Positions 1 through 64,000 of a stretch of 64,000 nt of DNA are shown piece by piece. The notes below the pieces were generated by a model that was not told where the DNA came from, made no database searches, and was given only the letters and a program-made list of their open reading frames with translations. This stretch comes from Leptospirillia bacterium. GTDB taxonomy: Bacteria > Nitrospirota > JACRHL01. The translations under genes were made by a program, and so were the position numbers. Location: assembly GCA_046754085.1 (NCBI GenBank), contig JBHHVE010000001.1, forward strand, positions 71,821 to 135,820. The letters are read 5' to 3'. Every line of letters begins with the position of its first letter. Positions within the stretch are counted from its first letter, which is position 1.

Positions 1-952
1 GCTCTTCCACCTGGAGCCGGGCCAAAAAAAGGTGATTGGGGTCCGGGTTCTCCCGGTAGTACTCTTCCAGAATGGGATACCCGATCCGGCAGTTTTCGGC
101 TCCCATGAAATTGTTCCCCACCGAAACCGGCCGGTTCCCGTTGTCATAGAACACGGTGGCCGTCGGTTGGGTAACGAACAGGCATTCGATACCCCACTGT
201 TTGCACACGGCGCTGATGATGTTTCGGTTCTGGATGAGGCGTATGGCTGCACGGTGGATGTCCGCCTCCGAGGCGGGGTGTTGATCGACAAAGTCCGCCA
301 CGGTTTGTCCCGTGATGTGGAGAATCAGCCGGACCGTATAGAGCTTGGCCAACAGTTTCATCGCCATGTAGTGAAAGTCCAGTTTGGAAGCGACGGTGAG
401 CCGGTTGCTGAAGGCGCTGCGGTCCGGGAAGTGATGGAAAATGAAGTCATTGAGCCCGTCGATGAACACTGCGGCTTTGGGGGTTACCCCCTGTTCGAGC
501 AGGTTGAGAAAAAGAATCCGCTCGATGGTGCTGTAGTAGGCGGGAATCCCCAGGTTGTAGACGTTGTCCGTACCCAGTTTGGCACCGATATAGTAGGGGA
601 TGGTTTCATCATCGGCGGTGCCGTCACCAAACGTGGTGCTGCCACCGAAAATCAGAATGCTGTCGTTTCCGGGGGGCCATGGCTGTACGTTCCCGGAACG
701 GTACCGTTCCGGGAACACGTTGACGTAGCGGCCCTTGAACGGTGTGGTCGTGAACTCGACGAATGGGGCGTATTCCAGCGCGTTGGAACGGTTGAGTTCA
801 GCCAGTAGCCGGGTGGTTTTTTCAATATCCTGACCCGGATAGATGCGCCGCAACTCGTCCGTTGTGTGGGTGGGTTCATACTGGACGAATTTCAGGGCGA
901 TGGCGGAGCCCAACTCGACCAGCCCGGCCAGAAACACAACCCCAGCGAACAT
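1..952 (-). CDS. SGNH/GDSL-like hydrolase, N-terminal membrane anchor; partial (C-terminus lies left of the window)
   Basis: The reverse-complement translation reads without a stop from the putative ATG at 952 to position 1: MFAGVVFLAGLVELGSAIALKFVQYEPT...ILIFGGSTTFGDG...QPTATVFYDNGNRPV. The GGSTTFGDG block resembles SGNH block I. The listed + ORF 32-808 is its antisense shadow. The gene has no stop inside the window, so it is absent from the ORF track. Confidence 0.45.
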   Translation of the reverse strand, partial: MFAGVVFLAGLVELGSAIALKFVQYEPTHTTDELRRIYPGQDIEKTTRLLAELNRSNALEYAPFVEFTTTPFKGRYVNVFPERYRSGNVQPWPPGNDSILIFGGSTTFGDGTADDETIPYYIGAKLGTDNVYNLGIPAYYSTIERILFLNLLEQGVTPKAAVFIDGLNDFIFHHFPDRSAFSNRLTVASKLDFHYMAMKLLAKLYTVRLILHITGQTVADFVDQHPASEADIHRAAIRLIQNRNIISAVCKQWGIECLFVTQPTATVFYDNGNRPVSVGNNFMGAENCRIGYPILEEYYRENPDPNHLFLARLQVEE

Positions 953-1102
953 GACGACCCCCTGGAACAGGCGTTTTTCCAGTTTGGGTTTCAGCGCTTG
1001 GATTCGTATGCGGACCAAAAATTCACCATGTCGCGGTCGCCACCGGCTGTCGGACCGCTACTCTGTTCGTTGTCGGCCAAGGGCGGCGAACGGAACAATG
1101 AG

Positions 1103-2971
1103 TCAAACAGCCCCCAGGTTTTGTTCTGCCAGCCCCAGGATTATAAGCGAATAGAGGCGGGCCCCATTACGGTACCCTGACATATGCCCATCGATCAGCC
1201 GCTCAACCGCCCCGGGCCGCAGCCAGGGGGATAGTCTGGGGGTGGCCGCTATCGCGCGCCGGCCCCGGTCGGCGCGCAGCCAGTCGTCCATGGGAATTGA
1301 GAACCCCTGCTTGCGGTTGAGGTCCAGGGTTTTCGGCAGCCATTTTTGTGCTATCCGCATTTCTAGGCGGCGGTATTCACCACCCGATACTTTCCAGTGG
1401 GAAGGGACCGCTCCGAAGCAGTATTCGATCAGGTGGTGATCCAGAAACGGAACCCGCATTTCCAGGCTGTGGGCCATGCTGGCCCGATCGATTTTGACCA
1501 GAAAATCGTCGGCGAGGGTGGTGGAGAAATCGGCCCGCGTCATGCCGTCCACGATATCCCGCCCGGTATCGATCAGCGACGCGATGCCGCGCTCGGGCGC
1601 GAACAGGTCGGGCCCGAGTTCCGCTAGGCAGTCCGGGTGCAACAGGCGCTGTCGCAGCCCCATCCCGAAAAAGGGGGTTCCCCAGGCGGTTTGGTGGCGC
1701 GGGCCGCCATACAAGGAGGCGGCCCGGTTCCTGCCGCGGATCCCGGCGGGCAGCATCGCCGCCATGCGCGCCACGAGGCGCAGGAACGGACCGGGCAGAA
1801 ACCGCATCCGGGCTTGGTCCCTCAAAGCATTCCTGTAGGTGGCATAGCCGCCGAACAGTTCGTCTCCCCCGTCGCCGCCCAGGGCGACGGTGACGTGGGA
1901 GCGGACCAGTTTCGAAACGATAAAGGTCGGGAGCAGGGACGAATCCGCCAGTGGCTCGTCCACGAACGGGGCGATGTCATCCAGCGTATCGAGCGCCCCG
2001 GCATCCACCGCCAACTCATGGTGTTCGGTACCGAAGTGTTCCGCCACAACGCGGGCGTGATGGGATTCATCGTAGGGGGTGCCCGGGTTGGCGATGGTGA
2101 AGGTCTTCACCGGCTTGCCCTGCGCCTGTGCCGCCATGGCCACCACCAGGCTGGAGTCGAGGCCGCCACTCAGGAGCACCCCCAGGGGGACGTCACTTAC
2201 CAGCCGCGTCCGCACCGCGTCCTGCAGCAGCCGTTCCACGTCGTTCAGCAGCGTCTCCGGGTCGATGTCGGCGTCCGGGCGGTTTTCCGGTGGCTGCCAA
2301 TAGCGCCGGATGGAGAGTGAAAAATCACTCAGATCGAGGCGCGCGACATGGGCCGGGGGCAGCTTGCGCACCCCCTGTATGATGCAGCGCTCTCCCGGAA
2401 CGTATCCCAATGCCAGATAGTGGTTCAGGGCGTGAAGGTCAAAATCCCGCGAGATGTCCGGCAGGGCTTTCAACTCGGAGGCGAAGCGAAAGCCCGCGCG
2501 GTCGTGGGTGTAGTAGAGGGGCTTTTCCCCGGCCCGGTCCCGGGCCAGGAACAGGGAGGGGGGCGTTAGCCCGTTGCCCTGATCGTAGACCGCGAACGCG
2601 AACATACCGTTCAGCCGGGTGACACACTGATCCCCCCATTCCCGGTAGGCCGCCAGCACGACCTCGCTGTCGGCGCGGCTGCGAAAGGTGTGGCCGAGCC
2701 CGGCAAGCTCCACACGCAGTTCCTGAAAGTTGTAGATTTCGCCGTTGTAAGTGAGCGCCAGACGTTTATCGTCACTCACCATGGGCTGCTCCCCCAGCGG
2801 GGACAGGTCGATGACGGCAAGACGGCGATGGGCCAGGCCCACCCGGCGGTCCGTGGAAAACCACAGGCCGTTCGCATCCGGACCCCGATGGCGCAAGCGG
2901 TTCGCAGCCGCCTTCAATTGCGCCGGGTCCACCGCGTCACGGGGTTGGCAGATGCCGATAATTCCACACAT
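1103..2971 (-). CDS. asnB: Asparagine synthase (glutamine-hydrolysing), class-II amidotransferase; AsnB/WbpS-type enzyme typical of polysaccharide clusters
   Basis: The N-terminus MCGIIGI carries the catalytic Cys2 of the Ntn amidotransferase domain. The synthetase domain has the SGGLDSS PP-loop. Length is 622 aa. Confidence 0.9.
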   Translation of the reverse strand: MCGIIGICQPRDAVDPAQLKAAANRLRHRGPDANGLWFSTDRRVGLAHRRLAVIDLSPLGEQPMVSDDKRLALTYNGEIYNFQELRVELAGLGHTFRSRADSEVVLAAYREWGDQCVTRLNGMFAFAVYDQGNGLTPPSLFLARDRAGEKPLYYTHDRAGFRFASELKALPDISRDFDLHALNHYLALGYVPGERCIIQGVRKLPPAHVARLDLSDFSLSIRRYWQPPENRPDADIDPETLLNDVERLLQDAVRTRLVSDVPLGVLLSGGLDSSLVVAMAAQAQGKPVKTFTIANPGTPYDESHHARVVAEHFGTEHHELAVDAGALDTLDDIAPFVDEPLADSSLLPTFIVSKLVRSHVTVALGGDGGDELFGGYATYRNALRDQARMRFLPGPFLRLVARMAAMLPAGIRGRNRAASLYGGPRHQTAWGTPFFGMGLRQRLLHPDCLAELGPDLFAPERGIASLIDTGRDIVDGMTRADFSTTLADDFLVKIDRASMAHSLEMRVPFLDHHLIEYCFGAVPSHWKVSGGEYRRLEMRIAQKWLPKTLDLNRKQGFSIPMDDWLRADRGRRAIAATPRLSPWLRPGAVERLIDGHMSGYRNGARLYSLIILGLAEQNLGAV

Positions 2972-2998
2972 ATAATTGGTTTGCGCGCCCCGGTGAGA

Positions 2999-4207
2999 CT
3001 ACCCGACGGTGAACGCTTCGGCGTTCGCCTTTGCGGGGTCGCGGAGCACGGACAGCAGCATGGCCACGCGCCGTTCCCAGGTATGGTCCGAGGCGGCGCG
3101 CTGCCTGCCGCGTGTGGCGATGGCCTCCCGTTCCGCGTCGTTGGCAAGGTAGTGGCGCGCAAGCCGCACACAGTCGTCAATCGTGCGGTAGGTGACAATT
3201 TCCGAGCCGACTTTGTAGAGCCGGTGCAGGTCGGGGTTGTCGTGGGTCATATAGAGGCTGCCGCTCATGGGCCCGTCGAAATCCCTCAGCTTGAGGGCGT
3301 AGAAATCCTCGCAGTGGCCGATGGTGCCGAGCCCGAGTACGATTTTGGACTGTGCGAACAGTGCGGGCACACGGGCGGTTTCCAAGTGCCCGGCTTCCCA
3401 CCCGGTGCCGTGTGCCTGAACCTGGATGCCCGCACGCCGCAACGCCAGTACCAGTGCTTCCCTAATTCCGTAACGGGCGCCGACAAAGCAGACATCGTAT
3501 TGTTTTTCGCGTTCGGAATCCGGGTAAAAGAGGTTCGGGTCGCTCGCTTCCGGAAAGAACAGGGCGGGGCAGCCTTCCTTGCGGTACCAGTCGGCGCATT
3601 CCGGCGCGGCGGTTAGGGCCAGATCCAGGTGGGGAATCAGTCCGTGGGTGCCACCCCACACACCGTCTATCGGCTGGCCCCAATACTGGTGGCGGTCGTC
3701 CATGGCGATGTTGACGATCACGGTGCCATAGCGGGTGCGAATATCGGCCAGTGCTTGGGGGTCGATGAAGTCAGCCCAGGTCTGGGCAAGAATCAGGTCT
3801 GGCGGGCGGGAATTGGCGGCAAGTTCCGCCACCATTTCCAGCAGCCGCTCGGTATTGCTTTGTCGGCGAATGGATCTTGGTCCAGGGTGGTTTTGCCCGT
3901 AGCTGCCGTCCTTGCGGGTGAAGCAGGTGACGGTGCAGTACGCCTCAAGGGCCTGAATCAAACCGCTTCGATCCTGGGCCTCATCGGTGCCGAGAAAGAA
4001 GATATGAGGCGGGCCTTTTTCGGCCTCCAGTCTCGCGGCCCGCTGCCCGAGCCGCCCGATCAGCATCTGTTTGAACGGCAGCGGCTCCGGTCGACCCTGG
4101 TAGTGGCGGACCGTGGCGTGATAGGCCCGCACCGTTTTTTTGGCCTTGAGCCCGCGGTTGAGGGCATAAAAAAGCGGGATTCGCCGCAGGACGTTGCGAA
4201 TGCTCAC
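2999..4207 (-). CDS. Glycosyltransferase, family-1-like (CgeB-type C-terminal GT domain)
   Basis: 402 aa. The C-terminal region (GARYGIREALVLALRRAGIQVQAHGTGW...LGLGTIGHCEDFYALKLRDFDGPMSGSLYMTHDN) resembles the CgeB/Glyco_trans_1_2 family. Its stop overlaps the downstream FkbM start in an ATGA arrangement. Confidence 0.5.
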   Translation of the reverse strand: MSIRNVLRRIPLFYALNRGLKAKKTVRAYHATVRHYQGRPEPLPFKQMLIGRLGQRAARLEAEKGPPHIFFLGTDEAQDRSGLIQALEAYCTVTCFTRKDGSYGQNHPGPRSIRRQSNTERLLEMVAELAANSRPPDLILAQTWADFIDPQALADIRTRYGTVIVNIAMDDRHQYWGQPIDGVWGGTHGLIPHLDLALTAAPECADWYRKEGCPALFFPEASDPNLFYPDSEREKQYDVCFVGARYGIREALVLALRRAGIQVQAHGTGWEAGHLETARVPALFAQSKIVLGLGTIGHCEDFYALKLRDFDGPMSGSLYMTHDNPDLHRLYKVGSEIVTYRTIDDCVRLARHYLANDAEREAIATRGRQRAASDHTWERRVAMLLSVLRDPAKANAEAFTVG

Positions 4208-5079
4208 CCCGGGATGCTCTGTGCCGTTGCGAAGAGGAGGTCTTTGTAGGTCTGGTTGGCCAGCTCGATATTGTGCTCCCAGCGGGAAAGCCCTCCGTCG
4301 GCATCCAGCACGTAGATGTCGTAGCCTTGGCTGACAAGCAGGCGCGCGGCTTCCAGAGAGCCGTCCGTACCGGTCTCCATGAGGATTTTCGGGCGCCGTT
4401 CGGCGATGGTTTCGGCCAGACCCCGAACGACCGGTAACTCGAAATTTTCGGCGTCGATCTTGATCACGTCGGGGTGGATGTTCCGCTCCGCCAGCAGCCC
4501 GTCAAGGCGAACCATCCCCACCTTTACCTTTCCCTTCATTTGACCGGTGAGCACGTCGGGCATGCGGGATTCGTCCGACAAGGTGTTCCAGGCGGCATAC
4601 CGCAGGCCAAAGTCGGTGATCTCCAGTTCGCCATCCGTATCCCCCACCCCCAGGTTCAGCGCGGTGATGTTGTCCCGTGTCCGGGTGTTTTTCTCCAGCA
4701 CGCGAAATGTGGAGGGGGTTGGCTCGAAGGAGACCACGTGCCCCCGGTCACCGGCGAGGTGTGAAAACAGCAGCGAAAAATAGCCAAAGTGGGCCCCCAC
4801 GTCCAGAACCGTATCACCGTCCTTTACCGCGTGGATCGCGAGCCGTGTTACCGTTTCGTCAAAGAACCCGTAGGTATAGAGGGTCTCGGAAATCACCTCG
4901 GGCAGGACCACGGTCATGGGATCGCCGAAGAACAACCGGGTGTGGTATTCCCGGCCGTGTCCGCCCAAGCGGGAGGCCAGGCGCATCATAAACTTGTGCG
5001 CTCCCGGATCCATCAGTTTGGCCAGGGGCGGTTGATGCATACGGCGCGACGCGGTATTCAGGGCCTCCAGGGTGTTCAT
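4204..5079 (-). CDS. FkbM-family SAM-dependent methyltransferase
   Basis: 291 aa with the VLDVGAHFGYFS SAM-binding motif and the overall FkbM pattern. Coupled by a 4-nt overlap to both neighbours. Confidence 0.8.
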   Translation of the reverse strand: MNTLEALNTASRRMHQPPLAKLMDPGAHKFMMRLASRLGGHGREYHTRLFFGDPMTVVLPEVISETLYTYGFFDETVTRLAIHAVKDGDTVLDVGAHFGYFSLLFSHLAGDRGHVVSFEPTPSTFRVLEKNTRTRDNITALNLGVGDTDGELEITDFGLRYAAWNTLSDESRMPDVLTGQMKGKVKVGMVRLDGLLAERNIHPDVIKIDAENFELPVVRGLAETIAERRPKILMETGTDGSLEAARLLVSQGYDIYVLDADGGLSRWEHNIELANQTYKDLLFATAQSIPG

Positions 5080-5879
5080 GTGTTCACCGCGCTCCGGAGC
5101 GGCTTTTCCAACACGTACATGCCAAGACCGAAGTCGAGCCCGCCGCCGTCTCCGATGCGGGCCTGGTGGGGTTGAACGTCCATTTGTACCTGTCCCAACT
5201 CATCCACCATAGCCATTTCAACCAGCTTCAAATCCGGAAACAGGTCCAGTGCATCCTCCGCCTGAAAGATGCGTTGACCATTAAACTGGACACGGGTTGT
5301 CCCCATTGGCAAAGAGACATACAGGCGACCGCCGGGGGCCAGCACACGCACGAGTTCGACTCCCGCCTTGCGGGACCCCTGCGGGTCGATGGGGTCGCCG
5401 TACCGGCCCAGGCCGATGTGTTCGATCACGTGCATGCTCGAAAGTGAGTTTACTGAATCGTCCGCAAACGGCAATTGCAGAATGGAACCGGACACCCCGG
5501 AAAAGCCATTCAGGGTCACGGCTGCCGGGCGGATGTCGATAAACGCCAGGGGGCATACCGTGGTGAGCATGCCGACGAAACGCACATCCGATCCCACGTC
5601 CACATGAAACGAAGGTCCCGCGTCCTGAATCTTTTTAAATGCCCACACCGCCTGGTAGAAGTAGTGGGAATCGACCCCGGTGCGGGTGGTCCGGTCGAAC
5701 AGGCAGGGGTGGAAATCCCTGGCCCTTGCTTTGCCTCCCGCGGCTCGGAAGCGGAACCAGTCTTTGACAAACCCGGCATATCGAAAGGGCGCACGAAAGG
5801 GACGGGTCTCAAGCATCGGTCCCGCCATGCGCAGCAGCCAGAGGGCGAGCCGCTTGGCCCATGGCCGCGCTTTGACCAT
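5076..5879 (-). CDS. Class I SAM-dependent methyltransferase (DUF268/Methyltransf_11-like)
   Basis: The listed ORF 5076-6206 has a ~109-aa low-complexity R/P/H-rich N-terminal extension that overlaps the upstream carbamoyltransferase. An internal Met at 5879 (MVKARPW...) lies just after the upstream stop at 5918 and is the likely true start. The body carries a VDVGSD...LPFADDSVNSLSSMHVIEHI methyltransferase core. Confidence 0.65.
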   Translation of the reverse strand: MVKARPWAKRLALWLLRMAGPMLETRPFRAPFRYAGFVKDWFRFRAAGGKARARDFHPCLFDRTTRTGVDSHYFYQAVWAFKKIQDAGPSFHVDVGSDVRFVGMLTTVCPLAFIDIRPAAVTLNGFSGVSGSILQLPFADDSVNSLSSMHVIEHIGLGRYGDPIDPQGSRKAGVELVRVLAPGGRLYVSLPMGTTRVQFNGQRIFQAEDALDLFPDLKLVEMAMVDELGQVQMDVQPHQARIGDGGGLDFGLGMYVLEKPLRSAVNT

Positions 5880-5917
5880 CTCTTTCAGGCGGGTTGCGGC
5901 ATTGGCGGCGGGGTGGG

Positions 5918-7660
5918 TCACGTTTTTTCCAAAAGGTACGGCCCCAGGGCAAGGTGGGTCAGGCCCGACAGATCCACCGTGCGGATGGCGTCTTCCGGGG
6001 TGCAGACGTTGGGCTCGCCGTGCAGGTTGAAACTGGTGTTGAGCACTCCGCCGATGCCGGTGTGGCTCTTGAAGGTGGAGATGATCTCGTAATAGTCGGG
6101 GTTCCACGCCTTGAGCACGGTTTGCGGGCGAACGGTGTGATCCCGGGGGTGAATGGCCGCGGCAAGGTCTTTTCGGGCCTCCTCGGTGCTCCGGAAGGTG
6201 ATGCACATGTAGGGGGCAAACAGCTTTTCCCAGTTCACGATGTAGCGAGGCAGGTCCACATCGAGAATGCTGGGTGTGAACGGCATCCAGAAATCGCGGC
6301 TCTTGATGGCATCGTTGATCAGCCGCAGGTTGTCGAAGTTGCTCGGATTGGCCAGAATCGAGCGGTTGCCCAAGGCCCGGGCACCGAATTCCATGGGTCC
6401 GCTGCAGCGGGCAACCACGATGTCCTGCGCGAGCAGACGGCCAATTTCGGAGTTGATGCTGTCCGGGCGGGAAACCTGATACCGGTCTTTTGCGCCGGCG
6501 TCCCGGATGGCCTTTTCGATGGCGTCTTCACCGAAATCCATGCCCAGATACAGGTCCTGCAGCGGCGCCACCGGGATATTGGGGGCGTGTTGGACGTTGC
6601 CCCATACCGCGGCGCCGATGGCACAGCTTTCATCGGCCGCGGAAGGCGTGACGTACAGTTTTTCAATGCGCTCCGACTCTGCGAGCAACTGGCATGCCTT
6701 GACGTTCATGAACACCCCGCCCGCAAGGGCGACATTGGCGCACCCGGTATGTTCGACCCAGTGGTGGACCCACTGCAGCACCAGGGATTCAGTCAATTCC
6801 TGAATGGCTCCGGCAACGTTGTCGAAGCGCTGGAAGCGATAGATTTTCTCCAACGCTTCCGGCAGTGCGGAGGGGGTGACCCGGCTCCGCCAGCGGCCAT
6901 TCTCATCCACCCGGATCAGGCCCTTGAGCTTTTTGACGAGGGGGGCGTAGTACCGGGATTTTGCATAAGGAGCCAGCCCCATGACCTTGAATTCGTGTTC
7001 GCCCCCCTTCATGCCCAACAGTTCGGTGGTCGTGGTGTAGTAGTGACCCAGGGAATTCTGCTGGGGGTCGCGACACAGTTCGGTAATTCTGCCGTCCTCC
7101 ATCAGGCTGACGGTGGCCGATATCGCATCGCCCTGGCCGTCCAGGGTGAAGATCAGTGCCCGCTCCCATTCCTGCACATTGGGGAGGGTGCTGTAGGTGT
7201 GGGAGGTGTGGTGGTCCATGGTCACCACCCGGTCCTGGGGCATGCCGAGGCAGTTGGAAAAGTGATCAAGCATTTCCTGCCGCAACGCCGCGCCCTGCTC
7301 TCGAGCCTTCATCCGGCGTTGGCTCAGCGCCCAGCCCATGTGAGTCTTCAACAGCATGGCGCGGAGACCGGTGGCCTGCCATTCGGGGTCCAGATGGTGA
7401 CCATATTGATACGGCTTGAAACCCCGGTTTTTCAGATGCAGATACCCGAATGGGGAATTCTGATACAGCACGGCCAGGTCAATCTGCTCCGGGGGGAGAA
7501 TGTGATCGTGGATATGGCGAATGGTTAATTCCGGAAAGCCGGTGCTGTTCTTGATCCGGTTGAGCCGTTCCTCACTCTGGCAGAACGTAATGTGCCCGTC
7601 CTGAATCAGGCAGACAGTGGCGTTGTGACCATATGCGATGCCGAGAATGTTCAAGGTCAT
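5918..7660 (-). CDS. Carbamoyltransferase, NodU/CmcH family
   Basis: 580 aa. The N-terminus ILGIAYGHNATVCLIQDG matches the ASKHA-like domain of NodU/NovN. The C-terminal carbamoyltransferase domain carries GPMEFGARALGNRSILANP. The start overlaps the flippase stop in an ATGA arrangement. Confidence 0.85.
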   Translation of the reverse strand: MTLNILGIAYGHNATVCLIQDGHITFCQSEERLNRIKNSTGFPELTIRHIHDHILPPEQIDLAVLYQNSPFGYLHLKNRGFKPYQYGHHLDPEWQATGLRAMLLKTHMGWALSQRRMKAREQGAALRQEMLDHFSNCLGMPQDRVVTMDHHTSHTYSTLPNVQEWERALIFTLDGQGDAISATVSLMEDGRITELCRDPQQNSLGHYYTTTTELLGMKGGEHEFKVMGLAPYAKSRYYAPLVKKLKGLIRVDENGRWRSRVTPSALPEALEKIYRFQRFDNVAGAIQELTESLVLQWVHHWVEHTGCANVALAGGVFMNVKACQLLAESERIEKLYVTPSAADESCAIGAAVWGNVQHAPNIPVAPLQDLYLGMDFGEDAIEKAIRDAGAKDRYQVSRPDSINSEIGRLLAQDIVVARCSGPMEFGARALGNRSILANPSNFDNLRLINDAIKSRDFWMPFTPSILDVDLPRYIVNWEKLFAPYMCITFRSTEEARKDLAAAIHPRDHTVRPQTVLKAWNPDYYEIISTFKSHTGIGGVLNTSFNLHGEPNVCTPEDAIRTVDLSGLTHLALGPYLLEKT

Positions 7661-9036
7661 GTCCTATGGAGTTGGCGAACCAGTTGCCGGTTGGTGATCA
7701 AAATGGCGCCGATGTATACCGTTGATGCGGCGGCGTATGCCATTGCAACACCGTTTATGCCGTATGTGGGCGCCATCACAAGGGCCAGGGTGACGAACAG
7801 CACGCCATGGATCAGCTTGGGCACAAAGATCATGCCCGGTTGCCGATGACACTCGGCCCGCATGGCGAGTAGCTGCCCAACCCAGAACAGTGCGGTCGCA
7901 GCAGTAAGTACCCAAAGGACATCCGCATGGCGAGCAAACTCAACAGTGGTGAAAAAGGTAACGATTCGAGGTCCGAAAGCGAAGCACGATAATACGACAG
8001 GAAGGCAAGCGGTTCCAAATCCCAGTATGGCGATACACAGCACCCGGTAGCTTTCCCGATCCTGTTCCGGGGACGTCATGTCCCCGGCCTTTTGATAAAT
8101 CACCGGCAGCAGGAACTGGTTGAGCACGCTGATCATCAAGGTAATGGGGGCCACCGCGATCTGAAGCAGGGCGGCGTAGAGCCCTACCTCGTATTCACCG
8201 AACAGGCTTTGAAGTACCCAGCGATCAGCATAGGTGCTCAGGATCGCCGGCACCGCAAGGAGGGTAAAACCCCCCGCATACCGCAGAAAAGAGCGGTAGT
8301 CCTCCGGAGTCGGTACGGCGGTTCGACGGTCTTTGATCATCCCCGCAAGTTCAGGGTTCCGGCGGGCGAGAAGCAGATGGGAGAAGACCACAACGGTGGT
8401 GCCCAGCAGATAGCCGGCCAGTGCGGCTTCCGGCGCGTGCCACAGCAACGCCACCGCCGCAACGGCGATCAGTGTTCGCAACCAAGCGTCACCGGCCTGA
8501 TGAATGGCGACCACCCGGCGCGCTTTCATGGCCAGCCGGAATGCGTTGAAAGAGGTATACCATCCGGTGACAACGGTCAGTCCCACGGCGAGGCCCACCA
8601 CTCCCCACCACCCGCTTTCACTCCCCTTGGGAACCAGGAACAGAATGGCCCCACCGGTCACCAGTACGATAGACAGCGCGCCTTGATGAATGCGGGAAAG
8701 AATAGCCAGATAGCGGCCAAGGGTTCGTTGTTCGTGATAGATCGTGTAGTGGCGCAGGACCCCTTGCCCCAGCGGACCGTAGATGAGCAGATTGAACGCC
8801 CCGGAAATCGTCAGTGCAAGTGCCAGCCTGCCGTACCCCTCGGGGCCAAGCAGGTGGGTCAGCAGTTTGATGCCCACCAGGGCCCCGACAAACGCAAGCC
8901 CCTGTCCGGCGGTCACCCAGAGCAGGTCGCCACTGTTTGCGCGCAGCCGCTGGATCAGCAATTGGAGTCGCCGTGCCGGAGTGAATGGATACGGGAAAGG
9001 GCCGGTGTAATGGACATCAGCCGACCGCAAGCCCAA
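7657..9036 (-). CDS. Polysaccharide flippase, Wzx-like (MOP superfamily)
   Basis: 459 aa and highly hydrophobic, with about 12 predicted TM segments. Its position inside the Wzz/carbamoyltransferase operon supports the call. Confidence 0.7.
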   Translation of the reverse strand: MGLRSADVHYTGPFPYPFTPARRLQLLIQRLRANSGDLLWVTAGQGLAFVGALVGIKLLTHLLGPEGYGRLALALTISGAFNLLIYGPLGQGVLRHYTIYHEQRTLGRYLAILSRIHQGALSIVLVTGGAILFLVPKGSESGWWGVVGLAVGLTVVTGWYTSFNAFRLAMKARRVVAIHQAGDAWLRTLIAVAAVALLWHAPEAALAGYLLGTTVVVFSHLLLARRNPELAGMIKDRRTAVPTPEDYRSFLRYAGGFTLLAVPAILSTYADRWVLQSLFGEYEVGLYAALLQIAVAPITLMISVLNQFLLPVIYQKAGDMTSPEQDRESYRVLCIAILGFGTACLPVVLSCFAFGPRIVTFFTTVEFARHADVLWVLTAATALFWVGQLLAMRAECHRQPGMIFVPKLIHGVLFVTLALVMAPTYGINGVAMAYAAASTVYIGAILITNRQLVRQLHRT

Positions 9037-10540
9037 TGCGGAGCAGCAGCCGGGACTGCCAGCCGTCCGGGGCCGTACGCCGTTCCACCCGCTCCAGGGC
9101 GCCGCCGACTTCGATGTGAAGCCTCCGGTTTGGAGAACGGGAAAGGCTCACTCCCGATTCCCAATGGGTTTCACGCTCGGGCCGGTTGACGTAATGGGTG
9201 CGCCAGGCGGCGTGCAGGGTCAGGGTTTGCACCGCCCCGGGGCGGTGGTAGGTCAACGCCGCCGAGCGTCCGTCCGGCCCCAGGGCGTCGCCGATGATGC
9301 GGTGCCGGTAGGTGTAGCCGGAACGGTAGGTGCCGTGGCGATACCAGACGTTACCCTCCGTCGGCCAGTCGGTGGCGGCCACCTCCAGCCGCAGGGTGTC
9401 GTTTTGATTGGCGCGTACCCCGGCCAGCAACAGGCCCAGCCGCATCGCCGGCTTGGCCGGCCACAGGGAGGCCTCGTCCTCGCCGGCATACTCACCGTAC
9501 AGTCGAACGGCTCGGCCGGGTGTTCCATGCAGGGGCAGATCAAGGGTGATATCGATGCCCGCAATGGAATTGCTGGTATCGGTGTCCGGCCCCTGATTAT
9601 TGCCGGTGATGATGGTGAACAGGTCGGAGCCGGAGACTCCCTGGCCGTCACCAGCCATCATGGTGGTGCGGGATGCCCCCACAAGCAGGCGCGGATGTGG
9701 CCGCCACATCAGCCGCAGGCCGGTCAGAACCGGGTGGGGAACATAGCGCGCTTCTTCCAGTCGGGCCAGAAAGAACGAGAAGTCCGCCTGTCCCAGGGGT
9801 GACAAGCGGCCCTGAAAGCGGTGGGGGCGGCGCAGCCCGGTGCGGATGGCGGGCAGCGGCGGGGCGTTGTCGGTCAGTAGAAACCCGCCGTGGGCGCCCG
9901 GCCCCCAGACGATGGGTTGCCTGCCCAGACTGGTGAGCAGGGGGCCGGTTTCCATGGTGATGTAGCCTTCCTGCCACCCCGGATTGCCGCCGCCCGCCTC
10001 GCCCAGCGTGAGCCGTGGGGTCACCGATGCGGCAACCTTTTGGCCGGGGGTGTCCAGGTGGAGTTGCAGTTCCATGCCCCACCGTTCGGAGAAAGTGCGG
10101 CCGCCGTCGTTTCGGGTGAGCGGACCGCCGTTGTCCGCGGGGACGGTCCCGAATGATGTGGCTTCACCCTCGGTGTAGCCGCCGCGCAGGTCCGCCCGTG
10201 CATAGTGATTACGGGTGCGCCGCTCGGCTTCCCCGCGAAGCCGGAGTAATACCTCCCGATCGGCATCGTGCGCCGGGGTGGCGGACTGCAACGCGGTTTG
10301 AAGTTGCTCCCAGGAGATGGGTCTGACACCCCACGCCTGGTCATGCAGCACCCCTCGGGGTGCCAGGCTGTCCATCAGCCGGTAGGCGGGGTGGTCCAGG
10401 GGAACCCAGGTGGATGCAGCGTGTGCCACGGTGGCCGGACTCATGAGCCAGAGTGCGCCCCATGCGTAAGCCATAACACAGGAGAGGGCCGCCCGAAGCG
10501 CGCGCTGGACCGACTTCCAGGGGAATGTTGGCAAGATCAT
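9017..10540 (-). CDS. Outer-membrane beta-barrel protein, Wzi-like (capsule/EPS assembly) candidate
   Basis: 507 aa. Signal-peptide-like N-terminus (ALSCVMAYAWGALWLMSPATVAHA). Gly/Tyr/Arg-rich composition with alternating beta-strand pattern. Sits between the Wzz and Wzx genes. The Wzi assignment is inference from size and context. Confidence 0.35.
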   Translation of the reverse strand: MILPTFPWKSVQRALRAALSCVMAYAWGALWLMSPATVAHAASTWVPLDHPAYRLMDSLAPRGVLHDQAWGVRPISWEQLQTALQSATPAHDADREVLLRLRGEAERRTRNHYARADLRGGYTEGEATSFGTVPADNGGPLTRNDGGRTFSERWGMELQLHLDTPGQKVAASVTPRLTLGEAGGGNPGWQEGYITMETGPLLTSLGRQPIVWGPGAHGGFLLTDNAPPLPAIRTGLRRPHRFQGRLSPLGQADFSFFLARLEEARYVPHPVLTGLRLMWRPHPRLLVGASRTTMMAGDGQGVSGSDLFTIITGNNQGPDTDTSNSIAGIDITLDLPLHGTPGRAVRLYGEYAGEDEASLWPAKPAMRLGLLLAGVRANQNDTLRLEVAATDWPTEGNVWYRHGTYRSGYTYRHRIIGDALGPDGRSAALTYHRPGAVQTLTLHAAWRTHYVNRPERETHWESGVSLSRSPNRRLHIEVGGALERVERRTAPDGWQSRLLLRIGLAVG

Positions 10541-11445
10541 GCGGGGGTGGAATCCCGCTGTCCCCTACGCAGTCGCATCAGGATGCGGATCAGTGCCAGA
10601 CCGCCGCCCAGCAGGCCGCCTGCGATCAAGCCGAAGATAACAATGGGTTTGCGCCTGGGCCGGACGTGTTTTTCCACGGGCGGGGTGATTGCCGGGTCAA
10701 TGACCCGGAGGGCATATTCCTTCTGCCCCTTGGCCAGCATGATTTTCTCCACCTGGTTTTCGAGCAGGTGGCCGATTGCCGTGCGTAGCTCCACGTTCTG
10801 GGTGTTTGCCAGTTCCGCTTTCAGATAGGCGATGTTCTTGTTGGCATCGGCGATGGCCAGCGACTTCATGTGCGTGTTGAGGCGCTGCACCAGCAGATTG
10901 GCCCAACGGGCCGCGGCCTCCCGGTCGGTCCACTCCACCGATACGGTGACCAGCCCGGTCTTCCGGTTTTCCGACACGTTGATCAGGTTCTGAAATTTTT
11001 GTGTCGCGTGCCACATGATGGGGGCTTGATCGGCGCCGGGTTCGTTTCGATTCCCGTCCTTCGCCTCAGGAGAGGACGGGGCCAGCAGCGGGAGCAGCCC
11101 CTCGTCCTTCACGAAATTGCTGATGAAGGCACGGGAGGTCAGGGTGGCGATCGCCACCTCGGTGCTGCTTTCACCGCCCCCCACGTTGATGCCGGTGAGG
11201 GCGGCAAGCCCGCCCAGTTGACCCGAGAGTTTGCCGAGACCGCCACCCCCGTCGGATACCGGGCTCGTCAGTACCTCGGCCCGGTAAACCGGCGTCATCA
11301 TCAGTGCCGTCGCCACCGAGATCAGGGTGCCGAGCACCACGCAGGCGGATATCAACCGCCACTCCGCATACATCGCCTGCCACAGGTCGAGCAGGGAAAC
11401 CTCGTTGTCGTTCGTTGCCTGAAGCGGCCCGGTCGGATCGGTCAT
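10537..11445 (-). CDS. Wzz-like polysaccharide co-polymerase / chain-length determinant (PCP family)
   Basis: 302 aa. N-terminal TM (ISACVVLGTLISVATALMMTPVY), a periplasmic coiled-coil region, and a C-terminal TM with the Gly-rich IVIFGLIAGGLLGGGLALI segment. This architecture is typical of Wzz/FepE. Confidence 0.7.
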   Translation of the reverse strand: MTDPTGPLQATNDNEVSLLDLWQAMYAEWRLISACVVLGTLISVATALMMTPVYRAEVLTSPVSDGGGGLGKLSGQLGGLAALTGINVGGGESSTEVAIATLTSRAFISNFVKDEGLLPLLAPSSPEAKDGNRNEPGADQAPIMWHATQKFQNLINVSENRKTGLVTVSVEWTDREAAARWANLLVQRLNTHMKSLAIADANKNIAYLKAELANTQNVELRTAIGHLLENQVEKIMLAKGQKEYALRVIDPAITPPVEKHVRPRRKPIVIFGLIAGGLLGGGLALIRILMRLRRGQRDSTPA

Positions 11446-11711
11446 AGACAGTGCGCTTTCATACGCGACGGGTTGCAGTGCCTTACATGCTCAGCCGCTT
11501 TCTCGCAGTGGCTTACGGGACCCGGAAGCGAGAACGGATAAAATGGTGACGGGGCAGTGTAGCCGAAGCAAGGTGTTCATGCGAAACCGGCCCCGGCCCG
11601 GAAGCCTTCCGGACGGGAGAAGCTGTTACCCTTGTATGGGAATAAAAAGCGGGGCAACGGCGCCCTGCGGTGTCGGAGCGATTGTTCCGGGGGGAGCCTG
11701 AAGAGGGTTTG

Positions 11712-12377
11712 ATGGATATTAAGCTGAGTGATGCGGAGGCCCGGGTGCTTGGCTGTCTGATCGAGAAGGAGGTCACCACGCCGGATTACTATCCGATGAC
11801 CCTGAACGCACTTACCAACGCGTGCAATCAGAAGTCGAACAGAAACCCGGTGGTGGCTTACGAACAGACCACGGTGGTGCGGGCTCTCGACCGGCTACAG
11901 ACGGCAAGGCTGACAGTGACCACCCACCAGGCGGGCAGCCACACCCCCAAGTACCGGCATGTGATCACCGATCGGATTCCCTTGGCCCCGGCCGAACTTG
12001 CCGTCCTGTGTGAGCTGCTTCTGCGGGGTCCGCAGACCGTTGGTGAGTTACGGGGGCGTGCCGCCCGCATGCACGACCTGGGGGACCTTGCCGCCACCCA
12101 GGTGGTGCTCGATGGCCTGATGGAACGGCAGCCGCCGCTGCTGACGGAATTGCCGCGCCAGCCGGGCCGCAAGGAGTGCCGCTACGCCCACCTGTTGTGC
12201 GGCGAGGTGGATGTGTCTGCGATTGTCTCCGCGGCGGGTCCGTCGCCGGAGGCGGCCACCGTTCAGGTGCGCGCCGAGGATGAGCGCATCGCCCGCCTGG
12301 AGACCCAGGTGGCGACCCTCTCCAACGAATTGGCGGCGCTGAAAAAAAACCTGGAAAATTTCATGTCCCAGTTTTGA
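11712..12377 (+). CDS. yceH: YceH-family protein (DUF480/UPF0502)
   Basis: From the internal ATG at 11712 the sequence MDIKLSDAEARVLGCLIEKEVTTPDYYPMTLNALTNACNQKSNRNPVV closely resembles the E. coli YceH N-terminus. A GAAGAGGG SD-like sequence precedes it. The listed ORF begins at an upstream GTG (11670). Confidence 0.8.
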   Translation: MDIKLSDAEARVLGCLIEKEVTTPDYYPMTLNALTNACNQKSNRNPVVAYEQTTVVRALDRLQTARLTVTTHQAGSHTPKYRHVITDRIPLAPAELAVLCELLLRGPQTVGELRGRAARMHDLGDLAATQVVLDGLMERQPPLLTELPRQPGRKECRYAHLLCGEVDVSAIVSAAGPSPEAATVQVRAEDERIARLETQVATLSNELAALKKNLENFMSQF

Positions 12378-12390
12378 GGCAGTGGGGTGA

Positions 12391-12747
12391 ATGGATGAAC
12401 TGACCGATGCCCAGATGGCCGAACTGACCGCCACCCTGCATCAGTTGGAACAGGAGTTGCTGGCGGTGCTGGCCGATACCGACACGGATGCCCGTCCGGT
12501 GGATCTGGGGCTGCCCATCGGCCGCCTGTCGCGCATGGATGCGATGCAGCAACAGAGTATGGCCAAGGCCGGTCGCGCGGCTTATCAGCAGCGGCTGGCG
12601 GGTGTGCAAAGGGCCCTGTCCACGGTGGCCGACGGCGAGTACGGATACTGTAGGAGTTGTGCCGAACCGATCGGCTATGGACGTCTGTCTGCCCGCCCCG
12701 AGGCCCCCCTTTGTGTTGCCTGCCAGGAGCTTTTGGAAACCAACTGA
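12391..12747 (+). CDS. DksA/TraR-family C4 zinc-finger protein
   Basis: 118 aa. Coiled-coil N-terminus, then the CRSCAEPIGYGRLSARPEAPLCVAC C4 zinc finger characteristic of DksA/TraR. Confidence 0.8.
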   Translation: MDELTDAQMAELTATLHQLEQELLAVLADTDTDARPVDLGLPIGRLSRMDAMQQQSMAKAGRAAYQQRLAGVQRALSTVADGEYGYCRSCAEPIGYGRLSARPEAPLCVACQELLETN

Positions 12748-12933
12748 CATGCGTTCCCACCGCTGTGGCGGCTGTGCGGGGAGCATGGCTAAATGAATTC
12801 CCCCTTTCCCTTGTCGTTTTGCTTCATTGGGGCTATAACTCGTTACCAACGGGGGGCACAGGGGAACTGAGCCGACCGGATTCGGGCATGCGGCAAATGC
12901 ATGGTCGATGGAGCCAATGGGGAGGGACAGGGC

Positions 12934-14172
12934 ATGGCGGGGCGAGTTCTGGGTGTGTGGTTGCTGTTTGCGGCAGGGCTGTTTTTCGCGCAGCCCGCGG
13001 TAGCCAGGGACTGCGTAGGCTGCCACGAGGCACTCCACCCCGGCATCATCGCCGACTGGAAGGCCAGCCTGCACGCCCAGGTGGGCATCAAGTGTTCCGC
13101 CTGCCACGGCAAGGACCACCGCACCGAAAAAGATGTTGCCGAGGTCAAGCATCCGACCCCCGAGGTGTGCGCCCGCTGCCACCCGGACCGGGCGGAGGAG
13201 TTCAAGCTTGGCAAGCATGCCATCGCCTGGACCGCTATGAAGGCCATGCCCACCACCCATTGGAAGCCCATGGAGATGATCGAGGGGCAGAAGGGGTGCG
13301 GCGGCTGCCACAAAATCGGGGTGAAGTCGGATGCCGAACTGGCCCAGATCAGGGAAGAGGGCAGCGCCGGCGGTGCCTCCTGCGACTCCTGCCACACCCG
13401 CCACCTGTTTTCCCGCAAGGAGGCGCGCCAGCCTCAGGCCTGCCAGACCTGCCATATGGGATTCGATCATCCCCAGTGGGAGATGTATTCCACCTCCAAG
13501 CACGGCGTGCGCTACCTGCTCAAGCAGAACGGCACCCTGCCGGAACACGTTTCCGCCCCCACCTGCCAGACCTGTCATATGGACGAGGGCAATCACGAGG
13601 TTCGCGCTCCGTGGGGTTTTCTGGCGGTGCGCCTGCCGTTGCCGGAGGACCCCCAGTGGCGGGCCGACCAGATCACCCTCCTGCAGGGGTTGGGGGTGCT
13701 TGACCCCGAGGGCAACCCCACCGAGCGGCTGGACGTGGTCAAGGCCGCCGACGTGGCGCGTCTGACCCAGGAGTCGTTCGATGAGGAGCGCAACAGGATG
13801 ATTGCCGTGTGCGCCCGCTGCCACACCGAGCGCTTTGCCAAAAACGAGATGGACAAGGGCGACAAGGTGATCCGCGCCGCCGACCATCTGGTGGCCGAGG
13901 CGATCCGTATCGTGGCTGCGCTCTACAAGGACGGCGTGCTCGCCAAGCCGGAAAGCTACGCCTACCCGTTTCCGGACCTGCTCAGTTTCCACGATGCGCC
14001 GACGCCGATCGAGCACCGCCTGTTCGTGATGTTCCTGAAACACCGTATGCGTACCTTCCAGGGGGCGTTCCACAACAACCCGGATTACACCCTGTGGTAC
14101 GGCTGGAGCGAGCTTCAGACCGATCTGATCGAGATTCGTCACCTGGGCGAGGCACTGCGCAAGGGGGGATAG
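12934..14172 (+). CDS. Octaheme c-type cytochrome, hydroxylamine-oxidoreductase (HAO)/octaheme-nitrite-reductase-like family, paralogue 1
   Basis: Eight CxxCH motifs: CVGCH, CSACH, CARCH, CGGCH, CDSCH, CQTCH, CQTCH, CARCH. A signal peptide follows the ATG at 12934, which has a GGAGGG SD 7 nt upstream. The conserved block CQTCHMGFDHPQWEMYSTSKHG is shared with the paralogue at 15064. The listed ORF starts 33 nt earlier. Confidence 0.75.
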   Translation: MAGRVLGVWLLFAAGLFFAQPAVARDCVGCHEALHPGIIADWKASLHAQVGIKCSACHGKDHRTEKDVAEVKHPTPEVCARCHPDRAEEFKLGKHAIAWTAMKAMPTTHWKPMEMIEGQKGCGGCHKIGVKSDAELAQIREEGSAGGASCDSCHTRHLFSRKEARQPQACQTCHMGFDHPQWEMYSTSKHGVRYLLKQNGTLPEHVSAPTCQTCHMDEGNHEVRAPWGFLAVRLPLPEDPQWRADQITLLQGLGVLDPEGNPTERLDVVKAADVARLTQESFDEERNRMIAVCARCHTERFAKNEMDKGDKVIRAADHLVAEAIRIVAALYKDGVLAKPESYAYPFPDLLSFHDAPTPIEHRLFVMFLKHRMRTFQGAFHNNPDYTLWYGWSELQTDLIEIRHLGEALRKGG

Positions 14173-14180
14173 GATTACCC

Positions 14181-14774
14181 GTGTGGGCACTGACCCTATC
14201 CGTTCTTGCGGCGATGGACGTCCTGTTGATCATCGCCATTCTGTACGGCTGGGTGGCGAAAGGGGCGGGCCGCCGCAAGTTGCTGGCGTTTCTCGTGCTC
14301 GGGGTGTTTCCGCTGTTGTGGGGCACCGCGGCCTTCTCCTACAACTTCAACCGCATCAAGGATGTGGAATTCTGCGCCACCTGCCACGCCATGCAGGATC
14401 ATGTGAGGAGCCTTCAGGCCGATAGCGAGGAGCCCTTGTCGGCGTTGCATTATCAGAACAATTTCGTGCCCCAGGAGACCGCCTGCTACTTCTGCCACAC
14501 CGGTTACACCTGGTTCGGGCCGCTCAAGGGTAAATTCAACGGCATCCGCCACATTTACGTGGCGTACATTCAGGGGGTGCCGGACAAGCTGAGCATTTAT
14601 GAGCCATATCAAAACAGGGACTGCCTGCAGTGCCACGGCAAGTCCAAGCGCTTCAGGTCCCAGCCGGTGCACAACAGAAGGGCCGACATGATGGACAACC
14701 TGCAAAACGGCACTTTCTCGTGCCTGACCGAGGGCTGTCACGACCTGGCCCATCTCCTGCCGGAGGACTGGTAG
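14181..14774 (+). CDS. NrfH/NapC/NirT-family membrane-anchored tetraheme cytochrome c (quinol dehydrogenase)
   Basis: GTG at 14181 directly after the HAO-like stop, preceded by AAGGGGGG. N-terminal TM helix (WALTLSVLAAMDVLLIIAILYGW). Heme motifs are CATCHAM (the CxxCHxM signature of NrfH heme 1), CYFCH, CLQCH and the non-canonical CLTEGCH. The listed ORF 13809-14774 includes an upstream antisense-overlap extension. Confidence 0.75.
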   Translation: MWALTLSVLAAMDVLLIIAILYGWVAKGAGRRKLLAFLVLGVFPLLWGTAAFSYNFNRIKDVEFCATCHAMQDHVRSLQADSEEPLSALHYQNNFVPQETACYFCHTGYTWFGPLKGKFNGIRHIYVAYIQGVPDKLSIYEPYQNRDCLQCHGKSKRFRSQPVHNRRADMMDNLQNGTFSCLTEGCHDLAHLLPEDW

Positions 14775-14981
14775 GTGGTTAACGATCTGACCCCCCAATT
14801 CAAGGTGGCCCTGGTCTGCAACATTCTGGGGACGGTGATGCTGGGCGCGTCCATGTTCGCCGACCATCCCCTGTTTTTTATGATCATTGTGATGCTGGGG
14901 GTGGGGCTGCTGCTGACCGGTTTCGCCATCTGGGTGTGGATGGTGCTGGGCGAGGCCCACGGCAAGGGGTTGTTCCGGTAG
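14775..14981 (+). CDS. Small hypothetical membrane protein, two predicted TM helices
   Basis: 68 aa. GTG start immediately after the nrfH-like stop. Two hydrophobic segments: FKVALVCNILGTVMLGASMFA and FFMIIVMLGVGLLLTGFAIWVWMVL. It is sandwiched between nrfH-like and the second hao-like gene. Confidence 0.35.
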   Translation: MVNDLTPQFKVALVCNILGTVMLGASMFADHPLFFMIIVMLGVGLLLTGFAIWVWMVLGEAHGKGLFR

Positions 14982-15063
14982 CGGAGCATGATGCCATGAG
15001 TACCCGGACGATCTGTTTCAGGCTTTTTTGACTTTGATTTGAATTGTAAGTGAAGGATCACAA

Positions 15064-16587
15064 GTGAACATTCAATTGAACGGCCAAGATGGCGGCACGG
15101 TGCAGACCCTTCTGACGGGCGCCGCCCTGACGCTGGCCTTTTTGCTGACCCTGTTGGCGCTGCCGGCCCTGTCGGGAGCGGCGGCTCCGGTGCGCCTGGC
15201 CGAGCTTTCCGTGGAGTCGCAAAACTGCGTGAACTGCCACAAGCAGGACAACGTCAACGTCTACCAGCAGTGGGGCAAGAGCAAGCACTACGGCGCCAAC
15301 ATCGGCTGCTATGAGTGCCACCAGGCCGACAAAAACGACCCGGACGCCTTCAAGCACAGGAAGGGACCGTGGATTTCCACCGTCGTGACCCCCAAGGATT
15401 GCGCCCGTTGCCACGAGAAGGAGGCCCGGGAGTTCGCCGAGAGCCACCACTCCAAGGCGGGCCGCATTTTAGGCTCCCTGGATAACATCCTGGCCGAGGT
15501 GGTGGAGGGCAACCGCGGCTTTGTCACCACCGGCTTTCCGGACGGCGTCTCGGCCGCCGCCGCCAACGGTTGCTGGCAGTGCCACGGCAGCGAGGTCAAG
15601 GTGCTCAAGGATGACAAGGGCAACAATACCGGCAGGCTCGATCCCGCCACCTGGCCCAACAGCGGCATTGGCCGTATCAACCCGGACGGCAGCGAGGGCA
15701 GTTGTTCCGCCTGTCATCAGCGCCACGATTTCTCCCGTGCCCAGGCGCGTCAGCCGGAAAACTGCGGCAAGTGTCACATGGGGCCGGACCATCCGCAGAT
15801 CGAGGTCTACAACGAGTCCAAGCACGGCATCAATTACCACGCCAACAAGGACGAAATGAACCTGGACTCCACCAAGTGGGTGGTGGGCGAGGACTACTTC
15901 GCGGCCCCCACCTGCGCCACCTGTCACATGTCCGCCACCCGGGACATGCCGGTGACCCATAACGTCGGGCTGCGCATCAAGTGGAACAACCGCCCGGTGC
16001 ATTCCAAGCTGGCGCATCTGACTGACAAGAAATGGGGCCTGCCGTCCGCCAGCGTAACCGGTGATGAACGTCGGACCAACATGGAAAACGTGTGCCTGGC
16101 GTGCCATGCCAAACCCTTCACCGATAATTTCTTCACCCAGTATGAGGCGCTGATCGAGCTGTACGACAGCAAGTTCGCAACCCCCGGAGAGGCGCTCTAC
16201 AAGGCCGCCACCGCGGTGCTCAAAAAGGCCGAGGGGGAACGCTACGCCAAGTTCAGTCACAAGATTGACTACACCTGGTTCGAACTGTGGCACCACGAGG
16301 GGCGTCGCGCCCGGCACGCCGCTTCGATGCAGGCGCCGGACTACACCCACTGGCACGGCACCTATGATCTGGCGAAGAATTTCTACTCGGAATACATTCC
16401 CGAGATCAGGGAGATCATCCACGACAATCAGGAAGGCCCGGCAGCCAAGGAGGCGCTGGTGCTTGAGGCCCTGCTGGAAGAGGTGCTGGCGAGCCCGAAC
16501 CATCAGTGGTTCATCGGCGAGGTGTCGGACGAGGAACAGAAGGCCCGCGACAACCGGCGCAAGGAGTTCCTCGAGCGCTACCAGTAG
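15064..16587 (+). CDS. Octaheme c-type cytochrome, HAO/ONR-like family, paralogue 2
   Basis: 507 aa with a signal peptide (TLLTGAALTLAFLLTLLALPALSGAAA). Eight CxxCH motifs: CVNCH, CYECH, CARCH, CWQCH, CSACH, CGKCH, CATCH, CLACH. The CGKCHMGPDHPQIEVYNESKHG block is conserved with paralogue 1. A GAAGGA SD lies upstream. Confidence 0.8.
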   Translation: MNIQLNGQDGGTVQTLLTGAALTLAFLLTLLALPALSGAAAPVRLAELSVESQNCVNCHKQDNVNVYQQWGKSKHYGANIGCYECHQADKNDPDAFKHRKGPWISTVVTPKDCARCHEKEAREFAESHHSKAGRILGSLDNILAEVVEGNRGFVTTGFPDGVSAAAANGCWQCHGSEVKVLKDDKGNNTGRLDPATWPNSGIGRINPDGSEGSCSACHQRHDFSRAQARQPENCGKCHMGPDHPQIEVYNESKHGINYHANKDEMNLDSTKWVVGEDYFAAPTCATCHMSATRDMPVTHNVGLRIKWNNRPVHSKLAHLTDKKWGLPSASVTGDERRTNMENVCLACHAKPFTDNFFTQYEALIELYDSKFATPGEALYKAATAVLKKAEGERYAKFSHKIDYTWFELWHHEGRRARHAASMQAPDYTHWHGTYDLAKNFYSEYIPEIREIIHDNQEGPAAKEALVLEALLEEVLASPNHQWFIGEVSDEEQKARDNRRKEFLERYQ

Positions 16588-16606
16588 CGCCGCGCCGGGC
16601 AGGATC

Positions 16607-16642
16607 AAAAAAGCCCCGGACCAGGCGGTCCGGGGCTTTTTT
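16607..16642. terminator. Bidirectional Rho-independent terminator between hao-like paralogue 2 (+) and sulP (-)
   Basis: AAAAAAGCCCCGGACC-AGGC-GGTCCGGGGCTTTTTTATT: an 11-bp GC-rich stem with a 4-nt loop, flanked by an A-tract on one side and a T-tract on the other. It sits 20 nt after the hao stop at 16587 and ahead of the sulP stop at 16690. Confidence 0.7.
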
Positions 16643-16689
16643 ATTGTTTACGGAATCCAGGGTGCCATTTCGTGAGGGCCGCCGCCCAC

Positions 16690-18228
16690 TCAGGCCAGTT
16701 TGTCGGTGGCCACGAAATAGCTCGGGTCTTCCTGGATGTTCACCTCCACCAGGTCGCCGGCCTTTTCCAGAAGCTGACGGCACTCGGCGCTCAGGTGGCG
16801 CAGGTGGAGGTTCTTGCCGGCGCGTTTGTAGCGTTCGGCCAGGGTGTCGATGGCCTCGATGGCGGAGTGGTCCAGCACCCGTGAGTTGCGAAACTCCACA
16901 ATCACCTTGTCCGGGTCCGCCGCGGGGTGAAACAGCCGGTGAAACTGGTGGATGGAGCCGAAAAACAGCGGCCCGGACAGATCGTACACCTTGGCGCCGT
17001 CCGCGTCCTCGCTGATGGAGACGCCAATCTGCTTGGCGTGTTCCCAGGCGAAGATCAGGGCCGAGGCGATCACCCCCACCAGCACCGCGACCGCAAGGTC
17101 GGTGGCCACGGTGACGCCGGTCACCAGCACGGCGACGAACAGGTCGCCCTGGGGCACCTTGCCGAACAGCCGCAGGGAGGCCCACTCGAAGGTGCCCAGA
17201 ACGACGATGAACATCACCCCCACCAGGGCCGCGATGGGAATCATCTCGATCAGCGGCGAGGCGAACAGAATAAAGCACAAAAGCGCGAGGGCGGCGGTGA
17301 CGCCCGAGGCCCGGCCGAGACCGCCGGAGTGGATGTTGATCATGCTCTGGCCGATCATGGCGCAGCCGCCCATGCCGCCGAACAGGCCGGTGGCGGTGTT
17401 GGCGACCCCCTGGGCCACACACTCCCGGTTGCCCCGTCCACGAGTCTCGGTGATTTCGTCGATCACCCGCATGGTCAGCAGGGACTCGATCAGTCCGATG
17501 GCGGCGAAGATGATCGAATAGGGCAGGATGATCCACAGGGTTTCCAGGGTCATCGGCACCGTGGGGATGTGAAACACGGGCAGGCCGCCGCCGATGGAGG
17601 CCACATCGCCCACCGTGCGGGTATCAAGGCCGAACCCCACCACCAGCAGGGTGAGGGCGACGATGGCCACCAGAGACGACGGCACCTGCCGGGTCAGCCG
17701 GGGGAGGAAGTGGATAATCGCCATGGTCAGCGCCACCAGCCCGAGCATGGTGAGCAGTGGTTCCGTCGCCAACCATTCGCGGCCACCGTCCGCGGTGTGG
17801 ATCTGGAACTGGCTGAGCTGGGCCAGGAAGATGACGATGGCCAGGCCGTTTACGAACCCCAGCATCACCGGGTAGGGCACGATGCGCATGAACTTGCCGA
17901 GCTTCAAAACCCCGGCGCTGATCTGGATGATGCCCATCAGCACCACGGCGGCGAACAGGTACTGGGCGCCATGTTCGGCCACCAGCGCCACCATCACCAC
18001 CGCCAGCGCCCCGGTGGCGCCGGAGATCATGCCGGGGCGGCCACCGATGACGGCGGTGATCAGCCCCACCATGAAGGCGGCGTAAAGTCCGGACAGAGGG
18101 TGGACTCCGGCCACAAAGGCAAACGCCACCGCCTCCGGCACCAGGGCCAGGGCCACGGTCAGGCCTGACAGGATATCGGAGCGCAGGCGGGCGAAGTGGG
18201 TGTGGTAGATATCAAACACGAAAAACAA
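16690..18228 (-). CDS. SulP-family inorganic anion transporter with C-terminal STAS domain
   Basis: 512 aa. The N-terminus LSGLTVALALVPEAVAFAFVAGV is the SulP signature region. Multiple TM segments, then a C-terminal STAS-like domain (KVYDLSGPLFFGS...). Confidence 0.9.
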   Translation of the reverse strand: MFFVFDIYHTHFARLRSDILSGLTVALALVPEAVAFAFVAGVHPLSGLYAAFMVGLITAVIGGRPGMISGATGALAVVMVALVAEHGAQYLFAAVVLMGIIQISAGVLKLGKFMRIVPYPVMLGFVNGLAIVIFLAQLSQFQIHTADGGREWLATEPLLTMLGLVALTMAIIHFLPRLTRQVPSSLVAIVALTLLVVGFGLDTRTVGDVASIGGGLPVFHIPTVPMTLETLWIILPYSIIFAAIGLIESLLTMRVIDEITETRGRGNRECVAQGVANTATGLFGGMGGCAMIGQSMINIHSGGLGRASGVTAALALLCFILFASPLIEMIPIAALVGVMFIVVLGTFEWASLRLFGKVPQGDLFVAVLVTGVTVATDLAVAVLVGVIASALIFAWEHAKQIGVSISEDADGAKVYDLSGPLFFGSIHQFHRLFHPAADPDKVIVEFRNSRVLDHSAIEAIDTLAERYKRAGKNLHLRHLSAECRQLLEKAGDLVEVNIQEDPSYFVATDKLA

Positions 18229-18643
18229 TCCAGGTTAAATGTCGCGTATTCCGGCGTCACACGGACGCAGCCGCACCGAACCGTGGGTGGCAAATCCGCC
18301 GCTCATGCCCAAACCTGTAAGGGAAGTCAGGTATCGCCGCCGCTCCGCCGGACCCGTTGCCGGATACCGCTCTGGAGGGCCTTATTCTAAGGCGGGGCAA
18401 GACCTTGCACAACGGGTCCGGCGGCATTATCGGGCGGTTCGGGGGGCTTGGTGTGGTGGATCATGCCGCCGTAGCCCGGTGCATCCTTCACCATCACGGT
18501 ATTTTCACCCACCGGCTAGACATCCGCGCTTTTCCGTGCCCCCATTCCGCCAACCCTGGCGTTTATGGGTCCGCACGCTAGAATTAAAGTAGAGTTCTCC
18601 GTGCGTTGAGCGCGGCGGGCCGATCGGGAAGGAGGTGGGCGCC

Positions 18644-20893
18644 ATGGCGCGTTTCGGCTGGCTTCCGTGGAAGTTCGTGGTGCGGCGTATTGCCCGTGCC
18701 CACGGCTTTCTGGACCCGATTTCCATCCTCTCCCACCTGCGCCGGTTTACCCAGCCTTCGGAGGTCGCGGAACCGGTGGAGTTGTTGCGCGCCGGAGTGG
18801 TGTTGCATGCCCGCGGGCTGATCAACAGCCGGGTCATCCAGCACAATCTGGACTGGGTCTGGCCCTACTGGGTGGAGCGGCAGTTCGACCCGGAGGGCAA
18901 CGCCTTCGTACCGCGCGCCTTCTCCATCACCCACATCAACCTGACCCATCGCAACTGGACCGCCGTGGGATTGCCGGACGTGGATGCGCTGCCGATCGTG
19001 GATCCGCGCGGTCTGATCACCCCCCATCTGGACGACTGGTCCCTGGACGCCTGGGTGGTGGCCGACGACGGCCGCATACTGCTGCCGTCCCGCGCGGAAC
19101 ACGCCACCCAGCGGCTGGAGATGGATGACGATACGGTGCGGGTGGTGACCGAAACCCGGCTGGACGACCTGTTTCTCAGCGTGGTGGCTCAGGTCAATGA
19201 CGAGGACGGTGCACCGGCGCTTTCCATGGGGGTGAATGCCCGCGCCGCCGGTCCCGCCTGGGTGGTGATCTCCCTCAGGCCCTACAACCCGGAGGGAGTG
19301 CAGTTCATCCACCGGGCCGGGCTTTCGGACGACCGCACGCGCTGGCGGGTGGACGGTGAAACCGCCGTCGATTTCAGCGAACCGGTGGAGCGCCACGTGG
19401 CGTCGTCTTATGCCCACGGTGACGTGCACGCCCGCCTGCATGACCTTTCGGATCGGCACGATCACGGATGCGACGTCGGCATGCTGACTGCGGCGGCCCT
19501 GTTCCGGGTGGAGGCGGGCACCCCACGGCAGGTGACCGCCAGGGTGCCGCTCAGGCTGGAAGATGGCGGTGCGCCCCACGCCGTGCCGTGGGCGCGGGCG
19601 CTGTCCGGCGCCTGCCAGTTGGACGTGCCGGATGCCCGCTTCCAGTTTTTGTATGACGCCGCCCTACGCAGCCTGATTCTGCATTCCCCAGGCGACGTCT
19701 ATCCCGGACCCTACACCTACAAACGCTTCTGGTTCCGGGACGCCGCCTTTATGGTCCATGCCCTGCTGTGCGCCGGGCTGACCGGGCGGGCCGAACGCGC
19801 TCTCGACCGCTTCGCCCCGCGGCAGAAGCGCGACGGCTACTTCCACTCCCAGGACGGCGAGTGGGATTCCAACGGCGAGGCGCTGTGGATCATGGAGCGC
19901 TTCTGCCGCATGACCGGCGCCCCGCCCAAGGCGGCGTGGCGCACCCCCATTCGCCGGGGCGCCGCATGGATCATGGGCAAGCGCCTGCCGGAAGACAGCA
20001 GCGGAACCGCCGGGCTTTTGCCCGCCGGGTTTTCCGCCGAACACCTGGGGCCGAACGACTTTTACTACTGGGACGATTTCTGGGGCGTGGCGGGACTTGC
20101 CGCCGCCGCCCGCATGCATGACGCACTGGGGGATGTGAGCGGTGCTGCGCGCTGGCGGGACGGCGCCGAGGCCCTCTCCGGTTCCATCGATCGCAGTCTG
20201 GCGCGGGCGGCGGAAAGGCTGGGGCGCCCGGCCATGCCGGCGGCGCCCGGTCGCCGCCTCGACGCCGGCGCCATCGGCTCGATCGCGGCGGGTTACCCGC
20301 TACAGCTTTTCCCGGCGGACGATGCGCGCCTGCTGGACCTTGCGGACTACCTGCTGGACGACTGTTTCGTCCGGGGCGGATTTTTCCAGGACATGATCCA
20401 TTCGGGTATCAACCCCTATCTCACCCTGCACATCGCCCAGGTGCTGCTGCGGGCGGGGGACCCCCGTTATCTCGACCTCGTGGAGCGCATGGCGGAGATG
20501 GCCAGCCCCACCGGCCAGTGGCCGGAGGCGATCCACCCGCGCACCGGCGGCGGCTGCATGGGCGACGGCCAGCATGTGTGGGCGGCGGCGGAGTGGCTGA
20601 TCATGGTGCGCAACCTGTTTGTGCGGGAGGAGGACGATGCCCTGATCATTGCCTCCGGCGTACCGCCCCGCTGGCTGGAGGCGGGCGAACCCTTGTGGTT
20701 CGGTCCGGCCCCCACCCTGTTTGGCCCCGTCACGGTCAGCATTGAACGCCATGACAGCGGCGCGCGGGTTGTCTGGCAGGGGGCGTGGCACGGCGCCGCG
20801 CCCCGGGTGGAAATACGCCTGCCGGGGTGTGTCCCGGTGGTTGCGGATCCCGATGCGCGGGAGGCGTTGCTGGAACGGGAGACGGTTACGTGA
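18644..20893 (+). CDS. Glycoside hydrolase family 15-like (glucoamylase/trehalase-type, (alpha/alpha)6 barrel) protein
   Basis: About 750 aa. The GGAAGGAGG SD sits 8 nt upstream of the ATG at 18644; the listed ORF starts at GTG 18635. The C-terminal half has GH15-like six-hairpin motifs: FYYWDDFWG, FFQDMIHSGINPYLT, GQWPEAIHPRTGGG. The family call comes from motif resemblance only. Confidence 0.55.
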   Translation: MARFGWLPWKFVVRRIARAHGFLDPISILSHLRRFTQPSEVAEPVELLRAGVVLHARGLINSRVIQHNLDWVWPYWVERQFDPEGNAFVPRAFSITHINLTHRNWTAVGLPDVDALPIVDPRGLITPHLDDWSLDAWVVADDGRILLPSRAEHATQRLEMDDDTVRVVTETRLDDLFLSVVAQVNDEDGAPALSMGVNARAAGPAWVVISLRPYNPEGVQFIHRAGLSDDRTRWRVDGETAVDFSEPVERHVASSYAHGDVHARLHDLSDRHDHGCDVGMLTAAALFRVEAGTPRQVTARVPLRLEDGGAPHAVPWARALSGACQLDVPDARFQFLYDAALRSLILHSPGDVYPGPYTYKRFWFRDAAFMVHALLCAGLTGRAERALDRFAPRQKRDGYFHSQDGEWDSNGEALWIMERFCRMTGAPPKAAWRTPIRRGAAWIMGKRLPEDSSGTAGLLPAGFSAEHLGPNDFYYWDDFWGVAGLAAAARMHDALGDVSGAARWRDGAEALSGSIDRSLARAAERLGRPAMPAAPGRRLDAGAIGSIAAGYPLQLFPADDARLLDLADYLLDDCFVRGGFFQDMIHSGINPYLTLHIAQVLLRAGDPRYLDLVERMAEMASPTGQWPEAIHPRTGGGCMGDGQHVWAAAEWLIMVRNLFVREEDDALIIASGVPPRWLEAGEPLWFGPAPTLFGPVTVSIERHDSGARVVWQGAWHGAAPRVEIRLPGCVPVVADPDAREALLERETVT

Positions 20894-22197
20894 ACATCCT
20901 CATGGTCACCAATACCTACGCCCCCCACGTGGGGGGCGTGGCGCGCTCGGTTGCGGGTTTTGCCACGGCCTACCGCGCCCGCGGCCACCGGGTGCTGGTG
21001 GTGGCGCCGGTGTTTGAGAACGCCGACGACGCGGAAGATGAGGTCATTCGGGTGCCGGCCCTGCAGAAGGTCAACGGAAGCGATTTTTCCGTGGTGCTGC
21101 CGGTACCCGGTTATCTGGATGCCGCCGTGGGCCGCTTCGCCCCTGATGTGGTGCATGCCCACCATCCGTTCCTGCTGGGAGGCACCGCCATGCGGCTGGC
21201 CCACGGCGGGGGCATCCCGCTGGTGTTCACCCACCACACCATGTACGAGCGCTACACCCATTATGTGCCGGGGGACTGCTCCGCCCTGAAGCGTTTCGTC
21301 ATTCACCTCTCCACCAACTACGCCAACCTGTGCGAGATGGTGTTCGCTCCCAGCGAGAGCATTCGGGACGTACTGCAGGGGCGTGGTGTGCATGTGCCGA
21401 TCCGGGTGGTGCCGACCGGGGTCGATACGGAACGCTTCGGTCAGGGAGACGGTACGGCGTTCCGGCACCGCCTGGGTATTCCGCAGGATGCCTTTGTGGT
21501 GGGGCATGTGGGACGTCTGGCGCCGGAGAAAAACCTGGCGTTTCTGGCCCGCGCCGTATGCCGTTTCCAGACCGGACCCGAGGAGGGTCACACCCAATTT
21601 CTGGTGGCGGGGGAGGGACCGTCGGAGGCGGCCATCCGGCAGGTTGCCGAGGACTTCGGGGTGTCCGGCCGCCTGCATCGGATCGGGGTGCTGAGTCCCC
21701 GGGAACTTGCGGATGCCTACCACGCCATGGACGTATTCGCCTTTGCGTCGGAGAGCGAAACCCAGGGCATGGTACTTACCGAGGCGATGGCCGCCGGTGT
21801 TCCGGTGGTGGCGCTGGACGCCTCCGGGGTGCGCGAGGTGGTGCGGGATGGCGTCAATGGCTATCTGCTGGAACACTCCGACGAAGGTGGTTTTGCCGAT
21901 GCCCTGAACCGGTTCGAACACCTGAATCCGGCGGATCGTGTGGCATTTAAGGATGCTGCCCGTGGTACCGCCGACGCCTTTTCCATGGCCCATTCGGCTA
22001 CCGCCGCCCTGAGCCATTACAGGCACCTTGAATGTCGCCCCGAGCCTGAGCGGCGGGATACGTCCGCAGCCTGGGAGAAGACCGTGCGGCGGATCCGCAC
22101 CGAGTGGGAGATGGTACGGGGGGTCGCCGCCGCCGCCGAGGCGGCCCTGACATCCCGGGAGGAACACGGGAGCGAGGATCATGTTCGCCCGGGTTGA
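20890..22197 (+). CDS. Glycosyltransferase family 4 (GT-B, retaining)
   Basis: The GTG at 20890 overlaps the upstream stop and yields MNILMVTNTYAPHVGGVARSV, a typical GT4 N-terminus. The C-terminal E-x7-E nucleotide-sugar motif is present (FAFASESETQGMVLTEAMAAGVPVVA). The listed ORF starts further upstream at 20785, inside the previous gene. Confidence 0.8.
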   Translation: MNILMVTNTYAPHVGGVARSVAGFATAYRARGHRVLVVAPVFENADDAEDEVIRVPALQKVNGSDFSVVLPVPGYLDAAVGRFAPDVVHAHHPFLLGGTAMRLAHGGGIPLVFTHHTMYERYTHYVPGDCSALKRFVIHLSTNYANLCEMVFAPSESIRDVLQGRGVHVPIRVVPTGVDTERFGQGDGTAFRHRLGIPQDAFVVGHVGRLAPEKNLAFLARAVCRFQTGPEEGHTQFLVAGEGPSEAAIRQVAEDFGVSGRLHRIGVLSPRELADAYHAMDVFAFASESETQGMVLTEAMAAGVPVVALDASGVREVVRDGVNGYLLEHSDEGGFADALNRFEHLNPADRVAFKDAARGTADAFSMAHSATAALSHYRHLECRPEPERRDTSAAWEKTVRRIRTEWEMVRGVAAAAEAALTSREEHGSEDHVRPG

Positions 22198-24643
22198 ACT
22201 ACTGATCCGGCGCGTTCGCAAGCTGTTGAGTCGCAGCGAGTGGGCGGTCCGCCTGCTGCGGCTGCCGGTGGAGACGGAGGCCGCCGCGCTTCCGGGACTG
22301 GTTATGCTACAGATCGACGGGTTGTCCCATGCCGAGTTGATGCGCGCCATCGAAGACGGCGAGATGCCGTTCCTCAAAAAGCTGCTCACCGGCGGGCGTC
22401 ACCGGCTGCACCTGCACTACTCGGGACTGCCGTCCACCACCCCGGCGGTGCAGGGGGAGCTGTTTTACGGGGTGAAGCAGGCGGTTCCGGCGTTCAGCTT
22501 CCGGGATAAAACGGGTCATATCGTGCGCATGTTCGACCGCGCCCCGGCGGCGCGCCTGGAGGCCGAGTTGGCGTCCCGTGGCCGCCCCCTGCTGCAAGGC
22601 GGCAGCGCCTATGTGGACATCTATACCGGCGGTGCCGCCGAGTCCCATTTTTGCCCCTCCGCCCTCGGCTGGGGGGACGTGCTGCGCACCGCCAATCCGT
22701 TTACCCTGGGATTTCTGGTGCTCTCCAACGCCTACAGCTTCGTCCGCACCGCCCTGCTTTTGGTGCTGGAGCTGCTGCTCGCCGTCGTCGATTTCGTGCG
22801 TGGGCTGATCGATGGGCGCGACCTGATCAAGGAACTGAAATTTGTCCCGACCCGGGTGGGCATCTGCATCCTGTTGCGGGAGCTGACCACCATCGGCGTC
22901 AAGATGGACGTGACCCGCGGTCTTCCGGTGGTGCACGCCAACTTCATCGGTTACGACGAACAGGCCCACCGCCGGGGTCCCGGCTCCGCTTTCGCCCACT
23001 GGGCACTCAAGGGCATCGACGACGCCGTCGCACGCATCTGGCGCGCGGCCCATCGCTCCGGGCGGCGGGACTACGACGTGTGGGTTTACTCCGATCACGG
23101 TCAGGAGGAGCTTGTGCCCTACCCGAAACGCTTTAAAAAAAGTGTGCGGCAGGCGGTGAACGAGGTATTTGAGCGTCATACCACCGTTTCCGGGTCCGGC
23201 GATGGCGGTGGTGTGAACGGTATCGGCAGCCAGCGTATCGGCCTGTTCGGCATGGGGAGGATGTTCCGCTGGATGCAGCCCGGACGGGACGAAACGCCGG
23301 TGGGCGATGGCGGCCCCGCGGTGGCGGCGATGGGGCCGTTGGGCATGGTGTACCACCCGGACGGCGCCGACCCCGAACGGCGCGCACTTCTGGCGCGGGC
23401 GCTGGTGATCGAGGCGCACATCCCCATGGTGCTTGTTGCGAACGGCCCCGGAGCGGCCACCGCACATCTGTCGGAAGGGGACTTCGAGTTGCCGGCGCAG
23501 GCGGCTGAGATATTGGGGGCGGAACATCCGTTTCTTGCGGAGGTCACGGACGATCTTGTTTCCCTGTGCCATCACCCGGATGCCGGGGAGTTTGTCATCT
23601 GCGGCTGGTCCCTGCACGGCGAGCGCTTCGATTTCCCCATGGAGAACGGCTCCCACGGCGGTCCCGGAGCCAACGAGACCGCCGCCTTCGCACTGTTGCC
23701 GGACGATACCCCGCTGGCGTCTCTGGACCGGGGCTACCTGCGCCCGGGCGACCTGCGCGCCGCCGCGTTGCGGGTGCTGGAGACACCGGTGATCCGCGCC
23801 CCGGAGGCGGAAGCGCGCGAGCCGGAAACGGAGCGCGGCACGGTGCGTATCATGACCTACAACGTGCATGGCTGCGTTGGCATGGACGGCAAGCATGCCC
23901 CGGAGCGCATTGCGCGGGTGATTGCCCGCCACGCTCCGGACGTGGTGGCCCTGCAGGAACTGGACGAAGGGCGGCCCCGTAGCGGCGGCATGGATCAGGC
24001 CCACCGCATCGCGGCGCTTCTGGAGATGACCTATCACTTCCACCCGGCCATGCACCTCGAAGAGGGACGCTACGGCAACGCGGTATTGACCCACCTGCCC
24101 ATGTTTCCGGTGCGCGCCGACCGGCTGCCCGGGCTTGACGACCGGCCGGGCCTGGAGCCGCGCGGCGCAATCTGGACCGGCATCGACTGGGACGGCACGG
24201 CGTTTCAACTCATCAACACCCATCTGGGACTCAGGGCGCGGGAGCGGCAGGTGCAGGTCAAGGCGCTGTTGGGGGAAGAATGGCTGGGCCATCCCCATTG
24301 CGAATCGCCGGTCATCCTGTGCGGCGATTTCAACGCCCTGCCCGAATCGCGGGTATGCATGGCCCTTGGCCGCCATCTGCATGACGTGCAGGTGGTGGCC
24401 GAGGGCCACCGGCCGCACCGTACCCTGCCGGGGCGTTACCCGATGGCGCGCATCGACCATGTGTTCGTGGACCCGCGTATCGAGGTGACAAACGTCACGG
24501 TGCCTTCCACCGACCTGGAGCGGGTGGCCTCCGATCACCTGCCGCTGATTGTGGATGTGCGCCTGCCCCGGAAGGCGGCCACCGGCCAGGACAATGGGCC
24601 GAAGGACAAAGCCGCCGCCCGCCATGCCGGTACGCCGGGCTAA
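22181..24643 (+). CDS. Two-domain phosphoesterase: N-terminal alkaline-phosphatase-superfamily (type I phosphodiesterase/nucleotide pyrophosphatase-like) domain fused to a C-terminal endonuclease/exonuclease/phosphatase (EEP) domain
   Basis: 820 aa. The N-terminal domain has the GLPSTTP nucleophile motif and the YSDHGQE metal-ligand motif of the AlkP superfamily. The C-terminal domain has TYNVHGCVGMDGK...VVALQELD...INTHL...DHVFVD...SDHLPLIVDV, typical of the EEP fold. Confidence 0.6.
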   Translation: MFARVELLIRRVRKLLSRSEWAVRLLRLPVETEAAALPGLVMLQIDGLSHAELMRAIEDGEMPFLKKLLTGGRHRLHLHYSGLPSTTPAVQGELFYGVKQAVPAFSFRDKTGHIVRMFDRAPAARLEAELASRGRPLLQGGSAYVDIYTGGAAESHFCPSALGWGDVLRTANPFTLGFLVLSNAYSFVRTALLLVLELLLAVVDFVRGLIDGRDLIKELKFVPTRVGICILLRELTTIGVKMDVTRGLPVVHANFIGYDEQAHRRGPGSAFAHWALKGIDDAVARIWRAAHRSGRRDYDVWVYSDHGQEELVPYPKRFKKSVRQAVNEVFERHTTVSGSGDGGGVNGIGSQRIGLFGMGRMFRWMQPGRDETPVGDGGPAVAAMGPLGMVYHPDGADPERRALLARALVIEAHIPMVLVANGPGAATAHLSEGDFELPAQAAEILGAEHPFLAEVTDDLVSLCHHPDAGEFVICGWSLHGERFDFPMENGSHGGPGANETAAFALLPDDTPLASLDRGYLRPGDLRAAALRVLETPVIRAPEAEAREPETERGTVRIMTYNVHGCVGMDGKHAPERIARVIARHAPDVVALQELDEGRPRSGGMDQAHRIAALLEMTYHFHPAMHLEEGRYGNAVLTHLPMFPVRADRLPGLDDRPGLEPRGAIWTGIDWDGTAFQLINTHLGLRARERQVQVKALLGEEWLGHPHCESPVILCGDFNALPESRVCMALGRHLHDVQVVAEGHRPHRTLPGRYPMARIDHVFVDPRIEVTNVTVPSTDLERVASDHLPLIVDVRLPRKAATGQDNGPKDKAAARHAGTPG

Positions 24644-24650
24644 GGCGGCG

Positions 24651-25391
24651 TCAGCCTGGCATCAGCCCTTCTTTCTGGAAGCTGAACACGGCGTCGCTGC
24701 CTACGATCACGTGGTCGAGCAGGGGTACTTCCACGGTATCGAGGGCCTTGAACAGGTGTTCGGTCAGGTGCTGATCGGCGGTGCTCGGGGTGGGGTCGCC
24801 GGACGGGTGATTGTGCACCAGAATGGCGGAGGCGGCCTGATGCCTCAGGGCGGCCTCCACCGCGTGACGCGGGTGCACGTGGGCCTCGGCCACGGTGCCC
24901 GTGGCCAGAAGCGCGGGGAACCGCACCCGGCAGCGGGCATCCAGGCAGAGCAGGAACACCGCCTCCTCCTTACGGCCCGCCATCAGCGGCACCACGTAGT
25001 TCGCCACCGTGTCCGGGTGGTTGAGCAGCGGATCGTCGCGCTCGGTCCGGTCTTTCAAATAGCGTCGGGAAAGGTGCGGCAACAGGGCCAGAAACGCCCC
25101 GCCTTTGGCGCCCATGCCGTCAATGCCGGCGAGGTCCGCGGGATCGGCTTCCAACACCGCCGACAAGCTGCCGAAGCGTTTCAGCAGCCGGTGGGCAATG
25201 GGATTGGTGTTGACTCTGGGCAATACCTGAAACAGCAGCAGTTCCAGCACCTCGTGGTCGGCAAAGCCGTCCAGCCCGGTGCGTTCGGCGCGTTCGCGCA
25301 TGCGATCCCGGTGGCCGTGATGGAGATGGGGCGCGGCACCTGGTGCGTTGGCGGTCTTTTCCATGCCTGTCCCCATCCCGGCTTCGTCCAT
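24651..25391 (-). CDS. radC: RadC-family JAB/MPN-domain protein (UPF0758)
   Basis: The HNHPSGDPTPS JAMM motif is present, and the N-terminal helix-hairpin-helix region (HEVLELLLF...GSLSAVLEADPADLAGIDGMG) is typical of RadC. The listed ORF extends to 25517 with a P/A-rich leader. Internal Met codons at 25391 or 25364 are more plausible starts. Confidence 0.7.
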   Translation of the reverse strand: MDEAGMGTGMEKTANAPGAAPHLHHGHRDRMRERAERTGLDGFADHEVLELLLFQVLPRVNTNPIAHRLLKRFGSLSAVLEADPADLAGIDGMGAKGGAFLALLPHLSRRYLKDRTERDDPLLNHPDTVANYVVPLMAGRKEEAVFLLCLDARCRVRFPALLATGTVAEAHVHPRHAVEAALRHQAASAILVHNHPSGDPTPSTADQHLTEHLFKALDTVEVPLLDHVIVGSDAVFSFQKEGLMPG

Positions 25392-25494
25392 GGCGGCGTT
25401 CCCTGCTATGGTCTGTGGTGCGACATTACCAGTGTAACCGATAGCAGGGGGCGAATCGAAAGTGGCAGGCGGCGGGGCCGGGTCAGATACGCAG

Positions 25495-26424
25495 ATGCCG
25501 GACGGTCCGGTGCTCATTGTCGGCTGCGGCTACGCCGGTAAGGCGGTGGCGCGGCGATTGAGCGCCTGCGGCGTCCCGGTCACAGGTACGGTGACCGGGA
25601 GCGAGGGCGCCGATGCGGTCATCGCATGCGGCGCCACCCCGGAAGTGCTCGACCTGCGGCATGCGCTGGAAGGCAGCGGCCACCGGCTGGCGGCGCTGAT
25701 CGAAAAACATCCATACATCGTTTACGCCGCCGGCCCCAACCGGGTGGGGGATTCGGAAAGGTTCGTCGATTTCAGCGGGGTGTTTGCCGAGCGTGTACGG
25801 CGGGCCGGCAACCCGTCCGCCTTCGTGTACCTGTCTTCCACCGGGGTTTACGGCTACCGGGGCGGCGATTGGGTGGATGAGGACACCCCGCCGGGGGATG
25901 ACCTGGGTCCGCGCGGCATGGTGCGGGTGGCGGCGGAAGCGGCCCTGCTTGCGGCCTGCAAGGAGTGGGGGCTGCCGCTTCGTATCCTGCGCCCGGCAGG
26001 TATCTACGGTCCCGGTCGGCATGTGGGTGCGCGTATCGCCGGGGGCCACTACCGGGTGATCGAGGCCGATCCGCCTATCGTGGTGAACCGCATCCATGTG
26101 GACGACCTGGCGCGGGCCGTCACGGCGGCCCTGGTGCGGGGCACGGACGGTGGCATCTATCTGGTGGCGGACGGCCATCCCACCACCCTGCGGGAGGTGG
26201 CTGACTACGCCGCCGCCCTGATGGGGCTCGATCCCCCCCCCGGTGAACCTGCCGAGGCGGCGCGGGCGCGCATGGGCGAGGCCAATTTTCATCTGGTGTC
26301 GGACAGCAAACGCTGTCGCAACCGCCGCTTGCTGGATGAATTGAGGGTGAAACTGGCCTACCCGGATTACAAAAACGGGCTGAAGCAGGCGATGCAGGTG
26401 GACGGGCTCATTCGTAAAACATGA
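25495..26424 (+). CDS. NAD-dependent epimerase/dehydratase family (SDR) protein
   Basis: From [22 protein letters not shown] the sequence shows a Rossmann GxGxxG-like motif. The listed ORF starts 33 nt upstream at 25462. The stop overlaps the ynfA start (ATGA). Confidence 0.7.
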
Positions 26425-26741
26425 CGTCAGCGCTGGTTTATGTGACGGCGGCTGTGGCTGAAATCACCGGCTGTTTCGCCTTCTGGGTCTGGCTGCGTCT
26501 GGAGCGCTCACCCCTGTGGGCGGTGCCGGGGGTGGTTTCGCTGGTGGTATTCGCCCTGCTTCTGACCCGGGTCGAGGCGGCTTTTGCCGGGCGGGCGTTT
26601 GCCGCCTACGGCGGGGTCTACATCGCCAGTTCACTGGTCTGGCTGTGGTCCGTCGAGGGTATGCGCCCGGACCGCTGGGACGTCACCGGGGCCCTCATAT
26701 GCCTGGGCGGGGCCGCGCTCATTCTGTGGGGGCCGCGCTAG
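26421..26741 (+). CDS. ynfA: YnfA-family membrane protein (UPF0060)
   Basis: 106 aa. [27 protein letters not shown]... is the conserved YnfA pattern, and four TM segments are predicted. Confidence 0.8.
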
Positions 26742-26753
26742 TGCGGCGCGCTC

Positions 26754-27206
26754 CTAACCCCGGTCTTTGATGGCGCGGTCGATCTCGCGCCTGGCCTCGC
26801 GTTTTTTCAGGTCATCGCGCTTGTCGTGCAGGTGTTTGCCCTTACCCAGTCCCACCTCCAGCTTGATACGGCCGTTTTTCAGGTAGAAGCGTAGCGGTAT
26901 CAGGGTCAGGCCCTGTTCCTGCACCTTGCTCGCCAGGCGGCGGATTTCGCGCTTGTGCAGCAGCAGCTTGCGGCGCCGGGTGGGCTCGTGATTCATGATG
27001 TTGCCGTGGGAGTACGGCTGGATGTGGCACCCGATCAAAAACGCCTCTTCCCCGTCGAGGCGCACGTAGGCCTCCTTGATGTCCCCCTTGCCCAGGCGCA
27101 ACGACTTGACCTCGGTGCCCAGCAAAGCGATGCCCGCCTCGTAGGTATCGAGGATGTGGTAGTTGTGGTACGCCTTCTTGTTACTGGCGAGGGTATCGGA
27201 AGCCAT
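26754..27206 (-). CDS. smpB: SsrA-binding protein SmpB
   Basis: 150 aa. ...NKKAYHNYHILDTYEAGIALLGTEVKSLR...LHKREIRRL... matches the canonical SmpB sequence. Confidence 0.95.
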   Translation of the reverse strand: MASDTLASNKKAYHNYHILDTYEAGIALLGTEVKSLRLGKGDIKEAYVRLDGEEAFLIGCHIQPYSHGNIMNHEPTRRRKLLLHKREIRRLASKVQEQGLTLIPLRFYLKNGRIKLEVGLGKGKHLHDKRDDLKKREARREIDRAIKDRG

Positions 27207-27270
27207 AGGTTCGGAAGGGCCATCAGTCGGGAAACATGCGCAGCATGAAAGGGCGTATCATAGCAGAGCC

Positions 27271-27762
27271 ATGGCAAAACCGTATCGCTCAAGAAAGGGT
27301 TCCGGAGGCCTTGTGCGTGCTTCGGAAGGGATCGAGGCGATTGCCCGCGAGGGTGGTTGGGAGGCCCTGGTGGAGATGTGCCGCCTGAAGGCCTGCTGGC
27401 CCGAGGTGGTGGGGGATGCGGTGGCCGCCCATGCCCAGCCGGAGCGCCTGGTGCGGGGGCGGCTCACCGTGGTGGTGGACAACTCGGCGTGGCTGACCCA
27501 ACTGGCGTTTTTGAAAAACGACATCCAGCGCAAGGTGAACGCGCATTTGGGGGAGGGCCGGGTGAACGACGTGTTCATGGTGGTCGGCCGGCTGTCCCGC
27601 CCGAAGTCCGCGCCCAAGCCGCCACCGGCGCCCCCGGTCTCTCCGGAGCTTGCCCGGGAGGTGGAGTCGTGGGTGGGGGAAGTGGCCGACGAGGAGGTTC
27701 GCGACGCGCTTCGCGCCATGATACAAAACGGCCTGCGCCATGGACGCAGGCCGTCTCGTTAA
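27271..27762 (+). CDS. DUF721-domain protein (DciA-like)
   Basis: From the ATG at 27271: MAKPYRSRKGSGGLVRASEGIEAIAREGGWEALVEMCRLKACWPEVVGDAVAAHAQPERLVRGRLTVVVDNSAWLTQLAFLKNDIQRKVNAHLG, which is a typical DUF721 core. The listed ORF starts at 27163 and overlaps the smpB start. Confidence 0.6.
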   Translation: MAKPYRSRKGSGGLVRASEGIEAIAREGGWEALVEMCRLKACWPEVVGDAVAAHAQPERLVRGRLTVVVDNSAWLTQLAFLKNDIQRKVNAHLGEGRVNDVFMVVGRLSRPKSAPKPPPAPPVSPELAREVESWVGEVADEEVRDALRAMIQNGLRHGRRPSR

Positions 27763-27788
27763 CCCGAAAACCGCTTCAAGGGGTATTT

Positions 27789-28931
27789 TTACCGGGCGTT
27801 GGGGTCGGCCCCCACCTTGCTGGTAAAGTCGGTCTTGGCGGCGGATTTCCGGCCACGCACCCGTTCGGCGCGCTTGAAGTTGATCTTGCCCGTCTTGGTC
27901 ATATCGGCCACCACGTAGTCACCCGGCTTGATCTCGCCGGCCGAGAACAGGTCGGCCACCTCGCCGTCAATGTGGCGCTCCACCTGCAAAATAAGGGGCC
28001 GCGCACCCAGGTCGGAGTCATAGCCTGAATCGAGCAAAAACTCTTTTACCGCCGGGTTGATCTGTACCGCGAAACCAGCCTTGGCGAAACGCGCCAGACT
28101 CTGGTCGAGAATGATGTCGAGCACCTTGGCGAGGGTGTCGCGGTCCAGCGGGTTGAACACCACGAAATCGGAGATGCGGTTGCGAAACTCGGGGCTGAAC
28201 GACTTTTCCATCTCGCGGTTCACCGCCTGGTCCACCGAAATCTTGTTAGGGATTGCGCGGGAGGCGGCGAAGCCGATGCCGCTGTTGTCCAGCAGGTTGC
28301 TGACTTCGCGGGAGCCGACGTTGCTGGTCATGATGACGATGGTGGAGGTGAAGTCCACCTCGGGGGAGGCCTCGTGGGTCCGCCGCGCCAGGGTCAAACG
28401 GCCCTCGTCCATGATGTGCAGCAGCATGTTGTGGATCGCCGGGTGGGCTTTTTCGATCTCGTCGAACAACACGATGCTCCACTCCCGGCTCTCGATCTCG
28501 TCCTTGTCCAGGATCACCGGCAGGTCCGAGCCGACGTAGCCCGGAGGGCTGCCGATCAGGCGGGAGATGGAGTGGGGTTCGGAAAACTCCGAGCAGTCCA
28601 CCCGCAGGATCGCCTTGGGATCGTTGTGAATGGCCTGGGCCAGTGCCTTGACCGCCTGGGTCTTGCCGACCCCGGACGGACCGGAGAAGAAGAAGGTGGC
28701 GATGGGCTTTTCCTTGTTACGGAAGCCCGCCGCGGCACGGGTCAGGGCGCGGGTGATGGCGGTGACCGCCTCATCCTGGCCGATGACCTGCTCTCGCAGG
28801 GTGCGCTGAATAAATTCGAGTGGGTGCTTGCGCTTCTTCCTGGTTCCGAGCGGAACCGTTGCCTTCGGAATCAGACCGGAGCCTGCCTTGGGCTTCTGCG
28901 GTGCCGCTGCACCGGATCCTGCGTAATTCAT
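27789..28931 (-). CDS. Standalone AAA+ ATPase of the ClpA/ClpB D2 type (AAA_2 + ClpB_D2-small)
   Basis: 380 aa. VIGQDEAVTAITRALTRAAAGFRNKEKPIATFFFSGPSGVGKTQ (Walker A), LFDEIEKAHP (Walker B/sensor), and SPEFRNRISDFVVFNPL (ClpB D2-small). There is no D1 domain and no N-domain. Confidence 0.7.
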   Translation of the reverse strand: MNYAGSGAAAPQKPKAGSGLIPKATVPLGTRKKRKHPLEFIQRTLREQVIGQDEAVTAITRALTRAAAGFRNKEKPIATFFFSGPSGVGKTQAVKALAQAIHNDPKAILRVDCSEFSEPHSISRLIGSPPGYVGSDLPVILDKDEIESREWSIVLFDEIEKAHPAIHNMLLHIMDEGRLTLARRTHEASPEVDFTSTIVIMTSNVGSREVSNLLDNSGIGFAASRAIPNKISVDQAVNREMEKSFSPEFRNRISDFVVFNPLDRDTLAKVLDIILDQSLARFAKAGFAVQINPAVKEFLLDSGYDSDLGARPLILQVERHIDGEVADLFSAGEIKPGDYVVADMTKTGKINFKRAERVRGRKSAAKTDFTSKVGADPNAR

Positions 28932-29123
28932 TTCCCTTATTCTCCCTTCCCTTGGAGTGCATCGGGTGTGTTCAGGTTATGCGGGAAGGTCCCGCCCCCC
29001 TGGTCGTTTATACGTCCAAAAACGTTTGGGCGGATTCAACGGCACGGCTTATTTTTCGGTGGAAAAACGCCGGTGCTTTAGGGGGCGGGTGGAGGATATC
29101 GGCGTGTGAGAAAAAAAGTCCTT

Positions 29124-29939
29124 TTATACCGATGGTTTATGGCCACTCGCCACCAGATATACCTGGGGCAGAACCAGGTGTCCGTCCGACTGGTAGGCCC
29201 CGGCTATTCGGGCCACTTCGTCCCGCACCTGATCGTGCTGATCGGGGGTCAGGGCGTCGAACTGGGCCTTCAGAATTTCCGATGCCTGCACCAGATCCCA
29301 GTAGGCGTCAAAGTCGGGGAAGGTGTAGGGAAGGATATGGCGGCTGATCTCGAAATCGCCGAACCCGGCAGATTGCAGCGTCCCGTCCAGCACCCCCTCG
29401 GGGCCGAGGCTGGTGACCTGGTTTACGATCTGTGAGCGGGTGTCTTCCGGCAGGTGCAGGTTCAGGGCATTGACGGTAATGGTGAGGGCGGGTACTTCGT
29501 CCGGCCCGCCCCACACCGAAAGGGCGAAGCGGCCGCCGGGGGTCAGCACCCGCCACATCTCCCCCAGTCCCGCCACCGGGTCGGTGAACAGCATGACTCC
29601 GAAGCGGCACACCACCCGGTCGAAGGCGGCGTCTGGAAACTGAAGGGATTCGGCGGGCATCACGCCAAAACGGAGGTTTTCAAGACCCGCGGTTTCGGCC
29701 TTTTTCCGGGCCACGTTCACCATGCCCGCGGCGGCGTCCACCAGGGTGATGCTGGCGTCGGGATAGCGCATGGCCAGGGTCAGGGCGGGCTCACCGGTGC
29801 CACAGGCCATATCCAGAATGCGCCGAGGGTTGTCGGCCTGAAGGCCGTCCAGCAGGTGGTCTGTTACTGGCGCCAGGTGCGGCAGCCACAGGTCAAATTT
29901 TTGTGCGATCCGGTTCCAGTCGGGCTGTGTTTCGGTCAT
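29124..29939 (-). CDS. Class I SAM-dependent methyltransferase
   Basis: 271 aa with the ILDMACGTGEPALTL motif I and the VLTPGGRFALSVWG motif. Confidence 0.8.
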   Translation of the reverse strand: MTETQPDWNRIAQKFDLWLPHLAPVTDHLLDGLQADNPRRILDMACGTGEPALTLAMRYPDASITLVDAAAGMVNVARKKAETAGLENLRFGVMPAESLQFPDAAFDRVVCRFGVMLFTDPVAGLGEMWRVLTPGGRFALSVWGGPDEVPALTITVNALNLHLPEDTRSQIVNQVTSLGPEGVLDGTLQSAGFGDFEISRHILPYTFPDFDAYWDLVQASEILKAQFDALTPDQHDQVRDEVARIAGAYQSDGHLVLPQVYLVASGHKPSV

Positions 29940-29948
29940 GGCGGGTTC

Positions 29949-31367
29949 CTAACGGGTATGGGCCGCGGCGATTTCGCCATACAGCAGGGCGGCGGCGCGG
30001 CAGGCCTTGGTGAAGTCGGACAAAGACAGGCTCTCGTTTTCGCCGTGGGCGCGGCAGGGGGGGTCTTCCACCCCCAACAGCAGGGCCGGGATATTTCCCA
30101 TGGCGCGGGCGAACGGCTCCACGAACGGGATGCTTCCGCCGCAGCCGATGTGCGCCACCGGGTAGTCATAGCCCGCCGACAGGGCGCGGGCGGCGGCGTC
30201 GAACAGGGGTCCTTGCGGGTCCGTGCGCCAGCCGCCGGCGGCGGTGTCGGGGGAGATTTCCACCCGGCAGCCCCAGGGGGTATCGGCGGCAAGATATGTG
30301 GTCAGTGCGGTCAGGCAGGTTTGCGGATCCTGATCCGGCGCCAGCCGCACCCCCACCCGGGCGCGGGCAAGGGGCAGGATCTGGTTGCTGGACTCGGCCA
30401 GGGGCACGCAGTCGATGGCGCTGACGGCCACCGTGGGGGCATCCCACGTGGCGTGGTAGGTGGCGGCGCCACCTTCGGTCAGGAGCGGTACGCCGTCGAG
30501 TACGCCGCCCTGCTCGCGGTATTTGTTGTCATTGAATGGCAGGTTCGCAAGGTCGCTCCGGGGGGGCGTATCAATCGCGATGCCGGGGATGGCGCAACGC
30601 CCGGCATCGTCCGACAGGCGGGCGAGAATTTTCGCCAGCGCCTGCACCGGGTCCGGCAGTGCGCCGCCCCATATGCCCGAGTGCAGGGGGCCGTTGAGCA
30701 CCGACACGGTGACGTCCGCCATCACCAGCCCGCGCAGGCTCACGGTGAGGGCGGGGATGCCGGTGTCCAGGTTGCAGGTATCGGTCAAAATAAGCACGTC
30801 GGCGGCCAGCCGTTCGCTGTGGGCGGCAAGAAATTCCGCCAGATGGGGGGAACCCACCTCCTCCTCCCCTTCAATAATGAAGACCAGATTAACCGGCAGC
30901 GACCCCGTGGCGGCCAGCCAGGCCCTCACTGCCGCCACGTGGGCCATGATGCCGGCCTTGTCGTCCACCACGCCGCGCCCGTACAGCCGCCCGTCCCGTT
31001 CCTCCGGCTGCCACGGCGGGCTGTCCCAGCGTTCCGGGTTGCCTGGCGGCTGGACGTCGTGGTGGCCGTAGACCAGCACGGTGGGCGCATCCGGCGCACC
31101 CCGCCACGCCCCGACCACGAACGGCGGCGCCTGGCCGTGGGTCAGCACCTCCACATCCAATAGACCGGCTGCGGTGAGTTTGTCCGCCACCTGTTTTGCC
31201 GATTCCATGAGGGGGGCGTCCGGGTAGCCCGGCGCGCTCACGCCGGGAATTTTGACCAGCGATTTGAGGTCTTCAACGGTACCTGGCATGCCCTCCGCCA
31301 CGGCGCTGAGCACTGCGTCCGCATGGGGGTGTGCGGGGGGGTTGGGGGTAGCGGAAGTCGTGGGCAT
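29949..31367 (-). CDS. M20-family metallopeptidase/dipeptidase
   Basis: HHDVQPP...VVDDKAG...FIIEGEEEVGSPHL...GGSIP matches M20/M25/M40. The likely start is the internal Met at 31367 (MPTTSATPNPP...). The listed ORF runs to 31565 with a 66-aa implausible leader. Confidence 0.75.
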   Translation of the reverse strand: MPTTSATPNPPAHPHADAVLSAVAEGMPGTVEDLKSLVKIPGVSAPGYPDAPLMESAKQVADKLTAAGLLDVEVLTHGQAPPFVVGAWRGAPDAPTVLVYGHHDVQPPGNPERWDSPPWQPEERDGRLYGRGVVDDKAGIMAHVAAVRAWLAATGSLPVNLVFIIEGEEEVGSPHLAEFLAAHSERLAADVLILTDTCNLDTGIPALTVSLRGLVMADVTVSVLNGPLHSGIWGGALPDPVQALAKILARLSDDAGRCAIPGIAIDTPPRSDLANLPFNDNKYREQGGVLDGVPLLTEGGAATYHATWDAPTVAVSAIDCVPLAESSNQILPLARARVGVRLAPDQDPQTCLTALTTYLAADTPWGCRVEISPDTAAGGWRTDPQGPLFDAAARALSAGYDYPVAHIGCGGSIPFVEPFARAMGNIPALLLGVEDPPCRAHGENESLSLSDFTKACRAAALLYGEIAAAHTR

Positions 31368-31487
31368 CAAGCTGCTCAAAAACAGAGAAAGTGATTCTGA
31401 AAGGTACGGGGTTGAGGGGTCTGATGCAAGTGCCGATAAGGAGCGCAGGGGACGCCTTTCATTCATTCGAAGCAGGGAGCGCTTTCG

Positions 31488-31943
31488 ATGCATCACACCA
31501 CCCGCCCGCTGGACCTGCGTGCCGTATCCCACGGCGACATACCCACCCGCGAGGGCATGGGGCACTATCTGGACAGCCTGCTTGAGGAATCGTACACGTG
31601 GCTTTCCGAATGTGCCGTACAGCGGGGTATCCCGGACCTGTGGCGGGACGAGGTGGAAGCCCTGCGGGACCGGGTGGCCGAACTGCGCGTCTCCCTGTCG
31701 CCCTCCACGGGCTATACGGTAATCAACGCCGGACGCTCGGGGGATGCGATGCCGGGCATGGCCCGCGCGGTGATGTTCGACCTGACGCGGGTGGGGTTGT
31801 TCACCGGGTTTCGCGACCGCTGCGAATCTCTCGGTTCACGCATTTGCGACTCCGGTGGGGCCGGTGCCGCCCTCGAGGAGTTGCGGGCCGGTCTGAACCT
31901 GTTGGGCAGTACGTGGCGGGAGGCGGCAAACAGTCGGGTATAA
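31488..31943 (+). CDS. Hypothetical protein
   Basis: 151-aa ORF with balanced amino-acid composition in an otherwise gene-free gap, divergent from the peptidase gene. No recognisable motifs. Confidence 0.3.
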   Translation: MHHTTRPLDLRAVSHGDIPTREGMGHYLDSLLEESYTWLSECAVQRGIPDLWRDEVEALRDRVAELRVSLSPSTGYTVINAGRSGDAMPGMARAVMFDLTRVGLFTGFRDRCESLGSRICDSGGAGAALEELRAGLNLLGSTWREAANSRV

Positions 31944-32110
31944 TCACCGCTCGTTTGTCGGGCCCGTCATTACGGGCGCATAAACCACCCTGGGCCCGTA
32001 TGTCCCTTGATCCAGAATCATCTTTCATTCCCGTCCCCGGTCCATGCCGAAACCCTGTCTGCGGGGTTGTGGGTCGGGCCATGTTTTAGCGGACCTGCCC
32101 GGCGAGCCGG

Positions 32111-35100
32111 ATGCGTATAGCCGGTCTGGCATTTTTGATCCTGTCGGGCATGGCGGCCCTGACCTATCAGGTGACCTGGGTGCGCCTGCTGGGACTCAGC
32201 ATGGGATCGACCAGCGCCGCCGTGGGTACCGTGCTGGCCGCCTTTTTCCTCGGCATGTCGGGGGGCAGCTACCTTTCCAGATATTTTGTCAGCCCGCGGT
32301 TTCATCGTCTGACGCCCTACATTGCTCTGGAGGTCATGATCGGGCTGTCGGGTCTTGCCCTGCTGCCGATACTGCTGCACCTGGATGGCGTGATGGCGGG
32401 CTTCCCGCTGTTGGGCAAGCTGCTGGTGGTCAAGTTCCTGATCGCCATGGTGCTGCTCTCGATTCCGAGTATCTGCATCGGTGCCACCTTCCCGGTAATG
32501 GCCGGAATTCTCATCGAGCGGGACCACAATATCGGACGGCACTTCGGCCAGCTTTACAGCCTGAATACACTTGGTGCCGTGCTGGGCGCGGGTCTGTCGG
32601 GTTTTGTGCTGATTCCGGCCTTCGGGCTCGACGGCGCCACCTATGTGGCGGTCGCCCTCAACTTTACCATTGTGATCACCGGCGTGCTGCTCATGCGGGA
32701 CGCGGGCGTCCGGGGTGGGGATGTGGAGACGCCGCATGCATCCGATGCACAGGTTGCCGCGCCCTATCAGACGGCGGCGTTCATCGTGCTGTTTTTTTCC
32801 GGGTTTACCGCCATTGCCACGGAGGTCGGCTACACCAAATACGTTGCGATTTTTGCCGGCACCACCATTTACGGGTTCGCCGCGATCCTGACCGTGTTTC
32901 TGGCGGGTATCACCCTGGGGTCGTGGTTGATCAAGTCGATGATCGATCGCATCCGGCAGCCCCAGGTATGGATGGCTTACGGTCTGGTGCTGTTGGGTTT
33001 CAGCCTGGTGTTGACCCGATCGAACCTCAACCTGCTGCCGCCGCTCAGCGGCATGCTCGGCGCCATGGATGTGTCCGACATGGCTATCCGGTGGATCAAG
33101 TACGGCGCAATATTCCTGATTCTGCTGCCCCCCACGCTCCTGTTCGGGGCGCTGTTTCCCCTCAACCTGCGGCTCTACTGCGGCGACGTGGCCCGCATGC
33201 GTACCCGGGTGGGGCAGGGGTACGCCATCAACACGCTGGGCAGCATTCTGGGTTCCCTGTTCGCCGGGTTTTTCATCATCCCCCGGTTTGGCACCGACAC
33301 GCTGCTGGGTCTCATGGCAGGTGTTCTGATCGTCCTGGGCTTGCTGTTCCTGCCGCATATGGGCACCCCCCGCGCCCGGTTCGCGCTGCTGGGCGCGACG
33401 GCGCTGGCGCTGGCCGGGTTCGTGCTGTTGCCTGCGCTCAAGTTTGAAAAGGTGGTGGCCACGGCGTTGAAGGTGCACCCGGATGCAGTGGTGTTTCTCA
33501 AGGAGGGCAAGACCGCGGTTATCAGCCTGAGCCGCACCCCCCTGCCCCGGCTCACGCTGGCCAGCAACGGCTTGCAGGAATCCTCCGTCAACATCCAGAA
33601 CCCGACCCGGGGTCCCGCCGGAGCGGTGGTGCTGGGGGCCTTTCCCTACCTGTTTCACCCGGATGCCGAGACGGCGTTTCTGATCGGGTTTGGTGGTGGT
33701 ATCACCACTCACGTCATGACCACCACCGGGCTTTCCGTGATACGCGTGGTGGAGTTGGAGCCCGTGGTGATCGAGGCGGTGGAAAGCCTGCACGGGGGGA
33801 AGGTTCCTGCCTTTTCGGACCCTCGGGTGCGGCTTGACATCAACGATGCCCGCCACACCCTCCTGATGGAGGATGAACGGTACGATCTCATTATTTCCCA
33901 GCCGTCGCATCCGTGGGTGGCGGGCATGGCCAATCTCTTTACCCGGGAGTTTTACCAGTTGGCGGCGTCTCGTCTGAATGATGGGGGAATCTTTAACCAG
34001 TGGATCAACCTGTACCACATGGACGCAGAGACCCTGGGCATCCTGGTTCGCACGTTTTATGAGGTGTTTCCCCACGGCATCGTGCTGGGGGACAACCTGG
34101 GCATGCTGTCCAGCTGGGTGGTGCCGGGTGAGCGCGTGGAATCACGGGGGGACGGCTCGCTGTACCTGCTCGGCTCCAACCGCCCGATCGGGTTTGATGC
34201 GGCCGGTGTCGGCCGGCGACTGGCGGGCATGACGGAGAACGATGCCGCCATCGGCCAATTGTGGCAGACCCCCGAAATGCTGTTTGCAAGCTACCTGTTC
34301 TCCCGGGAGGAGGCGCTGGCGCTCAGCCGGATGCCGGACGTGAACACCGACGCCAACCTTCTGTCCGAGGTGCGTCTGGCCGCACTGGAAAAAACACCGA
34401 CCGGCGACCGGGATCCGGTTCGGGGAATTCTGAACCGGCTTGAGTTCGACCTTGTGCCGTACCTGGGCGCGGACACGGCCCGCTTCCTCAGTCAGTTTGG
34501 CGAGCGCTTCCTGGCCAACGACCAGTTGAAAATGGCGGAACGGGTCGAGATGGCCCTTGAGGAGATCGACCCGCAGCGAGGCCGCTGGCTCCGGCATGCG
34601 CGCCTGACGGCGGCATACGATTTTCCCCAGTCCATGCCGCTTTACCAGGCGCACCAGGACTGGCCCGCCGCCAACCGCTACGCTCAGGCCGTGGCCTTTA
34701 TGGACTTGGGACGGCTTGCCGATGCGGCCGCGGTGGTGAAGGACATGGGTGACCCGGCACTGGGGCGGCTGGCGCTGGCGCGGCTGCTGTTCGAGAGGGG
34801 CGCGTTTGCGAGGCTTGCGGCCATTAAACCCGCCTCGGTGGCGGAATGGCGCTGGCAACTGGTGGGTATGGCGCGGCAAAAACCGGCTCTTGCAGCGCGC
34901 GGATTAGCCCGGGTGGCCGAGGCCGACCCGGCATCCCTCGAAATCCCTCAATTACAGACACTGGTCCAGCTACAACGAGCCTACCCCAAGGCAGTTCCGC
35001 CCGCAGTCGACGCCGGGCGTCTGCTGCGGGCGCGGATCAATCAGGAGGTGTTGTCCCTCAGCGGCCTGCTTGAGGAGGCCACCCGGTCGGGAAACCAGGC

Positions 35101-35152
35101 CCATGCCCGGGTGCTGCTGGGGCGGATCAGGCAGATGCGCAAAATCCGCTGA
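32111..35152 (+). CDS. Fused MFS-like membrane domain / spermidine-synthase-like (polyamine aminopropyltransferase fold) / TPR-like C-terminal protein
   Basis: 1013 aa. About 12 N-terminal TM helices. The central domain has FLIGFGGGITTHVM...VVELEPVVIEAV...DARHTLLMEDERYDLIISQPSHPW, a spermidine-synthase/SAM-MTase-like fold. The helical C-terminal region is repeat-rich. Confidence 0.7.
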   Translation: MRIAGLAFLILSGMAALTYQVTWVRLLGLSMGSTSAAVGTVLAAFFLGMSGGSYLSRYFVSPRFHRLTPYIALEVMIGLSGLALLPILLHLDGVMAGFPLLGKLLVVKFLIAMVLLSIPSICIGATFPVMAGILIERDHNIGRHFGQLYSLNTLGAVLGAGLSGFVLIPAFGLDGATYVAVALNFTIVITGVLLMRDAGVRGGDVETPHASDAQVAAPYQTAAFIVLFFSGFTAIATEVGYTKYVAIFAGTTIYGFAAILTVFLAGITLGSWLIKSMIDRIRQPQVWMAYGLVLLGFSLVLTRSNLNLLPPLSGMLGAMDVSDMAIRWIKYGAIFLILLPPTLLFGALFPLNLRLYCGDVARMRTRVGQGYAINTLGSILGSLFAGFFIIPRFGTDTLLGLMAGVLIVLGLLFLPHMGTPRARFALLGATALALAGFVLLPALKFEKVVATALKVHPDAVVFLKEGKTAVISLSRTPLPRLTLASNGLQESSVNIQNPTRGPAGAVVLGAFPYLFHPDAETAFLIGFGGGITTHVMTTTGLSVIRVVELEPVVIEAVESLHGGKVPAFSDPRVRLDINDARHTLLMEDERYDLIISQPSHPWVAGMANLFTREFYQLAASRLNDGGIFNQWINLYHMDAETLGILVRTFYEVFPHGIVLGDNLGMLSSWVVPGERVESRGDGSLYLLGSNRPIGFDAAGVGRRLAGMTENDAAIGQLWQTPEMLFASYLFSREEALALSRMPDVNTDANLLSEVRLAALEKTPTGDRDPVRGILNRLEFDLVPYLGADTARFLSQFGERFLANDQLKMAERVEMALEEIDPQRGRWLRHARLTAAYDFPQSMPLYQAHQDWPAANRYAQAVAFMDLGRLADAAAVVKDMGDPALGRLALARLLFERGAFARLAAIKPASVAEWRWQLVGMARQKPALAARGLARVAEADPASLEIPQLQTLVQLQRAYPKAVPPAVDAGRLLRARINQEVLSLSGLLEEATRSGNQAHARVLLGRIRQMRKIR

Positions 35153-35165
35153 CCCGGCGCGTGCT

Positions 35166-36365
35166 TTAGGTTCGGTAGTCGGCGTTGATCTTTACATAGT
35201 CGTAGGACAGGTCGCAGGTGACGTAGGTGGCGGTGCCGGGGCCGTCGCCCACGGTCAGGGTGATGGTATACGCGTCGCCCGCCATGACATCGGCGGCCAC
35301 TAACTCCGCCGCTTCCCCCTCATAGGCTCCGCCTTTCACCAATACCACGTCGCCGATGCTCAGGGACGCTCCCGCTATGTCAAACGGCACCTGGGCCTGA
35401 CCTGCGGCGGCGATGATCCGCCCCCAGTTGGGATCGGCCCCGAATAGGGCGGTCTTGACCAGGTTGGAGGTGGCCACCTGACGGCAGATGGCGCGGGCTG
35501 CTTCGTCGTCGGTGGCGCCGGTCACGGTGATGTCCACCAGCTTGGTGGCGCCCTCGCCGTCGGCCACGATGGCCCTCGACAGCCGTTCGCACACCGCGTA
35601 AATCAGGCTGTACAGGGCGTTCCAGTCATCGCCTTCTGCGGTGATTTCGGGGTGTTCGGCGTGGCCGTTGGCCAGCGCCAGCACGCAGTCGTTGGTGGAG
35701 GTGTCGCCATCCACCGTAATACGGTTGAAGGTGAACTCCACGGCCCGTGCCAGCATGGCCTGCAGGGCGGAAGCCGACACCGCCGCATCGGTGGCGATGA
35801 AGCACAGCATGGTGGCCATGTCCGGATGGATCATGCCGGAGCCCTTGGCAATGCCGGTGACCGTCACAGGGGTGCCGCCGATGGCGCCTTCCGCCGTATG
35901 CCACTTGGATACCAGGTCGGTGGTGCGGATGGCGTCGGCGGCGTCTTCCCAGCCGTTTTTTGCCAGAGCGGAAGCCGCCTTGGGGATGCCGTCCCGCAGC
36001 GCATACATGGGCAACGGCTGGGCGATGACTCCGGTGGAGGCCACCGCAACCTCGGACTCGGAAATGCCGAGGGCGTCGGCGGTAAGCCGGCACATCTCGC
36101 GGGCGTCCGCCTCGCCGGTGTCGCCGGTGTAGGCGTTGGCGTTGCCGCTATTGGCCACCAGTGCGCGCAGCGGTCCACCCGCCACCACCTGCCGGGTGAG
36201 CTCCACCGGGGCTGCCCGCACCAGGTTCCGGGTGAACACACCGGCGGCTGCCGCGGGCCGGTCCGAGGCGATCAGCATCAGGTCCCGGGTGTCGCCGGGC
36301 TTGATGCCGCAGTGGATGCCGGCGGCGGTAAAGCCCGGCACCGATAGCGGGGATGAGTTGCTCAT
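35166..36365 (-). CDS. argJ: Bifunctional glutamate N-acetyltransferase / amino-acid acetyltransferase ArgJ
   Basis: From M at 36365: MSNSSPLSVPGFTAAGIHCGIK..., with the autoproteolytic ATMLCFIATDA site, which is canonical for ArgJ. The start overlaps the argC stop (ATGA). The listed ORF has a 21-aa upstream extension. Confidence 0.9.
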   Translation of the reverse strand: MSNSSPLSVPGFTAAGIHCGIKPGDTRDLMLIASDRPAAAAGVFTRNLVRAAPVELTRQVVAGGPLRALVANSGNANAYTGDTGEADAREMCRLTADALGISESEVAVASTGVIAQPLPMYALRDGIPKAASALAKNGWEDAADAIRTTDLVSKWHTAEGAIGGTPVTVTGIAKGSGMIHPDMATMLCFIATDAAVSASALQAMLARAVEFTFNRITVDGDTSTNDCVLALANGHAEHPEITAEGDDWNALYSLIYAVCERLSRAIVADGEGATKLVDITVTGATDDEAARAICRQVATSNLVKTALFGADPNWGRIIAAAGQAQVPFDIAGASLSIGDVVLVKGGAYEGEAAELVAADVMAGDAYTITLTVGDGPGTATYVTCDLSYDYVKINADYRT

Positions 36366-37426
36366 GCCACCCCTCCAGTGATCGGCAGGGCGGTCTCCTC
36401 GGGCAGGCCCAGCATCAGGTTCATGCACTGGATGCCCTGGCCCGCGGCGCCCTTGATCAGGTTGTCGATGGCGGTAAAGGCCACCAGCCTGCGGTCTTCC
36501 ACACTGCCCGCCAGCGCCACCTGGAAGCGGTTGCTGCCCGCCACGTGCCGGGTGTTGGGGAAACTGCCCAGGGGCAGCACCTGGGCGAACGGGCTGTCGG
36601 CGTAAGTTTTCACCAGATGACCATGCACCGCCTCAAGGTCCATGTCAAAAGCGTCCGCCGGGCGCACGTAGACCGACGCCAGAATGCCCCGGCTCATGGG
36701 CACCACCTGGGGGGTGAAGAACAGATCGACCTCGGTGCCGCCCAGGCGGGTGGCGTGGTGCCGCATCTCCGGTTGATGCCGGTGACCGCCCACGTTATAG
36801 GCCCGCACGCCACCGGCGACTTCACTATAAAGACTGTCGGTGCGGGCCTCCCGACCGGCGCCGGAGATGCCGCTTTTGGCATCCACAACGACCCCGGCGG
36901 AGGCTTTTACGAAACCGCCGGTCAGGAGCGGCACCAGGGCCAGCAGGGTGGCGGTGGGGTAGCATCCGGGTACCCCGACCAGATCCGCCTTGGCGATGTC
37001 GCTCCGGGCGAATTCGGGCAGGCCGTAAACGGATTTTGCCGCAAGCTCCGGGCACGGATGGGCTTGGCCGTAGGCCGATTCATACAGGGCCGGATCGGAA
37101 AACCGGTAGTCGGCGGACAGGTCGATGACCGGCGTGCCGGCGGCGTGGATCTGTCCCAGCACCTCGGCGGATGCCCCGTGGGGCAGGGCGGAGAGTACCA
37201 TATCGGCGTTTTCCGCAATCTGTTCCGGGTCGAGCGCGGTGAGGGTCGGCCCGTTCAGGGGGGCAAGCTCCGGGAACACGTCGCCGATCTGCCGGCCGGC
37301 GTAGCGCACCGAGGTGGCGGTGGTGATTTCCACGTGGGGATGCGCCGCCAGCAGCTCAAGCAACTGCCCGCCGACGTAACCGCTGGCGCCGAGCACGGCG
37401 ATCCGGGTGAGTGACTTGTTTTTCAT
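36362..37426 (-). CDS. argC: N-acetyl-gamma-glutamyl-phosphate reductase ArgC
   Basis: 354 aa. RIAVLGASGYVGGQLLELLAAHP (NAD(P) binding) and the catalytic PGCYPTA cysteine motif. Confidence 0.9.
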   Translation of the reverse strand: MKNKSLTRIAVLGASGYVGGQLLELLAAHPHVEITTATSVRYAGRQIGDVFPELAPLNGPTLTALDPEQIAENADMVLSALPHGASAEVLGQIHAAGTPVIDLSADYRFSDPALYESAYGQAHPCPELAAKSVYGLPEFARSDIAKADLVGVPGCYPTATLLALVPLLTGGFVKASAGVVVDAKSGISGAGREARTDSLYSEVAGGVRAYNVGGHRHQPEMRHHATRLGGTEVDLFFTPQVVPMSRGILASVYVRPADAFDMDLEAVHGHLVKTYADSPFAQVLPLGSFPNTRHVAGSNRFQVALAGSVEDRRLVAFTAIDNLIKGAAGQGIQCMNLMLGLPEETALPITGGVA

Positions 37427-37447
37427 GGTGCTATCTTATGCGCTTTG

Positions 37448-37490
37448 CGAAAACAAAAAAACGGGGGAGAGGCTTTCCGCCTCTCCCCCG
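37448..37490 (-). terminator. Rho-independent terminator downstream of rplM-rpsI (minus strand)
   Basis: On the minus strand: CGGGGGAGAGGC-GGAAA-GCCTCTCCCCCG followed by TTTTTTTGTTTT. It sits 30 nt after the rpsI stop and before the argC start. Confidence 0.65.
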
Positions 37491-37520
37491 TTTTGAAACG
37501 GGCGAAATAGAAAGCGTTTC

Positions 37521-37907
37521 CTACCGCTTGGAGAACTGGAACTTCTTGCGCGCACCGGGCTGACCCGGCTTTTTACGCTCCACCTCGCGAGAGTCGCGGG
37601 TGACGTAGCCTGCGGCCTTCAGGGGCGGGCGGTTGTCGGCATCGGCCAGCATCAGGGCGCGGGTAATGCCGTGACGGATGGCGCCGGCCTGACCGGAGAG
37701 GCCACCGCCGCGCACGTTCACCGAGACGTCGTACTTGTCGCCGACCTCGAGCAGTTCGAGGGGCTGACGCACGGTCATCACCAGCGTTTCCCGCATCAGG
37801 TAGTCCGGGGCGGGCCGCTTGTTGATGGTGATTGTGCCGTTGCCTTCCCGGAGCCGCACGCGGGCGATGGAGGTCTTGCGGCGACCGGTTGCGATGTGAA
37901 CGTTCAT
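37521..37907 (-). CDS. rpsI: 30S ribosomal protein S9
   Basis: 128 aa. ...[19 protein letters not shown]...[12 protein letters not shown] is the canonical S9 C-terminus. Confidence 0.95.
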
Positions 37908-37934
37908 ACCTGAAATTTCCTTAGCAAAAGCGCG

Positions 37935-38375
37935 TTATGCGCCCTGGCCCAGGTCCCACACTTCGGGGTTCTGGGCCGCATGCGGGTGGCTGGCCCCCGC
38001 GTAAACCTTGAGTTTTGTGGCCATTGCGTTGCCCAGCCGGGTCTTGGGGAGCATGCCCTTCACGGCCAGCGTGATGACGCGGGTCGGGTCGTTCTCCATC
38101 ATCCGGCGGATCGGGACTTCCTTGATGCCCCCGACGTACCCGGTGTGATGGTGATACATCTTCTGGTCCATCTTGTTGCCGGTCAGCTTGACCTTTTCCG
38201 CGTTGATCACGATGACGTGGTCGCCCAAGTCCTCGTGTGGGGTAAAGGTCGGCTTGTGCTTGCCGCGAAGCACGGACGCCACGCGGGAGGCGAGGCGGCC
38301 CAGCACCTGATTCTCGGCATCGACAATCAACCACTTGGCCGGCTGATCGGTTTTTCGGAACGACTTGGTCTTCAT
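37935..38375 (-). CDS. rplM: 50S ribosomal protein L13
   Basis: 146 aa. ...[16 protein letters not shown]...KHKPTFTPH...[11 protein letters not shown]... is the canonical L13 sequence. Confidence 0.95.
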
Positions 38376-38969
38376 CGGTCAATACGCCTTCAACAACACG
38401 CGCCCAGTCAATGTTTGGACGAAGCCCACTATTATAAGGCTATGACTTCCCCGGTCAAGGGAAAAACAGGCGGCAAACTGGCACCGGTTGCCCGAAACAT
38501 GGCGGTGGGCGGCCCGCACACACCGGACAAGGTGTTGTTTTTTAGGATATGTGGGCACCGTTTCCTTTGTTGAGTCGGGGCGTCCCTTGCCGGAAGCGGT
38601 CCTTGGCGATACCGGAGGCGGCTCATGCGCCCCGGTTGCGGCGTTCCCGGGAGGGGGACGGAATTTGGCACGGGAATTGTACTTTTTCCGTGGTTATTAA
38701 AGGAGTTGAGCCACATACGGCCCCATCGGGGTTTCTTGACAAGAATCAGGGGTGCCGTTACTCTTCTTTGAATTCGTAACACGGCCCGGATGGAGGCCAT
38801 TGTCGGCCCTTGTCGTGGTGGTGTTGAGTGTTTCGGTAGGGCCTTTTTTAAGTTCGGTATCGAGGCGTTGTGGCGCATTGGGACCGATGCGGTGTATTGC
38901 CCCCGCTTGGATCGGGGCGCCCGAGGGTCGGGCTATTTAGATGTATTTCAGTATTTGGAGGCTGGTGTT

Positions 38970-39494
38970 GTGAGTGATCTGACACACTTTAACAAGTCCG
39001 GACGCGCCACCATGGTGGACGTGGGCGGTAAGGGTGATACCACGCGGGTTGCAGTGGCAGCCGGTACCATCAAGGTTCTGCCGGAAACGTTCAAGCGCAT
39101 CATGGATGGCAAGATTGCCAAGGGCGATGTGTTGTCCGTGGCTCAGGTGGCGGCCATCCTCGGCGCCAAGGCGACCTGGAGCCTGATCCCCATGTGTCAC
39201 CCGCTGCTTTTGACCAAGGTTAACGTGGAATTTTACGAGGACGGCACCCCGGATGCCGACGGCTACTGCTCCATTACCGCCACCGCCGAAGTGGCCGTGA
39301 CCGGGCAGACCGGTGTCGAGATGGAGGGGCTGACCTCCGTGGCGGTGGCGCTTCTGACCATTTACGACATGTGCAAGGCGATCGACAAGGGGATGTATTT
39401 CACCAACGTCGGCCTGCTTTCCAAGGAGGGTGGCAAGTCCGGGGACTTCACCAATCCGCACATCGAGGCCATGCACGAGATCGTCAACGGGTAA
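38970..39494 (+). CDS. moaC: Cyclic pyranopterin monophosphate synthase MoaC
   Basis: GTG at 38970 with a GGAGG SD 8 nt upstream. [27 protein letters not shown]...CKAIDKGM is the canonical MoaC sequence. The listed ORF starts 180 nt upstream. Confidence 0.85.
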
Positions 39495-39500
39495 CGCGGC

Positions 39501-40814
39501 GTGATCCGGGTCGAGAAACTGGTCAAGGTCTACCGGGGCAAAAAGGAGCCGTCGGTAAACGACGTCTCCTTTAATGTGGGAGAAGGGGAGGTGTTTGCCT
39601 TTCTCGGCCCCAACGGCGCCGGCAAGAGCACCACGGCCAAGATTCTCACCACCCTGCTGTCCCCCACCGGGGGATTGGTCGAGGTGGCCGGGTACGATGT
39701 CGTCAAGGAGTCCCGCAAGGTGCGGGAGAGCATCGGTTACGTGGCCCAGAACACCGGCATCGACTACTTCATGACCGGCCGTGAGAACCTGACCCTGATC
39801 GGCCACCTGTACCACCTCTCCGGGCGCAAGCTCACCGAGCGGGTGGACACCATGCTGGAGTATTTCGGCCTGACCGCTGTTGCCGACCAGACCTGTGCCG
39901 GATATTCCGGCGGCATGCAGCGCAAGCTCGACATCGCCACCGCCCTGTTGCACCAGCCCAAGGTGCTGTTTCTGGATGAGCCAACCCTGGGGCTGGACGC
40001 CCAGAGCCGCATCGACCTGTGGAACTACGTGCGCAGCATGAACCGGGACCTGGGTGTGACGGTGTTTCTCACCACCCATTACCTGGACGAGGCCGACAAG
40101 CTCGCCCACCGGGTGGGCATCATCGACGAGGCCGTGCTGCAGGCGGTGGGCACGCCGTCCGAGCTGAAAGACATGCTCAAGGGCGACTCCATCGCCCTCT
40201 CCTTCGAGGATGATGACGCCGCCCGCACCGCCCACGGCCTGATCGAGGCGGCGCCGTTCGCCACGGAGGTGCTGGACGAGGAGGATGGTCTGCGGGCCTA
40301 CGTGAGCAACGGTGGCGAAAACATCAGCGACCTGATTCAACTGCTCGCGGCCAGGGATATCAAGGTGAAGTCGGTCACCCTGGCGCGTCCCACCCTGGAC
40401 GACGTGTTTATCAAGTTTACCGGCCGCTCCATGGACAAGGTGGAGGAGAAGGTCAAGCCGTGGTGGGCGGATTGGGCCGGAGACAACTGGGAGCAGCAGG
40501 AGGCCGAGGGCAACTGGGGCGGCAACAAGTGGGTCAATGCCGACGGCACCGCCAAGGATCCGGAGGCCTTCAAGGAATGGTCCGAGGCCCAGGAGAAAGA
40601 GTCCGACGACAGTGAAAACAAGGCGAAAGCGGACGATGCGTCCAGCACGGAGGATGACGTGAGCGAAGAAAAAGAGACGGTCCCCGAAGAGAAAAAAGAC
40701 AGTTCCGATACTGGTTGGGCGGGCAATGAGTGGGTCAACGCCGACGGTACCGCCAAGGACCCGGAGGCCATGCAGAAGTGGCTGAAGGATGGCGCTGGAA
40801 AGAGCTCCGACTAG
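39501..40814 (+). CDS. ABC transporter ATP-binding protein (ABC-2/DrrA-type) with a ~125-aa acidic C-terminal extension carrying a duplicated 19-aa motif
   Basis: Walker A GPNGAGKST, signature YSGGMQRKL, Walker B LFLDEPT. The tail contains NKWVNADGTAKDPEAFKEW and NEWVNADGTAKDPEAMQKW, separated by a D/E/S-rich linker. Confidence 0.85.
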   Translation: MIRVEKLVKVYRGKKEPSVNDVSFNVGEGEVFAFLGPNGAGKSTTAKILTTLLSPTGGLVEVAGYDVVKESRKVRESIGYVAQNTGIDYFMTGRENLTLIGHLYHLSGRKLTERVDTMLEYFGLTAVADQTCAGYSGGMQRKLDIATALLHQPKVLFLDEPTLGLDAQSRIDLWNYVRSMNRDLGVTVFLTTHYLDEADKLAHRVGIIDEAVLQAVGTPSELKDMLKGDSIALSFEDDDAARTAHGLIEAAPFATEVLDEEDGLRAYVSNGGENISDLIQLLAARDIKVKSVTLARPTLDDVFIKFTGRSMDKVEEKVKPWWADWAGDNWEQQEAEGNWGGNKWVNADGTAKDPEAFKEWSEAQEKESDDSENKAKADDASSTEDDVSEEKETVPEEKKDSSDTGWAGNEWVNADGTAKDPEAMQKWLKDGAGKSSD

Positions 40815-40820
40815 TCCGGC

Positions 40821-41585
40821 GTGTTTTCTTCGGACACATATTATCTGTTCGCCAAGTATATGCGGATCACATGGCGCATGCCCATGTGGACCCTGTTTGG
40901 CCTGGCGCAGCCCCTGATCTGGCTACTGATTTTTTCCGACCTGTTTTCGGCCATGGCCTCCCTGCAGGGGTGGCCCACCAGCAACTACGCTGACTTTTTC
41001 CTGCCGGGAGTGATGGTCATGACCGTGCTGTTCGGCAGCGCGTGGGCCGGGGTGAGCCTGCTCAGGGAGATCAACTTCGGCACCGTGGACAAGATGATGG
41101 TGACCCCCATCCACCGGGGTTCGGTGCTGTTTTCCCGGGTGTTGCACGCAGCCGCCACGGTCATGCTCCAGTGTCTGGTGCTGATCGCCGTGGCGTTTAT
41201 AATGGGACTTGATCTCAACGCCCATGCGGGCTACCTGATTGCCGGGCTGGTGGCGGTGTGGACCCTGGGGATCGGCTTTGCCGCCCTCTCCAACGGCATC
41301 GCCATCGTGCTGCGCCGGGAGGAGCCGTTGATTATCGTCGGCAACTTCCTCACCCTGCCCCTGATGTTCTTCTCCAGCGCCATGATGCCGGTGAAGTACA
41401 TGCCCGAGTGGATTCAGATGCTGTCGGTGGTGAACCCCATCAATTATGCGGTGAATGCCACCCGTACCATGTTGGTGGGCAAGGCCGACTGGGCGGTGTT
41501 CGGACCGTCGTTTGCGATTGTTCTGGTGTTTACGCTGGTTGCGTTTGCCTGGGCCAACTACATGTTTATGAAGAGTCGGCAGTAG
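40821..41585 (+). CDS. ABC-2 family transporter permease
   Basis: 254 aa with six predicted TM helices, located immediately downstream of the ATPase. Confidence 0.8.
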   Translation: MFSSDTYYLFAKYMRITWRMPMWTLFGLAQPLIWLLIFSDLFSAMASLQGWPTSNYADFFLPGVMVMTVLFGSAWAGVSLLREINFGTVDKMMVTPIHRGSVLFSRVLHAAATVMLQCLVLIAVAFIMGLDLNAHAGYLIAGLVAVWTLGIGFAALSNGIAIVLRREEPLIIVGNFLTLPLMFFSSAMMPVKYMPEWIQMLSVVNPINYAVNATRTMLVGKADWAVFGPSFAIVLVFTLVAFAWANYMFMKSRQ

Positions 41586-41634
41586 CCGGCATAGGGTTGT
41601 TTGATTTTGGATCCCGAGTAAGGAGAGTCATTGG

Positions 41635-42327
41635 ATGATCACCATTAAGCTTTTCGCCGTATTGAGAAAGATGGCGGGCTCTGACGAGCTTCAGATGGAG
41701 GTGCCGGCTGGCGGAACGGTCAAGGACGTGGTTGCTGCGATCGCCGCCGATCACCCGGATGTGGGCCAGTTGATTTCCGACCGCAAGGTGATGCTCTCCC
41801 TGAACCAGGAGACCGCCGAGGACGACATGGCCGTGTCCGATGGCGATGAGATGGCCGTGCTGCCGCCGTTTGCCGGAGGCGCCGACGAGGAGGCCGCCAG
41901 CGTCGACGAGCTGGTGCGGGTGCAGGAAGGGCCGTTCGACGTGAACGCCGAGATCGAACTGTGCAAGCGTACCAGCAAGGGTATTGGCGCCGTGGTGACG
42001 TTTCTTGGCATCGGCCGCGATCATTCCAAGGGCAAGGACATCGAGGGCCTGACTTTCGAGTATTACGCCGGTATGGCGGAGAAGCGTCTGAAGCAGATCC
42101 GCGAGCAGGCGATCCGTGATTTCAACCTGATCGAATGTGGCATCGTGCACCGCTTCGGCAACATCGAGCTGGGCGAGGACATCGTACTGATCAACGCCGC
42201 TTCGTCCCACCGCCCGGAAGCCTTCGAGGCCTGCCGCTGGTGCATTGACGAGCTCAAGCGCATCACGCCGATCTGGAAAAAGGAATTCACCCCCGAGGGT
42301 GAGGTGTGGGTGGAAGAGCACCCGTAA
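41635..42327 (+). CDS. moaE: Fused MoaD (ThiS-like sulfur carrier, ends ...PPFAGG) - MoaE (molybdopterin synthase catalytic subunit)
   Basis: The N-terminal ~80 aa form a ubiquitin-like region with the Gly-Gly terminus (VLPPFAGG) followed by an acidic linker. The C-terminal region (FDVNAEIELCKRTSKGIGAVVTFLGIGRDHSKGK...TFEYYAGMAEK) is MoaE-like. A GGAG SD precedes the start. Confidence 0.8.
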   Translation: MITIKLFAVLRKMAGSDELQMEVPAGGTVKDVVAAIAADHPDVGQLISDRKVMLSLNQETAEDDMAVSDGDEMAVLPPFAGGADEEAASVDELVRVQEGPFDVNAEIELCKRTSKGIGAVVTFLGIGRDHSKGKDIEGLTFEYYAGMAEKRLKQIREQAIRDFNLIECGIVHRFGNIELGEDIVLINAASSHRPEAFEACRWCIDELKRITPIWKKEFTPEGEVWVEEHP

Positions 42328-42407
42328 GCTGACGGCAACCGTCAGCGTGTTTCAGAAAAGGACCTGAACGGGAGGCGCGGTGCGCCCACCCGGAAGATAG
42401 AACAATT

Positions 42408-43025
42408 ATGAATAAATTCGAAAGAGCCGAACTCGATCACGTGCTGGACAAGGCTTTTGCCTTCCACGGCAAACCGTGTGGCGGCACCGTGATCGGCGTG
42501 CGCATGGCCATGCTGGGCCTGAAGCTGATCGGCATCTCGGACCCCAAGGGGGCGCAGCGCAAGGACGTCATGGCGGTGGCCGAAAACGACCGCTGCTCGG
42601 TGGACGCCATTCAGCACGTCACCGGCTGCCGGGTATCGGCCCGCGCCCTGAAGCTTAAGGATTACGGCAAGGTCGCAGCGACCTTCGTGAACCTGGCATC
42701 CGGCAAGGCCGTGCGCATCGTCTGCCCGGAGGAAACCCGGGAGACGGTTGAAAAGTACAAGCCCGAAGAGGGTGAGAAAAAAGAGCGCACCATCGCCGGC
42801 TACAAGAATATCCCGTTAAACGAGTTGTTCTATGCCCAGGAAGTGAAGGTCGAGTTCGATGAGAACGACTTTCCCGGCCATGCCAAGGTACGGCTCAAAT
42901 GTGACCGTTGTGGTGAGTGGGTGTCGGATCACCGGGAGAAGGTGATCGACGGTGAGAATGTCTGCATCCACTGCGCCCAGGGCGGATATTACGATGTGGT
43001 CAAGGACCGGATCCCGCTGCCCTAG
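42408..43025 (+). CDS. FmdE-family protein (formylmethanofuran-dehydrogenase subunit E-like) with C-terminal zinc ribbon
   Basis: FHGKPCGGTVIGVRMA matches the FmdE HG(H/K)xCxG motif. The C-terminal CDRCGEW...CIHC forms a Cys4 ribbon. Confidence 0.65.
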   Translation: MNKFERAELDHVLDKAFAFHGKPCGGTVIGVRMAMLGLKLIGISDPKGAQRKDVMAVAENDRCSVDAIQHVTGCRVSARALKLKDYGKVAATFVNLASGKAVRIVCPEETRETVEKYKPEEGEKKERTIAGYKNIPLNELFYAQEVKVEFDENDFPGHAKVRLKCDRCGEWVSDHREKVIDGENVCIHCAQGGYYDVVKDRIPLP

Positions 43026-43028
43026 GCC

Positions 43029-43676
43029 GTGCGGGAGAAGGAACCTCATACCACCCTGCTGCTGGTTCGCCACGGCGAGCCGGACTATCCGGAGGACCGG
43101 ATTTACAGCCGGTCCGACGATCCGGGGCTGACTGCAAAAGGGCTCATGCAGGCAAAGGCGCTGGCGGAGTGGGCCAGGGGCGAAAAGATCGATGCCCTCT
43201 ACGTAAGCCCGACCCGGCGGACCCGCGAGACTGCCGGGCCGGTGGCGGAAAGCACAGGGCTTGAAGCGGTGGTGGATGTACGACTTGAGGAGCGGATGTT
43301 CGGGATATGGGAAGGCATGGACTTCGATGCCATCCAGTCCGGATATCCGGAGGAATTCCGCTCCTGGAAAACCGATCCGGTGGGATTTGCTCCCGAAGGG
43401 GGTGAAACCATCCAGGACCTGGCGGATCGGGTGGAAGCGGCGTTCGCGGAAATTCGCGAACGCCATCAGGGGGGCACGGCCCTTCTGGTGTCCCATGTGG
43501 GCACCATGCGAGCTGCCTTATGTGCAGCGCTTGGAACGCCCCTTGAGGCGTATCGACGGTTCCATATCCGGCCCGGATCGGTGGTGCGTGTCGATTACGG
43601 CAAGAGGCAGGCGAACTTGATGTACCTCGGGTTCCAGCCGGGCGCAGGAAGCGCCTGGGGCGGGGGACAGACATAA
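43029..43676 (+). CDS. Histidine phosphatase family protein (phosphoglycerate-mutase-like)
   Basis: LLLVRHGEPDY is the catalytic RHG motif, with a downstream LVSHVGTMRA His motif. GTG start directly after the fmdE-like stop. Confidence 0.8.
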   Translation: MREKEPHTTLLLVRHGEPDYPEDRIYSRSDDPGLTAKGLMQAKALAEWARGEKIDALYVSPTRRTRETAGPVAESTGLEAVVDVRLEERMFGIWEGMDFDAIQSGYPEEFRSWKTDPVGFAPEGGETIQDLADRVEAAFAEIRERHQGGTALLVSHVGTMRAALCAALGTPLEAYRRFHIRPGSVVRVDYGKRQANLMYLGFQPGAGSAWGGGQT

Positions 43677-43809
43677 AGACGGACTTGGACGGGGCCGGGT
43701 TGACGGCCCGTTCACGGTAAACGCCACAGCACGAGCCGGGGTTGATCCCGGGGCCTGCGGCACGATAACAACGGGTTGACGAACCCTTTTTAGGTAGAGA
43801 GAAAAAATC

Positions 43810-44133
43810 ATGTGCGATACCACTGGAAACCACAGCCATTCTCACGGCGTGCGGACTTCGCAGGAAAAAGCCTACGGCGACCTGCGTAACGACATTGCCA
43901 TCCAGATGGACCTGCTCACCAAAGTCGAGGCCCAACTCGCCGTGATCGGCGCCGAGGAGTTTCCGATGGTGGGGGCGATTGTTCACACCCTGGGTCACCT
44001 GAAAGCCGACCTGAAGAAGCACATCGCCGAGTTGGTTCAACTGATGAATGCACTGGACAGCGAGCAGGCGGCCTACTTCGCCGGCGAGCATGAGGCGCAC
44101 GACCACTCCGAGGGTCACGCCCACGCGCACTAA
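43810..44133 (+). CDS. Small histidine-rich protein, putative metal-binding
   Basis: 107 aa with His-rich termini (N-terminal GNHSHSHG, C-terminal HEAHDHSEGHAHAH) flanking a predicted helical core. A GAGAGA SD precedes it and a terminator follows. Confidence 0.45.
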   Translation: MCDTTGNHSHSHGVRTSQEKAYGDLRNDIAIQMDLLTKVEAQLAVIGAEEFPMVGAIVHTLGHLKADLKKHIAELVQLMNALDSEQAAYFAGEHEAHDHSEGHAHAH

Positions 44134-44153
44134 GTGCGGTCCTGTTTTGACGG

Positions 44154-44183
44154 AGCGGGCCGGGGCTTCCCCGGCCCGCTTTG
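44154..44183 (+). terminator. Candidate intrinsic terminator after the His-rich ORF
   Basis: AGCGGGCCGGGG-CTTC-CCCGGCCCGCT followed by TTGAC. Strong stem, short U-tract. Confidence 0.4.
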
Positions 44184-44333
44184 ACTGATTGGAAGAAAAA
44201 ACCTAATCTTATCCGTCCCGTGCGGAAGTTTTCGGAAGGCCTTCGGGTGCTTCGTGCCGCTTTGGCGACCCGGGAGGGTCCCTGTAGAATTGTCGGATTG
44301 TGTACCGTTTCGTGTTTTGAAGGAGTTTCTTAA

Positions 44334-45341
44334 ATGACGACTTACTCGGGTGAAGCCAACCCCATGCGAGTAATGGAGCTCGCGAGTGCCTATTGGGACT
44401 CGTGTGTGATCCACGCGGCACACCGGCTCAACGTGTTTACGTTGCTGGATGAGCAGAGCATGTCGGCCAAGGAATTGGGCGACAAGATCGGCGCCAGCGA
44501 GCGTGGCCTGGACCTGCTTTTGATTGCCTGCTGTTCCATCGGTCTGCTGCATCGGGACGAGAACGGCCGTTACACCAACACGCCGCTGGCGGACACCCAT
44601 CTGGTGGAAGGGCGCGACCGTTATCAGGGCGGCATCGTGAAGATGTTCGACGAATGGTCCGGCCCGTGGAGCGGTCTGACCGAAGCCGTTGTAAAGGGCG
44701 CCCCGGTGGTCGAAAAACAGCACGACCACGGCGAGGAGGCCACCCAGGCCTACATCTACGGCATGCACTGGCGTGGCGTGGCCCAGGCCCAGCTTTTGTC
44801 CAAGGTGATCGACTGTTCCGGCATGAAACGCATGCTCGACATCGCCGGCGGTCCCGGGACCTTTACCCTGCACATGTGTCTTGAAAATCCGGAGCTTAGC
44901 GGTACCGTTCTCGACCTGGCGCAGACCTTGGCGGTGACCAAGGAGATCATCAACACCTACCAGATGGCCGACCGGGTCGAGACCAAGGTGGGCAACTACA
45001 TCGAGGACGAGTCGTTCGGTGAAAACTACGACATTGCCCTGATGAGCTCCATGCTCAACCAGGAGTCCCCGGAGACCCTCAAGTCGATCCTGACCAAGGC
45101 CAGAAACGCCCTCAACGAGGGCGGCAAGATGCTGGTTCAGGAGCAGTTGCTCGACGACGACAAGAACGGCCCGCGACTTCCGGCGGTGATCGGCCTGAAT
45201 CAACTGATCCACACTCCCGGCGGGCAGAACTACTGCGGCGCCGAGATCATGGAATTCATGACCGCCGTGGGCTTTAAGGACGTGCACTATGTCGACCTTA
45301 AGGAAGAGAGCCCGTTTGTCGTTATTCTGGGAACCAAGTAA
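44334..45341 (+). CDS. Class I SAM-dependent O-methyltransferase (COMT/CrtF-like, with N-terminal dimerisation/winged-helix region)
   Basis: 335 aa. LDIAGGPGTF (motif I). The N-terminal region resembles the dimerisation domain of plant-type O-methyltransferases. AAGGAG SD. Confidence 0.75.
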   Translation: MTTYSGEANPMRVMELASAYWDSCVIHAAHRLNVFTLLDEQSMSAKELGDKIGASERGLDLLLIACCSIGLLHRDENGRYTNTPLADTHLVEGRDRYQGGIVKMFDEWSGPWSGLTEAVVKGAPVVEKQHDHGEEATQAYIYGMHWRGVAQAQLLSKVIDCSGMKRMLDIAGGPGTFTLHMCLENPELSGTVLDLAQTLAVTKEIINTYQMADRVETKVGNYIEDESFGENYDIALMSSMLNQESPETLKSILTKARNALNEGGKMLVQEQLLDDDKNGPRLPAVIGLNQLIHTPGGQNYCGAEIMEFMTAVGFKDVHYVDLKEESPFVVILGTK

Positions 45342-45404
45342 AGGCGCACTGCGTCCACAGACCGCCCCGGTTCGGGGCGGTTGCGATCTAAAGGGAAGAG
45401 CCAA

Positions 45405-46211
45405 GTGACAGTGAAACGCATGATGGGGATGGCAGGGCTTGCTTCGGTGATGCTCCTGTTCGGTTCGGTGGTGGTGGGGCACGCCGCCCTGAGCGGCAAG
45501 GAAGTCATCCAGAAGTCCCGCAACCTGATGCAGGGCAAGGACCAGCGCTCCACGGTGACCCTGGAGCTGATCAACGCCGACGGCAGCACCCGAAAGATCG
45601 TGACCAAGCGTCTCTGGAGGGATTACGGCGGTGAGGATGGATACTCCGCCAAGACCGTGTTCTTCACCATGTTTCCGCCGGATTCCAAAGGGGTCGGATT
45701 TCTGATCTGGGATACCGCGGACGCCAGTAAAAAAGACCAGCTGTGGCTCTACCTGCCGTCCTTGCGGCAGGTGCGCAAGGTGAGCGTGCGGGATCAGGAC
45801 GATGCCTTCATGGGTTCCGATCTGACCTTCGCCGATATGGGTCAGCGTCTGCTGGATGAGGATACCCACACCCTGGTGGGGGAAGAGACCATCGACGGCA
45901 AGGCCTACTTCGTGGTCGAAAGCGTCCCGGTCGGTGAGTCGATCTACGGCAAGAAACGGCTGTGGGTCAGTCAGGACGACTACACCACCCTCAAAATCGA
46001 CTATTACGACACCAAAAATGACCTCTTGAAAACCCAGGCCATCACCTGGATTCGCCAGGGTGACTTGCGGGTCTATAAAGAACTGGACGTGAAAAATGTC
46101 CAGACCAACCATCGCACCATCTACACCATTACCGACCTTGAAACCAGCATCGGCCTCAAGGATCGGGACTTCTCCGAGCGGGGCCTCAAGAAGGGCTACC
46201 GCGGCCGCTAG
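45405..46211 (+). CDS. LolA-like outer-membrane lipoprotein-sorting family protein (periplasmic accessory of MMPL/RND exporters)
   Basis: Signal peptide (MTVKRMMGMAGLASVMLLFGSVVVGHA). Body motifs FTMFPPDSKGVGFLIWD...LWLYLPSLRQVRKVS...DLTFADM... are typical of the family found next to DUF1302/MMPL genes. Start inferred at GTG 45405; the listed ORF begins at TTG 45381. Confidence 0.6.
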   Translation: MTVKRMMGMAGLASVMLLFGSVVVGHAALSGKEVIQKSRNLMQGKDQRSTVTLELINADGSTRKIVTKRLWRDYGGEDGYSAKTVFFTMFPPDSKGVGFLIWDTADASKKDQLWLYLPSLRQVRKVSVRDQDDAFMGSDLTFADMGQRLLDEDTHTLVGEETIDGKAYFVVESVPVGESIYGKKRLWVSQDDYTTLKIDYYDTKNDLLKTQAITWIRQGDLRVYKELDVKNVQTNHRTIYTITDLETSIGLKDRDFSERGLKKGYRGR

Positions 46212-46224
46212 CCTGCAGGGGGGG

Positions 46225-47622
46225 ATGGTTGGTGCCATGACCCCGCCGGGGGCGCTCAGGCGCCGGACGCTCGCGTCTTTTCTTTTCGACAAATCAGCGT
46301 CGTCGTACCCGACCCCGGGGCTGGCGGCGCTGATTTGCGTTTTAATATGGCTGGTGCCGCCGTCAGCCCACGCCGAGGCCGAAATCGGCGGCCGCGTGCA
46401 GCAGGAGCTGGCCTACCGTTTCGGTGGCCACCCCACCCTGAGCAAAGCTCTGTCGTTCCTCCAGCTTGAAGCGGGCGAGCGGGTGGGTGCATTTTCCCGC
46501 CTCACCGTGATCGGACGCCTGTTCTATGACGGCGCGCTGGACGCACGGGGGGCTGAGCGGCTCAACCCCAGACTGACCCCTGCGGACGACGTGTCCGAGC
46601 ACTTTTTCGGCGCCGAGCTGAAGGAGGCCTATCTGGACTTTTTTACCGAGCGTGCGGACGTGCGGATCGGCCGACAGATTGTGCGCTGGGGCCTGCTGGA
46701 GGGGGCGCGCATCACGGATCGGATCAACCCCTTGGATTTTGGGGAATTTTTGTTCCGGGATGTGGAGGATCGTTACATCCCCCTGTGGATGGTGCGCACC
46801 GACTATTACCCGGATTGGGGTGAATTTCAGCTTCTTTTGATTCCCGACATGACGTTTCACCGTCCGGCCCCGGCCGGATCGGAGTGGGAGGAGTTTGAAA
46901 CGCCCCCCGGCGTCCGGGAACCCGCCACGTCAGTAAAAAATACCGAAGTGGGTGCCCGGATCGGATGGCGGGTGTGGGAAACCGACATAAATGCCAGTTA
47001 TTTCTATACTTGGGACGATTTTCCGGCAGCATTCCGGTCGGTTTTCGGTGTCGGGGGGAGCCCCGTGGGGGTGAGCCTGGATGCCCGCTACGAGCGTTTG
47101 CATATATTTGGCCTGTCCCTGTCAAAAAGTGTTCAAAAAACAGTCGTTTCATTTGAGGCTTCATACGATCACGGCAAGTACCTTGCAACAGACGCGGGCG
47201 CTATGCCCGGCAATGAGATCAAGCGGGATACCGTCAGGTGGGGAACCGGGCTGGACTTGAACCTGTGGGGTGTGGATGTGTCGATGTTCTACTTTCAGGA
47301 GCACGTGTTGCACTGGGAGCCGTTTATCCCGGTCAGCCGCCAGGATGAAGCTGCCAGCCTGATGGTTCGTGAAAAGTTTATGAATGATCGCCTTGAAGCC
47401 CACCTGCTTGTGCTTTACTTCAACACCGGTCACCAGTACGTGGCCCGGCCCGGGGTGAGCTGGCAGTTCACCGACCGGGTGGGGATGACCGCGGGGGTGG
47501 ACCTGTTGGGAGGCGAGCGCGGCAGCAACCCCGGCGACGTTACCGGGGCAAGGGATTTCAGATTTGTCGGATATTTCAGGGAGTACGACCGCGCCCACAT
47601 GGCGGTAAGCTACCGATTTTAG
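46225..47622 (+). CDS. DUF1302-like outer-membrane protein
   Basis: Signal peptide (LAALICVLIWLVPPSAHA). Aromatic-rich beta-strand pattern with C-terminal ...AVSYRF. The listed ORF starts at 46096, overlapping the previous gene; Met codons near 46225-46237 are more plausible starts. Confidence 0.5.
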   Translation: MVGAMTPPGALRRRTLASFLFDKSASSYPTPGLAALICVLIWLVPPSAHAEAEIGGRVQQELAYRFGGHPTLSKALSFLQLEAGERVGAFSRLTVIGRLFYDGALDARGAERLNPRLTPADDVSEHFFGAELKEAYLDFFTERADVRIGRQIVRWGLLEGARITDRINPLDFGEFLFRDVEDRYIPLWMVRTDYYPDWGEFQLLLIPDMTFHRPAPAGSEWEEFETPPGVREPATSVKNTEVGARIGWRVWETDINASYFYTWDDFPAAFRSVFGVGGSPVGVSLDARYERLHIFGLSLSKSVQKTVVSFEASYDHGKYLATDAGAMPGNEIKRDTVRWGTGLDLNLWGVDVSMFYFQEHVLHWEPFIPVSRQDEAASLMVREKFMNDRLEAHLLVLYFNTGHQYVARPGVSWQFTDRVGMTAGVDLLGGERGSNPGDVTGARDFRFVGYFREYDRAHMAVSYRF

Positions 47623-47701
47623 AGCCGCAGGCCCCACGCGCCCGCCGGAGGGAACCGGTGGGCCGGGCCGTGGATGTTAAGGAACGGGAAAGGAGTCCAC
47701 A

Positions 47702-50287
47702 TTGAGACGCTACGTTGAGGCCATTTTGAAGTGGCCGCTCGTCACCATCCTGGCGCTGCTTCTGGTGACGGTGTTTTTTGCCGCTCAGGTCGGCCATCTG
47801 AAAATGGTGCTGGACCCCAAAAGGATCCTGCCCCAGAGCCACCCGTTCGTTCAGCTTAACAACAAAATCGAGGAACACTTCGGCGGCAGCCGGGTGGTGG
47901 TGATCGGGGTCACGGTGAAGGAGGGGGACATCTTCAACCCCGATACACTGGGCAAGATCAAGCGTATCACCGAGGCGGTCAAGGGGGTGGACGGCATCCT
48001 TGAGGAGAACGTGATCTCCATCGCCGACCGCAAGATCAAGTACATCAAGTCCACCACGGACGGCCTCGACATCCGTCGCATGATGGGGGAGGTTCCGACC
48101 ACCCCGGAGGGTCTTGCCCAACTGCGCGAGAACGTCTTCATCAACGACATGTATGTCAATTCACTGGTTTCGGAAGACGGCAAGAGCGCCGCCATCATCA
48201 CCGACTTCAGCGGCGGTGGCGGCTCCTCCGACTGGTGGGACAAGATGATGGCGGACAGCTCCTTTATCCAGATCCCCGATCTGGTCACCGAGGCGGTGGC
48301 CGCCGAGGAGTGGACCGCCGAGGAGATGGAAGCCTGGTGGGCCAGCCAGGGCGGTAAACCGTGGGAACAGGGGGCAAAAGGCGCCACCGGAGCCACCGGA
48401 GCCACCGGGGCGGCCGAAGGTGCTGACACCGCTCCGGCGGAGATCGTTGCCATGCCGGAAGACGGCAACTGGGAGGAGTTCGCCGCCCAGTGGTACGTGC
48501 CCGACTCCAAGATTTACGAGAACCTGGAAGCCATCGCCGCCCGGGAGCGCGACGCCAACACCAGCGTACACCTGGGTGGCCTTCCCATTGCCCTGGCGTT
48601 TCTGGAAAAAGACGCCCTCCTGATGAACCAGTTGGTGTTTCCGATCGCCGTGGGGGTGGTGCTGGTGGTGCTGTTCGGTGCGTTCTTCAGCGCCCAGGGT
48701 GTGATTATTCCGCTGTTGACCGCGACCCTGAGCGTGATCTGGGCGCTGGGGGCGATGGCGATCTTCAAAATTCCCCTCGACCCGTGGACCCAGACCCTGA
48801 CGCCGATTTTGATCGTGGCCATCGCCGCCGGCCATTCCATTCAGATTCTCAAACGCTATTACGAGGAGATGGGCCGAACCGGGGGAGACAACCGGGAATC
48901 GGTGCTGATCGCCACCACCAAAATCGGCCCGGTGATGATTACCGCGGGTCTGGTGGCTGCGGCCAGCTTCGCCTCGCTGATCACCTTCGATTTAAAAACA
49001 TTTCAGTCGTTCGGCATGTTTACCGCGTTTGGTATCCTGTCGGCGCTGGCGCTGGAGATGTCCTTTATCCCGGCGCTCCGTTCCATGCTGCGCGCGCCTT
49101 CGGAGGCGGCGCTCGAGCGGATGACCGGCCGCAAGGGGTGGATTGACCGGGCCGGGGAGATGCTGGCGTCCCAGGCGGTGGGCGAGCGTCCGCGCGTTGT
49201 TTTGTACTCCGTCATCGCGGTGCTGCTTGTCTCTCTGGCGTTTTCCGGCAACGTGGTGGTGAACAACTCCCTTAAGGGGCAGTTTTTCGAGGACACCCAA
49301 CTCAGAGTCGACGAGGCCGCCATCAACACCGCCTTTGGCGGCACCACCACCTTCTACGTGCTGATCGAGGGGGAAGAACCGGGGGCGCTCAAGGATCCGG
49401 AGGTGCTCAAGGGGGTGGAGCGTCTGCAAAAGCGGTTCGAGGCGGTGTCCGGGGTTGGCAAGACCCAGTCCTACGTGGATTACGTGAAGAAGATGAACCG
49501 CTCCTTCAATGCCGATGACCCGGCGTTTGATGTGGTGCCGGATCGACGTGAGGAGGTGTCGGACTTCCTGTTCCTCTACTCCATCTCCGGCAACCCGGCG
49601 GACTTCCGGCGGCTGGTGGACTACGACTATCAGAAGGCGGTGCTGTGGGCCTTTTTGAAGGACGACAGCACCCGGCTGGCGGAGGAGTTGATCAACATCA
49701 CCGAGTCCTTCGCCAAGGATAACTTCCCGGAAGGTGTGAGCGTCGGGGTGGCGGGCAGTTCGCCCGTGACGGTAGCCCTGAACGACACCATCGTCGACGG
49801 CAAGCTGCGTAACATCCTGCAAATCGGCAGTATCACCTTCCTGATTTCCTGCATCGTGCTGCGCTCGTTCCTGGGCGGTTTTCTGGTGCTGGTGCCGCTG
49901 CTCTCCGCAGTGACCATCAACTTCGGCATTATGGGTGCCTTCGGCATCACCCTCGGCATCGGCACCGCGACCATCTCGGCCATGGCGGTCGGCATCGGCG
50001 CGGACTTTGCGATCTATATCCTGTTTCGCTGCCGCGAGGAGTTTGCCCGTGCCGGAGACGTGACGGAAGCGGTACGGGCCACGGTTCAGACCGCGGGCAA
50101 GGCGGTGATTTTCGTTGCCCTGGCCATCGGGCTGGGGTGCGCCACCCTGTCGGTGGCGGGCTATTACCGCCACATGGAAGGGGTCCTGATTCCATTGGCC
50201 ATGTTAACCGGCAGTCTGGGCGCCCTGACGATTCTGCCGACGATCGCATTCAAAATGCGGCCGGCGTTTATTTTTAACCGGAGGTAA
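47702..50287 (+). CDS. MMPL/RND-superfamily exporter (HpnN-like)
   Basis: 861 aa. Two 6-TM bundles (IAVGVVLVVLFGAFFSAQGVIIPLL... and FLVLVPLLSAVTINFGIMGAFGI...), each preceded by a large periplasmic domain. This is the MMPL architecture. Confidence 0.85.
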   Translation: MRRYVEAILKWPLVTILALLLVTVFFAAQVGHLKMVLDPKRILPQSHPFVQLNNKIEEHFGGSRVVVIGVTVKEGDIFNPDTLGKIKRITEAVKGVDGILEENVISIADRKIKYIKSTTDGLDIRRMMGEVPTTPEGLAQLRENVFINDMYVNSLVSEDGKSAAIITDFSGGGGSSDWWDKMMADSSFIQIPDLVTEAVAAEEWTAEEMEAWWASQGGKPWEQGAKGATGATGATGAAEGADTAPAEIVAMPEDGNWEEFAAQWYVPDSKIYENLEAIAARERDANTSVHLGGLPIALAFLEKDALLMNQLVFPIAVGVVLVVLFGAFFSAQGVIIPLLTATLSVIWALGAMAIFKIPLDPWTQTLTPILIVAIAAGHSIQILKRYYEEMGRTGGDNRESVLIATTKIGPVMITAGLVAAASFASLITFDLKTFQSFGMFTAFGILSALALEMSFIPALRSMLRAPSEAALERMTGRKGWIDRAGEMLASQAVGERPRVVLYSVIAVLLVSLAFSGNVVVNNSLKGQFFEDTQLRVDEAAINTAFGGTTTFYVLIEGEEPGALKDPEVLKGVERLQKRFEAVSGVGKTQSYVDYVKKMNRSFNADDPAFDVVPDRREEVSDFLFLYSISGNPADFRRLVDYDYQKAVLWAFLKDDSTRLAEELINITESFAKDNFPEGVSVGVAGSSPVTVALNDTIVDGKLRNILQIGSITFLISCIVLRSFLGGFLVLVPLLSAVTINFGIMGAFGITLGIGTATISAMAVGIGADFAIYILFRCREEFARAGDVTEAVRATVQTAGKAVIFVALAIGLGCATLSVAGYYRHMEGVLIPLAMLTGSLGALTILPTIAFKMRPAFIFNRR

Positions 50288-50345
50288 TCGGAACGGAGTT
50301 CACTTCGCGGGCAATGCCCGGCAAGCATTCCAAACCTGAAATCGG

Positions 50346-51392
50346 ATGGCGTCTTTCGTGTGCATAAAGGGCCGGGGGGTGGCCCAATGGACGTCCGGGC
50401 GGTGGATTGTGGCCGCCCTGTGGGTGTTCCTGACATTTCTGGTTCTGCCGGCTTCGGGGATGGCCGCGGAAGATGAGACCCGGGTGGAAGATGAACCGCT
50501 CACCTTCGGCCGCTGGAGTGTGGGTCTGTCCGCCGGTTCCTATGCCCCCGACATCCGCCAGTTGAACAATGCCCTGGGTACCGCGGGGCTTGTGCTGTTG
50601 CAGGATCCCAACTTCCTGATTCCGAGAAACGAGAACCTGCCGGTGGAGATCCGCGACGTGGCGGTGCCGGAATTGACCTCCAACGGCAGTTACGGCCTGG
50701 AGGTCCAGTGGCACTGGCATCCGCGCACCTCTTTTGTGGTGTCTCTGGCCAACTGGCAGGGCCGAACCGGGGCCTCCGACCAAATCACCATGGCCCTGCG
50801 CTCCAACCTGCCGCCGATCCAGGTGCCGCGCACGGCGCGCTATAACCTGAACATCAACCAGATCTGGCTGGGCTGGCGCTATCAGTTTTTCAAACGCCCG
50901 GAGATCGGACAGCTCTACGTCAATATCGGCCTGGCCGGGTTTGCCGTGGTGGATCTCAGCATGGATGCCCTGCTGAAGGTGAGCGAAGCCAGTGATGAAA
51001 TTGATCTTAGCTTTGCATCGATCAGTTCCACCGAGGTCCACGGCACCGCCTACTCCACCAAATATGGCGCCGGTGGCGAATTTTTCCTGTCCAAGCACAC
51101 GTCCGTGGGGTTCCACGTCAACTATGTATTCGGTGAACTCGATTCGTTTCGGGTGAGCCGCTACTTCCCGTCCGGCTTCTCGGAACTACCGCCGGTCCCG
51201 CCGCAGGCGACCGGCGGCTTGCCGGACAATACGCTGCCCCCGAACTTTGCACAGCCCAATCCGGGCGAGCAGTTGCAGGAGGGGGACATCACCTATCCCA
51301 CGGAGGGGGTGGAGCGGCTCGACAATCCCCGCCCCGTGTTAATGGACCTGGATGGCTGGGAGATGGGTCTGATGTTCCGAGTCTACTACTAA
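50346..51392 (+). CDS. Putative outer-membrane beta-barrel protein
   Basis: 348 aa. Signal peptide (WIVAALWVFLTFLVLPASGMAAEDE). Alternating hydrophobic beta-strand pattern with aromatic C-terminus ...GLMFRVYY. Confidence 0.45.
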   Translation: MASFVCIKGRGVAQWTSGRWIVAALWVFLTFLVLPASGMAAEDETRVEDEPLTFGRWSVGLSAGSYAPDIRQLNNALGTAGLVLLQDPNFLIPRNENLPVEIRDVAVPELTSNGSYGLEVQWHWHPRTSFVVSLANWQGRTGASDQITMALRSNLPPIQVPRTARYNLNINQIWLGWRYQFFKRPEIGQLYVNIGLAGFAVVDLSMDALLKVSEASDEIDLSFASISSTEVHGTAYSTKYGAGGEFFLSKHTSVGFHVNYVFGELDSFRVSRYFPSGFSELPPVPPQATGGLPDNTLPPNFAQPNPGEQLQEGDITYPTEGVERLDNPRPVLMDLDGWEMGLMFRVYY

Positions 51393-51761
51393 AAAAACCG
51401 CAAAAGCCGCCGGGAGGGGACTGATTGCGTCGCCGGTACGGTGCTCGGCCCCCCCGACATACCGGAGTACGCCTTTGCCCCCTGTATTTTCGGCTGAAAA
51501 GTCTATTTTGACGTCGGTTTCCGGCGCTTCCCGGGTTTTTTTAAGGAAATGCATCCGTTTTAATCCGAAATCTTCTGGTGCTGAAATGCCGGGTTTCCGG
51601 CAAAAATCCCTCCTTCGTGGGATTTTTATATAACAAATCAATAGGTTACGGATAGCTCCGCGTTGGCCTGAAATGTGCATTTACCACCCTTGGTGCGCTT
51701 TTGCTTAAGGCGTTTCCCGCCGAAAAGTATGGCGATGGTGTGATGGCGATGGTGGTGGTGA

Positions 51762-54700
51762 ATGGCTCAGGCCCAGAACGAACAACATAGCCACGGGTCC
51801 GCAAGACGCCTGGGCAGGGCTTTTGCTCTGCTCCTGCTGTTCTGCGGCGGTGTCTTTGCCGGATGGCAGGCCATTCAGGAAGGCACCCGTGCCGCCGACC
51901 CCGTCACCGTCCAGGGGCCGTCCTATCAGGCCCGGTTCGACGGTTCCGGCCTCTCCATGCACATGGAGCGCGGCCGCAAGTATCGCCTCGACATCGGTAC
52001 CGAGCGGGTGACCACCGGCGAATACACCCTTTTCGACGCAAAACTGGGCGGTGCCCTCTGGGAGATGGAGCCGCATCTGACGTTTGACTCCCTGACCGAC
52101 GTCACCAGCTTTTCCCGTAAATCCTCCAGCGCCGCCCGCTACCGCCTGGCGAAAGGCCTGAGTCAGCGTTTCATCGCCCGTGACTTTGGTGTCGAACAGA
52201 TCTGGGAGGTCGAAAAAATACCCTCCGGCGGCGATCTGACCATCACCAACCGCATCGTCACCCCCTTGACCGCCCGCACCGAAGCCGGCGGTGTGGTGCG
52301 TTTCTATACCGCCGATGGTCACTACGTTACCTCCTACGGTCAGGCCACCATCACCGACCGTGCCGGACGCCGCCTGCTGGTGGATTCCAAGCTGGCCGCC
52401 GTGGACGCCGATGCGGCCGATGCATCCGGTGGGTCGGGCGAGCCCGGTGACAACCATTATCTGATCGCCCTGAACCTGCCGGAAGAGTGGCTTGCGACTG
52501 CCGAATACCCGGTCATCATCGATCCGCTCATCGGGGTCGAGATTCCGGTGGCGTCCATTCCCGGTACCCTGGAGCACGATCCGGAGATTGCCGTTGGCGG
52601 CACCGAGCACCTGGTGGTGTTTACCGAGCAGGTGGGCGCCCTGGGGGCGGTACACGGCATCCGTCTGACCATCAACGGCGCGGTGCAGCTTCCCGAGATT
52701 ACCATCAGCGGCGCCGGTGACGCCCACTCCCCCGACGTGGCTTTCGATGGCACCGACTGGTTCGTAACGTGGGTGGAGGACGACGACATCATGGGCGCGT
52801 TCGTGGACGCCACCGGTGTGGTGAGCGGCACCGTTGCGCTCACCGCCGACGGCGCCACCCTCATCGATGCGGTGCCCAAGGTGGCCTACAATGTCACCAA
52901 TAACCAGTTCCTGGTGGTGTGGGAACGCGACATCAACATCTCGGCCGCCTTCGTGAACGGCACCACCGGTCTGCCCGGTGCGGTGTTCAATATCTCCGCC
53001 ACCACGGCCACCGAGACCAACCCGAGCTTGTCGTTCATCCCCCAGAAGGGGCAGGGTAATGACACCGTTGACTACTTCATGGTGGGCTGGGTGGCAGACA
53101 ACAACGTCTACGCCACCCGGGTGGATGGCACCGGCACCGTGGATCCGGTGGCCCTCACCATCATGGACGGCGGCATCACCGGGGCCACCCTGGCCACTTC
53201 GGTGGCGGTGGGCAGCGACCCCACCGACTGGGCGGCCAACTTCATCATCATCTGGACCGACGACCGCAACGCCGCGGGCGATGAGGATGTGTGGGCGGTG
53301 CGGGTGACCAAGGAAGCCACCCTCATGGACGTGACCGACATTTCGGTGTCGGCGGCGCCCGGCAGTGAAACCGAGGTGGACGCCCTGCTGGTGGGGGGCT
53401 CCACCTACTTCATCACCTGGACCCACCGGGCCCGCGCCTCCCAACCGGATATCTTTGCCTCCCGCCTGCTGTTCGGCAGCGGTCTGGTGATGGATCCGGG
53501 CGGCATCGAGGTGGCCATCACCGGCAGCGCCCAGACCCAGCCCGCCATCTCCTGGGACGGCACCAACTACATGGTGGTGTGGAGCGACGACCGGGATACC
53601 GGTTTCTCCGACGTCTATGCCCAGCGCATTCCCAACGTTTTCCCGGAAGCGCCCACGGCGCTCGTTGCCGCCGATACCCCTGGCGACCTGGGCGGCAGTG
53701 TGGACCTGTCCTGGAGCCCCTCGGCGAGCGCCGGCGTGACCCAGCAACGCATCTACCGGGAAACCGCCGCCGACGGTCAGTTCACCAACCTGATCCAGAC
53801 CATCACCGGCAACGCCACCAACACCTACACCGACACCGACCCGGCCCTGGTGGACGACACCACCTATTACTATGTGGTGCGCGCCTTCGACGGCACCTAC
53901 GAGAGTGGCGACTCGCTGATGGCCTCCGCCGCGCCTCACGACAACATTACGGTCAACGCCTTCTTCAGCAGCATCTCCCAGGCGGTTTCCGAGGGTGGCC
54001 CTCCGGGAACCACCAACGCGACCGCCCGGGTGCAACTCACCAACCTGTCCGGCACGGACGTGACGGTGCCGTTTACGGTGGATGTCCTGTCCACCGCCAC
54101 CCTCGGTACCGACTACACCATCAGCCCGGCCTCACCGCTCACCATCACGGCGGGACAGGCATTTGCCGACATCACCGTCACCCTTACCGGCGACACCGAC
54201 TTCGAGCCGGATGAGACCGTGGTGATTAATCTGGGCACGCCCACCGGTGCGGGTTTGGGCACCCCCACCAGCCACACGGTAAACATCACCAACGACGATA
54301 TACAGCCCTCCGTCACCTTCGCCCTCGGCGCCCAGAACAGCAACGAGGGGTTGGCGGCGACGGTCCCGGTGACACTGAATCTTTCCGCACTCTCGGCCTG
54401 GGATGTGACGGTGCCGTACACCATCGGCGCCGCTTCCACCGCCAGCGGCGCCGGCGTGGATTACTCCCTGGCCCCGGCGGGTCAGGTGGTGATTTCCGCC
54501 GGTCAGATTTCCGCCGATCTTTCCGTGACAGTGGTGAACGACCTGCTGCACGAGACCGCCAGTGAGACGGTGATTGTGGACATGGACACTGTGGGTCTGG
54601 TGAACGCCACCGCCGGCGCCACGGTGCAGCACACCCTGAACATCGTGGACGACGATACCGAACCGGTGGTGACCTTCGCACTCGGCGCATCGAGTATTTC

Positions 54701-57700
54701 CGAGGGTGCAGGGAGTTTCAATATTCAGGTGAATCTCGGCGCCGCATCGGGCCTCGATACGGACATCCCCTTTACCATCGACGGCGCCGGTACGGCCCTT
54801 GGGGCGGGGGTGGATTACACCATGCTGACCGCGTCTCCCCTGACGATTCCGGCGGGCAGCACTTCGGGTCAGATTCAGGTGCAGCTCACCGGGGACCTTC
54901 TGGACGAATACAATGAAACCCTCATCCTGAACATGGGGGTGCCGGTCAACGCCGTGACCGACGGCACCTCGATCACCCAGCACACCTTCACCATCAATGA
55001 TGATGATGTCACCCCGAGCGTAGCCTTCACCGCCGCCAGCCAGAGCAAGGCGGAAAACGGCGCCATGAGTCTTACCGTCCAGTTGTCGGCGGTGGCGGGA
55101 CGTGACGTGACGGTGCCGTTTAACGTGGACGCCATTTCCACCGCCACCGGGGGCGGCACCGACTACAGCATTCCCACGGTATCGCCGCTGGTTATCCCGG
55201 CGGGCAGCACCATCGGCGGCATTACCATTGATATCGCCCTGGATTCCCTGGACGAAAACGACGAGACGGTGGTGGTCAACATGGATACGGGTGGGCTGAT
55301 CAACGCCCTGCCTGGCGCCATCACTCAGCACACCGCCACCATCCTCGATGATGACGTGGCGCCGACGGTCACCGGACTGCTGGATGTCGCATCGATTCTG
55401 GAGGACACGGTGAGTGGCAGCGTCACCCTCACCCTGAGCCTGAATACCGCCTCCGGTCGGAATGTGAGCCTGCCGTTTACCCTGTCCGGCACGGCCCTCG
55501 AGGGCTCCGACTACACCGCCACGGCCAGCCCTGTGAGCATTACGGCCGGCACCCTGAGTACCAGCGTGGTCATCACCCTGATCGCCGACGCCCTGTACGA
55601 GGGCGACGAGACGGTGACCCTGACGATGGGCGCACCCGGCAACGCCACCCTGGGCGATAGCGGCATTTATACCGCCACCATTACCGACGACGATCTGGCG
55701 CCGACGGTGGACTTCCAGCTCCCCGTCAGCCAGAGCGGGGCCGAAAACACGGTGGGCAGCATGACCGCCACCGTGACCCTCTCCACCGTGTCGGGCAAGG
55801 ACACCACGGTCAACTATTCGGTGGGTGGAACCGCCTCGAACGGCTCGGACTTCACCATCAGCCCGGCTTCCCCCATCACGATTCCGGCGGGCGTCACCAC
55901 CCGCGACATCACGATCACCGTGCTGGACGATACCATCGACGAGCCGGACCAGACCGTGGTCCTGAATATCGGTTCATTGGTGAACGGTACCCCGGGCACC
56001 AACCTGACCCATACCGCCACCATCGTCGATAATGATGCAGCGCCGACGGTGTCGTTTGTGCCGGCAAGCCAAACCAGTCTGGGCCTTGAGAGTGGCGCCA
56101 TGAACCTGCTGGTGCAGCTCTCCCAGGTGTCGGAGAAGGTGGTCACCGTACCGTTCACCGTGGATGCCGCCAGCACCGCCACGCTCACCGACGACTACAC
56201 CTTGAGCCTGGCCTCCCCCCTCACGATTCCGGCAGGTGATCCGAGTGTCACCCAGACCATCAACATCGTGGGTGACGTCCTCGACGAGCTCAACGAAACG
56301 GTCATCCTCAACATGGATACCGTGGGTCTGGTCAACGCCGCTCCGGGGGCCGTGGTGGTGCATACCGCCACCATCGACGACAACGACAATCCGCCCACGG
56401 TGAGCTTTACTCCGGCTTCCTACCTCACCGACGAGGCGTTGGCCGCCACCGTGGTCGTGACCGCCCAGCTTTCGATAGCGTCCGGGCTGGAGGTGCAGGT
56501 GCCGTACGCGGTCAGCATTCTCTCCACGGCCACCGAGGGGCCGGATTACACTTTGAGTCCGGCCTCGCCCCTGATCATTCCCGCGGGTCAGACCACGGCC
56601 ACCCTGTCGGTGAGCGTGCTCGACGACCTGCTGTACGAGGGCATCAGCGAGGCGGTGATTATCGACATGGTGACCGGCGGGCTGGTGAACGCCGCCCCGG
56701 GGGCGACCACCCAGCACACCGTGACCATCAACGACAACGACCCCGACCCGGTGGTGACCTTTAACAACGCCATCTCCAGCTTCTCGGAAGGGGTGCCGGG
56801 CGGTATTGTGGATATCCGGGTGGATCTGGACACGGTTTCGGGCCGCGATACCGAGGTGCCGTTCAGCATCGACGCCGCCAGTACCGCCAGCGGGCCGGAC
56901 TACACGGTTCTGACCGCATCCCCCCTGATCATTGCGGAGGGCAGTGCCTTCGGCCTGATCCAGGTGCAGCTTTCCGGGGATGCTTTGGACGAGTACGACG
57001 AAACCCTCATCGTCAACATGGGCGTGCCGGTCAATGCGGTGACCGACGGCACTTCCATCACCCAGCACACCCTGACCATTCAGGATGACGACGCCACCCC
57101 GACGGTGACCTTCCCCACGGTCCCCGCATCCCTGTCCCAGTCAGAGACCGGCACCATGACGGTGACTGCCAGGCTGTCGGACCCATCCGGCCGCGATGTG
57201 ACGGTTCCGTTCACGGTGGACGCCGTTTCCACCGCCACCGGAGGCGGTGTCGATTACAGCATCAGTGCATCGCCGCTGACCATTCCCGCCGGCTCCACCA
57301 ATGCCTCCATTTCCATCAATATTGCCCTGGATGCCCTGGACGAGAACGATGAAACGGTGGTGCTTAACATGGACACGGTGGGTCTGGTCAACGCCGTGCC
57401 GGGCACCGTCACCCAGTACACCACCACCATCCTGGACGACGACGCCCTGCCGGCAGTGACCTTCCGCGACGTGGCCCTGGCGAGTCTCGGGGAGAGCGGG
57501 ACCATCGACATCTGGGTGGATATCGCTCCGGTATCAGGCCGGAACGTTACGGTTCCGTTCACCGTGGATGCCGCCTCCACCGCCATTGGCGGCGGCACCG
57601 ACTACAGCATCTTGCCCGCGTCCCCCCTGACGATTCCGGCCGGTTCGACGGGTGAGCTGATTACCCTCACCATCGCCGGCGACCTGCTGTACGAGGGTGA

Positions 57701-60700
57701 CGAGACGGTGATCCTCAACATGGGGGCGCCGGTGAATGCGGATTCCACCGGCCAGACCACGGTGCATACCGCCACCCTTACGGACGACGATGCCGTGCCG
57801 ACGGTGGACTTCCAGTCCGCCACCCAGAGCGGCGCCGAGAACACCGTCGGCACCATGTCCGCCACGGTGGTGCTCTCCGCCGTTTCGGGCCTTCCCACCA
57901 CGGTCAATTTCAGTGTGGGCGGAACCGCCTCGAACGGTCCGGACTATACTGTCAACCCGGCGGCGGCGCTGGTGATTCCAGCCGGTAGCAGCAGCGGCAA
58001 TATTGTGATAACCGTCCTGGACGACACTGTGGACGAGGCCGACCAGACGGTGGTGCTGAGCATCGATTCGCTGGTGAACGGCGCCCTCGGCGCCAGCCTG
58101 ACCCACACGGCCACCATTCTCGACAACGACGCCGCGCCCACGGTCTCCTGGAACCTGCTCAACCAGACCAGCACCCAGGAACTCGGTACCATGAACCTGA
58201 AGGCCACCCTTTCCGCGGTGTCGGAACTGGATATCACGGTGCCCTACAGCCTCAACCCGGCAAGCACCGCCACCCTGACCACCGACTTTGCGATCAGCCC
58301 CGCCTCTCCGCTCACGATTGCCGCGGGGAGTCCGGACGCCACCATCACCATCACCATCGCGACGGATATCCTCGATGAGGACGACGAGTCGGTGATCGTG
58401 ACCATGGAGACGGCGGGGCTGATCAATGCCACCGCGGGTGCGATTGCCGAACACACCGCATTTATCAAGGACGACGATAACACCCCGGTGATCACCTTTA
58501 CCTCCGCCGGTGCCTCCGGCGCGGAGGAACTGGTGGGCGCCTTTACCGTCACCGCACAGATCGATGCGGTGTCAGGCCGGGACGTGATTGTGCCGTTCGA
58601 TCTGCTGGCCTCCACCGCCACCGGCGGCGGCACCGACTACAGCTTGAGCAACGCAAGCCCCCTGGTGATTTCCCAGGGCGCCACCATCGCCAGCACCACC
58701 ATCACCATCGTGGACGACCTGCTGGACGAGGCGGACGAAACCGTGGTGGTCAACATGGATACGGTGGGGCTGACCAACGCGTTGACCAATGGGGGCTCCA
58801 TCACGGACTACACCCTGACCATCCTGGACAACGACGCCACCCCGACGGTGACCTTCACCACGGGCTCACAGTCCACCTCCGAGCCTCTGGCGCAAACGGT
58901 GAGCATCACCGCCCAGCTGTCCGCCCTTGCGGGCCGGGACGTGACGGTGCCCTACACCCTCGATGCCCTCTCCACCGCCACCAGCGGGGTGGATTACAGC
59001 CTTACCCCGGTGTCGCCGCTGGTCATTCCCGAGGGCCAGCTTTCCGCTTCGCTTTCGTTGACGGTGTCCGACGACCTGTTGCACGAGTCCACGGGTGAGA
59101 CGGCGATCATTAATATGGATACCGCCGGTCTGGTGAACGCCACCGCCGGGGCCACCGTGCAGCACACCGTTACCATCACCGACGACGACCCCGCGCCGAC
59201 CGTCACCTTCGGCACGGCGACGTCCAGTGCCCTGGAGGGTGTCGGCACCACCAACATTCAGGTGAACCTGAACGCCGCCTCCGGGATGGTCACGGAAATT
59301 CCCTTCACCATCGATGCCGCGAGTACGGCGCTCGGTGCGGGTGAGGACTACACGGTACTGACGGTTTCCCCGCTGACCATTCCCAAGGGTGCCCTGTCGG
59401 CGAGTATCTCTGTGCAGATCAATGACGACCTGCTGGACGAGTTGGGCGAAACCGTGATCGCCAACATGGGCGTGCCCCTGTATGCGGTCACCGACGGTGG
59501 ATCGATCACCCAGCACACCCTGACGATTACCGACAACGACGCCACCCCGACAGTGGCGTTCAGCAAGGCGTCCGAGCAGTCTCTGAATGAGACCGGAAGC
59601 GTCACGGTGGATGTGACCCTGTCGGCGGTGTCGGGTCTGCCGGTCACCGTGCCCTATACGGTGAACGGCCTCAGCACGGCCATCGACCCGGACGATTACA
59701 CCATCACCCCGGTGTCGCCGGTCAGCATTCCGGCCGGGAATCCGTCCGCCACCACCACCGTCAACATCGTGCCCGATATCCTCTCGGAGGAGAACGAGAC
59801 GGTGATCCTCGACATGGGCACCCCCACCAATGCCGGGCAGGGGGGTGTTGTCCAGTTCACCGGTACCATCACCGACGACGACAACGTGCCGTCGGCCTCG
59901 TTCACCACCACCACCGGCAGCACCCCGGAAGTGAGCGGAAACACCCTGACCGCCACCGTTCAGCTCTCCAAGACGGCGGTTGGCAACGTGACGATTCCGT
60001 ACTCCCTTACCGGTACCGCCTTCGATACGGTGGACTACACCGCAAGCCCCCTGAATCAACTGGTTATTCCGGGTGGACAGTTGACCGGCGACATTGTCGT
60101 TACCGTGGTGGGGGATGTCCTCGACGAGCCGGATGAAACCGTGGTTATCACCCTGGGGGCGGCCATTGGCGCATCGGTCACCCTGCCCAACACCTACACC
60201 GGCACCATCACCGACAACGATGCGGCGCCCACGGTTGGCTTTGACCTGGCCACGTCGAGCGGCGACGAGAGCCTGACCCCGGCCAGCTTCGCCGTATCCC
60301 TGTCCGCCGTCTCGGGCCGTACCGTAACGGCGGACTACGCAGTGGGTGCCGGCGGTACCGCCCTTGGCTCCGGCATCGATTACACCCTGGCGGCGGGCAC
60401 CCTGACCTTTACCCCCGGCCAGCTCACCCAGTACGTCGACGTCGATATTGTCGATGACCTCATCGACGAGGCCGACGAAACCGTGGTGGTGGATCTCACC
60501 ACCGCCACCAACGGCACTGTGGATGGGCTTGCCGCCAGCCACACCTACACCATTCTCGACAACGACGTCTCCACCATTTCCATCGATGATGTGGCGGTGA
60601 CCGAAACCGCGGGTGGCGTGAACGCGGTGTTCACCGTGAGCCTGTCGACCCCCGCTGCCGCCATTGTGACCGTGGACTGGGCCACGGTGGATGGCACCGC

Positions 60701-63700
60701 CACGGTCGCGGACCTGGACTACAGCAATGCCTTTGGCACCGTGACATTCAATCCGGGGGTGACCTCCCAGTCGGTGATCGTTCCGATCCTGGACGATATC
60801 CTGGATGAGGATGCCGAGACCTTTACCGTGGCCCTGTCCGGCGCCGTGAACGCCGCCATTTTCGACGCCAGCGGTATCGGCACCATCAACGACGACGATG
60901 CCCTTCCGGTGGTCGGATTCGACCTCACCGCAGGTTCCGCTGCTGAAAGCGTGGCCACGGTCAACGTCGCCGTCTCCCTCAATCTGGCCTCGGGCCGTAC
61001 GGTGAGCGTGGACTACTCGGTGAACGGGGGCAGCACCGCCACCGGCGGCGGCACCGACTACACCCTGGCGGCGGGCACCGTGACCTTCCTGCCGGGCGAG
61101 ACCACAAAAAACATCGCCATCACCGTCCATGAAGACGTGATTGACGAGGCCAACGAGACCCTGATTCTCGATCTGTCGGGCGAGCTTAACGCCGCCCTGT
61201 CGGTGACCAACCGCCAGTACACCCAGACCATTACCGACAACGACACCGCCACCATCGCCATCACCGACGTGGGCGTGACCGAGGTTCCGGGCGGCGTGAA
61301 CGCGGTGTTCGACGTCACCCTTTCCACACCGAGCGCCGTTACCGTGACCGTGAACTGGGCCACCGTGGACGGTACCGCCACCGTGGTGGGCGCCGATTAC
61401 ACGGGCGGTTCCGGTGTCCTGACCTTCCTGGCCGGAGAGACCGCCAAGACGGTTTCCGTGGCGGTGCTGGACGATGCCCTGGACGAGGATGCGGAAACCT
61501 TCACGGTGGTGCTTTCCGGTGCCTCCGGCGCCACCATTCTGGATGACACCGGCATCGGTACCATCACCGACGACGACCCGATCCCGACCATCGGCTTCAA
61601 CCTGACCGCTTCCAGCGGCGCGGAGACGCTCACCCCGGCCAGCCTCGCCGTCTCCCTGTCGGCCCCCTCCGGGCGCAGTGTCACGGTGGATTACGCGGTG
61701 AACGCCGCCAGCACCGCCGGCCGCCTCGGGGAGGACTACACCCTGGCGGATGGCACCCTGACCTTCGGCCCGGGCATTACCACCCGGACCATCGACATCG
61801 ACATCGTCGACGACCTGCTGGACGAGGGTAACGAAACCGTGGTGGTGGATCTGTCCAATGGCGTCAATGCCACTGTCGACATTCCGACCCAGACCCATAC
61901 CTATACCATCATCGACGATGACGCCGCCGCCATCTCCATCAACGACGTGGCGGTGACCGAGGCCGTGGGCGGCGTGAACGCGGTGTTCAACGTGACCCTT
62001 TCCGCGCCGTCCGCATCCTCGGTGACCGTCAACTGGGCCACCGCCGACGGCACCGCGCTCGCCGGCGTTGACTATACGGCCGGCTCCGGCACTCTCACCT
62101 TCCTGTCCGGCGAGACCCTCAAAACGGTGACCGTGGCGGTGTCCGACGACATCCTGGACGAAGATACCGAGAGCTTCACCGTCGGCCTGTCGCTCCCGGT
62201 GGGCGCCACCATCGCCGATGCCACCGGTCTTGCCACCGTGGCCGATGACGATGCGCTTCCCACGGTTGGTTTCGGCGTTACCACGGGCAGCTCACTGGAG
62301 AGCGTCCTGACGGTCAACACCGCGGTCTTTTTAAGCACGGCTTCCGGGCGCACGGTGACCGTGGATTACGCGGTGAATGCCGCCAGTACCGCTACAGGCG
62401 CCGGCACGGACTACACCCTGGCGGCGGGCACCCTGACCTTCCTGCCGGGCGAGACCAGCCAGAACATCGTCACCACCGTGGTGGACGATGTGATTGACGA
62501 GGCCAACGAGACCATCATCATCGACCTGTCCGGCGAGGTGAATGCCGCCCTGTCCGTTTCCAACCGGCAGTACACCCACACCATCACCGATGACGACACC
62601 GCCACCCTCTCTATCGATGACGTGGCGGTCACCGAGGCCGTGGGTGGCGTCAACACCGTATTCACCGTGGCGCTCTCCACCGTGAGCGCGTCCACCGTGA
62701 CGGTCAACTGGGCCACCGCCAACGGCACCGCCACCGCGGGCGCCGACTATGCAAGCGCCAGCGGAAGCCTCACCTTCACCCCGGGGCAGACGTCCCAGAC
62801 GGTGACCGTGGTGACCCTGGACGACGCCCTGGACGAGGATCCGGAAACCTTCGATGTGAATCTCTCGCTGGCCTCCGGCGCGGGCATCCTCGACGGTACC
62901 GGTGTGGCCACCATCACCGACGATGATGCCTTGCCCACCGTGGCCTTTAACCTGATTGCCTCTTCCAGCGACGAGGCGGTGCCGACCGTGACCCTGGATG
63001 TGACCCTGTCCCCCGCTTCGGGCCGTCAGGTGACCACCGACTTTGCCGTGAATGCGGCCAGCACCGCCACCGGAGGCGGGGTGGACTACACCCTGACGGC
63101 GGGTACCCTGACCTTTGCCGCCGGAGAGGTTGCCAAGACCATTACCGTTACCGTGGTGAACGATTCTCTGGTGGAGGGCAACGAAACCATCGTCGCGGAC
63201 CTGACCGGCGCCACCAACGCCTCTGTGAGCGGGACCAACGGCAGCCACACCCTGACCATCGTCGACAACGATTCGGCCAGCCTCACCATCGGCAATGCCA
63301 CCGTGACCGAAGGTCCGGCGGCGGTGGCGAGCTTTACCGTCACCATGTCCGCCGTATCCACCGGCGCCGTGACGGTGGACTACACCACGGTGGACGGCAC
63401 CGCCACCACGGCGGCGGGCGATTACACCGCCGCCTCCGGCACCCTGACTTTTGCCCCCGGCGAGACCACCAAGGTGATCGATGTGACGGTTGCCGATGAC
63501 ACCCTGGACGAAAATGCCGAGAGCTTCACCGTGGTGCTCTCCAACGTCGCGGGTGCCACCCTCCTGGGCAATACCGGCCTTGGTACCATCAACGACAACG
63601 ACGCCGCGCCCACGGTGGGCTTTGCACTGACCGCCGACAGCACCGTGGAGAATGTCACCCCGGCGAATCTGGCGGTGAACCTTTCCGCCCCTTCGGGCCT

Positions 63701-64000
63701 GACCGTCACCGTCGACTACGCCGTGAATGTGGCCAGCACCGCCACCGGCGGCGGCGTGGACTACACCCTGGCGGCGGGCACCCTGACCTTTAACCCGGGG
63801 CAGACCACCCAGAACGTCGTCATCGCCGTGGTCAACGACACCGCCGACGAGGGTGACGAAACCGTGGTCGTGGACCTGTCGAACGCGGGCAATGCCACCC
63901 TCGACCTGGCGGCGGATCAGCACATCCACACCATCACCGATGACGATACCGCCTCGCTCCTGATCGGGGACGCCACCGTCACCGAGGCGGTGGGCGGCGT
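51762..64000 (+). CDS. Giant secreted/surface Calx-beta repeat protein (adhesin-like), 5' partial: more than 4079 codons in the window with no stop before the window end
   Basis: ATG at 51762 with an in-frame TGA immediately upstream. Signal peptide (RRLGRAFALLLLFCGGVFAGWQA), a ~600-aa N-terminal repeat domain, an FN3-like domain (DLSWSPSASAGVTQQRIYRE...TTYYYVVRAFDG), then at least 29 tandem Calx-beta domains of ~115 aa. All listed minus-strand ORFs in 51705-64000 are antisense shadows. The open reading frame was followed by manual translation. Confidence 0.85.
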   Translation, partial: MAQAQNEQHSHGSARRLGRAFALLLLFCGGVFAGWQAIQEGTRAADPVTVQGPSYQARFDGSGLSMHMERGRKYRLDIGTERVTTGEYTLFDAKLGGALWEMEPHLTFDSLTDVTSFSRKSSSAARYRLAKGLSQRFIARDFGVEQIWEVEKIPSGGDLTITNRIVTPLTARTEAGGVVRFYTADGHYVTSYGQATITDRAGRRLLVDSKLAAVDADAADASGGSGEPGDNHYLIALNLPEEWLATAEYPVIIDPLIGVEIPVASIPGTLEHDPEIAVGGTEHLVVFTEQVGALGAVHGIRLTINGAVQLPEITISGAGDAHSPDVAFDGTDWFVTWVEDDDIMGAFVDATGVVSGTVALTADGATLIDAVPKVAYNVTNNQFLVVWERDINISAAFVNGTTGLPGAVFNISATTATETNPSLSFIPQKGQGNDTVDYFMVGWVADNNVYATRVDGTGTVDPVALTIMDGGITGATLATSVAVGSDPTDWAANFIIIWTDDRNAAGDEDVWAVRVTKEATLMDVTDISVSAAPGSETEVDALLVGGSTYFITWTHRARASQPDIFASRLLFGSGLVMDPGGIEVAITGSAQTQPAISWDGTNYMVVWSDDRDTGFSDVYAQRIPNVFPEAPTALVAADTPGDLGGSVDLSWSPSASAGVTQQRIYRETAADGQFTNLIQTITGNATNTYTDTDPALVDDTTYYYVVRAFDGTYESGDSLMASAAPHDNITVNAFFSSISQAVSEGGPPGTTNATARVQLTNLSGTDVTVPFTVDVLSTATLGTDYTISPASPLTITAGQAFADITVTLTGDTDFEPDETVVINLGTPTGAGLGTPTSHTVNITNDDIQPSVTFALGAQNSNEGLAATVPVTLNLSALSAWDVTVPYTIGAASTASGAGVDYSLAPAGQVVISAGQISADLSVTVVNDLLHETASETVIVDMDTVGLVNATAGATVQHTLNIVDDDTEPVVTFALGASSISEGAGSFNIQVNLGAASGLDTDIPFTIDGAGTALGAGVDYTMLTASPLTIPAGSTSGQIQVQLTGDLLDEYNETLILNMGVPVNAVTDGTSITQHTFTINDDDVTPSVAFTAASQSKAENGAMSLTVQLSAVAGRDVTVPFNVDAISTATGGGTDYSIPTVSPLVIPAGSTIGGITIDIALDSLDENDETVVVNMDTGGLINALPGAITQHTATILDDDVAPTVTGLLDVASILEDTVSGSVTLTLSLNTASGRNVSLPFTLSGTALEGSDYTATASPVSITAGTLSTSVVITLIADALYEGDETVTLTMGAPGNATLGDSGIYTATITDDDLAPTVDFQLPVSQSGAENTVGSMTATVTLSTVSGKDTTVNYSVGGTASNGSDFTISPASPITIPAGVTTRDITITVLDDTIDEPDQTVVLNIGSLVNGTPGTNLTHTATIVDNDAAPTVSFVPASQTSLGLESGAMNLLVQLSQVSEKVVTVPFTVDAASTATLTDDYTLSLASPLTIPAGDPSVTQTINIVGDVLDELNETVILNMDTVGLVNAAPGAVVVHTATIDDNDNPPTVSFTPASYLTDEALAATVVVTAQLSIASGLEVQVPYAVSILSTATEGPDYTLSPASPLIIPAGQTTATLSVSVLDDLLYEGISEAVIIDMVTGGLVNAAPGATTQHTVTINDNDPDPVVTFNNAISSFSEGVPGGIVDIRVDLDTVSGRDTEVPFSIDAASTASGPDYTVLTASPLIIAEGSAFGLIQVQLSGDALDEYDETLIVNMGVPVNAVTDGTSITQHTLTIQDDDATPTVTFPTVPASLSQSETGTMTVTARLSDPSGRDVTVPFTVDAVSTATGGGVDYSISASPLTIPAGSTNASISINIALDALDENDETVVLNMDTVGLVNAVPGTVTQYTTTILDDDALPAVTFRDVALASLGESGTIDIWVDIAPVSGRNVTVPFTVDAASTAIGGGTDYSILPASPLTIPAGSTGELITLTIAGDLLYEGDETVILNMGAPVNADSTGQTTVHTATLTDDDAVPTVDFQSATQSGAENTVGTMSATVVLSAVSGLPTTVNFSVGGTASNGPDYTVNPAAALVIPAGSSSGNIVITVLDDTVDEADQTVVLSIDSLVNGALGASLTHTATILDNDAAPTVSWNLLNQTSTQELGTMNLKATLSAVSELDITVPYSLNPASTATLTTDFAISPASPLTIAAGSPDATITITIATDILDEDDESVIVTMETAGLINATAGAIAEHTAFIKDDDNTPVITFTSAGASGAEELVGAFTVTAQIDAVSGRDVIVPFDLLASTATGGGTDYSLSNASPLVISQGATIASTTITIVDDLLDEADETVVVNMDTVGLTNALTNGGSITDYTLTILDNDATPTVTFTTGSQSTSEPLAQTVSITAQLSALAGRDVTVPYTLDALSTATSGVDYSLTPVSPLVIPEGQLSASLSLTVSDDLLHESTGETAIINMDTAGLVNATAGATVQHTVTITDDDPAPTVTFGTATSSALEGVGTTNIQVNLNAASGMVTEIPFTIDAASTALGAGEDYTVLTVSPLTIPKGALSASISVQINDDLLDELGETVIANMGVPLYAVTDGGSITQHTLTITDNDATPTVAFSKASEQSLNETGSVTVDVTLSAVSGLPVTVPYTVNGLSTAIDPDDYTITPVSPVSIPAGNPSATTTVNIVPDILSEENETVILDMGTPTNAGQGGVVQFTGTITDDDNVPSASFTTTTGSTPEVSGNTLTATVQLSKTAVGNVTIPYSLTGTAFDTVDYTASPLNQLVIPGGQLTGDIVVTVVGDVLDEPDETVVITLGAAIGASVTLPNTYTGTITDNDAAPTVGFDLATSSGDESLTPASFAVSLSAVSGRTVTADYAVGAGGTALGSGIDYTLAAGTLTFTPGQLTQYVDVDIVDDLIDEADETVVVDLTTATNGTVDGLAASHTYTILDNDVSTISIDDVAVTETAGGVNAVFTVSLSTPAAAIVTVDWATVDGTATVADLDYSNAFGTVTFNPGVTSQSVIVPILDDILDEDAETFTVALSGAVNAAIFDASGIGTINDDDALPVVGFDLTAGSAAESVATVNVAVSLNLASGRTVSVDYSVNGGSTATGGGTDYTLAAGTVTFLPGETTKNIAITVHEDVIDEANETLILDLSGELNAALSVTNRQYTQTITDNDTATIAITDVGVTEVPGGVNAVFDVTLSTPSAVTVTVNWATVDGTATVVGADYTGGSGVLTFLAGETAKTVSVAVLDDALDEDAETFTVVLSGASGATILDDTGIGTITDDDPIPTIGFNLTASSGAETLTPASLAVSLSAPSGRSVTVDYAVNAASTAGRLGEDYTLADGTLTFGPGITTRTIDIDIVDDLLDEGNETVVVDLSNGVNATVDIPTQTHTYTIIDDDAAAISINDVAVTEAVGGVNAVFNVTLSAPSASSVTVNWATADGTALAGVDYTAGSGTLTFLSGETLKTVTVAVSDDILDEDTESFTVGLSLPVGATIADATGLATVADDDALPTVGFGVTTGSSLESVLTVNTAVFLSTASGRTVTVDYAVNAASTATGAGTDYTLAAGTLTFLPGETSQNIVTTVVDDVIDEANETIIIDLSGEVNAALSVSNRQYTHTITDDDTATLSIDDVAVTEAVGGVNTVFTVALSTVSASTVTVNWATANGTATAGADYASASGSLTFTPGQTSQTVTVVTLDDALDEDPETFDVNLSLASGAGILDGTGVATITDDDALPTVAFNLIASSSDEAVPTVTLDVTLSPASGRQVTTDFAVNAASTATGGGVDYTLTAGTLTFAAGEVAKTITVTVVNDSLVEGNETIVADLTGATNASVSGTNGSHTLTIVDNDSASLTIGNATVTEGPAAVASFTVTMSAVSTGAVTVDYTTVDGTATTAAGDYTAASGTLTFAPGETTKVIDVTVADDTLDENAESFTVVLSNVAGATLLGNTGLGTINDNDAAPTVGFALTADSTVENVTPANLAVNLSAPSGLTVTVDYAVNVASTATGGGVDYTLAAGTLTFNPGQTTQNVVIAVVNDTADEGDETVVVDLSNAGNATLDLAADQHIHTITDDDTASLLIGDATVTEAVGG
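53945..64000 (+). repeat. Tandem ~345-bp coding repeats (Calx-beta domains), at least 29 copies; from ~60225 they are organised as alternating A/B two-domain super-units (~690 bp)
   Basis: Repeat boundaries (DDD/DND..P.V.F) recur every 335-365 bp from ~54290 to ~63945. Units after 60200 alternate between an ...LP-VGF... type and an ...ISIDDVAVTE...GGVNAVF...VNWATVDGTA type, with ~80% nucleotide identity between cognate units. Confidence 0.85.

What the first reader, a model, noticed from the sequence alone, without database searches (positions are those of the whole stretch)
12934..16587. hao-like / nrfH-like / small-TM / hao-like: a quinol-oxidising octaheme cytochrome module with duplicated catalytic subunits
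Two paralogous octaheme c-type cytochromes (8 CxxCH each, 412 aa and 507 aa, both with signal peptides and the shared block C-x-(T/K)-CHMG-x-DHPQ-x-E-x-Y-x-x-SKHG) flank a membrane-anchored tetraheme cytochrome. That cytochrome carries the CxxCHxM signature of NrfH heme 1. The arrangement resembles the epsilon-proteobacterial reverse-HAO (eHao) plus NapC/NrfH-type partner, or an NrfHA complex in which octaheme subunits replace pentaheme NrfA. This predicts a menaquinol-dependent reductase for nitrite, hydroxylamine or another N- or S-oxyanion. Two divergent catalytic subunits sharing one quinol dehydrogenase, with a 68-aa two-TM ORF inserted between them, is not a described operon layout. A convergent SulP anion transporter and an upstream DksA/TraR gene complete the neighbourhood. 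A possible internal promoter (TTGACT at ~15029) precedes paralogue 2.
Basis: partly seen in the sequence, partly recalled or inferred. Interest (0 to 1): 0.8.

Follow-up and report, generated by a model that had tools for sequence, protein, structure and literature searches.

The report
Quinol-linked double octahaem reductase operon
A four-gene operon in an uncultured Leptospirillia (Nitrospirota) bacterium pairs a membrane quinol-oxidising cytochrome and its small partner protein with two different hydroxylamine-oxidoreductase-like octahaem enzymes of the reductive type; it is a new variant of a known design for reducing nitrite-type compounds, not a new kind of system.

Summary
Window 12934-16587 (+) encodes four genes. 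Hao1 is 412 aa with 8 CxxCH. A NapC/NirT-family tetrahaem cytochrome of 197 aa follows, then a 68-aa two-helix membrane protein, then Hao2 (507 aa, 8 CxxCH). One strong terminator closes the unit. My gene calls match NCBI's (MFQ5507773-776, MAG Leptospirillia bacterium).

Both octahaems are HAO-family proteins with the distal Asp-His pair. In the best alignment neither carries the cross-link tyrosine that marks oxidative HAOs: Hao1 has Leu387 and Hao2 has His429. They share only 27% identity and belong to two old, widespread clades, so they are not a recent duplication. Hao2 is IhOCC-like. Hao1 belongs to a compact, uncharacterised clade.

The "NrfH-like" protein is a divergent superfamily member. 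It has CxxCHxM, a conserved CX4CH fourth haem site and two predicted N-terminal helices. It scores far below the NrfH and NapC equivalog cut-offs. The small gene nearly always follows it.

The same four genes occur in other Nitrospirota MAGs in a different order. Other loci hold hao1 alone, hao2 plus a monohaem cytochrome c, or a monohaem cytochrome c alone next to the pair.

Best reading: a reverse-HURM-type quinol-dependent reductase for nitrite, NO or hydroxylamine. Substrate and direction of electron flow are inferred, not shown. DksA, SulP and the internal promoter are not supported as parts.

The parts
12811..12839 (+). Promoter-like site TTGTCG-17 nt-TATAAC, about 95 nt upstream of hao1. 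Weak inference.
   Evidence: Read directly from the sequence. It is not reported by the consensus scan, whose rule requires T at position 6 of the -10 element.
12934..14172 (+). hao1: a compact 412-aa HAO-family octahaem cytochrome c. It has a signal-like N-terminus, 8 CxxCH, distal Asp178-His179, and Leu387 in the cross-link Tyr column.
   Evidence: PF13447 8e-28. PDB best hit 6h5l/kustc0458, 7e-30; with a family profile, 6e-42. Motif positions. Family invariants. Cross-link column. Foldseek top 9 hits are all HAO family, although the model is poor.
14181..14774 (+). Divergent NapC/NirT(NrfH)-superfamily tetrahaem cytochrome, 197 aa. Two N-terminal membrane helices. Haem sites are CATCH+Met71, CYFCH, CLQCH and C-LTEG-CH (CX4CH). 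Putative quinol dehydrogenase.
   Evidence: PF03264 6e-12. Below the NCBIfam NrfH and NapC equivalog cut-offs. All four haem sites are invariant in relatives. Helices 2-21 and 29-59 have pLDDT of about 80.
14775..14981 (+). 68-aa two-helix membrane protein with an invariant His31-Pro32 loop. Its start abuts the stop of the cytochrome gene. Presumed small subunit of the quinol dehydrogenase.
   Evidence: No Pfam or NCBIfam family. Conserved in six related loci. A similar gene follows the NrfH-like gene in 17 of 24 loci with enough downstream DNA. dN/dS is 0.26-0.38 for close pairs.
15064..16587 (+). hao2: a 507-aa HAO-family octahaem cytochrome c of the IhOCC/epsilon-Hao-like type. It has 8 CxxCH, distal Asp242-His243, His429 in the cross-link column, and Arg310 at the position of NeHAO Tyr334. 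Its own RBS (AAGGA) follows an 82-nt spacer.
   Evidence: PF13447 8e-27. PDB best hit 4qo5 IhOCC, 2e-46; with a family profile, 5e-62. Family invariants. Cross-link column.
16607..16642 (.). Strong intrinsic terminator (16-bp stem, T and A runs on both sides). It closes the operon and also serves the convergent SulP gene.
   Evidence: Terminator scan. Sub-threshold Rfam leader and sRNA hits at this spot are terminator look-alikes.

Best explanation
This is one transcription unit, hao1-cytochrome-small-hao2, that encodes a periplasm-facing respiratory or detoxifying reductase system of the 'reverse HURM' type.

The proposed mechanism is as follows. The two-helix NapC/NirT-superfamily tetrahaem cytochrome and its 68-aa two-helix partner oxidise menaquinol in the membrane. 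They pass electrons through four c-haems to two different soluble HAO-family octahaem enzymes. In each enzyme, seven haems wire electrons to haem 4, whose distal pocket keeps the HAO Asp-His pair. Neither enzyme has the tyrosine that cross-links haem 4 into P460, so both are predicted to run reductively. The most likely substrates are nitrite, NO and/or hydroxylamine. The two old paralogues probably differ in substrate or product.

Shown here: gene content, family membership, motif and pocket conservation, tight gene spacing, and recurrence of the gene set.

Inferred: quinol oxidation, physical docking, direction of electron flow and the substrate.
For: Family and pocket. PF13447 matches both octahaems. 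Only HAO-family structures match significantly. NeHAO D267/H268 align with the invariant D178/H179 of Hao1 and D242/H243 of Hao2.

No cross-link Tyr. In a 69-sequence MAFFT alignment anchored on haem 8, NeHAO Y467 and KsHOX 'QTY' fall on Hao1 L387 and Hao2 H429; kustc0458 has W and IhOCC has T at that column. This agrees with PMC12758564, which reports that reductive HAOs mostly carry His at the key site.

Characterised Tyr-less relatives are reductases. Kustc0458 reduces nitrite to NO, and epsilon-Haos reduce nitrite and hydroxylamine (PMC8042395). The Hao plus NapC/NrfH/cM552 'reverse HURM' scheme is described in PMC2628731.

Operon structure. The gene gaps are 8, 0 and 82 nt, followed by a single terminator.

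Recurrence. hao2-hao1-nrfH-small occurs in L006, L007 and L011. hao1-nrfH-small occurs in L045 and L015. hao2-cyt c-nrfH-small occurs in L012. Each octahaem is therefore found on its own beside the membrane module.

Nitrosative-stress context. A Calditrichia Hao1 homologue sits beside an Rrf2 regulator and hemerythrin/DUF438/DUF1858 genes.
Against: No nitrate or nitrite reductase, transporter or hcp gene lies in the 64-kb window.

Outside this small Nitrospirota group, Hao1- and Hao2-family genes are usually solitary (L001-L005, L008-L010, L049-L051). The close NrfH-like family is tiny: 11 clusters against thousands for the octahaems. The partnership is therefore lineage-specific.

The same membrane pair also sits next to monohaem cytochrome c, Mto-like, Cyc2-like and Rieske/cytochrome b genes. 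In such systems electrons may flow into the quinone pool instead.

The functions of HAO clades outside clade III and the Campylobacterota are unproven (PMC9213671).

The cross-link column rests on an alignment that is ambiguous by 1-2 residues. One HMMER alignment places the KsHOX Tyr on Hao1 Y389.

The AF2 models are poor, with pLDDT of 64 and 57.
Confidence: 0.6

Rival explanations
1. The architecture is the same, but the substrate is a sulfur compound (sulfite, tetrathionate, polysulfide) or another oxyanion rather than an N-oxide. This would apply to one or both octahaems.
For: Speth et al. (PMC9213671) note that HAO-family clades I and II outside the Campylobacterota have no known function, occur in 65 phyla mostly without N-cycling, and may reduce sulfur species. 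Related multihaem folds (MccA, OTR) act on sulfur compounds. No N-cycle gene lies in the window. A SulP-type anion transporter is convergent.
Against: SulP is not conserved next to the cluster in any relative. The invariant Asp-His distal pair is the HAO N-oxide pocket. Every characterised Tyr-less HAO acts on nitrite, NO or hydroxylamine. A Hao1 homologue neighbours an Rrf2 regulator and hemerythrin-type genes.
Confidence: 0.15
2. Only one octahaem is the true client of the membrane module, most likely Hao1. Hao2 is an independent enzyme whose gene merely landed next to it and draws electrons from another donor.
For: The closest Hao2 relatives (75-80% identity) are solitary genes next to the same 750-aa and GT4 neighbours (L001-L005). 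hao1-nrfH-small stands without hao2 in L045. hao2's position relative to the core differs between the window and L006, L007 and L011. An 82-nt spacer with its own RBS precedes hao2.
Against: hao2 adjoins the module in 5 related loci. One of them, L012, has no hao1. No terminator and no convincing promoter separate the small gene from hao2.
Confidence: 0.15
3. The module runs oxidatively, as a true HURM. An octahaem oxidises hydroxylamine or another reduced compound and delivers electrons through the membrane cytochrome into the quinone pool. This could involve Hao1 forming a Tyr389-haem cross-link.
For: Distant relatives of the NrfH-like/small pair sit with Mto-like, Cyc2-like and monohaem cytochrome c genes typical of electron uptake. 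HMMER aligns the cross-link Tyr of KsHOX and BfHOX with the invariant Hao1 Y389. Some representatives related to Hao1 carry Tyr in the cross-link column.
Against: The MAFFT alignment and the HMMER alignment to NeHAO put Leu387 in the cross-link column, not a Tyr. In NeHAO and KsHOX the Tyr lies 8 residues after a conserved His; in Hao1 that position is W388. Hao2 has His there, the typical reductive state. No amo-type or c554 gene is present.
Confidence: 0.07

Closest known systems
Reverse HURM / epsilon-Hao system of Campylobacterota (Nautilia, Campylobacter, Caminibacter): Tyr-less Hao plus a NapC/NrfH/cM552-type tetrahaem quinol dehydrogenase
   Same: It has a periplasmic HAO-family octahaem without the cross-link Tyr, combined with a membrane-anchored tetrahaem cytochrome of the NapC/NirT superfamily. 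The predicted route is quinol to N-oxide (PMC2628731; PMC8042395).
   Different: Two octahaems from different clades replace the single one. The membrane cytochrome has two helices and a CX4CH fourth site, and is accompanied by a conserved 68-aa membrane protein. In Nautilia the hao and cM552-like genes carry distant locus numbers (GAmH_1248 and GAmH_0536). I could not compare directly with a Campylobacterota epsilon-Hao sequence.
IhOCC, the octahaem cytochrome c of Ignicoccus hospitalis (PDB 4qo5)
   Same: It is the best solved relative of Hao2 (2e-46; with a family profile, 5e-62). It has the same haem order and no cross-link Tyr. The literature lists it as an octahaem nitrite reductase in the HAO clade (PMC9250108).
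   Different: IhOCC has Asp-Val where Hao2 keeps Asp-His (CHLDPDVP versus CHMGPDHP). It is archaeal. It shows no equivalent membrane partner in this analysis.
Kustc0458/0457 (HAOr) of Kuenenia stuttgartiensis (PDB 6h5l)
   Same: It is the best solved relative of Hao1 (7e-30; with a family profile, 6e-42). It aligns without gaps through the C-terminal cross-link region and lacks the Tyr. It is a reductive HAO that makes NO from nitrite.
   Different: Identity is only about 24-30%. Hao1 is about 100 residues shorter. The partner there is a soluble dihaem cytochrome, not a membrane NapC-type protein.
NrfHA nitrite reductase complex (Desulfovibrio, Wolinella)
   Same: The membrane cytochrome has the CxxCHxM first-haem signature, has four haems, and is predicted to pass electrons from menaquinol to a periplasmic multihaem reductase.
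   Different: There is no NrfA (no CxxCK protein). The NrfH equivalog score is 39 bits against a cut-off of 134. The fourth site is CX4CH, there are two N-terminal helices, and there is an extra small subunit.
CymA / ImoA-type NapC/NirT quinol oxidoreductases of extracellular electron-transfer pathways (Shewanella, Sideroxydans Mto cluster)
   Same: The roughly 40%-identity relatives of the NrfH-like/small pair sit in decahaem + MtrB/PioB porin + monohaem cytochrome c clusters. This gene order mirrors mtoA-mtoB-mtoD-imoA. It shows the pair behaves as a portable membrane hub.
   Different: ImoA is reported to cluster close to NapC and NirT sequences. A small partner and a CX4CH site are not mentioned in the text I could read. 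In the window the clients are HAO-family enzymes, not porin-cytochromes.

Membership tests
HAO family (PF13447, octahaem hydroxylamine-oxidoreductase-like) | Profile match above the curated cut-off | tested here: met
   Hao1 scores 97.8 bits and Hao2 94.6 bits against a cut-off of 21.9.
HAO family (PF13447, octahaem hydroxylamine-oxidoreductase-like) | Eight CxxCH sites, with solved relatives restricted to HAO, HOX, HDH, HAOr and IhOCC | tested here: met
   Each protein has 8 CxxCH and no other Cys. All PDB hits at or below 1e-13 are HAO-family; NrfA and ONR score only 0.02-0.03. The Foldseek top 9 are all HAO-family, although the model is low-confidence.
HAO family (PF13447, octahaem hydroxylamine-oxidoreductase-like) | Distal Asp-His pair at the catalytic haem (NeHAO D267/H268) | tested here: met
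   The aligned residues are D178/H179 (Hao1) and D242/H243 (Hao2). They are invariant in 24 and 23 family members.
Oxidative HAO/HOX/HDH (P460 enzymes) | Tyrosine that cross-links to haem 4 of the neighbouring subunit (NeHAO Y467) | tested here: not met
   The cross-link column holds L387 in Hao1 and H429 in Hao2 (MAFFT, 69 sequences; HMMER versus NeHAO). Caveat: HMMER versus KsHOX puts the Tyr on Hao1 Y389, so the column is uncertain by 1-2 residues.
Epsilon-Hao / reverse-HURM type reductive Hao | Tyr-less Hao associated with a NapC/NrfH/cM552-type membrane cytochrome | tested here: met
   Both genes lie in one operon with a PF03264 protein. The association recurs in L006, L007, L011, L012 and L045.
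Epsilon-Hao / reverse-HURM type reductive Hao | Nitrite and hydroxylamine reductase activity; sequence clustering with Campylobacterota epsilon-Hao | not testable with these tools
No Campylobacterota epsilon-Hao sequence was available to align. Only the IhOCC relationship was measured.
NrfH (TIGR03153 equivalog) | Equivalog score above the cut-off | tested here: not met
   39.2 bits against a cut-off of 134.2. NapC/NirT TIGR02161 scores 28.3 against 310.6.
NrfH (TIGR03153 equivalog) | CxxCHxM first haem site | tested here: met
   C65-ATC-H69-A-M71 is invariant in 7 and in 11 relatives, and is present in most 40%-identity relatives.
NrfH (TIGR03153 equivalog) | Four CxxCH sites, one N-terminal helix and an NrfA (CxxCK) partner | tested here: not met
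   There are three CxxCH plus a CX4CH. Two helices are predicted. None of the four operon proteins contains a CxxCK motif. The rest of the window was screened only for CxxCH counts; only the two hao genes have any CxxCH motifs.
NapC/NirT superfamily (PF03264) | Profile match above the curated cut-off over the whole domain | tested here: met
   46.1 bits against a cut-off of 24.1, covering residues 33-195 and profile positions 7-173 of 174.
NrfA / octahaem nitrite reductase (TvNiR type) | CxxCK catalytic haem site and significant sequence similarity | tested here: not met
   Neither octahaem has CxxCK. TvNiR and NrfA chains match only at E of 0.02-0.03, over an N-terminal stretch.
AOB-type HURM (HAO-c554-cM552) | Soluble tetrahaem c554 between HAO and the membrane cytochrome | tested here: not met
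   No separate c554-like gene is present. The PF13435 hits lie inside the octahaems. No other multihaem ORF exists in the window.

The most novel reading that the evidence does not exclude
The NapC/NirT-like cytochrome (CxxCHxM plus CX4CH, two helices) and its 65-75-aa His-Pro-loop partner form a previously undescribed, portable two-subunit quinol:cytochrome c oxidoreductase. Different lineages plug it into HAO-family reductases, Mto/Cyc2-type iron-oxidation conduits or Rieske/cytochrome b complexes. In this Leptospirillia lineage it serves two HAO clades of unknown function that divide a multi-step N-oxide reduction between them, for example nitrite to NO or hydroxylamine by one and on to ammonium by the other.
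Probability: 0.25. Interest if true: 0.6.

Novelty: new variant of a known kind. Interest (0 to 1): 0.4.

Why it matters
HAO-family octahaems without the cross-link tyrosine are among the most abundant "nitrogen-cycle" genes in anoxic metagenomes (PMC8940962). Yet outside the Campylobacterota and anammox bacteria their function and electron donors are unknown (PMC9213671).

This operon physically links members of two such clades to a candidate quinol dehydrogenase. That gives a concrete, expressible four-protein system for testing what these clades reduce and how they are wired to the membrane.

The side observation may matter more broadly for electron-transport annotation. A conserved cytochrome/small-protein pair is reused with HAO-type, monohaem, Mto-like, Cyc2-like and Rieske/cytochrome b partners.

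Tried and rejected
- Exact look-ups of Hao2 and of P0001 found no contig on record.
- Sequence search of the NrfH-like profile against the PDB returned only chance nanobody hits.
- The AF2 models of Hao1 (pLDDT 64, haem core below 50) and of the NrfH-like protein (pLDDT 57) were too poor for residue-level conclusions. I did not run a fold search on the second model.
- I could not obtain Dietl 2019, Haase 2017 or Maalcke 2014 to read the published cross-link alignments.
- An HMMER-only placement of the cross-link Tyr gave contradictory columns: L387 with NeHAO, Y389 with KsHOX. I resolved this with a 69-sequence alignment and the literature statement that reductive forms have His there.
- Rejected as parts of the system: DksA/TraR, DUF480 and SulP, because they are absent from every related locus.
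- Rejected: the internal promoter at about 15029, because it has no -10 element.
- Rejected: an MtrA/OmcA or c554 identity, because the PF22113 and PF13435 hits are secondary partial matches inside HAO-family proteins.
- Rfam found only sub-threshold terminator look-alikes.
- Literature searches for Leptospirillia plus hydroxylamine, and for NapC NirT plus CX4CH, returned nothing.

Full report
**What is there**

Between 12934 and 16587 on the + strand lie four tightly packed genes:
- hao1, 12934-14172, 412 aa.
- A NapC/NirT-like cytochrome, 14181-14774, 197 aa, with a GTG start 8 nt after the hao1 stop.
- A 68-aa ORF, 14775-14981, whose GTG directly abuts the previous stop.
- hao2, 15064-16587, 507 aa, after an 82-nt spacer with an AAGGA ribosome-binding site.

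A 16-bp-stem intrinsic terminator at 16607-16642 follows. It is shared with the convergent SulP gene. These four products are exactly the ones NCBI's pipeline called for this MAG: MFQ5507773-776, 'Leptospirillia bacterium', contig 143,744 bp.

Each large protein has exactly eight CxxCH sites, no other cysteine, and a hydrophobic signal-like N-terminus.

There is one correction. The middle cytochrome has three CxxCH plus C181-LTEG-C186-H187 (CX4CH), and it has two N-terminal hydrophobic helices.

**Family of the octahaems**

Both match PF13447 far above the cut-off. Against all solved structures, the only significant relatives are HAO-family proteins.
- Hao1 is closest to kustc0458/HAOr (7e-30), then Brocadia and Kuenenia HOX, then N. 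europaea HAO.
- Hao2 is closest to Ignicoccus IhOCC (2e-46), with the rest at or weaker than 1e-20.

Family profiles sharpen this to 6e-42 and 5e-62. NrfA and TvNiR match only at E of about 0.02. A low-confidence AF2 model of Hao1 (pLDDT 64) still retrieves only HAO-family chains as its top nine Foldseek hits.

The two proteins share only 27% identity with each other. Each belongs to its own very large family:
- Thousands of database clusters lie at 63-80% identity to Hao2, in Nitrospirota, Nitrospinae, Marinimicrobia, Calditrichota and Fibrobacteria.
- Thousands lie at 65-76% identity to Hao1, in Aminicenantes, KSB1, Calditrichia and Acidobacteriota.

They are ancient paralogues brought together, not a local duplication.

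**Active site and the cross-link question**

The distal Asp-His of N. europaea HAO (D267/H268) aligns with D178/H179 of Hao1 and D242/H243 of Hao2. These residues are invariant in 24 and 23 family members. NeHAO Tyr334 aligns with the invariant Arg310 of Hao2.

The tyrosine that cross-links haem 4 in oxidative HAOs needed care, because both proteins contain an invariant 'PDY' and Hao1 also contains 'WYGW'.
- HMMER placed NeHAO Y467 on Hao1 L387.
- HMMER placed the KsHOX Tyr on Hao1 Y389.

To settle this I collected 50%-identity representatives related to Hao1. I aligned the region from haem 8 to the C-terminus for 69 proteins, including the PDB fragments. In that alignment NeHAO 'WTY' and KsHOX 'QTY' share one column. 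The column reads Leu387 in Hao1 ('DYTLW'), His429 in Hao2 ('DYTHW'), Trp in kustc0458 and Thr in IhOCC.

This fits a 2025 evolutionary study, which states that reductive HAOs typically have His at the key site (PMC12758564). It also fits the finding that mat-derived hao genes uniformly lack the Tyr (PMC8940962).

I therefore score the cross-link as absent in both. About 10% doubt remains for Hao1, because the column is uncertain by one or two residues. By the family rule established experimentally for kustc0458 and the epsilon-Haos (PMC8042395), both are predicted reductases.

**The membrane partner**

The 197-aa protein matches PF03264 over the whole domain. It is far below the NCBIfam cut-offs for NrfH (39 against 134 bits) and NapC/NirT (28 against 311). 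CxxCHxM, the two central CxxCH and the CX4CH are invariant in all close relatives. They persist in a roughly 40%-identity clade from soil and peat metagenomes.

The 68-aa protein has no family. It is conserved at 44-74% identity, with two hydrophobic helices and an invariant His-Pro in the connecting loop. dN/dS is 0.26-0.38 for the closer pairs; distant pairs are saturated. A gene of this kind follows the cytochrome gene in 17 of 24 loci with enough downstream sequence. Its start often overlaps or abuts the cytochrome stop codon. The cytochrome and the small protein are best seen as one two-gene membrane module.

**Context in relatives**

The close cytochrome family is tiny, at 11 clusters. 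The gene arrangements around it are:
- hao2-hao1-cyt-small in L006, L007 and L011.
- hao1-cyt-small in L045 and in the partial L015.
- hao2-monohaem cyt c-cyt-small in L012.
- Monohaem cyt c-cyt-small in L013 and L014/L047.

The window's order, hao1-cyt-small-hao2, is one more permutation.

Outside this Nitrospirota group, both octahaem families are usually solitary genes. The closest Hao2 relatives sit alone next to the same 750-aa and GT4 genes that lie at 18635-22197 in the window.

The 40%-identity relatives of the membrane pair sit with other partners:
- A decahaem, an MtrB/PioB porin and a monohaem cytochrome c (L028, L033).
- A Cyc2-like porin-cytochrome (L026).
- A Rieske protein and a cytochrome b/c fusion (L036).

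The pair therefore behaves as a portable membrane electron hub. DksA/TraR, DUF480 and SulP are not found in any related locus, so they are not part of the system. No other haem or N-cycle gene lies in the window.

**Mechanism**

The best-supported reading is a reverse-HURM-type system (PMC2628731). Quinol is oxidised by the membrane pair. Electrons pass through four haems to periplasmic Tyr-less HAO-family enzymes, which reduce nitrite, NO or hydroxylamine at haem 4.

Each octahaem is found alone next to the module in some genome (L045, L012). This argues that both can be clients. Their age and divergence suggest different substrates or products.

Direction of flow, docking and substrate are inferences. 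Three rivals remain:
- A sulfur-compound substrate, as proposed for other uncharacterised HAO clades.
- Hao2 is only a neighbour, not a client.
- The module runs oxidatively.

**Promoters**

The proposed internal TTGACT (15028-15033) has no usable -10 element at 16-18 nt, and the scan does not report it. A better candidate, TTGTCG-17-TATAAC at 12811-12839, lies upstream of hao1. I read it by eye, so it is weak evidence.

**Verdict**

It is a new variant of a known kind, not a new kind. The variation consists of two HAO clades on one divergent NapC/NirT-type module that has a dedicated small subunit and a CX4CH site. I found no description of this combination or of the small subunit in the searchable literature, but that search was limited.

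Noticed in passing
window 51762-63998 (+), running off the window end: A single stop-free frame of at least 4079 aa, i.e. a giant repeat or surface-type protein. It coincides with the reversal of GC skew after about 52 kb. Giant Ig-like surface proteins also lie a few kb from the hao cluster in L006 and L045.
   Followed up: partly
L028 500-5200; L033 18-3369; L026 5968-8738; L036 1225-4528: Relatives of the NrfH-like/small pair at about 40% identity, from soil and peat metagenomes, sit with other partners: a decahaem + MtrB/PioB porin + monohaem cytochrome c (Mto-like), a Cyc2-like porin-cytochrome, or a Rieske protein + cytochrome b/c fusion. This suggests a portable quinone-pool hub that has not been described with its small subunit.
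   Followed up: partly
P0256, P0267, P0274, P0279, P0367, P0387 (representatives related to Hao1): These compact HAO-family proteins carry a Tyr in the cross-link column ('SYW'/'AYW'). They may be P460-type enzymes outside nitrifiers and anammox bacteria. This may correspond to the separate His-to-Tyr transition reported in Desulfobacterota (PMC12758564).
   Followed up: no
L010 7526-12236 (Calditrichia MAG GCA_054681835.1): A Hao1-family gene lies directly after an Rrf2-type regulator. It is followed by a Fer4_5 polyferredoxin, a DUF438/hemerythrin/PAS_10 protein and a DUF1858/DUF2249 protein. This neighbourhood is typical of NO and nitrosative-stress responses.
   Followed up: partly
window 18635-22197 versus L001-L005: The 752-aa protein without any family and the GT4 glycosyltransferase are syntenic with solitary hao2 in the closest relatives. 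This suggests hao2 was the ancestral resident here and the hao1-cyt-small block was joined to it.
   Followed up: partly
window 16584-16748: Sub-threshold Rfam hits to the Thr, His and Leu leaders and to small RNAs all fall on the bidirectional terminator between hao2 and SulP. They are terminator look-alikes, not leaders.
   Followed up: yes
window 11670-12747: A DUF480 (YceH-like) gene and a DksA/TraR zinc-finger gene sit 14 nt apart, immediately upstream of the operon. This pair is not found next to the hao cluster in any relative.
   Followed up: partly

Follow-up and report, generated by a model that had tools for sequence, protein, structure and literature searches.

The fourth heme-binding site of a NapC/NrfH-like cytochrome encoded in the window (the whole stretch of 64 kb of DNA that was analysed) has the spacing CX4CH, and our comparison of sequences indicates that at this site CX2CH and CX4CH forms interconvert repeatedly within the subfamily, as a common and minor variation. 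We consider it likely that site 4 carries an ordinary exit heme, bound covalently on a slightly longer loop, that this heme is attached by general maturation and that the length polymorphism is near-neutral. The family and the motif type were already known; what appears to be new here is the site-4-specific CX2CH/CX4CH polymorphism in a large NapC/NrfH-like subfamily. No description of CX4CH in a NapC/NrfH-type protein was found in the literature searched.

The motif is read from the codons TGC CTG ACC GAG GGC TGT CAC as C-L-T-E-G-C-H, in frame with a GTG start that lies 9 bases past the preceding gene's stop codon, after a G-rich Shine-Dalgarno-like run (Table 1). The initial annotation had described this last motif as CX4CH and the three preceding ones as canonical, and we found all four as it stated. 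From the Cys and His content of the protein itself, about 0.014 CX4CH occurrences would be expected by chance in 197 residues. An NCBI MAG with the label Leptospirillia bacterium encodes an identical protein, annotated there as 'NapC/NirT family cytochrome c', and assemblies from NCBI, JGI and ENA contribute 10 further homologues at 61-74% identity. In this window clade of 11 homologues the motif reads C-L-x-x-G-C-H in 11/11, with G185 invariant too, and no substitution of C181, C186, H187 or H191 occurs in any of three alignments, of 11, 61 and 47 sequences. A genome scan with peptide patterns of the window clade (alignment A1), which shows breadth and gives no frequency estimate, recovered CX4CH at site 4 in 13 of 13 genome loci, from Nitrospirota, Nitrospinota, Myxococcales, Eisenbacteria, Oligoflexia and Terriglobia/Bryobacterales (six phyla). 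Since the C-x-x-x-G-C-H spacing is kept in 11 independently assembled homologues (61-100% identity) and in these 13 species-representative loci, with assemblies from different projects, a sequencing or assembly indel is ruled out. The alignment of orthologues that the initial annotation had proposed as a check thus comes out against its own error scenario.

Judged from its sequence, the 197-aa protein is a member of the NapC/NirT superfamily and an orthologue of neither NrfH, NapC nor TorC. Its match to Pfam PF03264 (NapC/NirT) reaches 46.1 bits against a gathering threshold of 24.1, with residues 33-195 covering profile positions 7-173/174, and the same family is precomputed for nearly all homologues. 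The NCBIfam scores, on the other hand, fall so far below their cut-offs that the protein is an orthologue of no named member: 39.2 bits versus 134.2 for the NrfH equivalog (TIGR03153), 28.3 versus 310.6 for the NapC/NirT subfamily (TIGR02161), 25.8 versus 349 for the NapC equivalog and 29.3 versus 478 for TorC. Pfam c3_2 gives a marginal partial match (27 versus 25 bits) over motifs 1-2, not over site 4. Searching the PDB with the 197-aa protein as a single sequence returned spurious nanobody matches only; a 61-sequence family profile found D. vulgaris NrfH (2J7A chain C) at E=6.8e-7, and the NrfH motifs CTSCHIM, CNDCH, CKACH and CTDCH were aligned in register with all four sites. CATCHAM falls on CTSCHIM and CLTEGCH on CTDCH, the heme 4 motif of NrfH, and with all four motifs in the NrfH register the CX4CH site is therefore heme 4. 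The view of the initial annotation that this is the fourth heme motif of an NrfH-like tetraheme cytochrome is in this way confirmed, together with superfamily membership.

Lys118 is invariant and is aligned to a Lys of NrfH that we take to sit at the quinol site. An AlphaFold model reached pLDDT 57 with 11 sequences and pLDDT 81 with 47 sequences; NrfH was the best and only meaningful fold match of the latter model, which is heme-free and has an NrfH-like tetraheme fold. Both sequence and model place two hydrophobic helices at the N-terminus (residues 2-21 and 29-60) with the basic loop KGAGRRK between them, and the extra N-terminal helix is conserved among close homologues. His90, His164 and His191 are additional invariants of the alignments, which suggests that hemes 2-4 may all have internal distal ligands; His191 probably serves a neighbouring heme as its distal axial ligand.

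Table 1. Features of the window and small-ORF equivalents at related loci (coordinates of the latter refer to the respective locus).
Feature	Position	Strand	Remarks
Capsule/exopolysaccharide cluster	1103-11445	-	asparagine synthase, glycosyltransferase, FkbM methyltransferase, carbamoyltransferase, flippase, Wzi, Wzz
HAO-family octaheme cytochrome	12901..14172	+	423 aa, 8 CXXCH; Pfam PF13447, 8e-28
NapC/NirT-superfamily (NrfH-like) membrane tetraheme cytochrome c gene	14181..14774	+	197 aa, GTG start
N-terminal region of the cytochrome	14181-14360	+	residues 1-60, two hydrophobic helices
Heme 1 motif CATCHAM	14373..14393	+	residues 65-71; CXXCHxM, NrfH-type
Heme 2 motif CYFCH	14484..14498	+	residues 102-106
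Heme 3 motif CLQCH	14622..14636	+	residues 148-152
Heme 4 motif CLTEGCH	14721..14741	+	residues 181-187; CX4CH
Invariant His191	14751..14753	+	CH-x-x-x-H; kept in alignments A1, A2, A3
68-aa ORF	14775..14981	+	two hydrophobic helices; starts directly past the stop codon of the cytochrome
HAO-family octaheme cytochrome, IhOCC-like	15064..16587	+	507 aa, 8 CXXCH; Pfam PF13447, 8e-27
Strong hairpin terminator	16607..16642	.	16-bp stem; ends the four-gene cluster and is used by the convergent SulP gene as well
SulP gene	16690-18228	-	convergent with the four-gene cluster
752-aa ORF	18635-20893	+	GC3 0.84
Giant open frame	51762-64000	+	>=4,079 codons; runs off the window end
Minus-strand ORFs	51705-54035, 54132-55331, 55974-57068, 58866-61898, 62331-63929	-	antisense shadows
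Small-ORF equivalent, L003	10594-10800
Small-ORF equivalent, L001	10628-10852
Small-ORF equivalent, L005	2267-2539
Small-ORF equivalent, L006	5684-5923
Small-ORF equivalent, L007	5603-5857
Small-ORF equivalent, L008	5858-6043
Small-ORF equivalents, several of L010-L020

How widespread is the longer spacing? Searching 1.84 billion representative proteins with a profile gave 447 family representatives at E<=1e-3, and motifs were counted in 160 sequences, namely the best 150 of these 447 plus the close homologues of the window protein (overlap: one). In these 160 sequences it is site 4 whose length varies, and sites 1-3 hardly ever depart from CX2CH: at site 1 the counts are 140 CX2CH, 1 CX3CH, 0 CX4CH and 19 with no motif or truncated; at site 2, 158, 0, 0 and 2 in the same order; and at site 3, 146, 0, 0 and 14. 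Site 4 is CX2CH in 75 sequences, CX3CH in 2 and CX4CH in 54, the remaining 29 having no motif or being truncated. CX4CH is thus not a fixed hallmark of the family at this position, and neither is it rare there, as the initial annotation had supposed: it makes up around 40% of scorable site 4 (54/131) among the best 150 of 447 representatives and the close homologues.

The two forms are closely intermingled. On a crude neighbour-joining tree of residues 55-175, built with the motif excluded, parsimony counts approximately, and at least, 17 changes of state between CX2CH and CX4CH. One pair of opposite states, P0039 (CX4CH) and P0088 (CX2CH), is 77% identical over this core, motif again excluded, and P0013 (CX2CH) branches beside the window clade. 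Such free swapping with CX2CH argues for a minor variation, and against a special heme that depends on dedicated machinery. Nevertheless, the longer loop is under a constraint of its own and may not be strictly neutral, since Gly precedes the second Cys in 45/52 CX4CH members and the preceding spacer, between motifs 3 and 4, tends to be slightly longer (mode of 28 residues in CX4CH forms versus 25 in CX2CH). The His four residues past the motif is kept in both forms (52/52 CX4CH and 93/99 CX2CH members), and at heme 1 a Met stands two residues past the His in 127 of 140 family sequences. Some members of the family carry extra heme-binding regions fused N- or C-terminally to the tetraheme core, namely P0034 (688 aa), P0039 (676 aa), P0042 (420 aa) and P0106 (354 aa). 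These fused proteins reach up to 8 motifs, and P0106 has two CX4CH-type sites (CNDTRCH and CSDAKCH).

The cytochrome gene belongs to a cluster of four genes on the plus strand, at 12901-16587, which are tightly packed with short gaps and have one terminator at the end. It is flanked by two HAO-family octaheme cytochrome genes. The best solved relative of the 507-aa octaheme is the Ignicoccus octaheme cytochrome IhOCC (4QO5, E=2e-46) and that of the 423-aa octaheme, which is unusually short, is Kustc0458 (6H5L, E=1e-29), a reductive, nitrite-reducing HAO without the Tyr cross-link (PMC8042395). Neither flanking octaheme contains a CXXCK motif, and no pentaheme NrfA adjoins the cytochrome gene. 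Taken together, the predicted products point to a cytochrome that would link the quinol pool to two HAO-family octahemes, in a putative reductive nitrogen-oxide pathway of an uncultured Leptospirillia (Nitrospirota) bacterium. The capsule/exopolysaccharide cluster of the window lies immediately upstream of this operon, with a DUF480 gene and a DksA/TraR zinc-finger gene coming after it.

Gene contexts, taken from the loci of homologues, vary considerably. In a Nitrospirae MAG the same genes occur in a different order (two octahemes, cytochrome, small ORF), in a related Nitrospirota clade a monoheme cytochrome c replaces the octahemes, and beside more distant members there are other multiheme cytochromes or none. 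The partners of CX4CH members alone differ widely, from HAO-like octahemes to decahemes and monoheme cytochrome c. Conversely, multiheme neighbours of about 340 aa are homologous between two CX4CH loci, L005 and L006, and a CX2CH locus, L007 (E=1e-20 and 3e-18); no homology was detectable between the 400-aa and 442-aa proteins beside L006 and L007. The idea that motif type tracks the partner enzyme is unsupported in the few loci examined, where homologous partners stand beside both forms.

In the mechanism that we propose, heme 4 would be held by two thioether bonds, from C181 and C186, with H187 as its proximal ligand. The loop would be two residues longer than that of CXXCH, with Gly almost always preceding the second Cys, and the arrangement would otherwise be the same, the CX4CH hemes of Desulfovibrio cytochromes c3 being the precedent. 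Those class III cytochromes are likewise multiheme low-spin electron-transfer proteins with C-X4-C-H spacing and a retained proximal His, although they belong to an unrelated fold and family and their CX4CH positions are fixed, whereas site 4 is polymorphic here. The general cytochrome c maturation system of the bacterium would attach heme 4. Electrons would enter from the quinol pool at heme 1, with its CXXCHxM motif and the invariant Lys118, and would pass from heme 4, as the C-terminal exit heme, to periplasmic partners. In the window these partners would be the two co-transcribed octaheme proteins, both of which find their best solved relatives among reductive enzymes. In this subfamily site 4 alone tolerates the change between CX2CH and CX4CH; its length is labile in evolution and would be close to functionally neutral.

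This scheme shares much with known quinol dehydrogenases. NrfH of D. vulgaris (PDB 2J7A/2VR0) begins, like the window protein, with a membrane anchor that leads into a compact tetraheme domain, and shares with it CXXCHxM at heme 1, the Lys aligned with K118 and four motifs in the same register. The two differ at heme 4 (CTDCH in NrfH) and in their partners, pentaheme NrfA with CXXCK in one case and octahemes with eight CXXCH each in the other. Furthermore, NrfH, NapC and CymA are anchored by one helix in place of the two predicted here, and relatives of the window protein have a co-encoded small membrane ORF, unlike NrfH. The distal ligand of heme 4 in NrfH is a Lys borrowed from NrfA; in the window protein, by contrast, the invariant His90, His164 and His191 suggest that heme 4 may have a distal ligand of its own. 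The tetra-/pentaheme quinol dehydrogenases NapC, NirT, CymA and TorC (PF03264) resemble the window protein in its predicted role as an electron relay from the quinol pool to the periplasm and in serving several partner types, but it lies far below the cut-offs of their subfamilies and its partners are HAO-family octahemes.

How would such a heme be matured? Most likely the general cytochrome c maturation system attaches heme 4 and no dedicated lyase is needed. Both CX3CH and CX4CH are reportedly matured by E. coli Ccm, and the c3 used by Herbaud and colleagues is said to contain CX4CH sites. CX4CH has been listed among the minor heme-binding motifs with Desulfovibrio cytochrome c3 as the reference (PMC11492766, its reference 7), CX3CH and CX4CH are tallied routinely alongside CXXCH in genome surveys (PMC10734462, PMC5566968, PMC9250108), and tetraheme c3 was made in E. 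coli by generic ccm genes, according to the title of Herbaud et al. 2000 as cited in PMC5526843. It seems very unlikely that heme 4 requires a lyase of its own, or is a catalytic or specialised heme in the manner of CXXCK in NrfA and CX15CH in MccA. The possibility draws on the fact that dedicated lyases exist for these other non-canonical motifs, which also belong to respiratory multiheme systems (NrfI or NrfEFG for CXXCK, CcsA1 for CX15CH); there the hemes are catalytic or special and the lyase is co-encoded (PMC12285233), whereas here the proximal His is retained, the motif swaps with CXXCH and no lyase gene lies nearby. Indeed, no Ccm/Ccs Pfam domain was present among the 30 window ORFs scanned, none of these components appeared in the Pfam lists of loci L001-L008, and the WWD heme-lyase signature, sought as a regular expression, was absent from open frames of at least 100 aa in 262 kb (the window and 21 loci). 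The extra CcsA/CcmF paralogue that the initial annotation proposed to look for, or any dedicated lyase of the CcsA/NrfI/CcmF type alongside the cytochrome gene, was thus found neither in the window nor in the related loci. Moreover, switching in many lineages would each time demand gain or loss of a lyase, and the c3 precedent points to generic ccm genes. Repeated interconversion with CX2CH, a shared partner type and the absence of a nearby lyase together argue against the suggestion, made with the initial annotation, that the extended motif marks dedicated maturation or a functionally distinct heme.

Adaptive tuning of the exit heme by the CX4CH loop, through its potential, solvent exposure or docking and with general maturation retained, is a rather unlikely explanation that nonetheless accounts for several observations. 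The exit heme, at site 4, is the one whose motif varies in length; Gly is strongly preferred before the second Cys, and the length of the preceding spacer is correlated with that of the motif; and CX4CH is stably retained over a clade of 61-100% identity and over six phyla. Frequent switches, one of them between proteins at 77% identity, speak against tuning, as do the homologous partner cytochromes beside both motif forms and the very different partners found among CX4CH members. The most improbable of the explanations is that the spacing is an artefact, be it an indel or a Cys pair that forms a disulfide or a metal site in place of binding heme, which would leave a triheme protein. The unusual spacing by itself could raise that suspicion, but the same spacing recurs in the 11 and 13 independent assemblies, the site is in register both with NrfH heme 4 and with the CX2CH of paralogous lineages, and both Cys and the His are invariant. 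An ordinary exit heme on a longer loop fits these observations best.

A second constant of the neighbourhood is the small ORF that follows the cytochrome gene, a candidate small membrane subunit by its predicted helices. Equivalents of 61-90 aa follow the cytochrome gene in 7/7 distinct neighbourhoods (the window and six others, from eight loci), and a simple ORF scan found one in 8/13 genome loci. All have one architecture, two hydrophobic helices with a short turn and an invariant Pro, often as H-P-L, and they abut or overlap the stop codon of the cytochrome regardless of motif type or partner. No Pfam family matched the small two-helix ORF, which recalls NapE and TorE, small proteins encoded near NapC and TorC. 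We tentatively raise the possibility, itself doubtful, that the NapC/NrfH-like cytochrome with its two N-terminal helices and the obligately co-encoded 61-90 aa two-helix membrane protein form an uncharacterised two-subunit quinol dehydrogenase module, present in at least six phyla and serving interchangeable periplasmic multiheme enzymes, in which the heme 4 loop might act as an adjustable exit port that tunes potential or docking.

The site-4 polymorphism does not overturn current understanding, and its value lies mostly in annotation. If hemes were counted by CXXCH only, around 40% of this widespread quinol dehydrogenase subfamily would be scored as triheme and the exit heme would be missed. 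The polymorphism also constitutes a natural experiment, in that one defined heme site occurs as CX2CH and CX4CH in dozens of pairs of close relatives. Such pairs could be used to measure the effect of a two-residue loop extension on heme potential, as well as the substrate tolerance of maturation systems.

Elsewhere in the window, a 752-aa ORF at 18635-20893 has a good coding signal and no Pfam match at E<=1e-4. Five minus-strand ORFs between 51705 and 63929, rich in G, V, R and H and with no Pfam matches, are antisense shadows. The plus-strand frame at 51762-64000 is rich in Thr, Ala, Val, Gly, Asp and Ser, begins with a signal-like N-terminus and shows repeats resembling Calx-beta in its C-terminal part, as far as this is visible. 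It probably encodes a huge surface or adhesin-like protein.

Follow-up and report, generated by a model that had tools for sequence, protein, structure and literature searches.

Genes A, B and C make up a genuine operon, conserved across hundreds of bacterial genomes. They are the core of a widespread and self-contained module that usually takes the form VTT/DedA-A-B-C. As the most likely role of the cluster we tentatively propose the synthesis and turnover of a membrane glycolipid, rather than of a soluble osmolyte. The cluster is apparently uncharacterised; literature searches, covering sources other than subscription journals and supplements, found no paper on this gene combination.

In the 64,000-nucleotide stretch of DNA analysed (the window), the three ORFs overlap and are all on the + strand. 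Gene A (18644-20893, +; 749 aa) starts with an ATG that has a GGAGG 8 nt upstream, gene B (20890-22197, +; 435 aa) starts with the GTG of a GTGA that overlaps the stop of A by 4 nt, and gene C (22181-24643, +; 820 aa) starts with an ATG inside the end of B, the overlap being 17 nt. The GC3 of the three genes is 0.75-0.84. The co-directional genes with overlapping junctions described by the original prediction are confirmed by the ORF list, the translations and an independent gene caller, which on a public contig (locus L083) drew identical boundaries (749, 435 and 820 aa) and overlaps. The 415-bp intergenic region between A and a divergent SulP transporter gene (18229-18643, no strand assigned) presumably holds the promoter and 5' region of the operon. 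In this leader a promoter and terminator scan found neither a sigma-70-like site nor a terminator, no Rfam family matched, and the fold z-score of -1.8 is not significant. Upstream of the cluster or its VTT gene in 46 loci, Pho boxes were not enriched (mean best score 9.0 versus 8.8 in random-window controls, of 14) by an E. coli-type consensus, from which the Pho boxes of the carrier taxa may differ; control by phosphate starvation, which is usual for lipid renovation, is thus unsupported. Upstream footprinting in Marinobacter and Microbulbifer yielded short genus-specific blocks only, with no recognisable regulator site.

The adjacency of A, B and C goes far beyond chance. The genomic-context search for the triad that had been suggested at the outset found it co-conserved in relatives: the three genes occur together in 43 of 62 informative loci, drawn from Gamma-, Alpha- and Deltaproteobacteria, Nitrospinota, Nitrospirae, Omnitrophota and Pirellulales, and in 35 of these 43 a VTT/DedA gene is directly upstream (architectures, with V for VTT/DedA: VABC 35, -ABC 8, VA-- 10, -AB- 5, others 4). 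In several phyla B adjoins A (66/78 loci) and C lies downstream (51 of the 69 loci having sufficient flank), while a gene for a VTT/DedA membrane protein is immediately upstream in 56/74 loci; a survey of the flanks of 82 loci revealed no further recurrent gene family. A VTT gene or its remnant was also sought in the window and none is present; weak VTT-like matches at 2408-2683 fall inside an asparagine synthase gene and were dismissed as chance matches. No member of the cluster is better conserved or more widely retained than A: Marinobacter loci have A with VTT alone, and a distant subfamily, 39% identical to A, adjoins a GT4 42% identical to B in a pair that has no membrane partner. Where A and B occur without C, no substitute phosphoesterase was found, the neighbours being unrelated (Hsp20, glycogen phosphorylase, FtsH and others). 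In an Omnitrophota locus (L081), A and its GT4 are flanked by genes for a patatin lipase, an ACP-acyltransferase, an alpha/beta hydrolase, a methyltransferase and a type III PKS. The carriers include marine or halophilic taxa (Marinobacter, Microbulbifer, Thiohalophilus, Methylohalobius, Nitrospinota) and non-halophilic ones (Thiobacillus, Methylobacter, Azoarcus).

A belongs to a GH15-like glycosidase family of clan GH-L for which Pfam has no model. A homologue search returned more than 4700 homologues with 57-72% identity across phyla and a profile search 3378 clusters at 50% identity; nearly all named homologues are called 'hypothetical protein', with a few automated names such as glucoamylase. 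A matched no Pfam family, its single sequence found nothing among PDB chains, and its profile reached GH15 chains at only E 0.0065. In structure comparison its AF2 model (pLDDT 78.6, pTM 0.84) is nearest in fold to GH15 alpha-glucoside hydrolases, with 505 residues aligned to the bacterial glucoamylase 1lf6, the N-domain included, at an identity to any solved structure of only about 15%. The protein begins with a helical and highly conserved region of about 100 aa (18644-18949, +), modelled with low confidence (pLDDT < 50 at residues 27-102), which has invariant columns from P8 to P83 and is conserved in the 39%-identical subfamily too, and in which an amphipathic, cationic segment rich in Trp and Phe spans residues 1-18 (hydrophobic moment 0.56, net charge +5). 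The model predicts that this region is followed by a beta-sandwich domain (18956-19633, +; residues ~105-330), by an (alpha/alpha)6 barrel (19634-20623, +; residues ~331-660), which the alignments also indicate, and by a C-terminal beta domain (20624-20890, +; residues ~661-749). Three motifs were located in the barrel: FWFRD (19727-19741, +; R365 and D366), YYWDD (20063-20077, +; D477 and D478) and the invariant WPE (20519-20527, +), whose E628 is the putative general base. The WxRD (present as FWFRD) and W-D-D motifs are invariant among homologues and align in a profile alignment with the WxRD and W-[E/D]-D of GH15 dextran dextrinase; in the profile alignment with 9ju0 the acid position is taken by the invariant Asp477, not by Glu. 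Of the GH15-type hydrolase originally predicted, the (alpha/alpha)6 barrel and the GH15-like fold stand at the level of the model, with a beta-sandwich domain before the barrel as in bacterial members of GH15, but A is not a canonical GH15 enzyme, with Asp at the acid position and PF00723 absent (among 33 orthologues a single one hit it, at E 0.12). The scores against TIGR01577 (18 bits, cutoff 820) and TIGR01535 (15.8 bits, cutoff 742) are likewise low. The GH15-like fold and invariant motifs of A agree with the alpha-linkage expected from a retaining GT4.

B is such a retaining GT4 glycosyltransferase, and it resembles alpha-monoglucosyl-diacylglycerol synthase. Its assignment to the retaining GT4 enzymes, which had been predicted, holds: in line with a GT-B fold, the models of the GT4 N-domain (PF13439, Glyco_transf_4, 119 bits) and of the GT1-type C-domain (PF00534, Glycos_transf_1, 112 bits) score above cutoff, and the EX7E motif is present (21757-21783, +; E290-x7-E298). 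The top NCBIfam family of 42 matching is NF049988, alpha-monoglucosyl-diacylglycerol synthase (Mgs), which aligns over profile positions 1-349 of 398 with 140.6 bits, far below the equivalog cutoff of 400. NF049988 is also the best family, over nearly the whole profile (E 1e-41 to 1e-48), for the A-linked GT4s of L081 and of another locus, L088; in both it is about 10 orders of magnitude ahead of the next family. For the B of the window the MshA and GlcN-PG synthase models score almost as high, the latter (NF053787) matching over the full length at E 2e-34; the margin of the Mgs model over GlcN-PG synthase is 6 to 16 orders of magnitude in the three GT4s compared. Sucrose-phosphate synthase is far lower in the two divergent GT4s and outside the best 25 of the 42 families for B. 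Several B orthologues are named 1,2-diacylglycerol 3-alpha-glucosyltransferase by JGI. Much weaker than the match to Mgs are those to TarM, TuaC and EPS glycosyltransferases, and GT4-conflict (35.9 bits) is one of eight overlapping Pfam GT4 models, far from the best. Among 34 solved GT4 chains matched at E <= 1e-5, the top ones are MshA, PimB' and BshA, and PimA is a relative as well. Structures of TreT are available in the PDB. The suggested analogy of B with a TreT-type synthase is not upheld, no trehalose synthase being named among those 34 chains and no TreT family among the best 25 of the 42 NCBIfam matches.

C is a bifunctional phosphoesterase, in which an NPP-type domain of the AP superfamily is joined to an EEP domain; the 820-aa fusion was correctly recognised in the original prediction, both Pfam matches being above cutoff (Phosphodiest, PF01663, 41.6 bits, cutoff 23; Exo_endo_phos, PF03372, 81.7 bits, cutoff 24.5). 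The NPP-type domain (22289-23710, +; residues ~37-510) has the NPP fold, and its invariant D46, T87, D259, H263, D305, H306 and H492 correspond to the bimetal ligands and the Thr nucleophile of NPP enzymes. Within it lies a helical hairpin (22673-22918, +; residues ~165-246, with model helices at 173-246), whose hydrophobic core of 36 residues (177-212; Kyte-Doolittle maximum 2.34) is presumably a membrane anchor. The EEP domain (23843-24565, +; residues ~555-795) has a complete and invariant catalytic set (N561, E593, D716, N718, D785 and H786). Lipid phosphodiesterases are among the top structural neighbours of both domains (ENPP6, ENPP7 alkaline sphingomyelinase and neutral sphingomyelinase 2). 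For the EEP domain, the structures ranked first are uncharacterised bacterial proteins (4ruw, 3l1w and 3g6s), Tdp2 and nocturnin, so homology gives no substrate class for it, and its relatives include the mannose-6-phosphatase BT3783 (4c1r). It also weakly matches the EEP model of PGAP2IP, of GPI lipid remodelling, a family recorded for most C homologues. The N-termini of A and C are both cationic and amphipathic, and A, B and C have no signal peptides, which places the action of all three in the cytoplasm.

From the gene structure, the family and fold assignments, the intact catalytic residues and the conserved linkage we infer a substrate and a series of reactions at the cytoplasmic face of the inner membrane. 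One phosphoesterase domain of membrane-held C would cut the head group from a phospholipid in the manner of a phospholipase C, generating diacylglycerol, and the other would hydrolyse the freed phospho-head group. B would then move the sugar of a UDP-sugar onto diacylglycerol, the product being an alpha-glycosylated lipid, most likely alpha-glucosyl-diacylglycerol. A, as an inverting GH15-like alpha-glycosidase whose N-terminus is cationic and amphipathic, could take the sugar off again, by which the level of the glycolipid would be set or its formation reversed, and the VTT/DedA protein, where present, may redistribute the lipid across the bilayer. A more far-reaching form of the proposal, which we regard as rather unlikely, is that VTT/DedA-A-B-C is an undescribed, widespread and reversible phospholipid-to-glycolipid exchange module of Gram-negatives, in which the NPP-EEP protein strips, the Mgs-like GT4 builds, A deglycosylates and DedA scrambles; part of that reading is that A would be the founder of a new family of clan GH-L and the first cytoplasmic glycoglycerolipid glycosidase.

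Several observations speak against a glycolipid. The window lacks a VTT gene, B stays far under the equivalog cutoff and there is no Pho box enrichment; the nearest EEP structures are uncharacterised proteins, Tdp2 and nocturnin, and a sugar phosphatase belongs to the family. We know of no GH15-like enzyme that hydrolyses a glycoglycerolipid, and the fact that A is the most retained member fits poorly with A as a mere recycling accessory.

A rival explanation is a soluble alpha-glucoside cycle of the compatible-solute type, in which B would join a UDP-sugar and a phosphorylated acceptor, C would dephosphorylate and A would hydrolyse surplus glycoside. A synthase, a phosphatase and a hydrolase are the classic logic of the sucrose, trehalose, glucosylglycerol and glucosylglycerate pathways, which the gene set fits; MshA, the closest solved relative of B, uses a phosphorylated acceptor, the EEP family includes the mannose-6-phosphatase, many carrier genera are marine or halophilic, and the distant A-GT4 pair dispenses with a membrane partner. 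We nevertheless consider this cycle unlikely, and the trehalose or compatible-solute cycling of the original prediction is not favoured: the diacylglycerol glucosyltransferase model, and not sucrose-phosphate synthase, is best for B and the two distant GT4s, a sugar-phosphate phosphatase would need neither two complete phosphoesterase sites nor a hydrophobic hairpin, a VTT/DedA gene usually heads the cluster, the genes around L081 are of lipid type, and non-halophiles are also carriers. The lipid could instead be glycosylated on a phospholipid head group, B acting on, for example, phosphatidylglycerol or phosphatidylinositol in the style of GlcN-PG synthase, PimA or PIG-A, C cleaving or remodelling the phosphodiester and A trimming. 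Two domains of phosphodiesterase type would suit a phosphodiester lipid, and the full-length NF053787 match, the PimB' and PimA relatives and the weak PGAP2IP match point the same way, but Mgs surpasses GlcN-PG synthase in every GT4 tested and the flanks of the 82 loci hold no linked gene for the supply of inositol or another head group, which makes this quite unlikely.

A further explanation is a role in envelope-polymer metabolism or in that of polyprenyl-phosphate-linked compounds. Transport of polyprenyl phosphates has been proposed for DedA-family proteins (bioRxiv 10.1101/2022.02.03.479048), and a VTT/DedA undecaprenyl-phosphate flippase could serve a B that builds a lipid-linked or teichoic-acid-like glycan, as its weak matches to TarM, TuaC and EPS glycosyltransferases might suggest, with A and C recycling the carrier from dead-end intermediates. 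We judge this improbable, as those matches are much weaker than Mgs, the absence of signal peptides makes A, B and C cytoplasmic, and the 82 loci show no linked gene for Wzx/Wzy, an initiating phosphoglycosyltransferase or polymer export. That a GT4 and nucleases constitute an anti-phage or conflict system is extremely improbable: EEP and AP-superfamily domains are found in some defence systems and B matches the GT4-conflict model, but seven other GT4 models overlap that match, a PADLOC search gave no match for A, B or C, and the cross-phylum identity of A and the stable single-copy synteny are unlike defence islands.

A belongs to a very large family with fixed partners and no Pfam model, so that thousands of genes could be annotated from one experiment. 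Should the cluster make and turn over a membrane glycolipid, it would be a second route to phosphorus-free membrane lipids, non-homologous to PlcP-Agt, in many marine and sediment Proteobacteria, Nitrospinota and relatives, one that includes its own reverse step and a partner of the DedA family; it would also provide a concrete lipid context for the poorly understood VTT/DedA (TVP38/TMEM64-type) proteins and establish a new family of glycoside hydrolases. If the product is a compatible solute, the operon would encode a new pathway to an osmolyte, in which the membrane-bound phosphatase would be unusual.

Each protein differs from its characterised relatives. Like B, Mgs/BgsB (GT4, EC 2.4.1.337; NF049988) has the GT4 fold domains and EX7E, and it is the best curated family for B and the GT4s of L088 and L081, yet with 141-166 bits against the cutoff of 400. 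The characterised Mgs/BgsB members are from Mollicutes and Firmicutes and, to our knowledge, are not linked to a GH15-like or NPP-EEP gene. From the GH15 glucoamylases, glucodextranase, dextran dextrinase and trehalases of clan GH-L, A is set apart not only by the missing PF00723 and by Asp477 in place of the acid Glu, but also by its extra conserved 100-residue N-terminal region and its C-terminal beta domain, a GH65/GH78-like layout. ENPP6 lysophospholipase C, ENPP7 and the bacterial Xac NPP are secreted, whereas C, 14-20% identical to them, is cytoplasmic and adds the 80-residue helical hairpin insertion and the EEP fusion; with the EEP phosphodiesterases (neutral sphingomyelinases, BT3783) C has in common the fold and the N, E, D, N, D, H set.

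In its proposed logic the cluster would resemble the PlcP-Agt lipid renovation system of Sinorhizobium, Phaeobacter, SAR11 and Pseudomonas aeruginosa (PA3219/PA3218/PA0842) (PMC4796936, PMC8528852), in which a phospholipid-cleaving phosphoesterase stands beside a glycosyltransferase that turns diacylglycerol into a phosphorus-free glycolipid. The two would be analogous but are presumably not homologous. The fitness data for Desulfovibrio alaskensis under phosphate limitation (PMC5193443) were set aside, as they concern an Agt homologue and not the A-B-C cluster. PlcP-Agt has a Pho box (PMC8528852), whereas none was found for A-B-C with the E. coli-type consensus. PlcP is reported to be a phospholipase C of metallophosphoesterase type, while C is an NPP and EEP fusion in which Pfam finds no metallophosphoesterase domain, nor does such a gene recur in the 82 loci. 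PlcP-Agt has neither a glycosidase nor a VTT partner; the A-B-C cluster has the A glycosidase and, often, VTT.

Genes A (a GH15-like glycosidase, 18644-20893, + strand), B (a GT4 glycosyltransferase, 20890-22197, +) and C (an NPP + EEP double phosphoesterase, 22181-24643, +) were confirmed by ORF boundaries, translations and independent gene calls, as were the overlapping junctions of the original prediction. A starts with an ATG preceded by GGAGG, the GTG start of B lies inside the GTGA that closes A, and the ATG of C lies 17 nt ahead of the end of B. In a public contig of the same organism (a MAG labelled Leptospirillia bacterium) the called products are exactly 749, 435 and 820 residues long and their genes overlap identically; GC3 of the three ORFs is 0.75-0.84. 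Since a divergent SulP/STAS transporter gene lies 5' of A across a 415-bp gap and a convergent RadC gene lies 7 bp past the C stop codon, the unit consists of exactly A, B and C. Promoter/terminator scanning, an Rfam search and folding gave no sigma-70-like promoter, terminator or Rfam element in its surroundings. G+C is 0.666-0.675 over 18001-26000 (A-B-C and immediate neighbours) versus 0.61-0.65 in the flanks, a difference that would fit horizontal acquisition of the module but is weak evidence for it.

Just upstream of the SulP gene sit two multihaem c-type cytochrome genes (12901-14172 and 15064-16587, both +) with Multi-haem_cyto and MtrC/MtrF-like domains, suggesting that this MAG transfers electrons extracellularly or in the periplasm. 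A polysaccharide- or capsule-type gene run at 1103-11490 (-), including asparagine synthase-like amidotransferase, FkbM methyltransferase, carbamoyltransferase, Wzi and Wzz/GNVR members, is not conserved beside A-B-C in other genomes. A 1020-aa protein (32090-35152, +) has a spermine/spermidine synthase domain (residues 515-637) as its sole Pfam match, and the product of 47681-50287 (+), an MMPL/RND-type transporter that also matches a sterol-sensing domain, may export lipids (hopanoid-type). From 51762 to 63998 (+) and past the window end runs a giant ORF (at least 4079 aa), nearly all Calx-beta repeats (at least 15 repeat stretches, 812 bits); exactly at its start, roughly 52 kb, GC skew flips sign, from positive to about -0.08.

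Scanning one genome per species revealed relatives of A at no fewer than 592 loci, of which 80 were fetched; neighbours were counted where flanking sequence sufficed. B follows A in 66/78 loci, C lies downstream in 51/69, and a VTT/DedA-family gene (PF09335; VTT) lies directly 5' of A in 56/74, often with an overlap at the A start. Among the 62 loci of known architecture, the usual form is VTT-A-B-C (35), followed by VTT-A (10, all Marinobacter), A-B-C (8), A-B (5), VTT-A-B (2), A-C (1) and VTT-A-C (1). Rather than being nowhere conserved together, A, B and C are thus joint in 43 of the 62 (35 with VTT, eight without it); the window, searched for a VTT gene, has none and shows the A-B-C form. 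All-against-all clustering of flanking ORFs found no other recurring family, hence the module is self-contained in variable neighbourhoods. A second-tier A subfamily, 39% identical and keeping every motif including the N-terminal region, adjoins a divergently transcribed GT4 with 42% identity to B and has neither C nor VTT, which makes the A-GT4 pairing the oldest and tightest link. In all ten Marinobacter loci VTT-A is followed by EamA transporter genes, with B and C absent within 8 kb. Next to A-B in a Thiotrichales MAG locus that lacks C (L069) is a glycogen/maltodextrin phosphorylase gene (PF00343, 11739-14204, -), a single case that might hint at an alpha-glucan link.

The GH15-type hydrolase proposed for A stands as regards the (alpha/alpha)6 barrel, but not as a canonical GH15: A has no Pfam match, and neither have 32 of 33 aligned orthologues. 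Its homologues (>4700, about 750 aa, 57-72% identity), nearly all named hypothetical, occur in Gamma-, Alpha- and Deltaproteobacteria, Nitrospinota, Nitrospirae and others; the A profile matched 3378 clusters at E <= 1e-3, and 727 at E <= 1e-30, among 1.84 billion cluster representatives. The AlphaFold model (pLDDT 78.6, pTM 0.84) has four parts: an N-terminal helical region of about 100 residues (ill-defined in the model, highly conserved), a beta-sandwich, the (alpha/alpha)6 barrel and a C-terminal beta domain. TIGR01577 matches A at E 9e-4, and the family profile matches 9ju0 at E 0.0065, with the substrate-binding motif WxRD of GH15 opposite the invariant FWFRD of A and a W-E-D segment, presumed to be the general-acid motif of GH15, opposite the invariant YYW-D477-D478; the invariant WPE628 would be the counterpart of the general-base motif. 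This sequence-level kinship is faint but consistent and, together with the four-part fold, makes A a catalytically plausible, probably inverting alpha-glycosidase of clan GH-L type, in a family of its own.

The sequence of B identifies it unambiguously as GT4, and the predicted retaining enzyme is borne out by PF13439 + PF00534 and an EX7E motif (E290-E298). Among curated families B scores best against NF049988, alpha-monoglucosyl-diacylglycerol synthase (141 bits, E 9e-41, over profile positions 1-349 of 398); MshA and GlcN-PG synthase come next, and all three score under their equivalog cutoffs. For the A-linked GT4s of L088 and L081, both very distant loci, NF049988 is also top, with nearly the whole profile covered and a lead of about ten orders of magnitude over the next family; several B orthologues carry the name 1,2-diacylglycerol 3-alpha-glucosyltransferase from the JGI pipeline. 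In L081 (Omnitrophota MAG JABDFL010000015.1, 5959-15648) the surroundings are lipid-biosynthetic: patatin lipase, A, ACP + PlsC-type acyltransferase, B-like GT4, alpha/beta hydrolase, methyltransferase and type III PKS genes follow one another co-directionally, a series that may encode synthesis of a glycosylated phenolic or acyl lipid, the A family being involved.

The NPP domain of C (residues about 37-510) is interrupted in the predicted structure by an 80-residue helical hairpin, whose core (177-212) is strongly hydrophobic (Kyte-Doolittle maximum 2.34); we read this as a putative monotopic membrane anchor. No signal peptide or classical transmembrane topology was found in A, B or C; both A and C begin with a cationic amphipathic segment. 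The NPP-hairpin-EEP fusion is kept in >2500 proteins.

All three proteins fall in known superfamilies and nothing is categorically new; we classify A-B-C as a glycoside or glycolipid synthesis-and-turnover operon. The A family, however, has no Pfam model, and the fusion bears only generic names; full-text literature searches found no description of the four-gene VTT-A-B-C combination. Retaining GT4 enzymes form alpha-linkages, and here one has an alpha-glycosidase-like enzyme as its persistent partner, a pair usually joined by C, predicted to be membrane-anchored, and a DedA-type membrane protein. The most economical model, proposed tentatively, has these genes run a membrane glycolipid cycle: C would turn phospholipid into diacylglycerol and clear away the phospho-head group, B would add a sugar to the diacylglycerol, A would reverse this glycosylation and VTT would redistribute the lipid. 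In its favour, B is most like diacylglycerol glucosyltransferases among curated families; against it, B falls under every equivalog cutoff, the structural neighbours of the C EEP domain (residues about 555-795) are not specifically lipid enzymes, GH15-like enzymes are not known to attack glycolipids, the most retained component is A rather than B or C, and no Pho box is enriched upstream of the cluster by an E. coli-type consensus, from which the carriers' boxes may differ.

A soluble compatible-solute cycle, as originally suggested, is a less likely but live rival; its TreT-type analogy for B is not favoured, as the best family is NF049988 and the 34 solved-structure matches, closest to MshA, PimB' and BshA, include no trehalose synthase. 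A pathway building a glycosylated phospholipid head group is more doubtful still, a polyprenyl-linked or envelope-polymer role is improbable, and a defence role is effectively excluded, A, B and C having no match in a PADLOC search.

In function, the proposed membrane glycolipid cycle would parallel PlcP-Agt lipid renovation (PMC4796936, PMC8528852). It differs from PlcP-Agt in that its phosphoesterase is not homologous and that the A-B-C(-VTT) cycle would have two extra components.

Follow-up and report, generated by a model that had tools for sequence, protein, structure and literature searches.

The distal Calx-beta array of a giant gene from an uncultured Leptospirillia bacterium raises the question of how, and how long ago, its alternating domains were copied. 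An earlier note on the 64,000-nt stretch of DNA analyzed here (the window) had ascribed the array to recent unequal crossing-over or concerted evolution of a two-domain cassette. We found that the distal array is an old, well-diverged two-domain Calx-beta cassette copied many times, which is real but ordinary, given the age of the copies and the frequency of this layout among proteins of the kind. As judged from its sequence, this region would be where the distal stalk of a giant secreted protein begins, with both the stalk and its surface location being predicted.

The gene and its product

The giant gene starts at 51762 on the forward strand, and the window contains its 5' 12.2 kb (51762–64000), over which the frame is open for 4,079 codons up to the window end. 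The encoded 4,079 residues are identical to the first 4,079 residues of P0130, the full NCBI protein MFQ5507807.1, which is named "Calx-beta domain-containing protein, partial" and derives from a Leptospirillia metagenome-assembled genome (MAG). MFQ5507807.1 is partial at no fewer than 6,721 amino acids, its contig end would correspond to window coordinate 71924, and the gene therefore spans at least 20 kb with a reading frame uninterrupted for 6,721 codons and at least 53 Calx-beta domains. DNA-level results end at position 64000, and codons 4080–6721 were compared as protein only. The Pfam Calx-beta profile (PF03160; curated cut-off, 27 bits) matched 59856–63998 with 549 bits (E = 8e-168, 12 matched stretches), in agreement with the NCBI product name. 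The codon set is strongly biased, with a GC3 of 0.84.

At the N-terminus, a likely Sec-type signal peptide (aa 1–33; 51762–51860, forward strand) can be read off the translation; RRLGR forms its basic stretch and AFALLLLFCGGVFA its hydrophobic core, and cleavage would occur at VFA/G. A visible motif of about seven repeats of approximately 50–55 residues, together with AF2 and Foldseek results, points to a beta-propeller-like head (aa ~257–626; 52530–53639, forward strand). The pLDDT of the AF2 model was 72–92 over most of the head, with a few blocks at 56–61, and was below 50 in the remainder of the model, and the Foldseek matches of the head were assorted propellers (neuraminidase, lectin, WD40, and TolB, with E values down to 2e-10). 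Comparison of the N-terminal 733 residues with 5.8 billion proteins gave nearest relatives of 25–31% identity (best match, 25%), the protein itself not being among the matches, and no close relative of the propeller head was found among these proteins. The head is followed by a weak fibronectin type III-like segment (aa 646–717; 53697–53912, forward strand), which scored 21.3 bits against Pfam fn3, below the 25-bit cut-off, and across which AF2 confidence was low. The genes upstream encode a DUF1302 protein, an MMPL/RND-type transporter, and an OMP beta-barrel, and no type I secretion system (T1SS) genes were found upstream of the giant gene within the window. The apparent N-terminal Sec signal would speak against the RTX/type I secreted adhesin family.

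Two domain types alternate in the distal array

The Calx-beta array within the window was cut into domains D1–D29. From 60219, two domain types alternate strictly, type A of 115 aa (D19, 21, 23, 25, 27, and 29) and type B of 110–111 aa (D20, 22, 24, 26, and 28), with a period of 675–678 nt. Segmentation and identity define super-unit 1 (60219–60896; A, D19, 60219–60563; B, D20, 60564–60896), super-unit 2 (60897–61574; A, D21, 60897–61241; B, D22, 61242–61574), super-unit 3 (61575–62249; A, D23, 61575–61919; B, D24, 61920–62249), super-unit 4 (62250–62924; A, D25, 62250–62594; B, D26, 62595–62924), and super-unit 5 (62925–63599; A, D27, 62925–63269; B, D28, 63270–63599), all on the forward strand, the last being the most divergent and falling into a "gamma" class in the class analysis. 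Super-unit 6 (63600–64000, forward strand) consists of A (D29, 63600–63944) and 18 codons from the start of B (D30), which is cut by the window end and continues in P0130. With five full super-units and 1.2 domains in the window, the alternating pairs from approximately 60225, repeated at least five times, were as previously described.

A self-comparison had been proposed as a check of this array, and it gave clear cassette periodicity at 675 nt and its multiples. When 60225–64000 was compared with itself in frame, identity was highest at an offset of 675 nt, reaching 52.4% where the background was 35.1 ± 1.8%, with further peaks at 1350, 2025, and 2703 nt, while the one-domain offset (339 nt) reached only 43%; the strongest similarity thus lies beyond the one-domain offset, as in a higher-order repeat. 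A repeat search recovered six copies at spacings of 678, 678, 675, 675, and 675 nt. Because the raw DNA self-comparison and the repeat search show the 675–678-nt period unsegmented, we rejected the idea that the alternation is a by-product of segmentation. Tandem Repeats Finder, run on 45000–64000, did not detect the array, the copies having diverged too far.

Nucleotide identity was 61–77% within type A, 60–73% within type B, and 47–59% between A and B. Domains two apart were on average 65.8% identical in DNA and those one apart 52.1% (domain-order shuffle, p ~0.001). The figure of ~80% nucleotide identity between super-units given in the earlier note did not hold, since whole super-units are 60.5–73.8% identical (mean, ~66%). 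The best single domain pair, D21/D25, reaches 77%, and only the best 99-nt windows, which sit on conserved motifs, reach 73–87%. Both shared stretches quoted in that note were located: the 46-mer at 61058 and 62411 with the one stated base different, and the 45-mer at 61953 with variants at 60597 and 61275 (6/45 mismatches each), 62628 (9/45), and 63978 (2/23 visible). The unit at approximately 63300 lacks the 45-mer.

Upstream of the alternation, segmentation, the identity matrix, and HMM classification define a proximal array of 18 "P"-type domains (D1–D18; 53949–60218, forward strand). Self-comparison, permutation, and repeat families show that this array also contains a higher-order repeat, namely a 6-domain unit in D2–D13 (54297–58481, forward strand), of which segmentation gives copy 1 as D2–D7 (54297–56384) and copy 2 as D8–D13 (56385–58481). 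Copy 2 is followed by a partial and rearranged third copy, D14–D17, up to 59879. The proximal self-comparison peaked at an offset of 2091 nt (approximately six domains), the six matched domain pairs had a mean nucleotide identity of 67.6% (permutation p = 1.5e-4), and repeat families found by the repeat search (D14–D17) agreed with the 6-domain pattern. The array does change at about 60225, in that A/B alternation begins at 60219, but to call this a switch is apt only in part, because the proximal array already has a 6-domain repeat of similar divergence and age.

Domains of all three types (P, A, and B) share two conserved acidic motifs, DDxxDExxE(T/S) and a terminal D(D/N)D, which align in sequence with the DDD..EE loop of NCX1 CBD1. 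The nearest solved structure by sequence was NCX1 CBD1/CBD2 (3US9, E = 1e-25). Through these conserved motifs, the domains may assemble into an extended, Ca2+-stiffened stalk.

The two-domain cassette is the unit of amplification

Across MFQ5507807.1, the A/B alternation spans at least 17.5 super-units, with copies of A and of B being 47–86% identical in amino acids. Twenty-four domains outside the training of the subtype HMMs kept the strict A/B order, with 136–165 bits for the winning subtype and 38–59 bits for the other. When the A-A and B-B identity matrices of 17 full super-units were compared, they were correlated (Mantel r = 0.44, p = 1.5e-4) only when each A was paired with the B after it, whereas shifted registers gave r = 0.07–0.08. 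Each A and the B that follows it thus share a duplication history, and the two-domain cassette, as originally suggested, is the unit of amplification. The same register-specific correlation led us to drop convergence without shared history as a source of the A/B likeness.

Similarity within the full protein peaks at offsets of 2, 4, and 14 domains, so that the periods are nested. The super-unit classes follow the order (a b a b g a b)(a b a b g a b)(a b a ...), and protein identity at the 7-super-unit offset is uniform at 61–70%. Super-units 8 and 10 (D33–34 and D37–38), which lie beyond the window, are 86% identical in amino acids in both A and B. Because they are more alike than their partners at the 7-super-unit offset (61–67%), a later local duplication or conversion event is likely to have occurred there.

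Cassette duplication and possible selection for unlike neighbors

The reading that we favor, with a probability of roughly 80%, is that the stalk was built by old tandem duplications of the A-B cassette, later by copying of larger blocks, and that the copies then diverged under purifying selection. The cassette, A then B, would have been tandemly duplicated again and again, probably by unequal recombination or replication slippage. Larger blocks copied later would have given the nested periods of 2, 4, and 14 domains, and the copies would then have diverged under purifying selection (dN/dS ~0.3–0.5) to 60–74% DNA identity. The resulting stalk would hold the N-terminal beta-propeller at a distance from the cell, and the alternation may persist partly since neighboring domains stay below approximately 50% identity.

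The last point could also be the main one. Selection itself might keep the alternation, either because identical neighbors co-misfold or because two kinds of linker set the stalk geometry, with two-domain cassettes being the only tolerated mode of growth. Adjacent A and B domains are 31–47% identical in amino acids compared with 47–75% for domains two apart, and in the giant Calx-beta proteins P0239, P0208, and P0243 neighbors are 36–46% identical even where domains two apart share 89–100%. A rule of less than 50% identity between neighbors and its misfolding rationale have been summarized (PMC8201768). The two junction types also differ consistently in all units; the B-to-A junction, "DDD-xLPTVGF", contains a proline, while the A-to-B junction, "DND-TATISI", is 3–4 residues shorter and has none. 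However, our survey of giant Calx-beta proteins, which covered the best 146 matches in 1.84 billion representatives, includes arrays with neighbors up to 100% identical (median, 49%), and therefore dissimilar neighbors are not required in the Calx-beta fold. Moreover, plain cassette duplication gives the same pattern without selection, and an A-B-A segment modeled with AF2 from a 5-row alignment reached a pLDDT of only 56, too low for use. We thus regard selection as the keeper of the alternation as possible but doubtful.

Age of the copies and recombination

The first interpretation of this array held that unequal crossing-over was recent or gene conversion is ongoing, and that the array is now unstable and differs in length between strains. 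Stretches of 21–33 nt common to different units and the 86% identity of super-units 8 and 10, which exceeds what the 14-domain block predicts, would fit such a history, as would the 95–100% identical two-domain cassettes of P0239 and P0208 and the difference of 482 aa between WP_242691634.1 (4,888 aa) and WP_207534374.1 (5,370 aa), which fall in one 90%-identity cluster. Within the window, the synonymous sites tell otherwise. Values of dS between same-type units were 0.57–1.12 (median, 0.74–0.80; apparent A versus B plateau, ~1.1), so that synonymous sites are near saturation; these values were obtained by NG86 uncorrected for the strong codon bias, and absolute ages are accordingly rough. The corresponding dN values were 0.18–0.45. 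Identities at the first, second, and third codon positions were 69, 74, and 56%, respectively, and not the near-identity, including synonymous sites, of a recently homogenized array. At columns with a conserved amino acid the same codon was used in 61% of cases, compared with 51% predicted by codon usage and 55% between unrelated domain types, that is, just 6 points above the latter.

Long exact repeats and conversion tracts suited to homologous recombination were likewise missing from the array in the window, in which only four 31-mers were repeated, no exact repeat reached 35 nt, and a Sawyer-type run test on 408 polymorphic sites detected no conversion tracts (best global p, 0.088). The shared 20–30-nt stretches are conserved motifs in a strongly biased codon set rather than fresh conversion tracts. 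Together with the 60–74% rather than 80% identity of whole super-units, these results already contradict recent crossing-over and ongoing concerted evolution for 60219–64000, and as an account of the whole array we consider them very unlikely. Because the DNA is so diverged, unequal recombination should be rare by now in the window part.

No second strain or ortholog was found in the searched protein, GTDB, and metagenome collections; setting orthologs against paralogs is how concerted evolution is classically tested. A 66-mer taken from the end of the window had no exact match in GTDB genomes, nor did an exact-DNA scan of JGI metagenomes give one. A search of GTDB genomes guided by the distal protein sequence found nothing closer than distant Calx-beta arrays of other phyla, with best-segment identities of 26–51%.

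Assembly of the region

The prediction that the region is prone to misassembly was in line with three assemblies ending within the array at one conserved motif, STATGGG(T/V)DY. Two Logan short-read contigs end at 58640, in the stretch encoding STATGGGTDY (58611–58640, forward strand), which by assembly comparison is the end point of both and has a 27-mer in common with 61034–61060, and the MAG contig ends at codon 6721. The two Logan runs, which reach 6.9 kb into the gene from its start, are identical to each other over that part, and the distal 5.4 kb of the window (58641–64000) comes from the MAG assembly alone. A pattern or unit number created by mis-joined or collapsed repeats is most improbable, for although the MAG contig ends within the array, and therefore the assembler could not resolve something downstream, the two independent Logan assemblies match 47876–58640 at 100%, the frame is open throughout, every unit in the window is distinct (77% DNA identity at most, exact repeats shorter than 35 nt) and therefore presents no ambiguity for an assembler with k-mers longer than the repeats, and collapse would give identical copies or frame breaks and not the ordered divergence and nested classes that are seen.

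Implications

A multi-domain period was present in 35 of the 146 giant Calx-beta proteins surveyed (commonest period, 2; some cassettes, 95–100% identical) and in 13 of 120 shorter homologs. This quick survey suggests that two-domain alternation is a common building mode of giant Calx-beta stalks, and it raises a family-wide question, namely the effect of neighboring domains on each other's folding. The nesting of periods 2, 4, and 14 and the recurrence of two-subtype alternation in roughly one in four giant Calx-beta proteins might even reflect a general rule that very long beta-sandwich stalks lengthen only via cassettes of unlike domains, because identical neighbors misfold; we consider this rule unlikely. 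If it were true, the array would document such a misfolding constraint in nature, in a protein with an orphan beta-propeller head from the little-known Leptospirillia. For GC-rich, codon-biased repeat genes in general, nucleotide stretches that seem recently shared can be conserved motifs, and synonymous-site checks are needed before concerted evolution is invoked. Since the gene extends far beyond the window and is closed by no available assembly, its annotation, domain count, and anchoring are provisional.

Comparison with known systems

Periscope proteins are bacterial surface proteins with stalks of variable length, in which highly identical DNA repeats drive recombination (Whelan et al., 2021, PMC8201768). 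The putative surface protein studied here resembles them in its long stalk of tandem globular domains, and the length variation foreseen in the earlier note is the periscope idea. In contrast to the long, highly identical DNA tandem repeats of periscope genes, the repeats here are well diverged and share only short exact stretches.

In RTX adhesins, Ca2+ stiffens the linkers between extender domains, and the extenders of RTX/T1SS adhesins (MpIBP, the LapA-like MhLap and AhLap, and SiiE) comprise tens of beta-sandwich domains in tandem, whose acidic junctions bind Ca2+ (PMC7493085). These extenders presumably act as rigid rods on which a binding module is projected. However, those adhesins use BIg-type domains, start without a Sec signal, and carry RTX repeats and a T1SS signal at the C-terminus, whereas this protein has Calx-beta domains, an apparent Sec signal, and no T1SS genes upstream, and its sequence ends before the C-terminus. 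The staphylococcal SasG/Aap proteins also have a stalk of two alternating module types, G5 and E, copied pairwise, but they differ in fold and are Gram-positive LPXTG proteins with near-identical repeats. The SasG/Aap family is mentioned in PMC9999234.

The CBD1-CBD2 tandem of NCX1 (PDB 3US9 and 8SGI) likewise places two unlike Calx-beta domains in a row, and its acidic loop aligns with DDxLDEDxE of type B. The NCX1 pair is eukaryotic, cytosolic, and regulatory, whereas the present array is amplified and predicted to be extracellular, with putative Ca2+ binding. With regard to the mode of growth, multi-domain expansion is usual for domain repeats, and super-repeats such as the 7-module units of nebulin and those of titin have been described (Bjorklund, Ekman and Elofsson, 2006, PMC1553488). 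As here, they show internal similarity peaks several domains apart, and therefore expansion by several domains per copying event, often in mid-array (PMC1553488). Such cases are mostly eukaryotic and often exon-linked, while the present one is bacterial and lies in a single open reading frame.

The closest parallels are other giant Calx-beta proteins. Two alternating subtypes likewise occur in P0239, P0208, WP_242691634.1 (Pedobacter sp.), WP_207534374.1 (Desertivirga arenae), P0135, and P0126, in which neighbors are approximately 36–46% identical and domains two apart far more alike, and P0269 and P0241 show nested periods of 2, 4, and 12–14 domains. The copies here are far more diverged than the 89–100% identical copies of P0239, P0208, and P0243, and the head has no close relative among the proteins searched. 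Among the best 146 matches in 1.84 billion representatives, this A/B pair occurred only in MFQ5507807.1, and the matches of its distal 1,260 residues among 5.8 billion proteins were at most 47% identical and mostly pure B-type arrays. The locus itself opens no new biological question.

Alternation of two Calx-beta subtypes

From 60219 onward, the Calx-beta domains encoded by a giant plus-strand ORF, which starts at 51762 and has no stop through the window end (4,079 codons), alternate between two subtypes, A and B. The Calx-beta family PF03160 scored 549 bits over 12 matched stretches in 59856-63998 alone. Domain boundaries were set by the conserved 'TI.DDD / P.V.F' junctions, giving 29 complete domains (D1-D29) and the beginning of D30 in the window. 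Raw DNA self-comparison of 60225-64000 at in-frame offsets showed its top peak at 675 nt (52.4% identity; background 35.1 ± 1.8%) and additional peaks at 1350, 2025, and 2703 nt, with 43% identity at the one-domain offset of 339 nt; the contrast between two-domain and one-domain offsets had p ~0.001 when the domain order was shuffled. A separate repeat search yielded six copies spaced by 678, 678, 675, 675, and 675 nt. In a codon-aware alignment covering every domain, type A domains (D19, D21, D23, D25, D27, and D29; 115 aa) shared 61-77% DNA identity with one another and type B domains (D20, D22, D24, D26, and D28; 110-111 aa) shared 60-73%, whereas A and B were 47-59% identical.

The self-comparison peak, the regular copies, and the higher identity within than between types establish the alternation described in the earlier note, which placed its start at 60225 and correctly counted at least five A/B pairs. 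The first stretch quoted there is present as quoted at 61058 and 62411. The second lies at 61953, and variants of it occur at 60597, 61275, 62628, and 63978 (6/45, 6/45, 9/45, and 2/23 mismatches, respectively). Its value of ~80% identity between super-units (an A domain and the following B) was too high, because whole super-units were 60.5-73.8% identical in DNA and 73-87% identity was limited to the best 99-nt windows, all on conserved motifs. The quoted stretches are the conserved peptide motifs DYTLAAGTLTF.PGET and VTE..GGVNAVF in preferred codons. The proposed switch to a higher-order repeat held in part: the A/B pattern does begin at 60219, but the proximal array already has its own six-domain repeat (54297-59879, plus strand), in which D2-D7 match D8-D13 (mean nucleotide identity 67.6%, p = 1.5e-4) and a partial third copy is rearranged (D14 resembles D4/D10, D15 D2/D8, D16 D3/D9, and D17 D7/D13).

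By sequence, type A (60219-63944) looks like a mosaic, proximal-like at both ends and B-like in the center. The 15 aligned columns at its start and the 15 at its end were 43% and 35% identical to the proximal type versus 14% and 18% to B, while the central 'GTLTF.PGET' segment was 59% identical to B versus 31% to the proximal type. Two antisense ORFs of 1,010 and 532 aa (minus strand, 58866-61898 and 62331-63929) lie wholly within the Calx-beta coding region and most likely reflect the scarcity of stop codons in GC-rich repetitive coding DNA rather than real genes.

Age of the copies

Recent unequal crossing-over or concerted evolution had been proposed as the origin of these repeats. Between same-type units, NG86 dS was 0.57-1.12 (median 0.74 for A and 0.80 for B) and dN was 0.18-0.45; dS between A and B was ~1.1, the level at which it plateaus in practice in a gene this codon-biased. 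The proximal repeat gave the same values as the distal same-type units, with a median dS of 0.75 (12 matched pairs, six from D2-D7/D8-D13 and six involving D14-D16). Identity at codon positions 1, 2, and 3 was 69, 74, and 56% with a GC3 of 0.84, and same-type units used the same codon at 61% of shared-amino-acid columns, compared with 51% expected from codon usage and 55% for unrelated domain types. The gene part of the window contained only four repeated 31-mers and no exact repeats of 35 nt or longer, and a Sawyer-type permutation test over 408 polymorphic sites detected no concordant runs of unusual length (best global p 0.088). Neither recent crossing-over nor ongoing homogenization is supported within 60219-64000.

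Growth of the array

When a profile of five super-units was searched against 1.84 billion representative proteins, a single protein of 6,721 aa (P0130) stood out with 6,420 bits, twice the next score. The window ORF is identical to its residues 1-4,079. This protein is NCBI MFQ5507807.1, 'MAG: Calx-beta domain-containing protein, partial [Leptospirillia bacterium]', from a 143,744-nt contig, and is the sole member of its 90% cluster. Its residues 4080-6721, which would fall at 64001-71924 beyond the window end, add at least 2,642 codons with strict A/B alternation. Subtype HMMs trained on window domains only were applied to the 24 unseen domains, and the winning subtype scored 136-165 bits, or 62 in the truncated final domain, versus 38-59 bits for the other. 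The architecture is 18 proximal-type domains, 17 AB pairs, and a final A; the protein ends '...STATGGGVDYT' within this A domain, so the contig stops inside the array.

Over the 17 complete super-units, the A-A and B-B identity matrices were correlated when each A was paired with the following B (Mantel r = 0.44, p = 1.5e-4) and not in shifted registers (r = 0.07-0.08), so A and the following B were copied together, as the two-domain cassette that the earlier note suggested. Clustering sorted the super-units into three classes, arranged as (a b a b g a b)(a b a b g a b)(a b a ...), and hence periods of 2, 4, and 14 domains are nested within one another. At the 7-super-unit offset, identity was uniform (61-70%). 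Super-units 8 and 10, beyond the window, share 86% amino acid identity in both A and B, a protein-level figure; judged from sequence, this is the youngest visible event in the array.

Assembly and length variation

Two contigs from Logan short-read assemblies, SRR29324594 and SRR29324593, encode the product of a neighboring gene and are 100% identical to the window from 47876 and 48026, respectively. Both end at 58640, the final base of an STATGGGTDY-coding stretch (58611-58640), and 13 kb downstream the MAG contig stops at the same motif, STATGGG(T/V)DY, which occurs 15 times in P0130. Because three independent assemblies end at one motif, fragmentation of assemblies at this array is real, in keeping with the assembly difficulty that the earlier note expected; longer k-mers shared within the part beyond the window are the probable cause. 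Mis-joining inside the window is unlikely, since every unit there is distinct; the independent match extends to 58640, and 58641-64000 derives from the MAG contig. Searches of a protein database, GTDB genomes, and metagenomes found no second strain or ortholog to set against the strain-to-strain length variation that the earlier note predicts.

N-terminal region and neighboring genes

The giant ORF likely begins with a Sec-type signal peptide, and ~720 aa without Calx-beta domains precede the array. A beta-propeller-like head (52530-53639, plus strand) is built from ~7 repeats, each roughly 50-55 aa long and carrying a motif resembling 'P.VAFDG..YLVVW.D.R....DIYA.R'. Its AF2 pLDDT was mostly 72-92, and Foldseek matches were mixed propellers (neuraminidase, lectin, WD40, and TolB). 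No Pfam family matched 52530-53639, and the closest sequence relatives, including Myxococcota 'tandem-95 repeat' proteins, were 25-31% identical.

Upstream on the plus strand (46096-51392) are genes for a DUF1302 protein and an MMPL/RND-type transporter, along with a weak match to an OMP beta-barrel; none of these upstream neighbors of the giant gene is a type I secretion gene. The 370-nt gap before it contains a terminator-like hairpin (51520-51535). Elsewhere, the window encodes an asparagine-synthase-type amidotransferase (1103-2971, minus strand) resembling an enzyme of the XrtA/PEP-CTERM system (503 bits against a cut-off of 817), a protein (15064-16587, plus strand) whose weak match is hydrazine-dehydrogenase-like (multihaem), and a fused MFS/spermidine-synthase-like protein (32111-35152, plus strand).

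Comparison with other Calx-beta and stalk proteins

Duplication of several domains at a time is a common expansion mode for domain repeats (PMC1553488). In a set of 120 homologs no longer than 2,202 aa, 13 had a clear multi-domain period and 22 had domain pairs at least 90% identical; in one of the 120, P0126, two subtypes alternate six times. A multi-domain period, most commonly 2, was present in 35 of the 146 best giant matches, several with nested periods of 2, 4, and 12-14 domains, and the specific A/B pair occurred among them in this protein only. Two of these giant matches, P0239 and P0208, share 100% and 95% identity two domains apart versus 40% and 37% between neighbors. Length differs between close relatives in an alternating Calx-beta array: Pedobacter sp. 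WP_242691634.1 (P0269; 4,888 aa) and Desertivirga arenae WP_207534374.1 (P0276; 5,370 aa), of one 90%-identity cluster, are 482 aa apart, or about four domains.

Among solved structures, the NCX1 CBD1-CBD2 pair was nearest (E = 1e-25), and the alignment includes the acidic loop. In RTX adhesin extenders, Ca2+ stiffens the linkers (PMC7493085), and by analogy the Calx-beta array would most likely be a stalk stiffened by Ca2+. The A/B array falls outside the DNA-identity definition of periscope proteins (PMC8201768); its adjacent domains share 31-47% identity, in line with the rule stated there that neighboring domains are below 50% identity. Since arrays with identical neighbors also occur among giant Calx-beta proteins, selection for alternation may at most have contributed. 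The array is an unremarkable and fairly old case of an architecture common in giant Calx-beta proteins.
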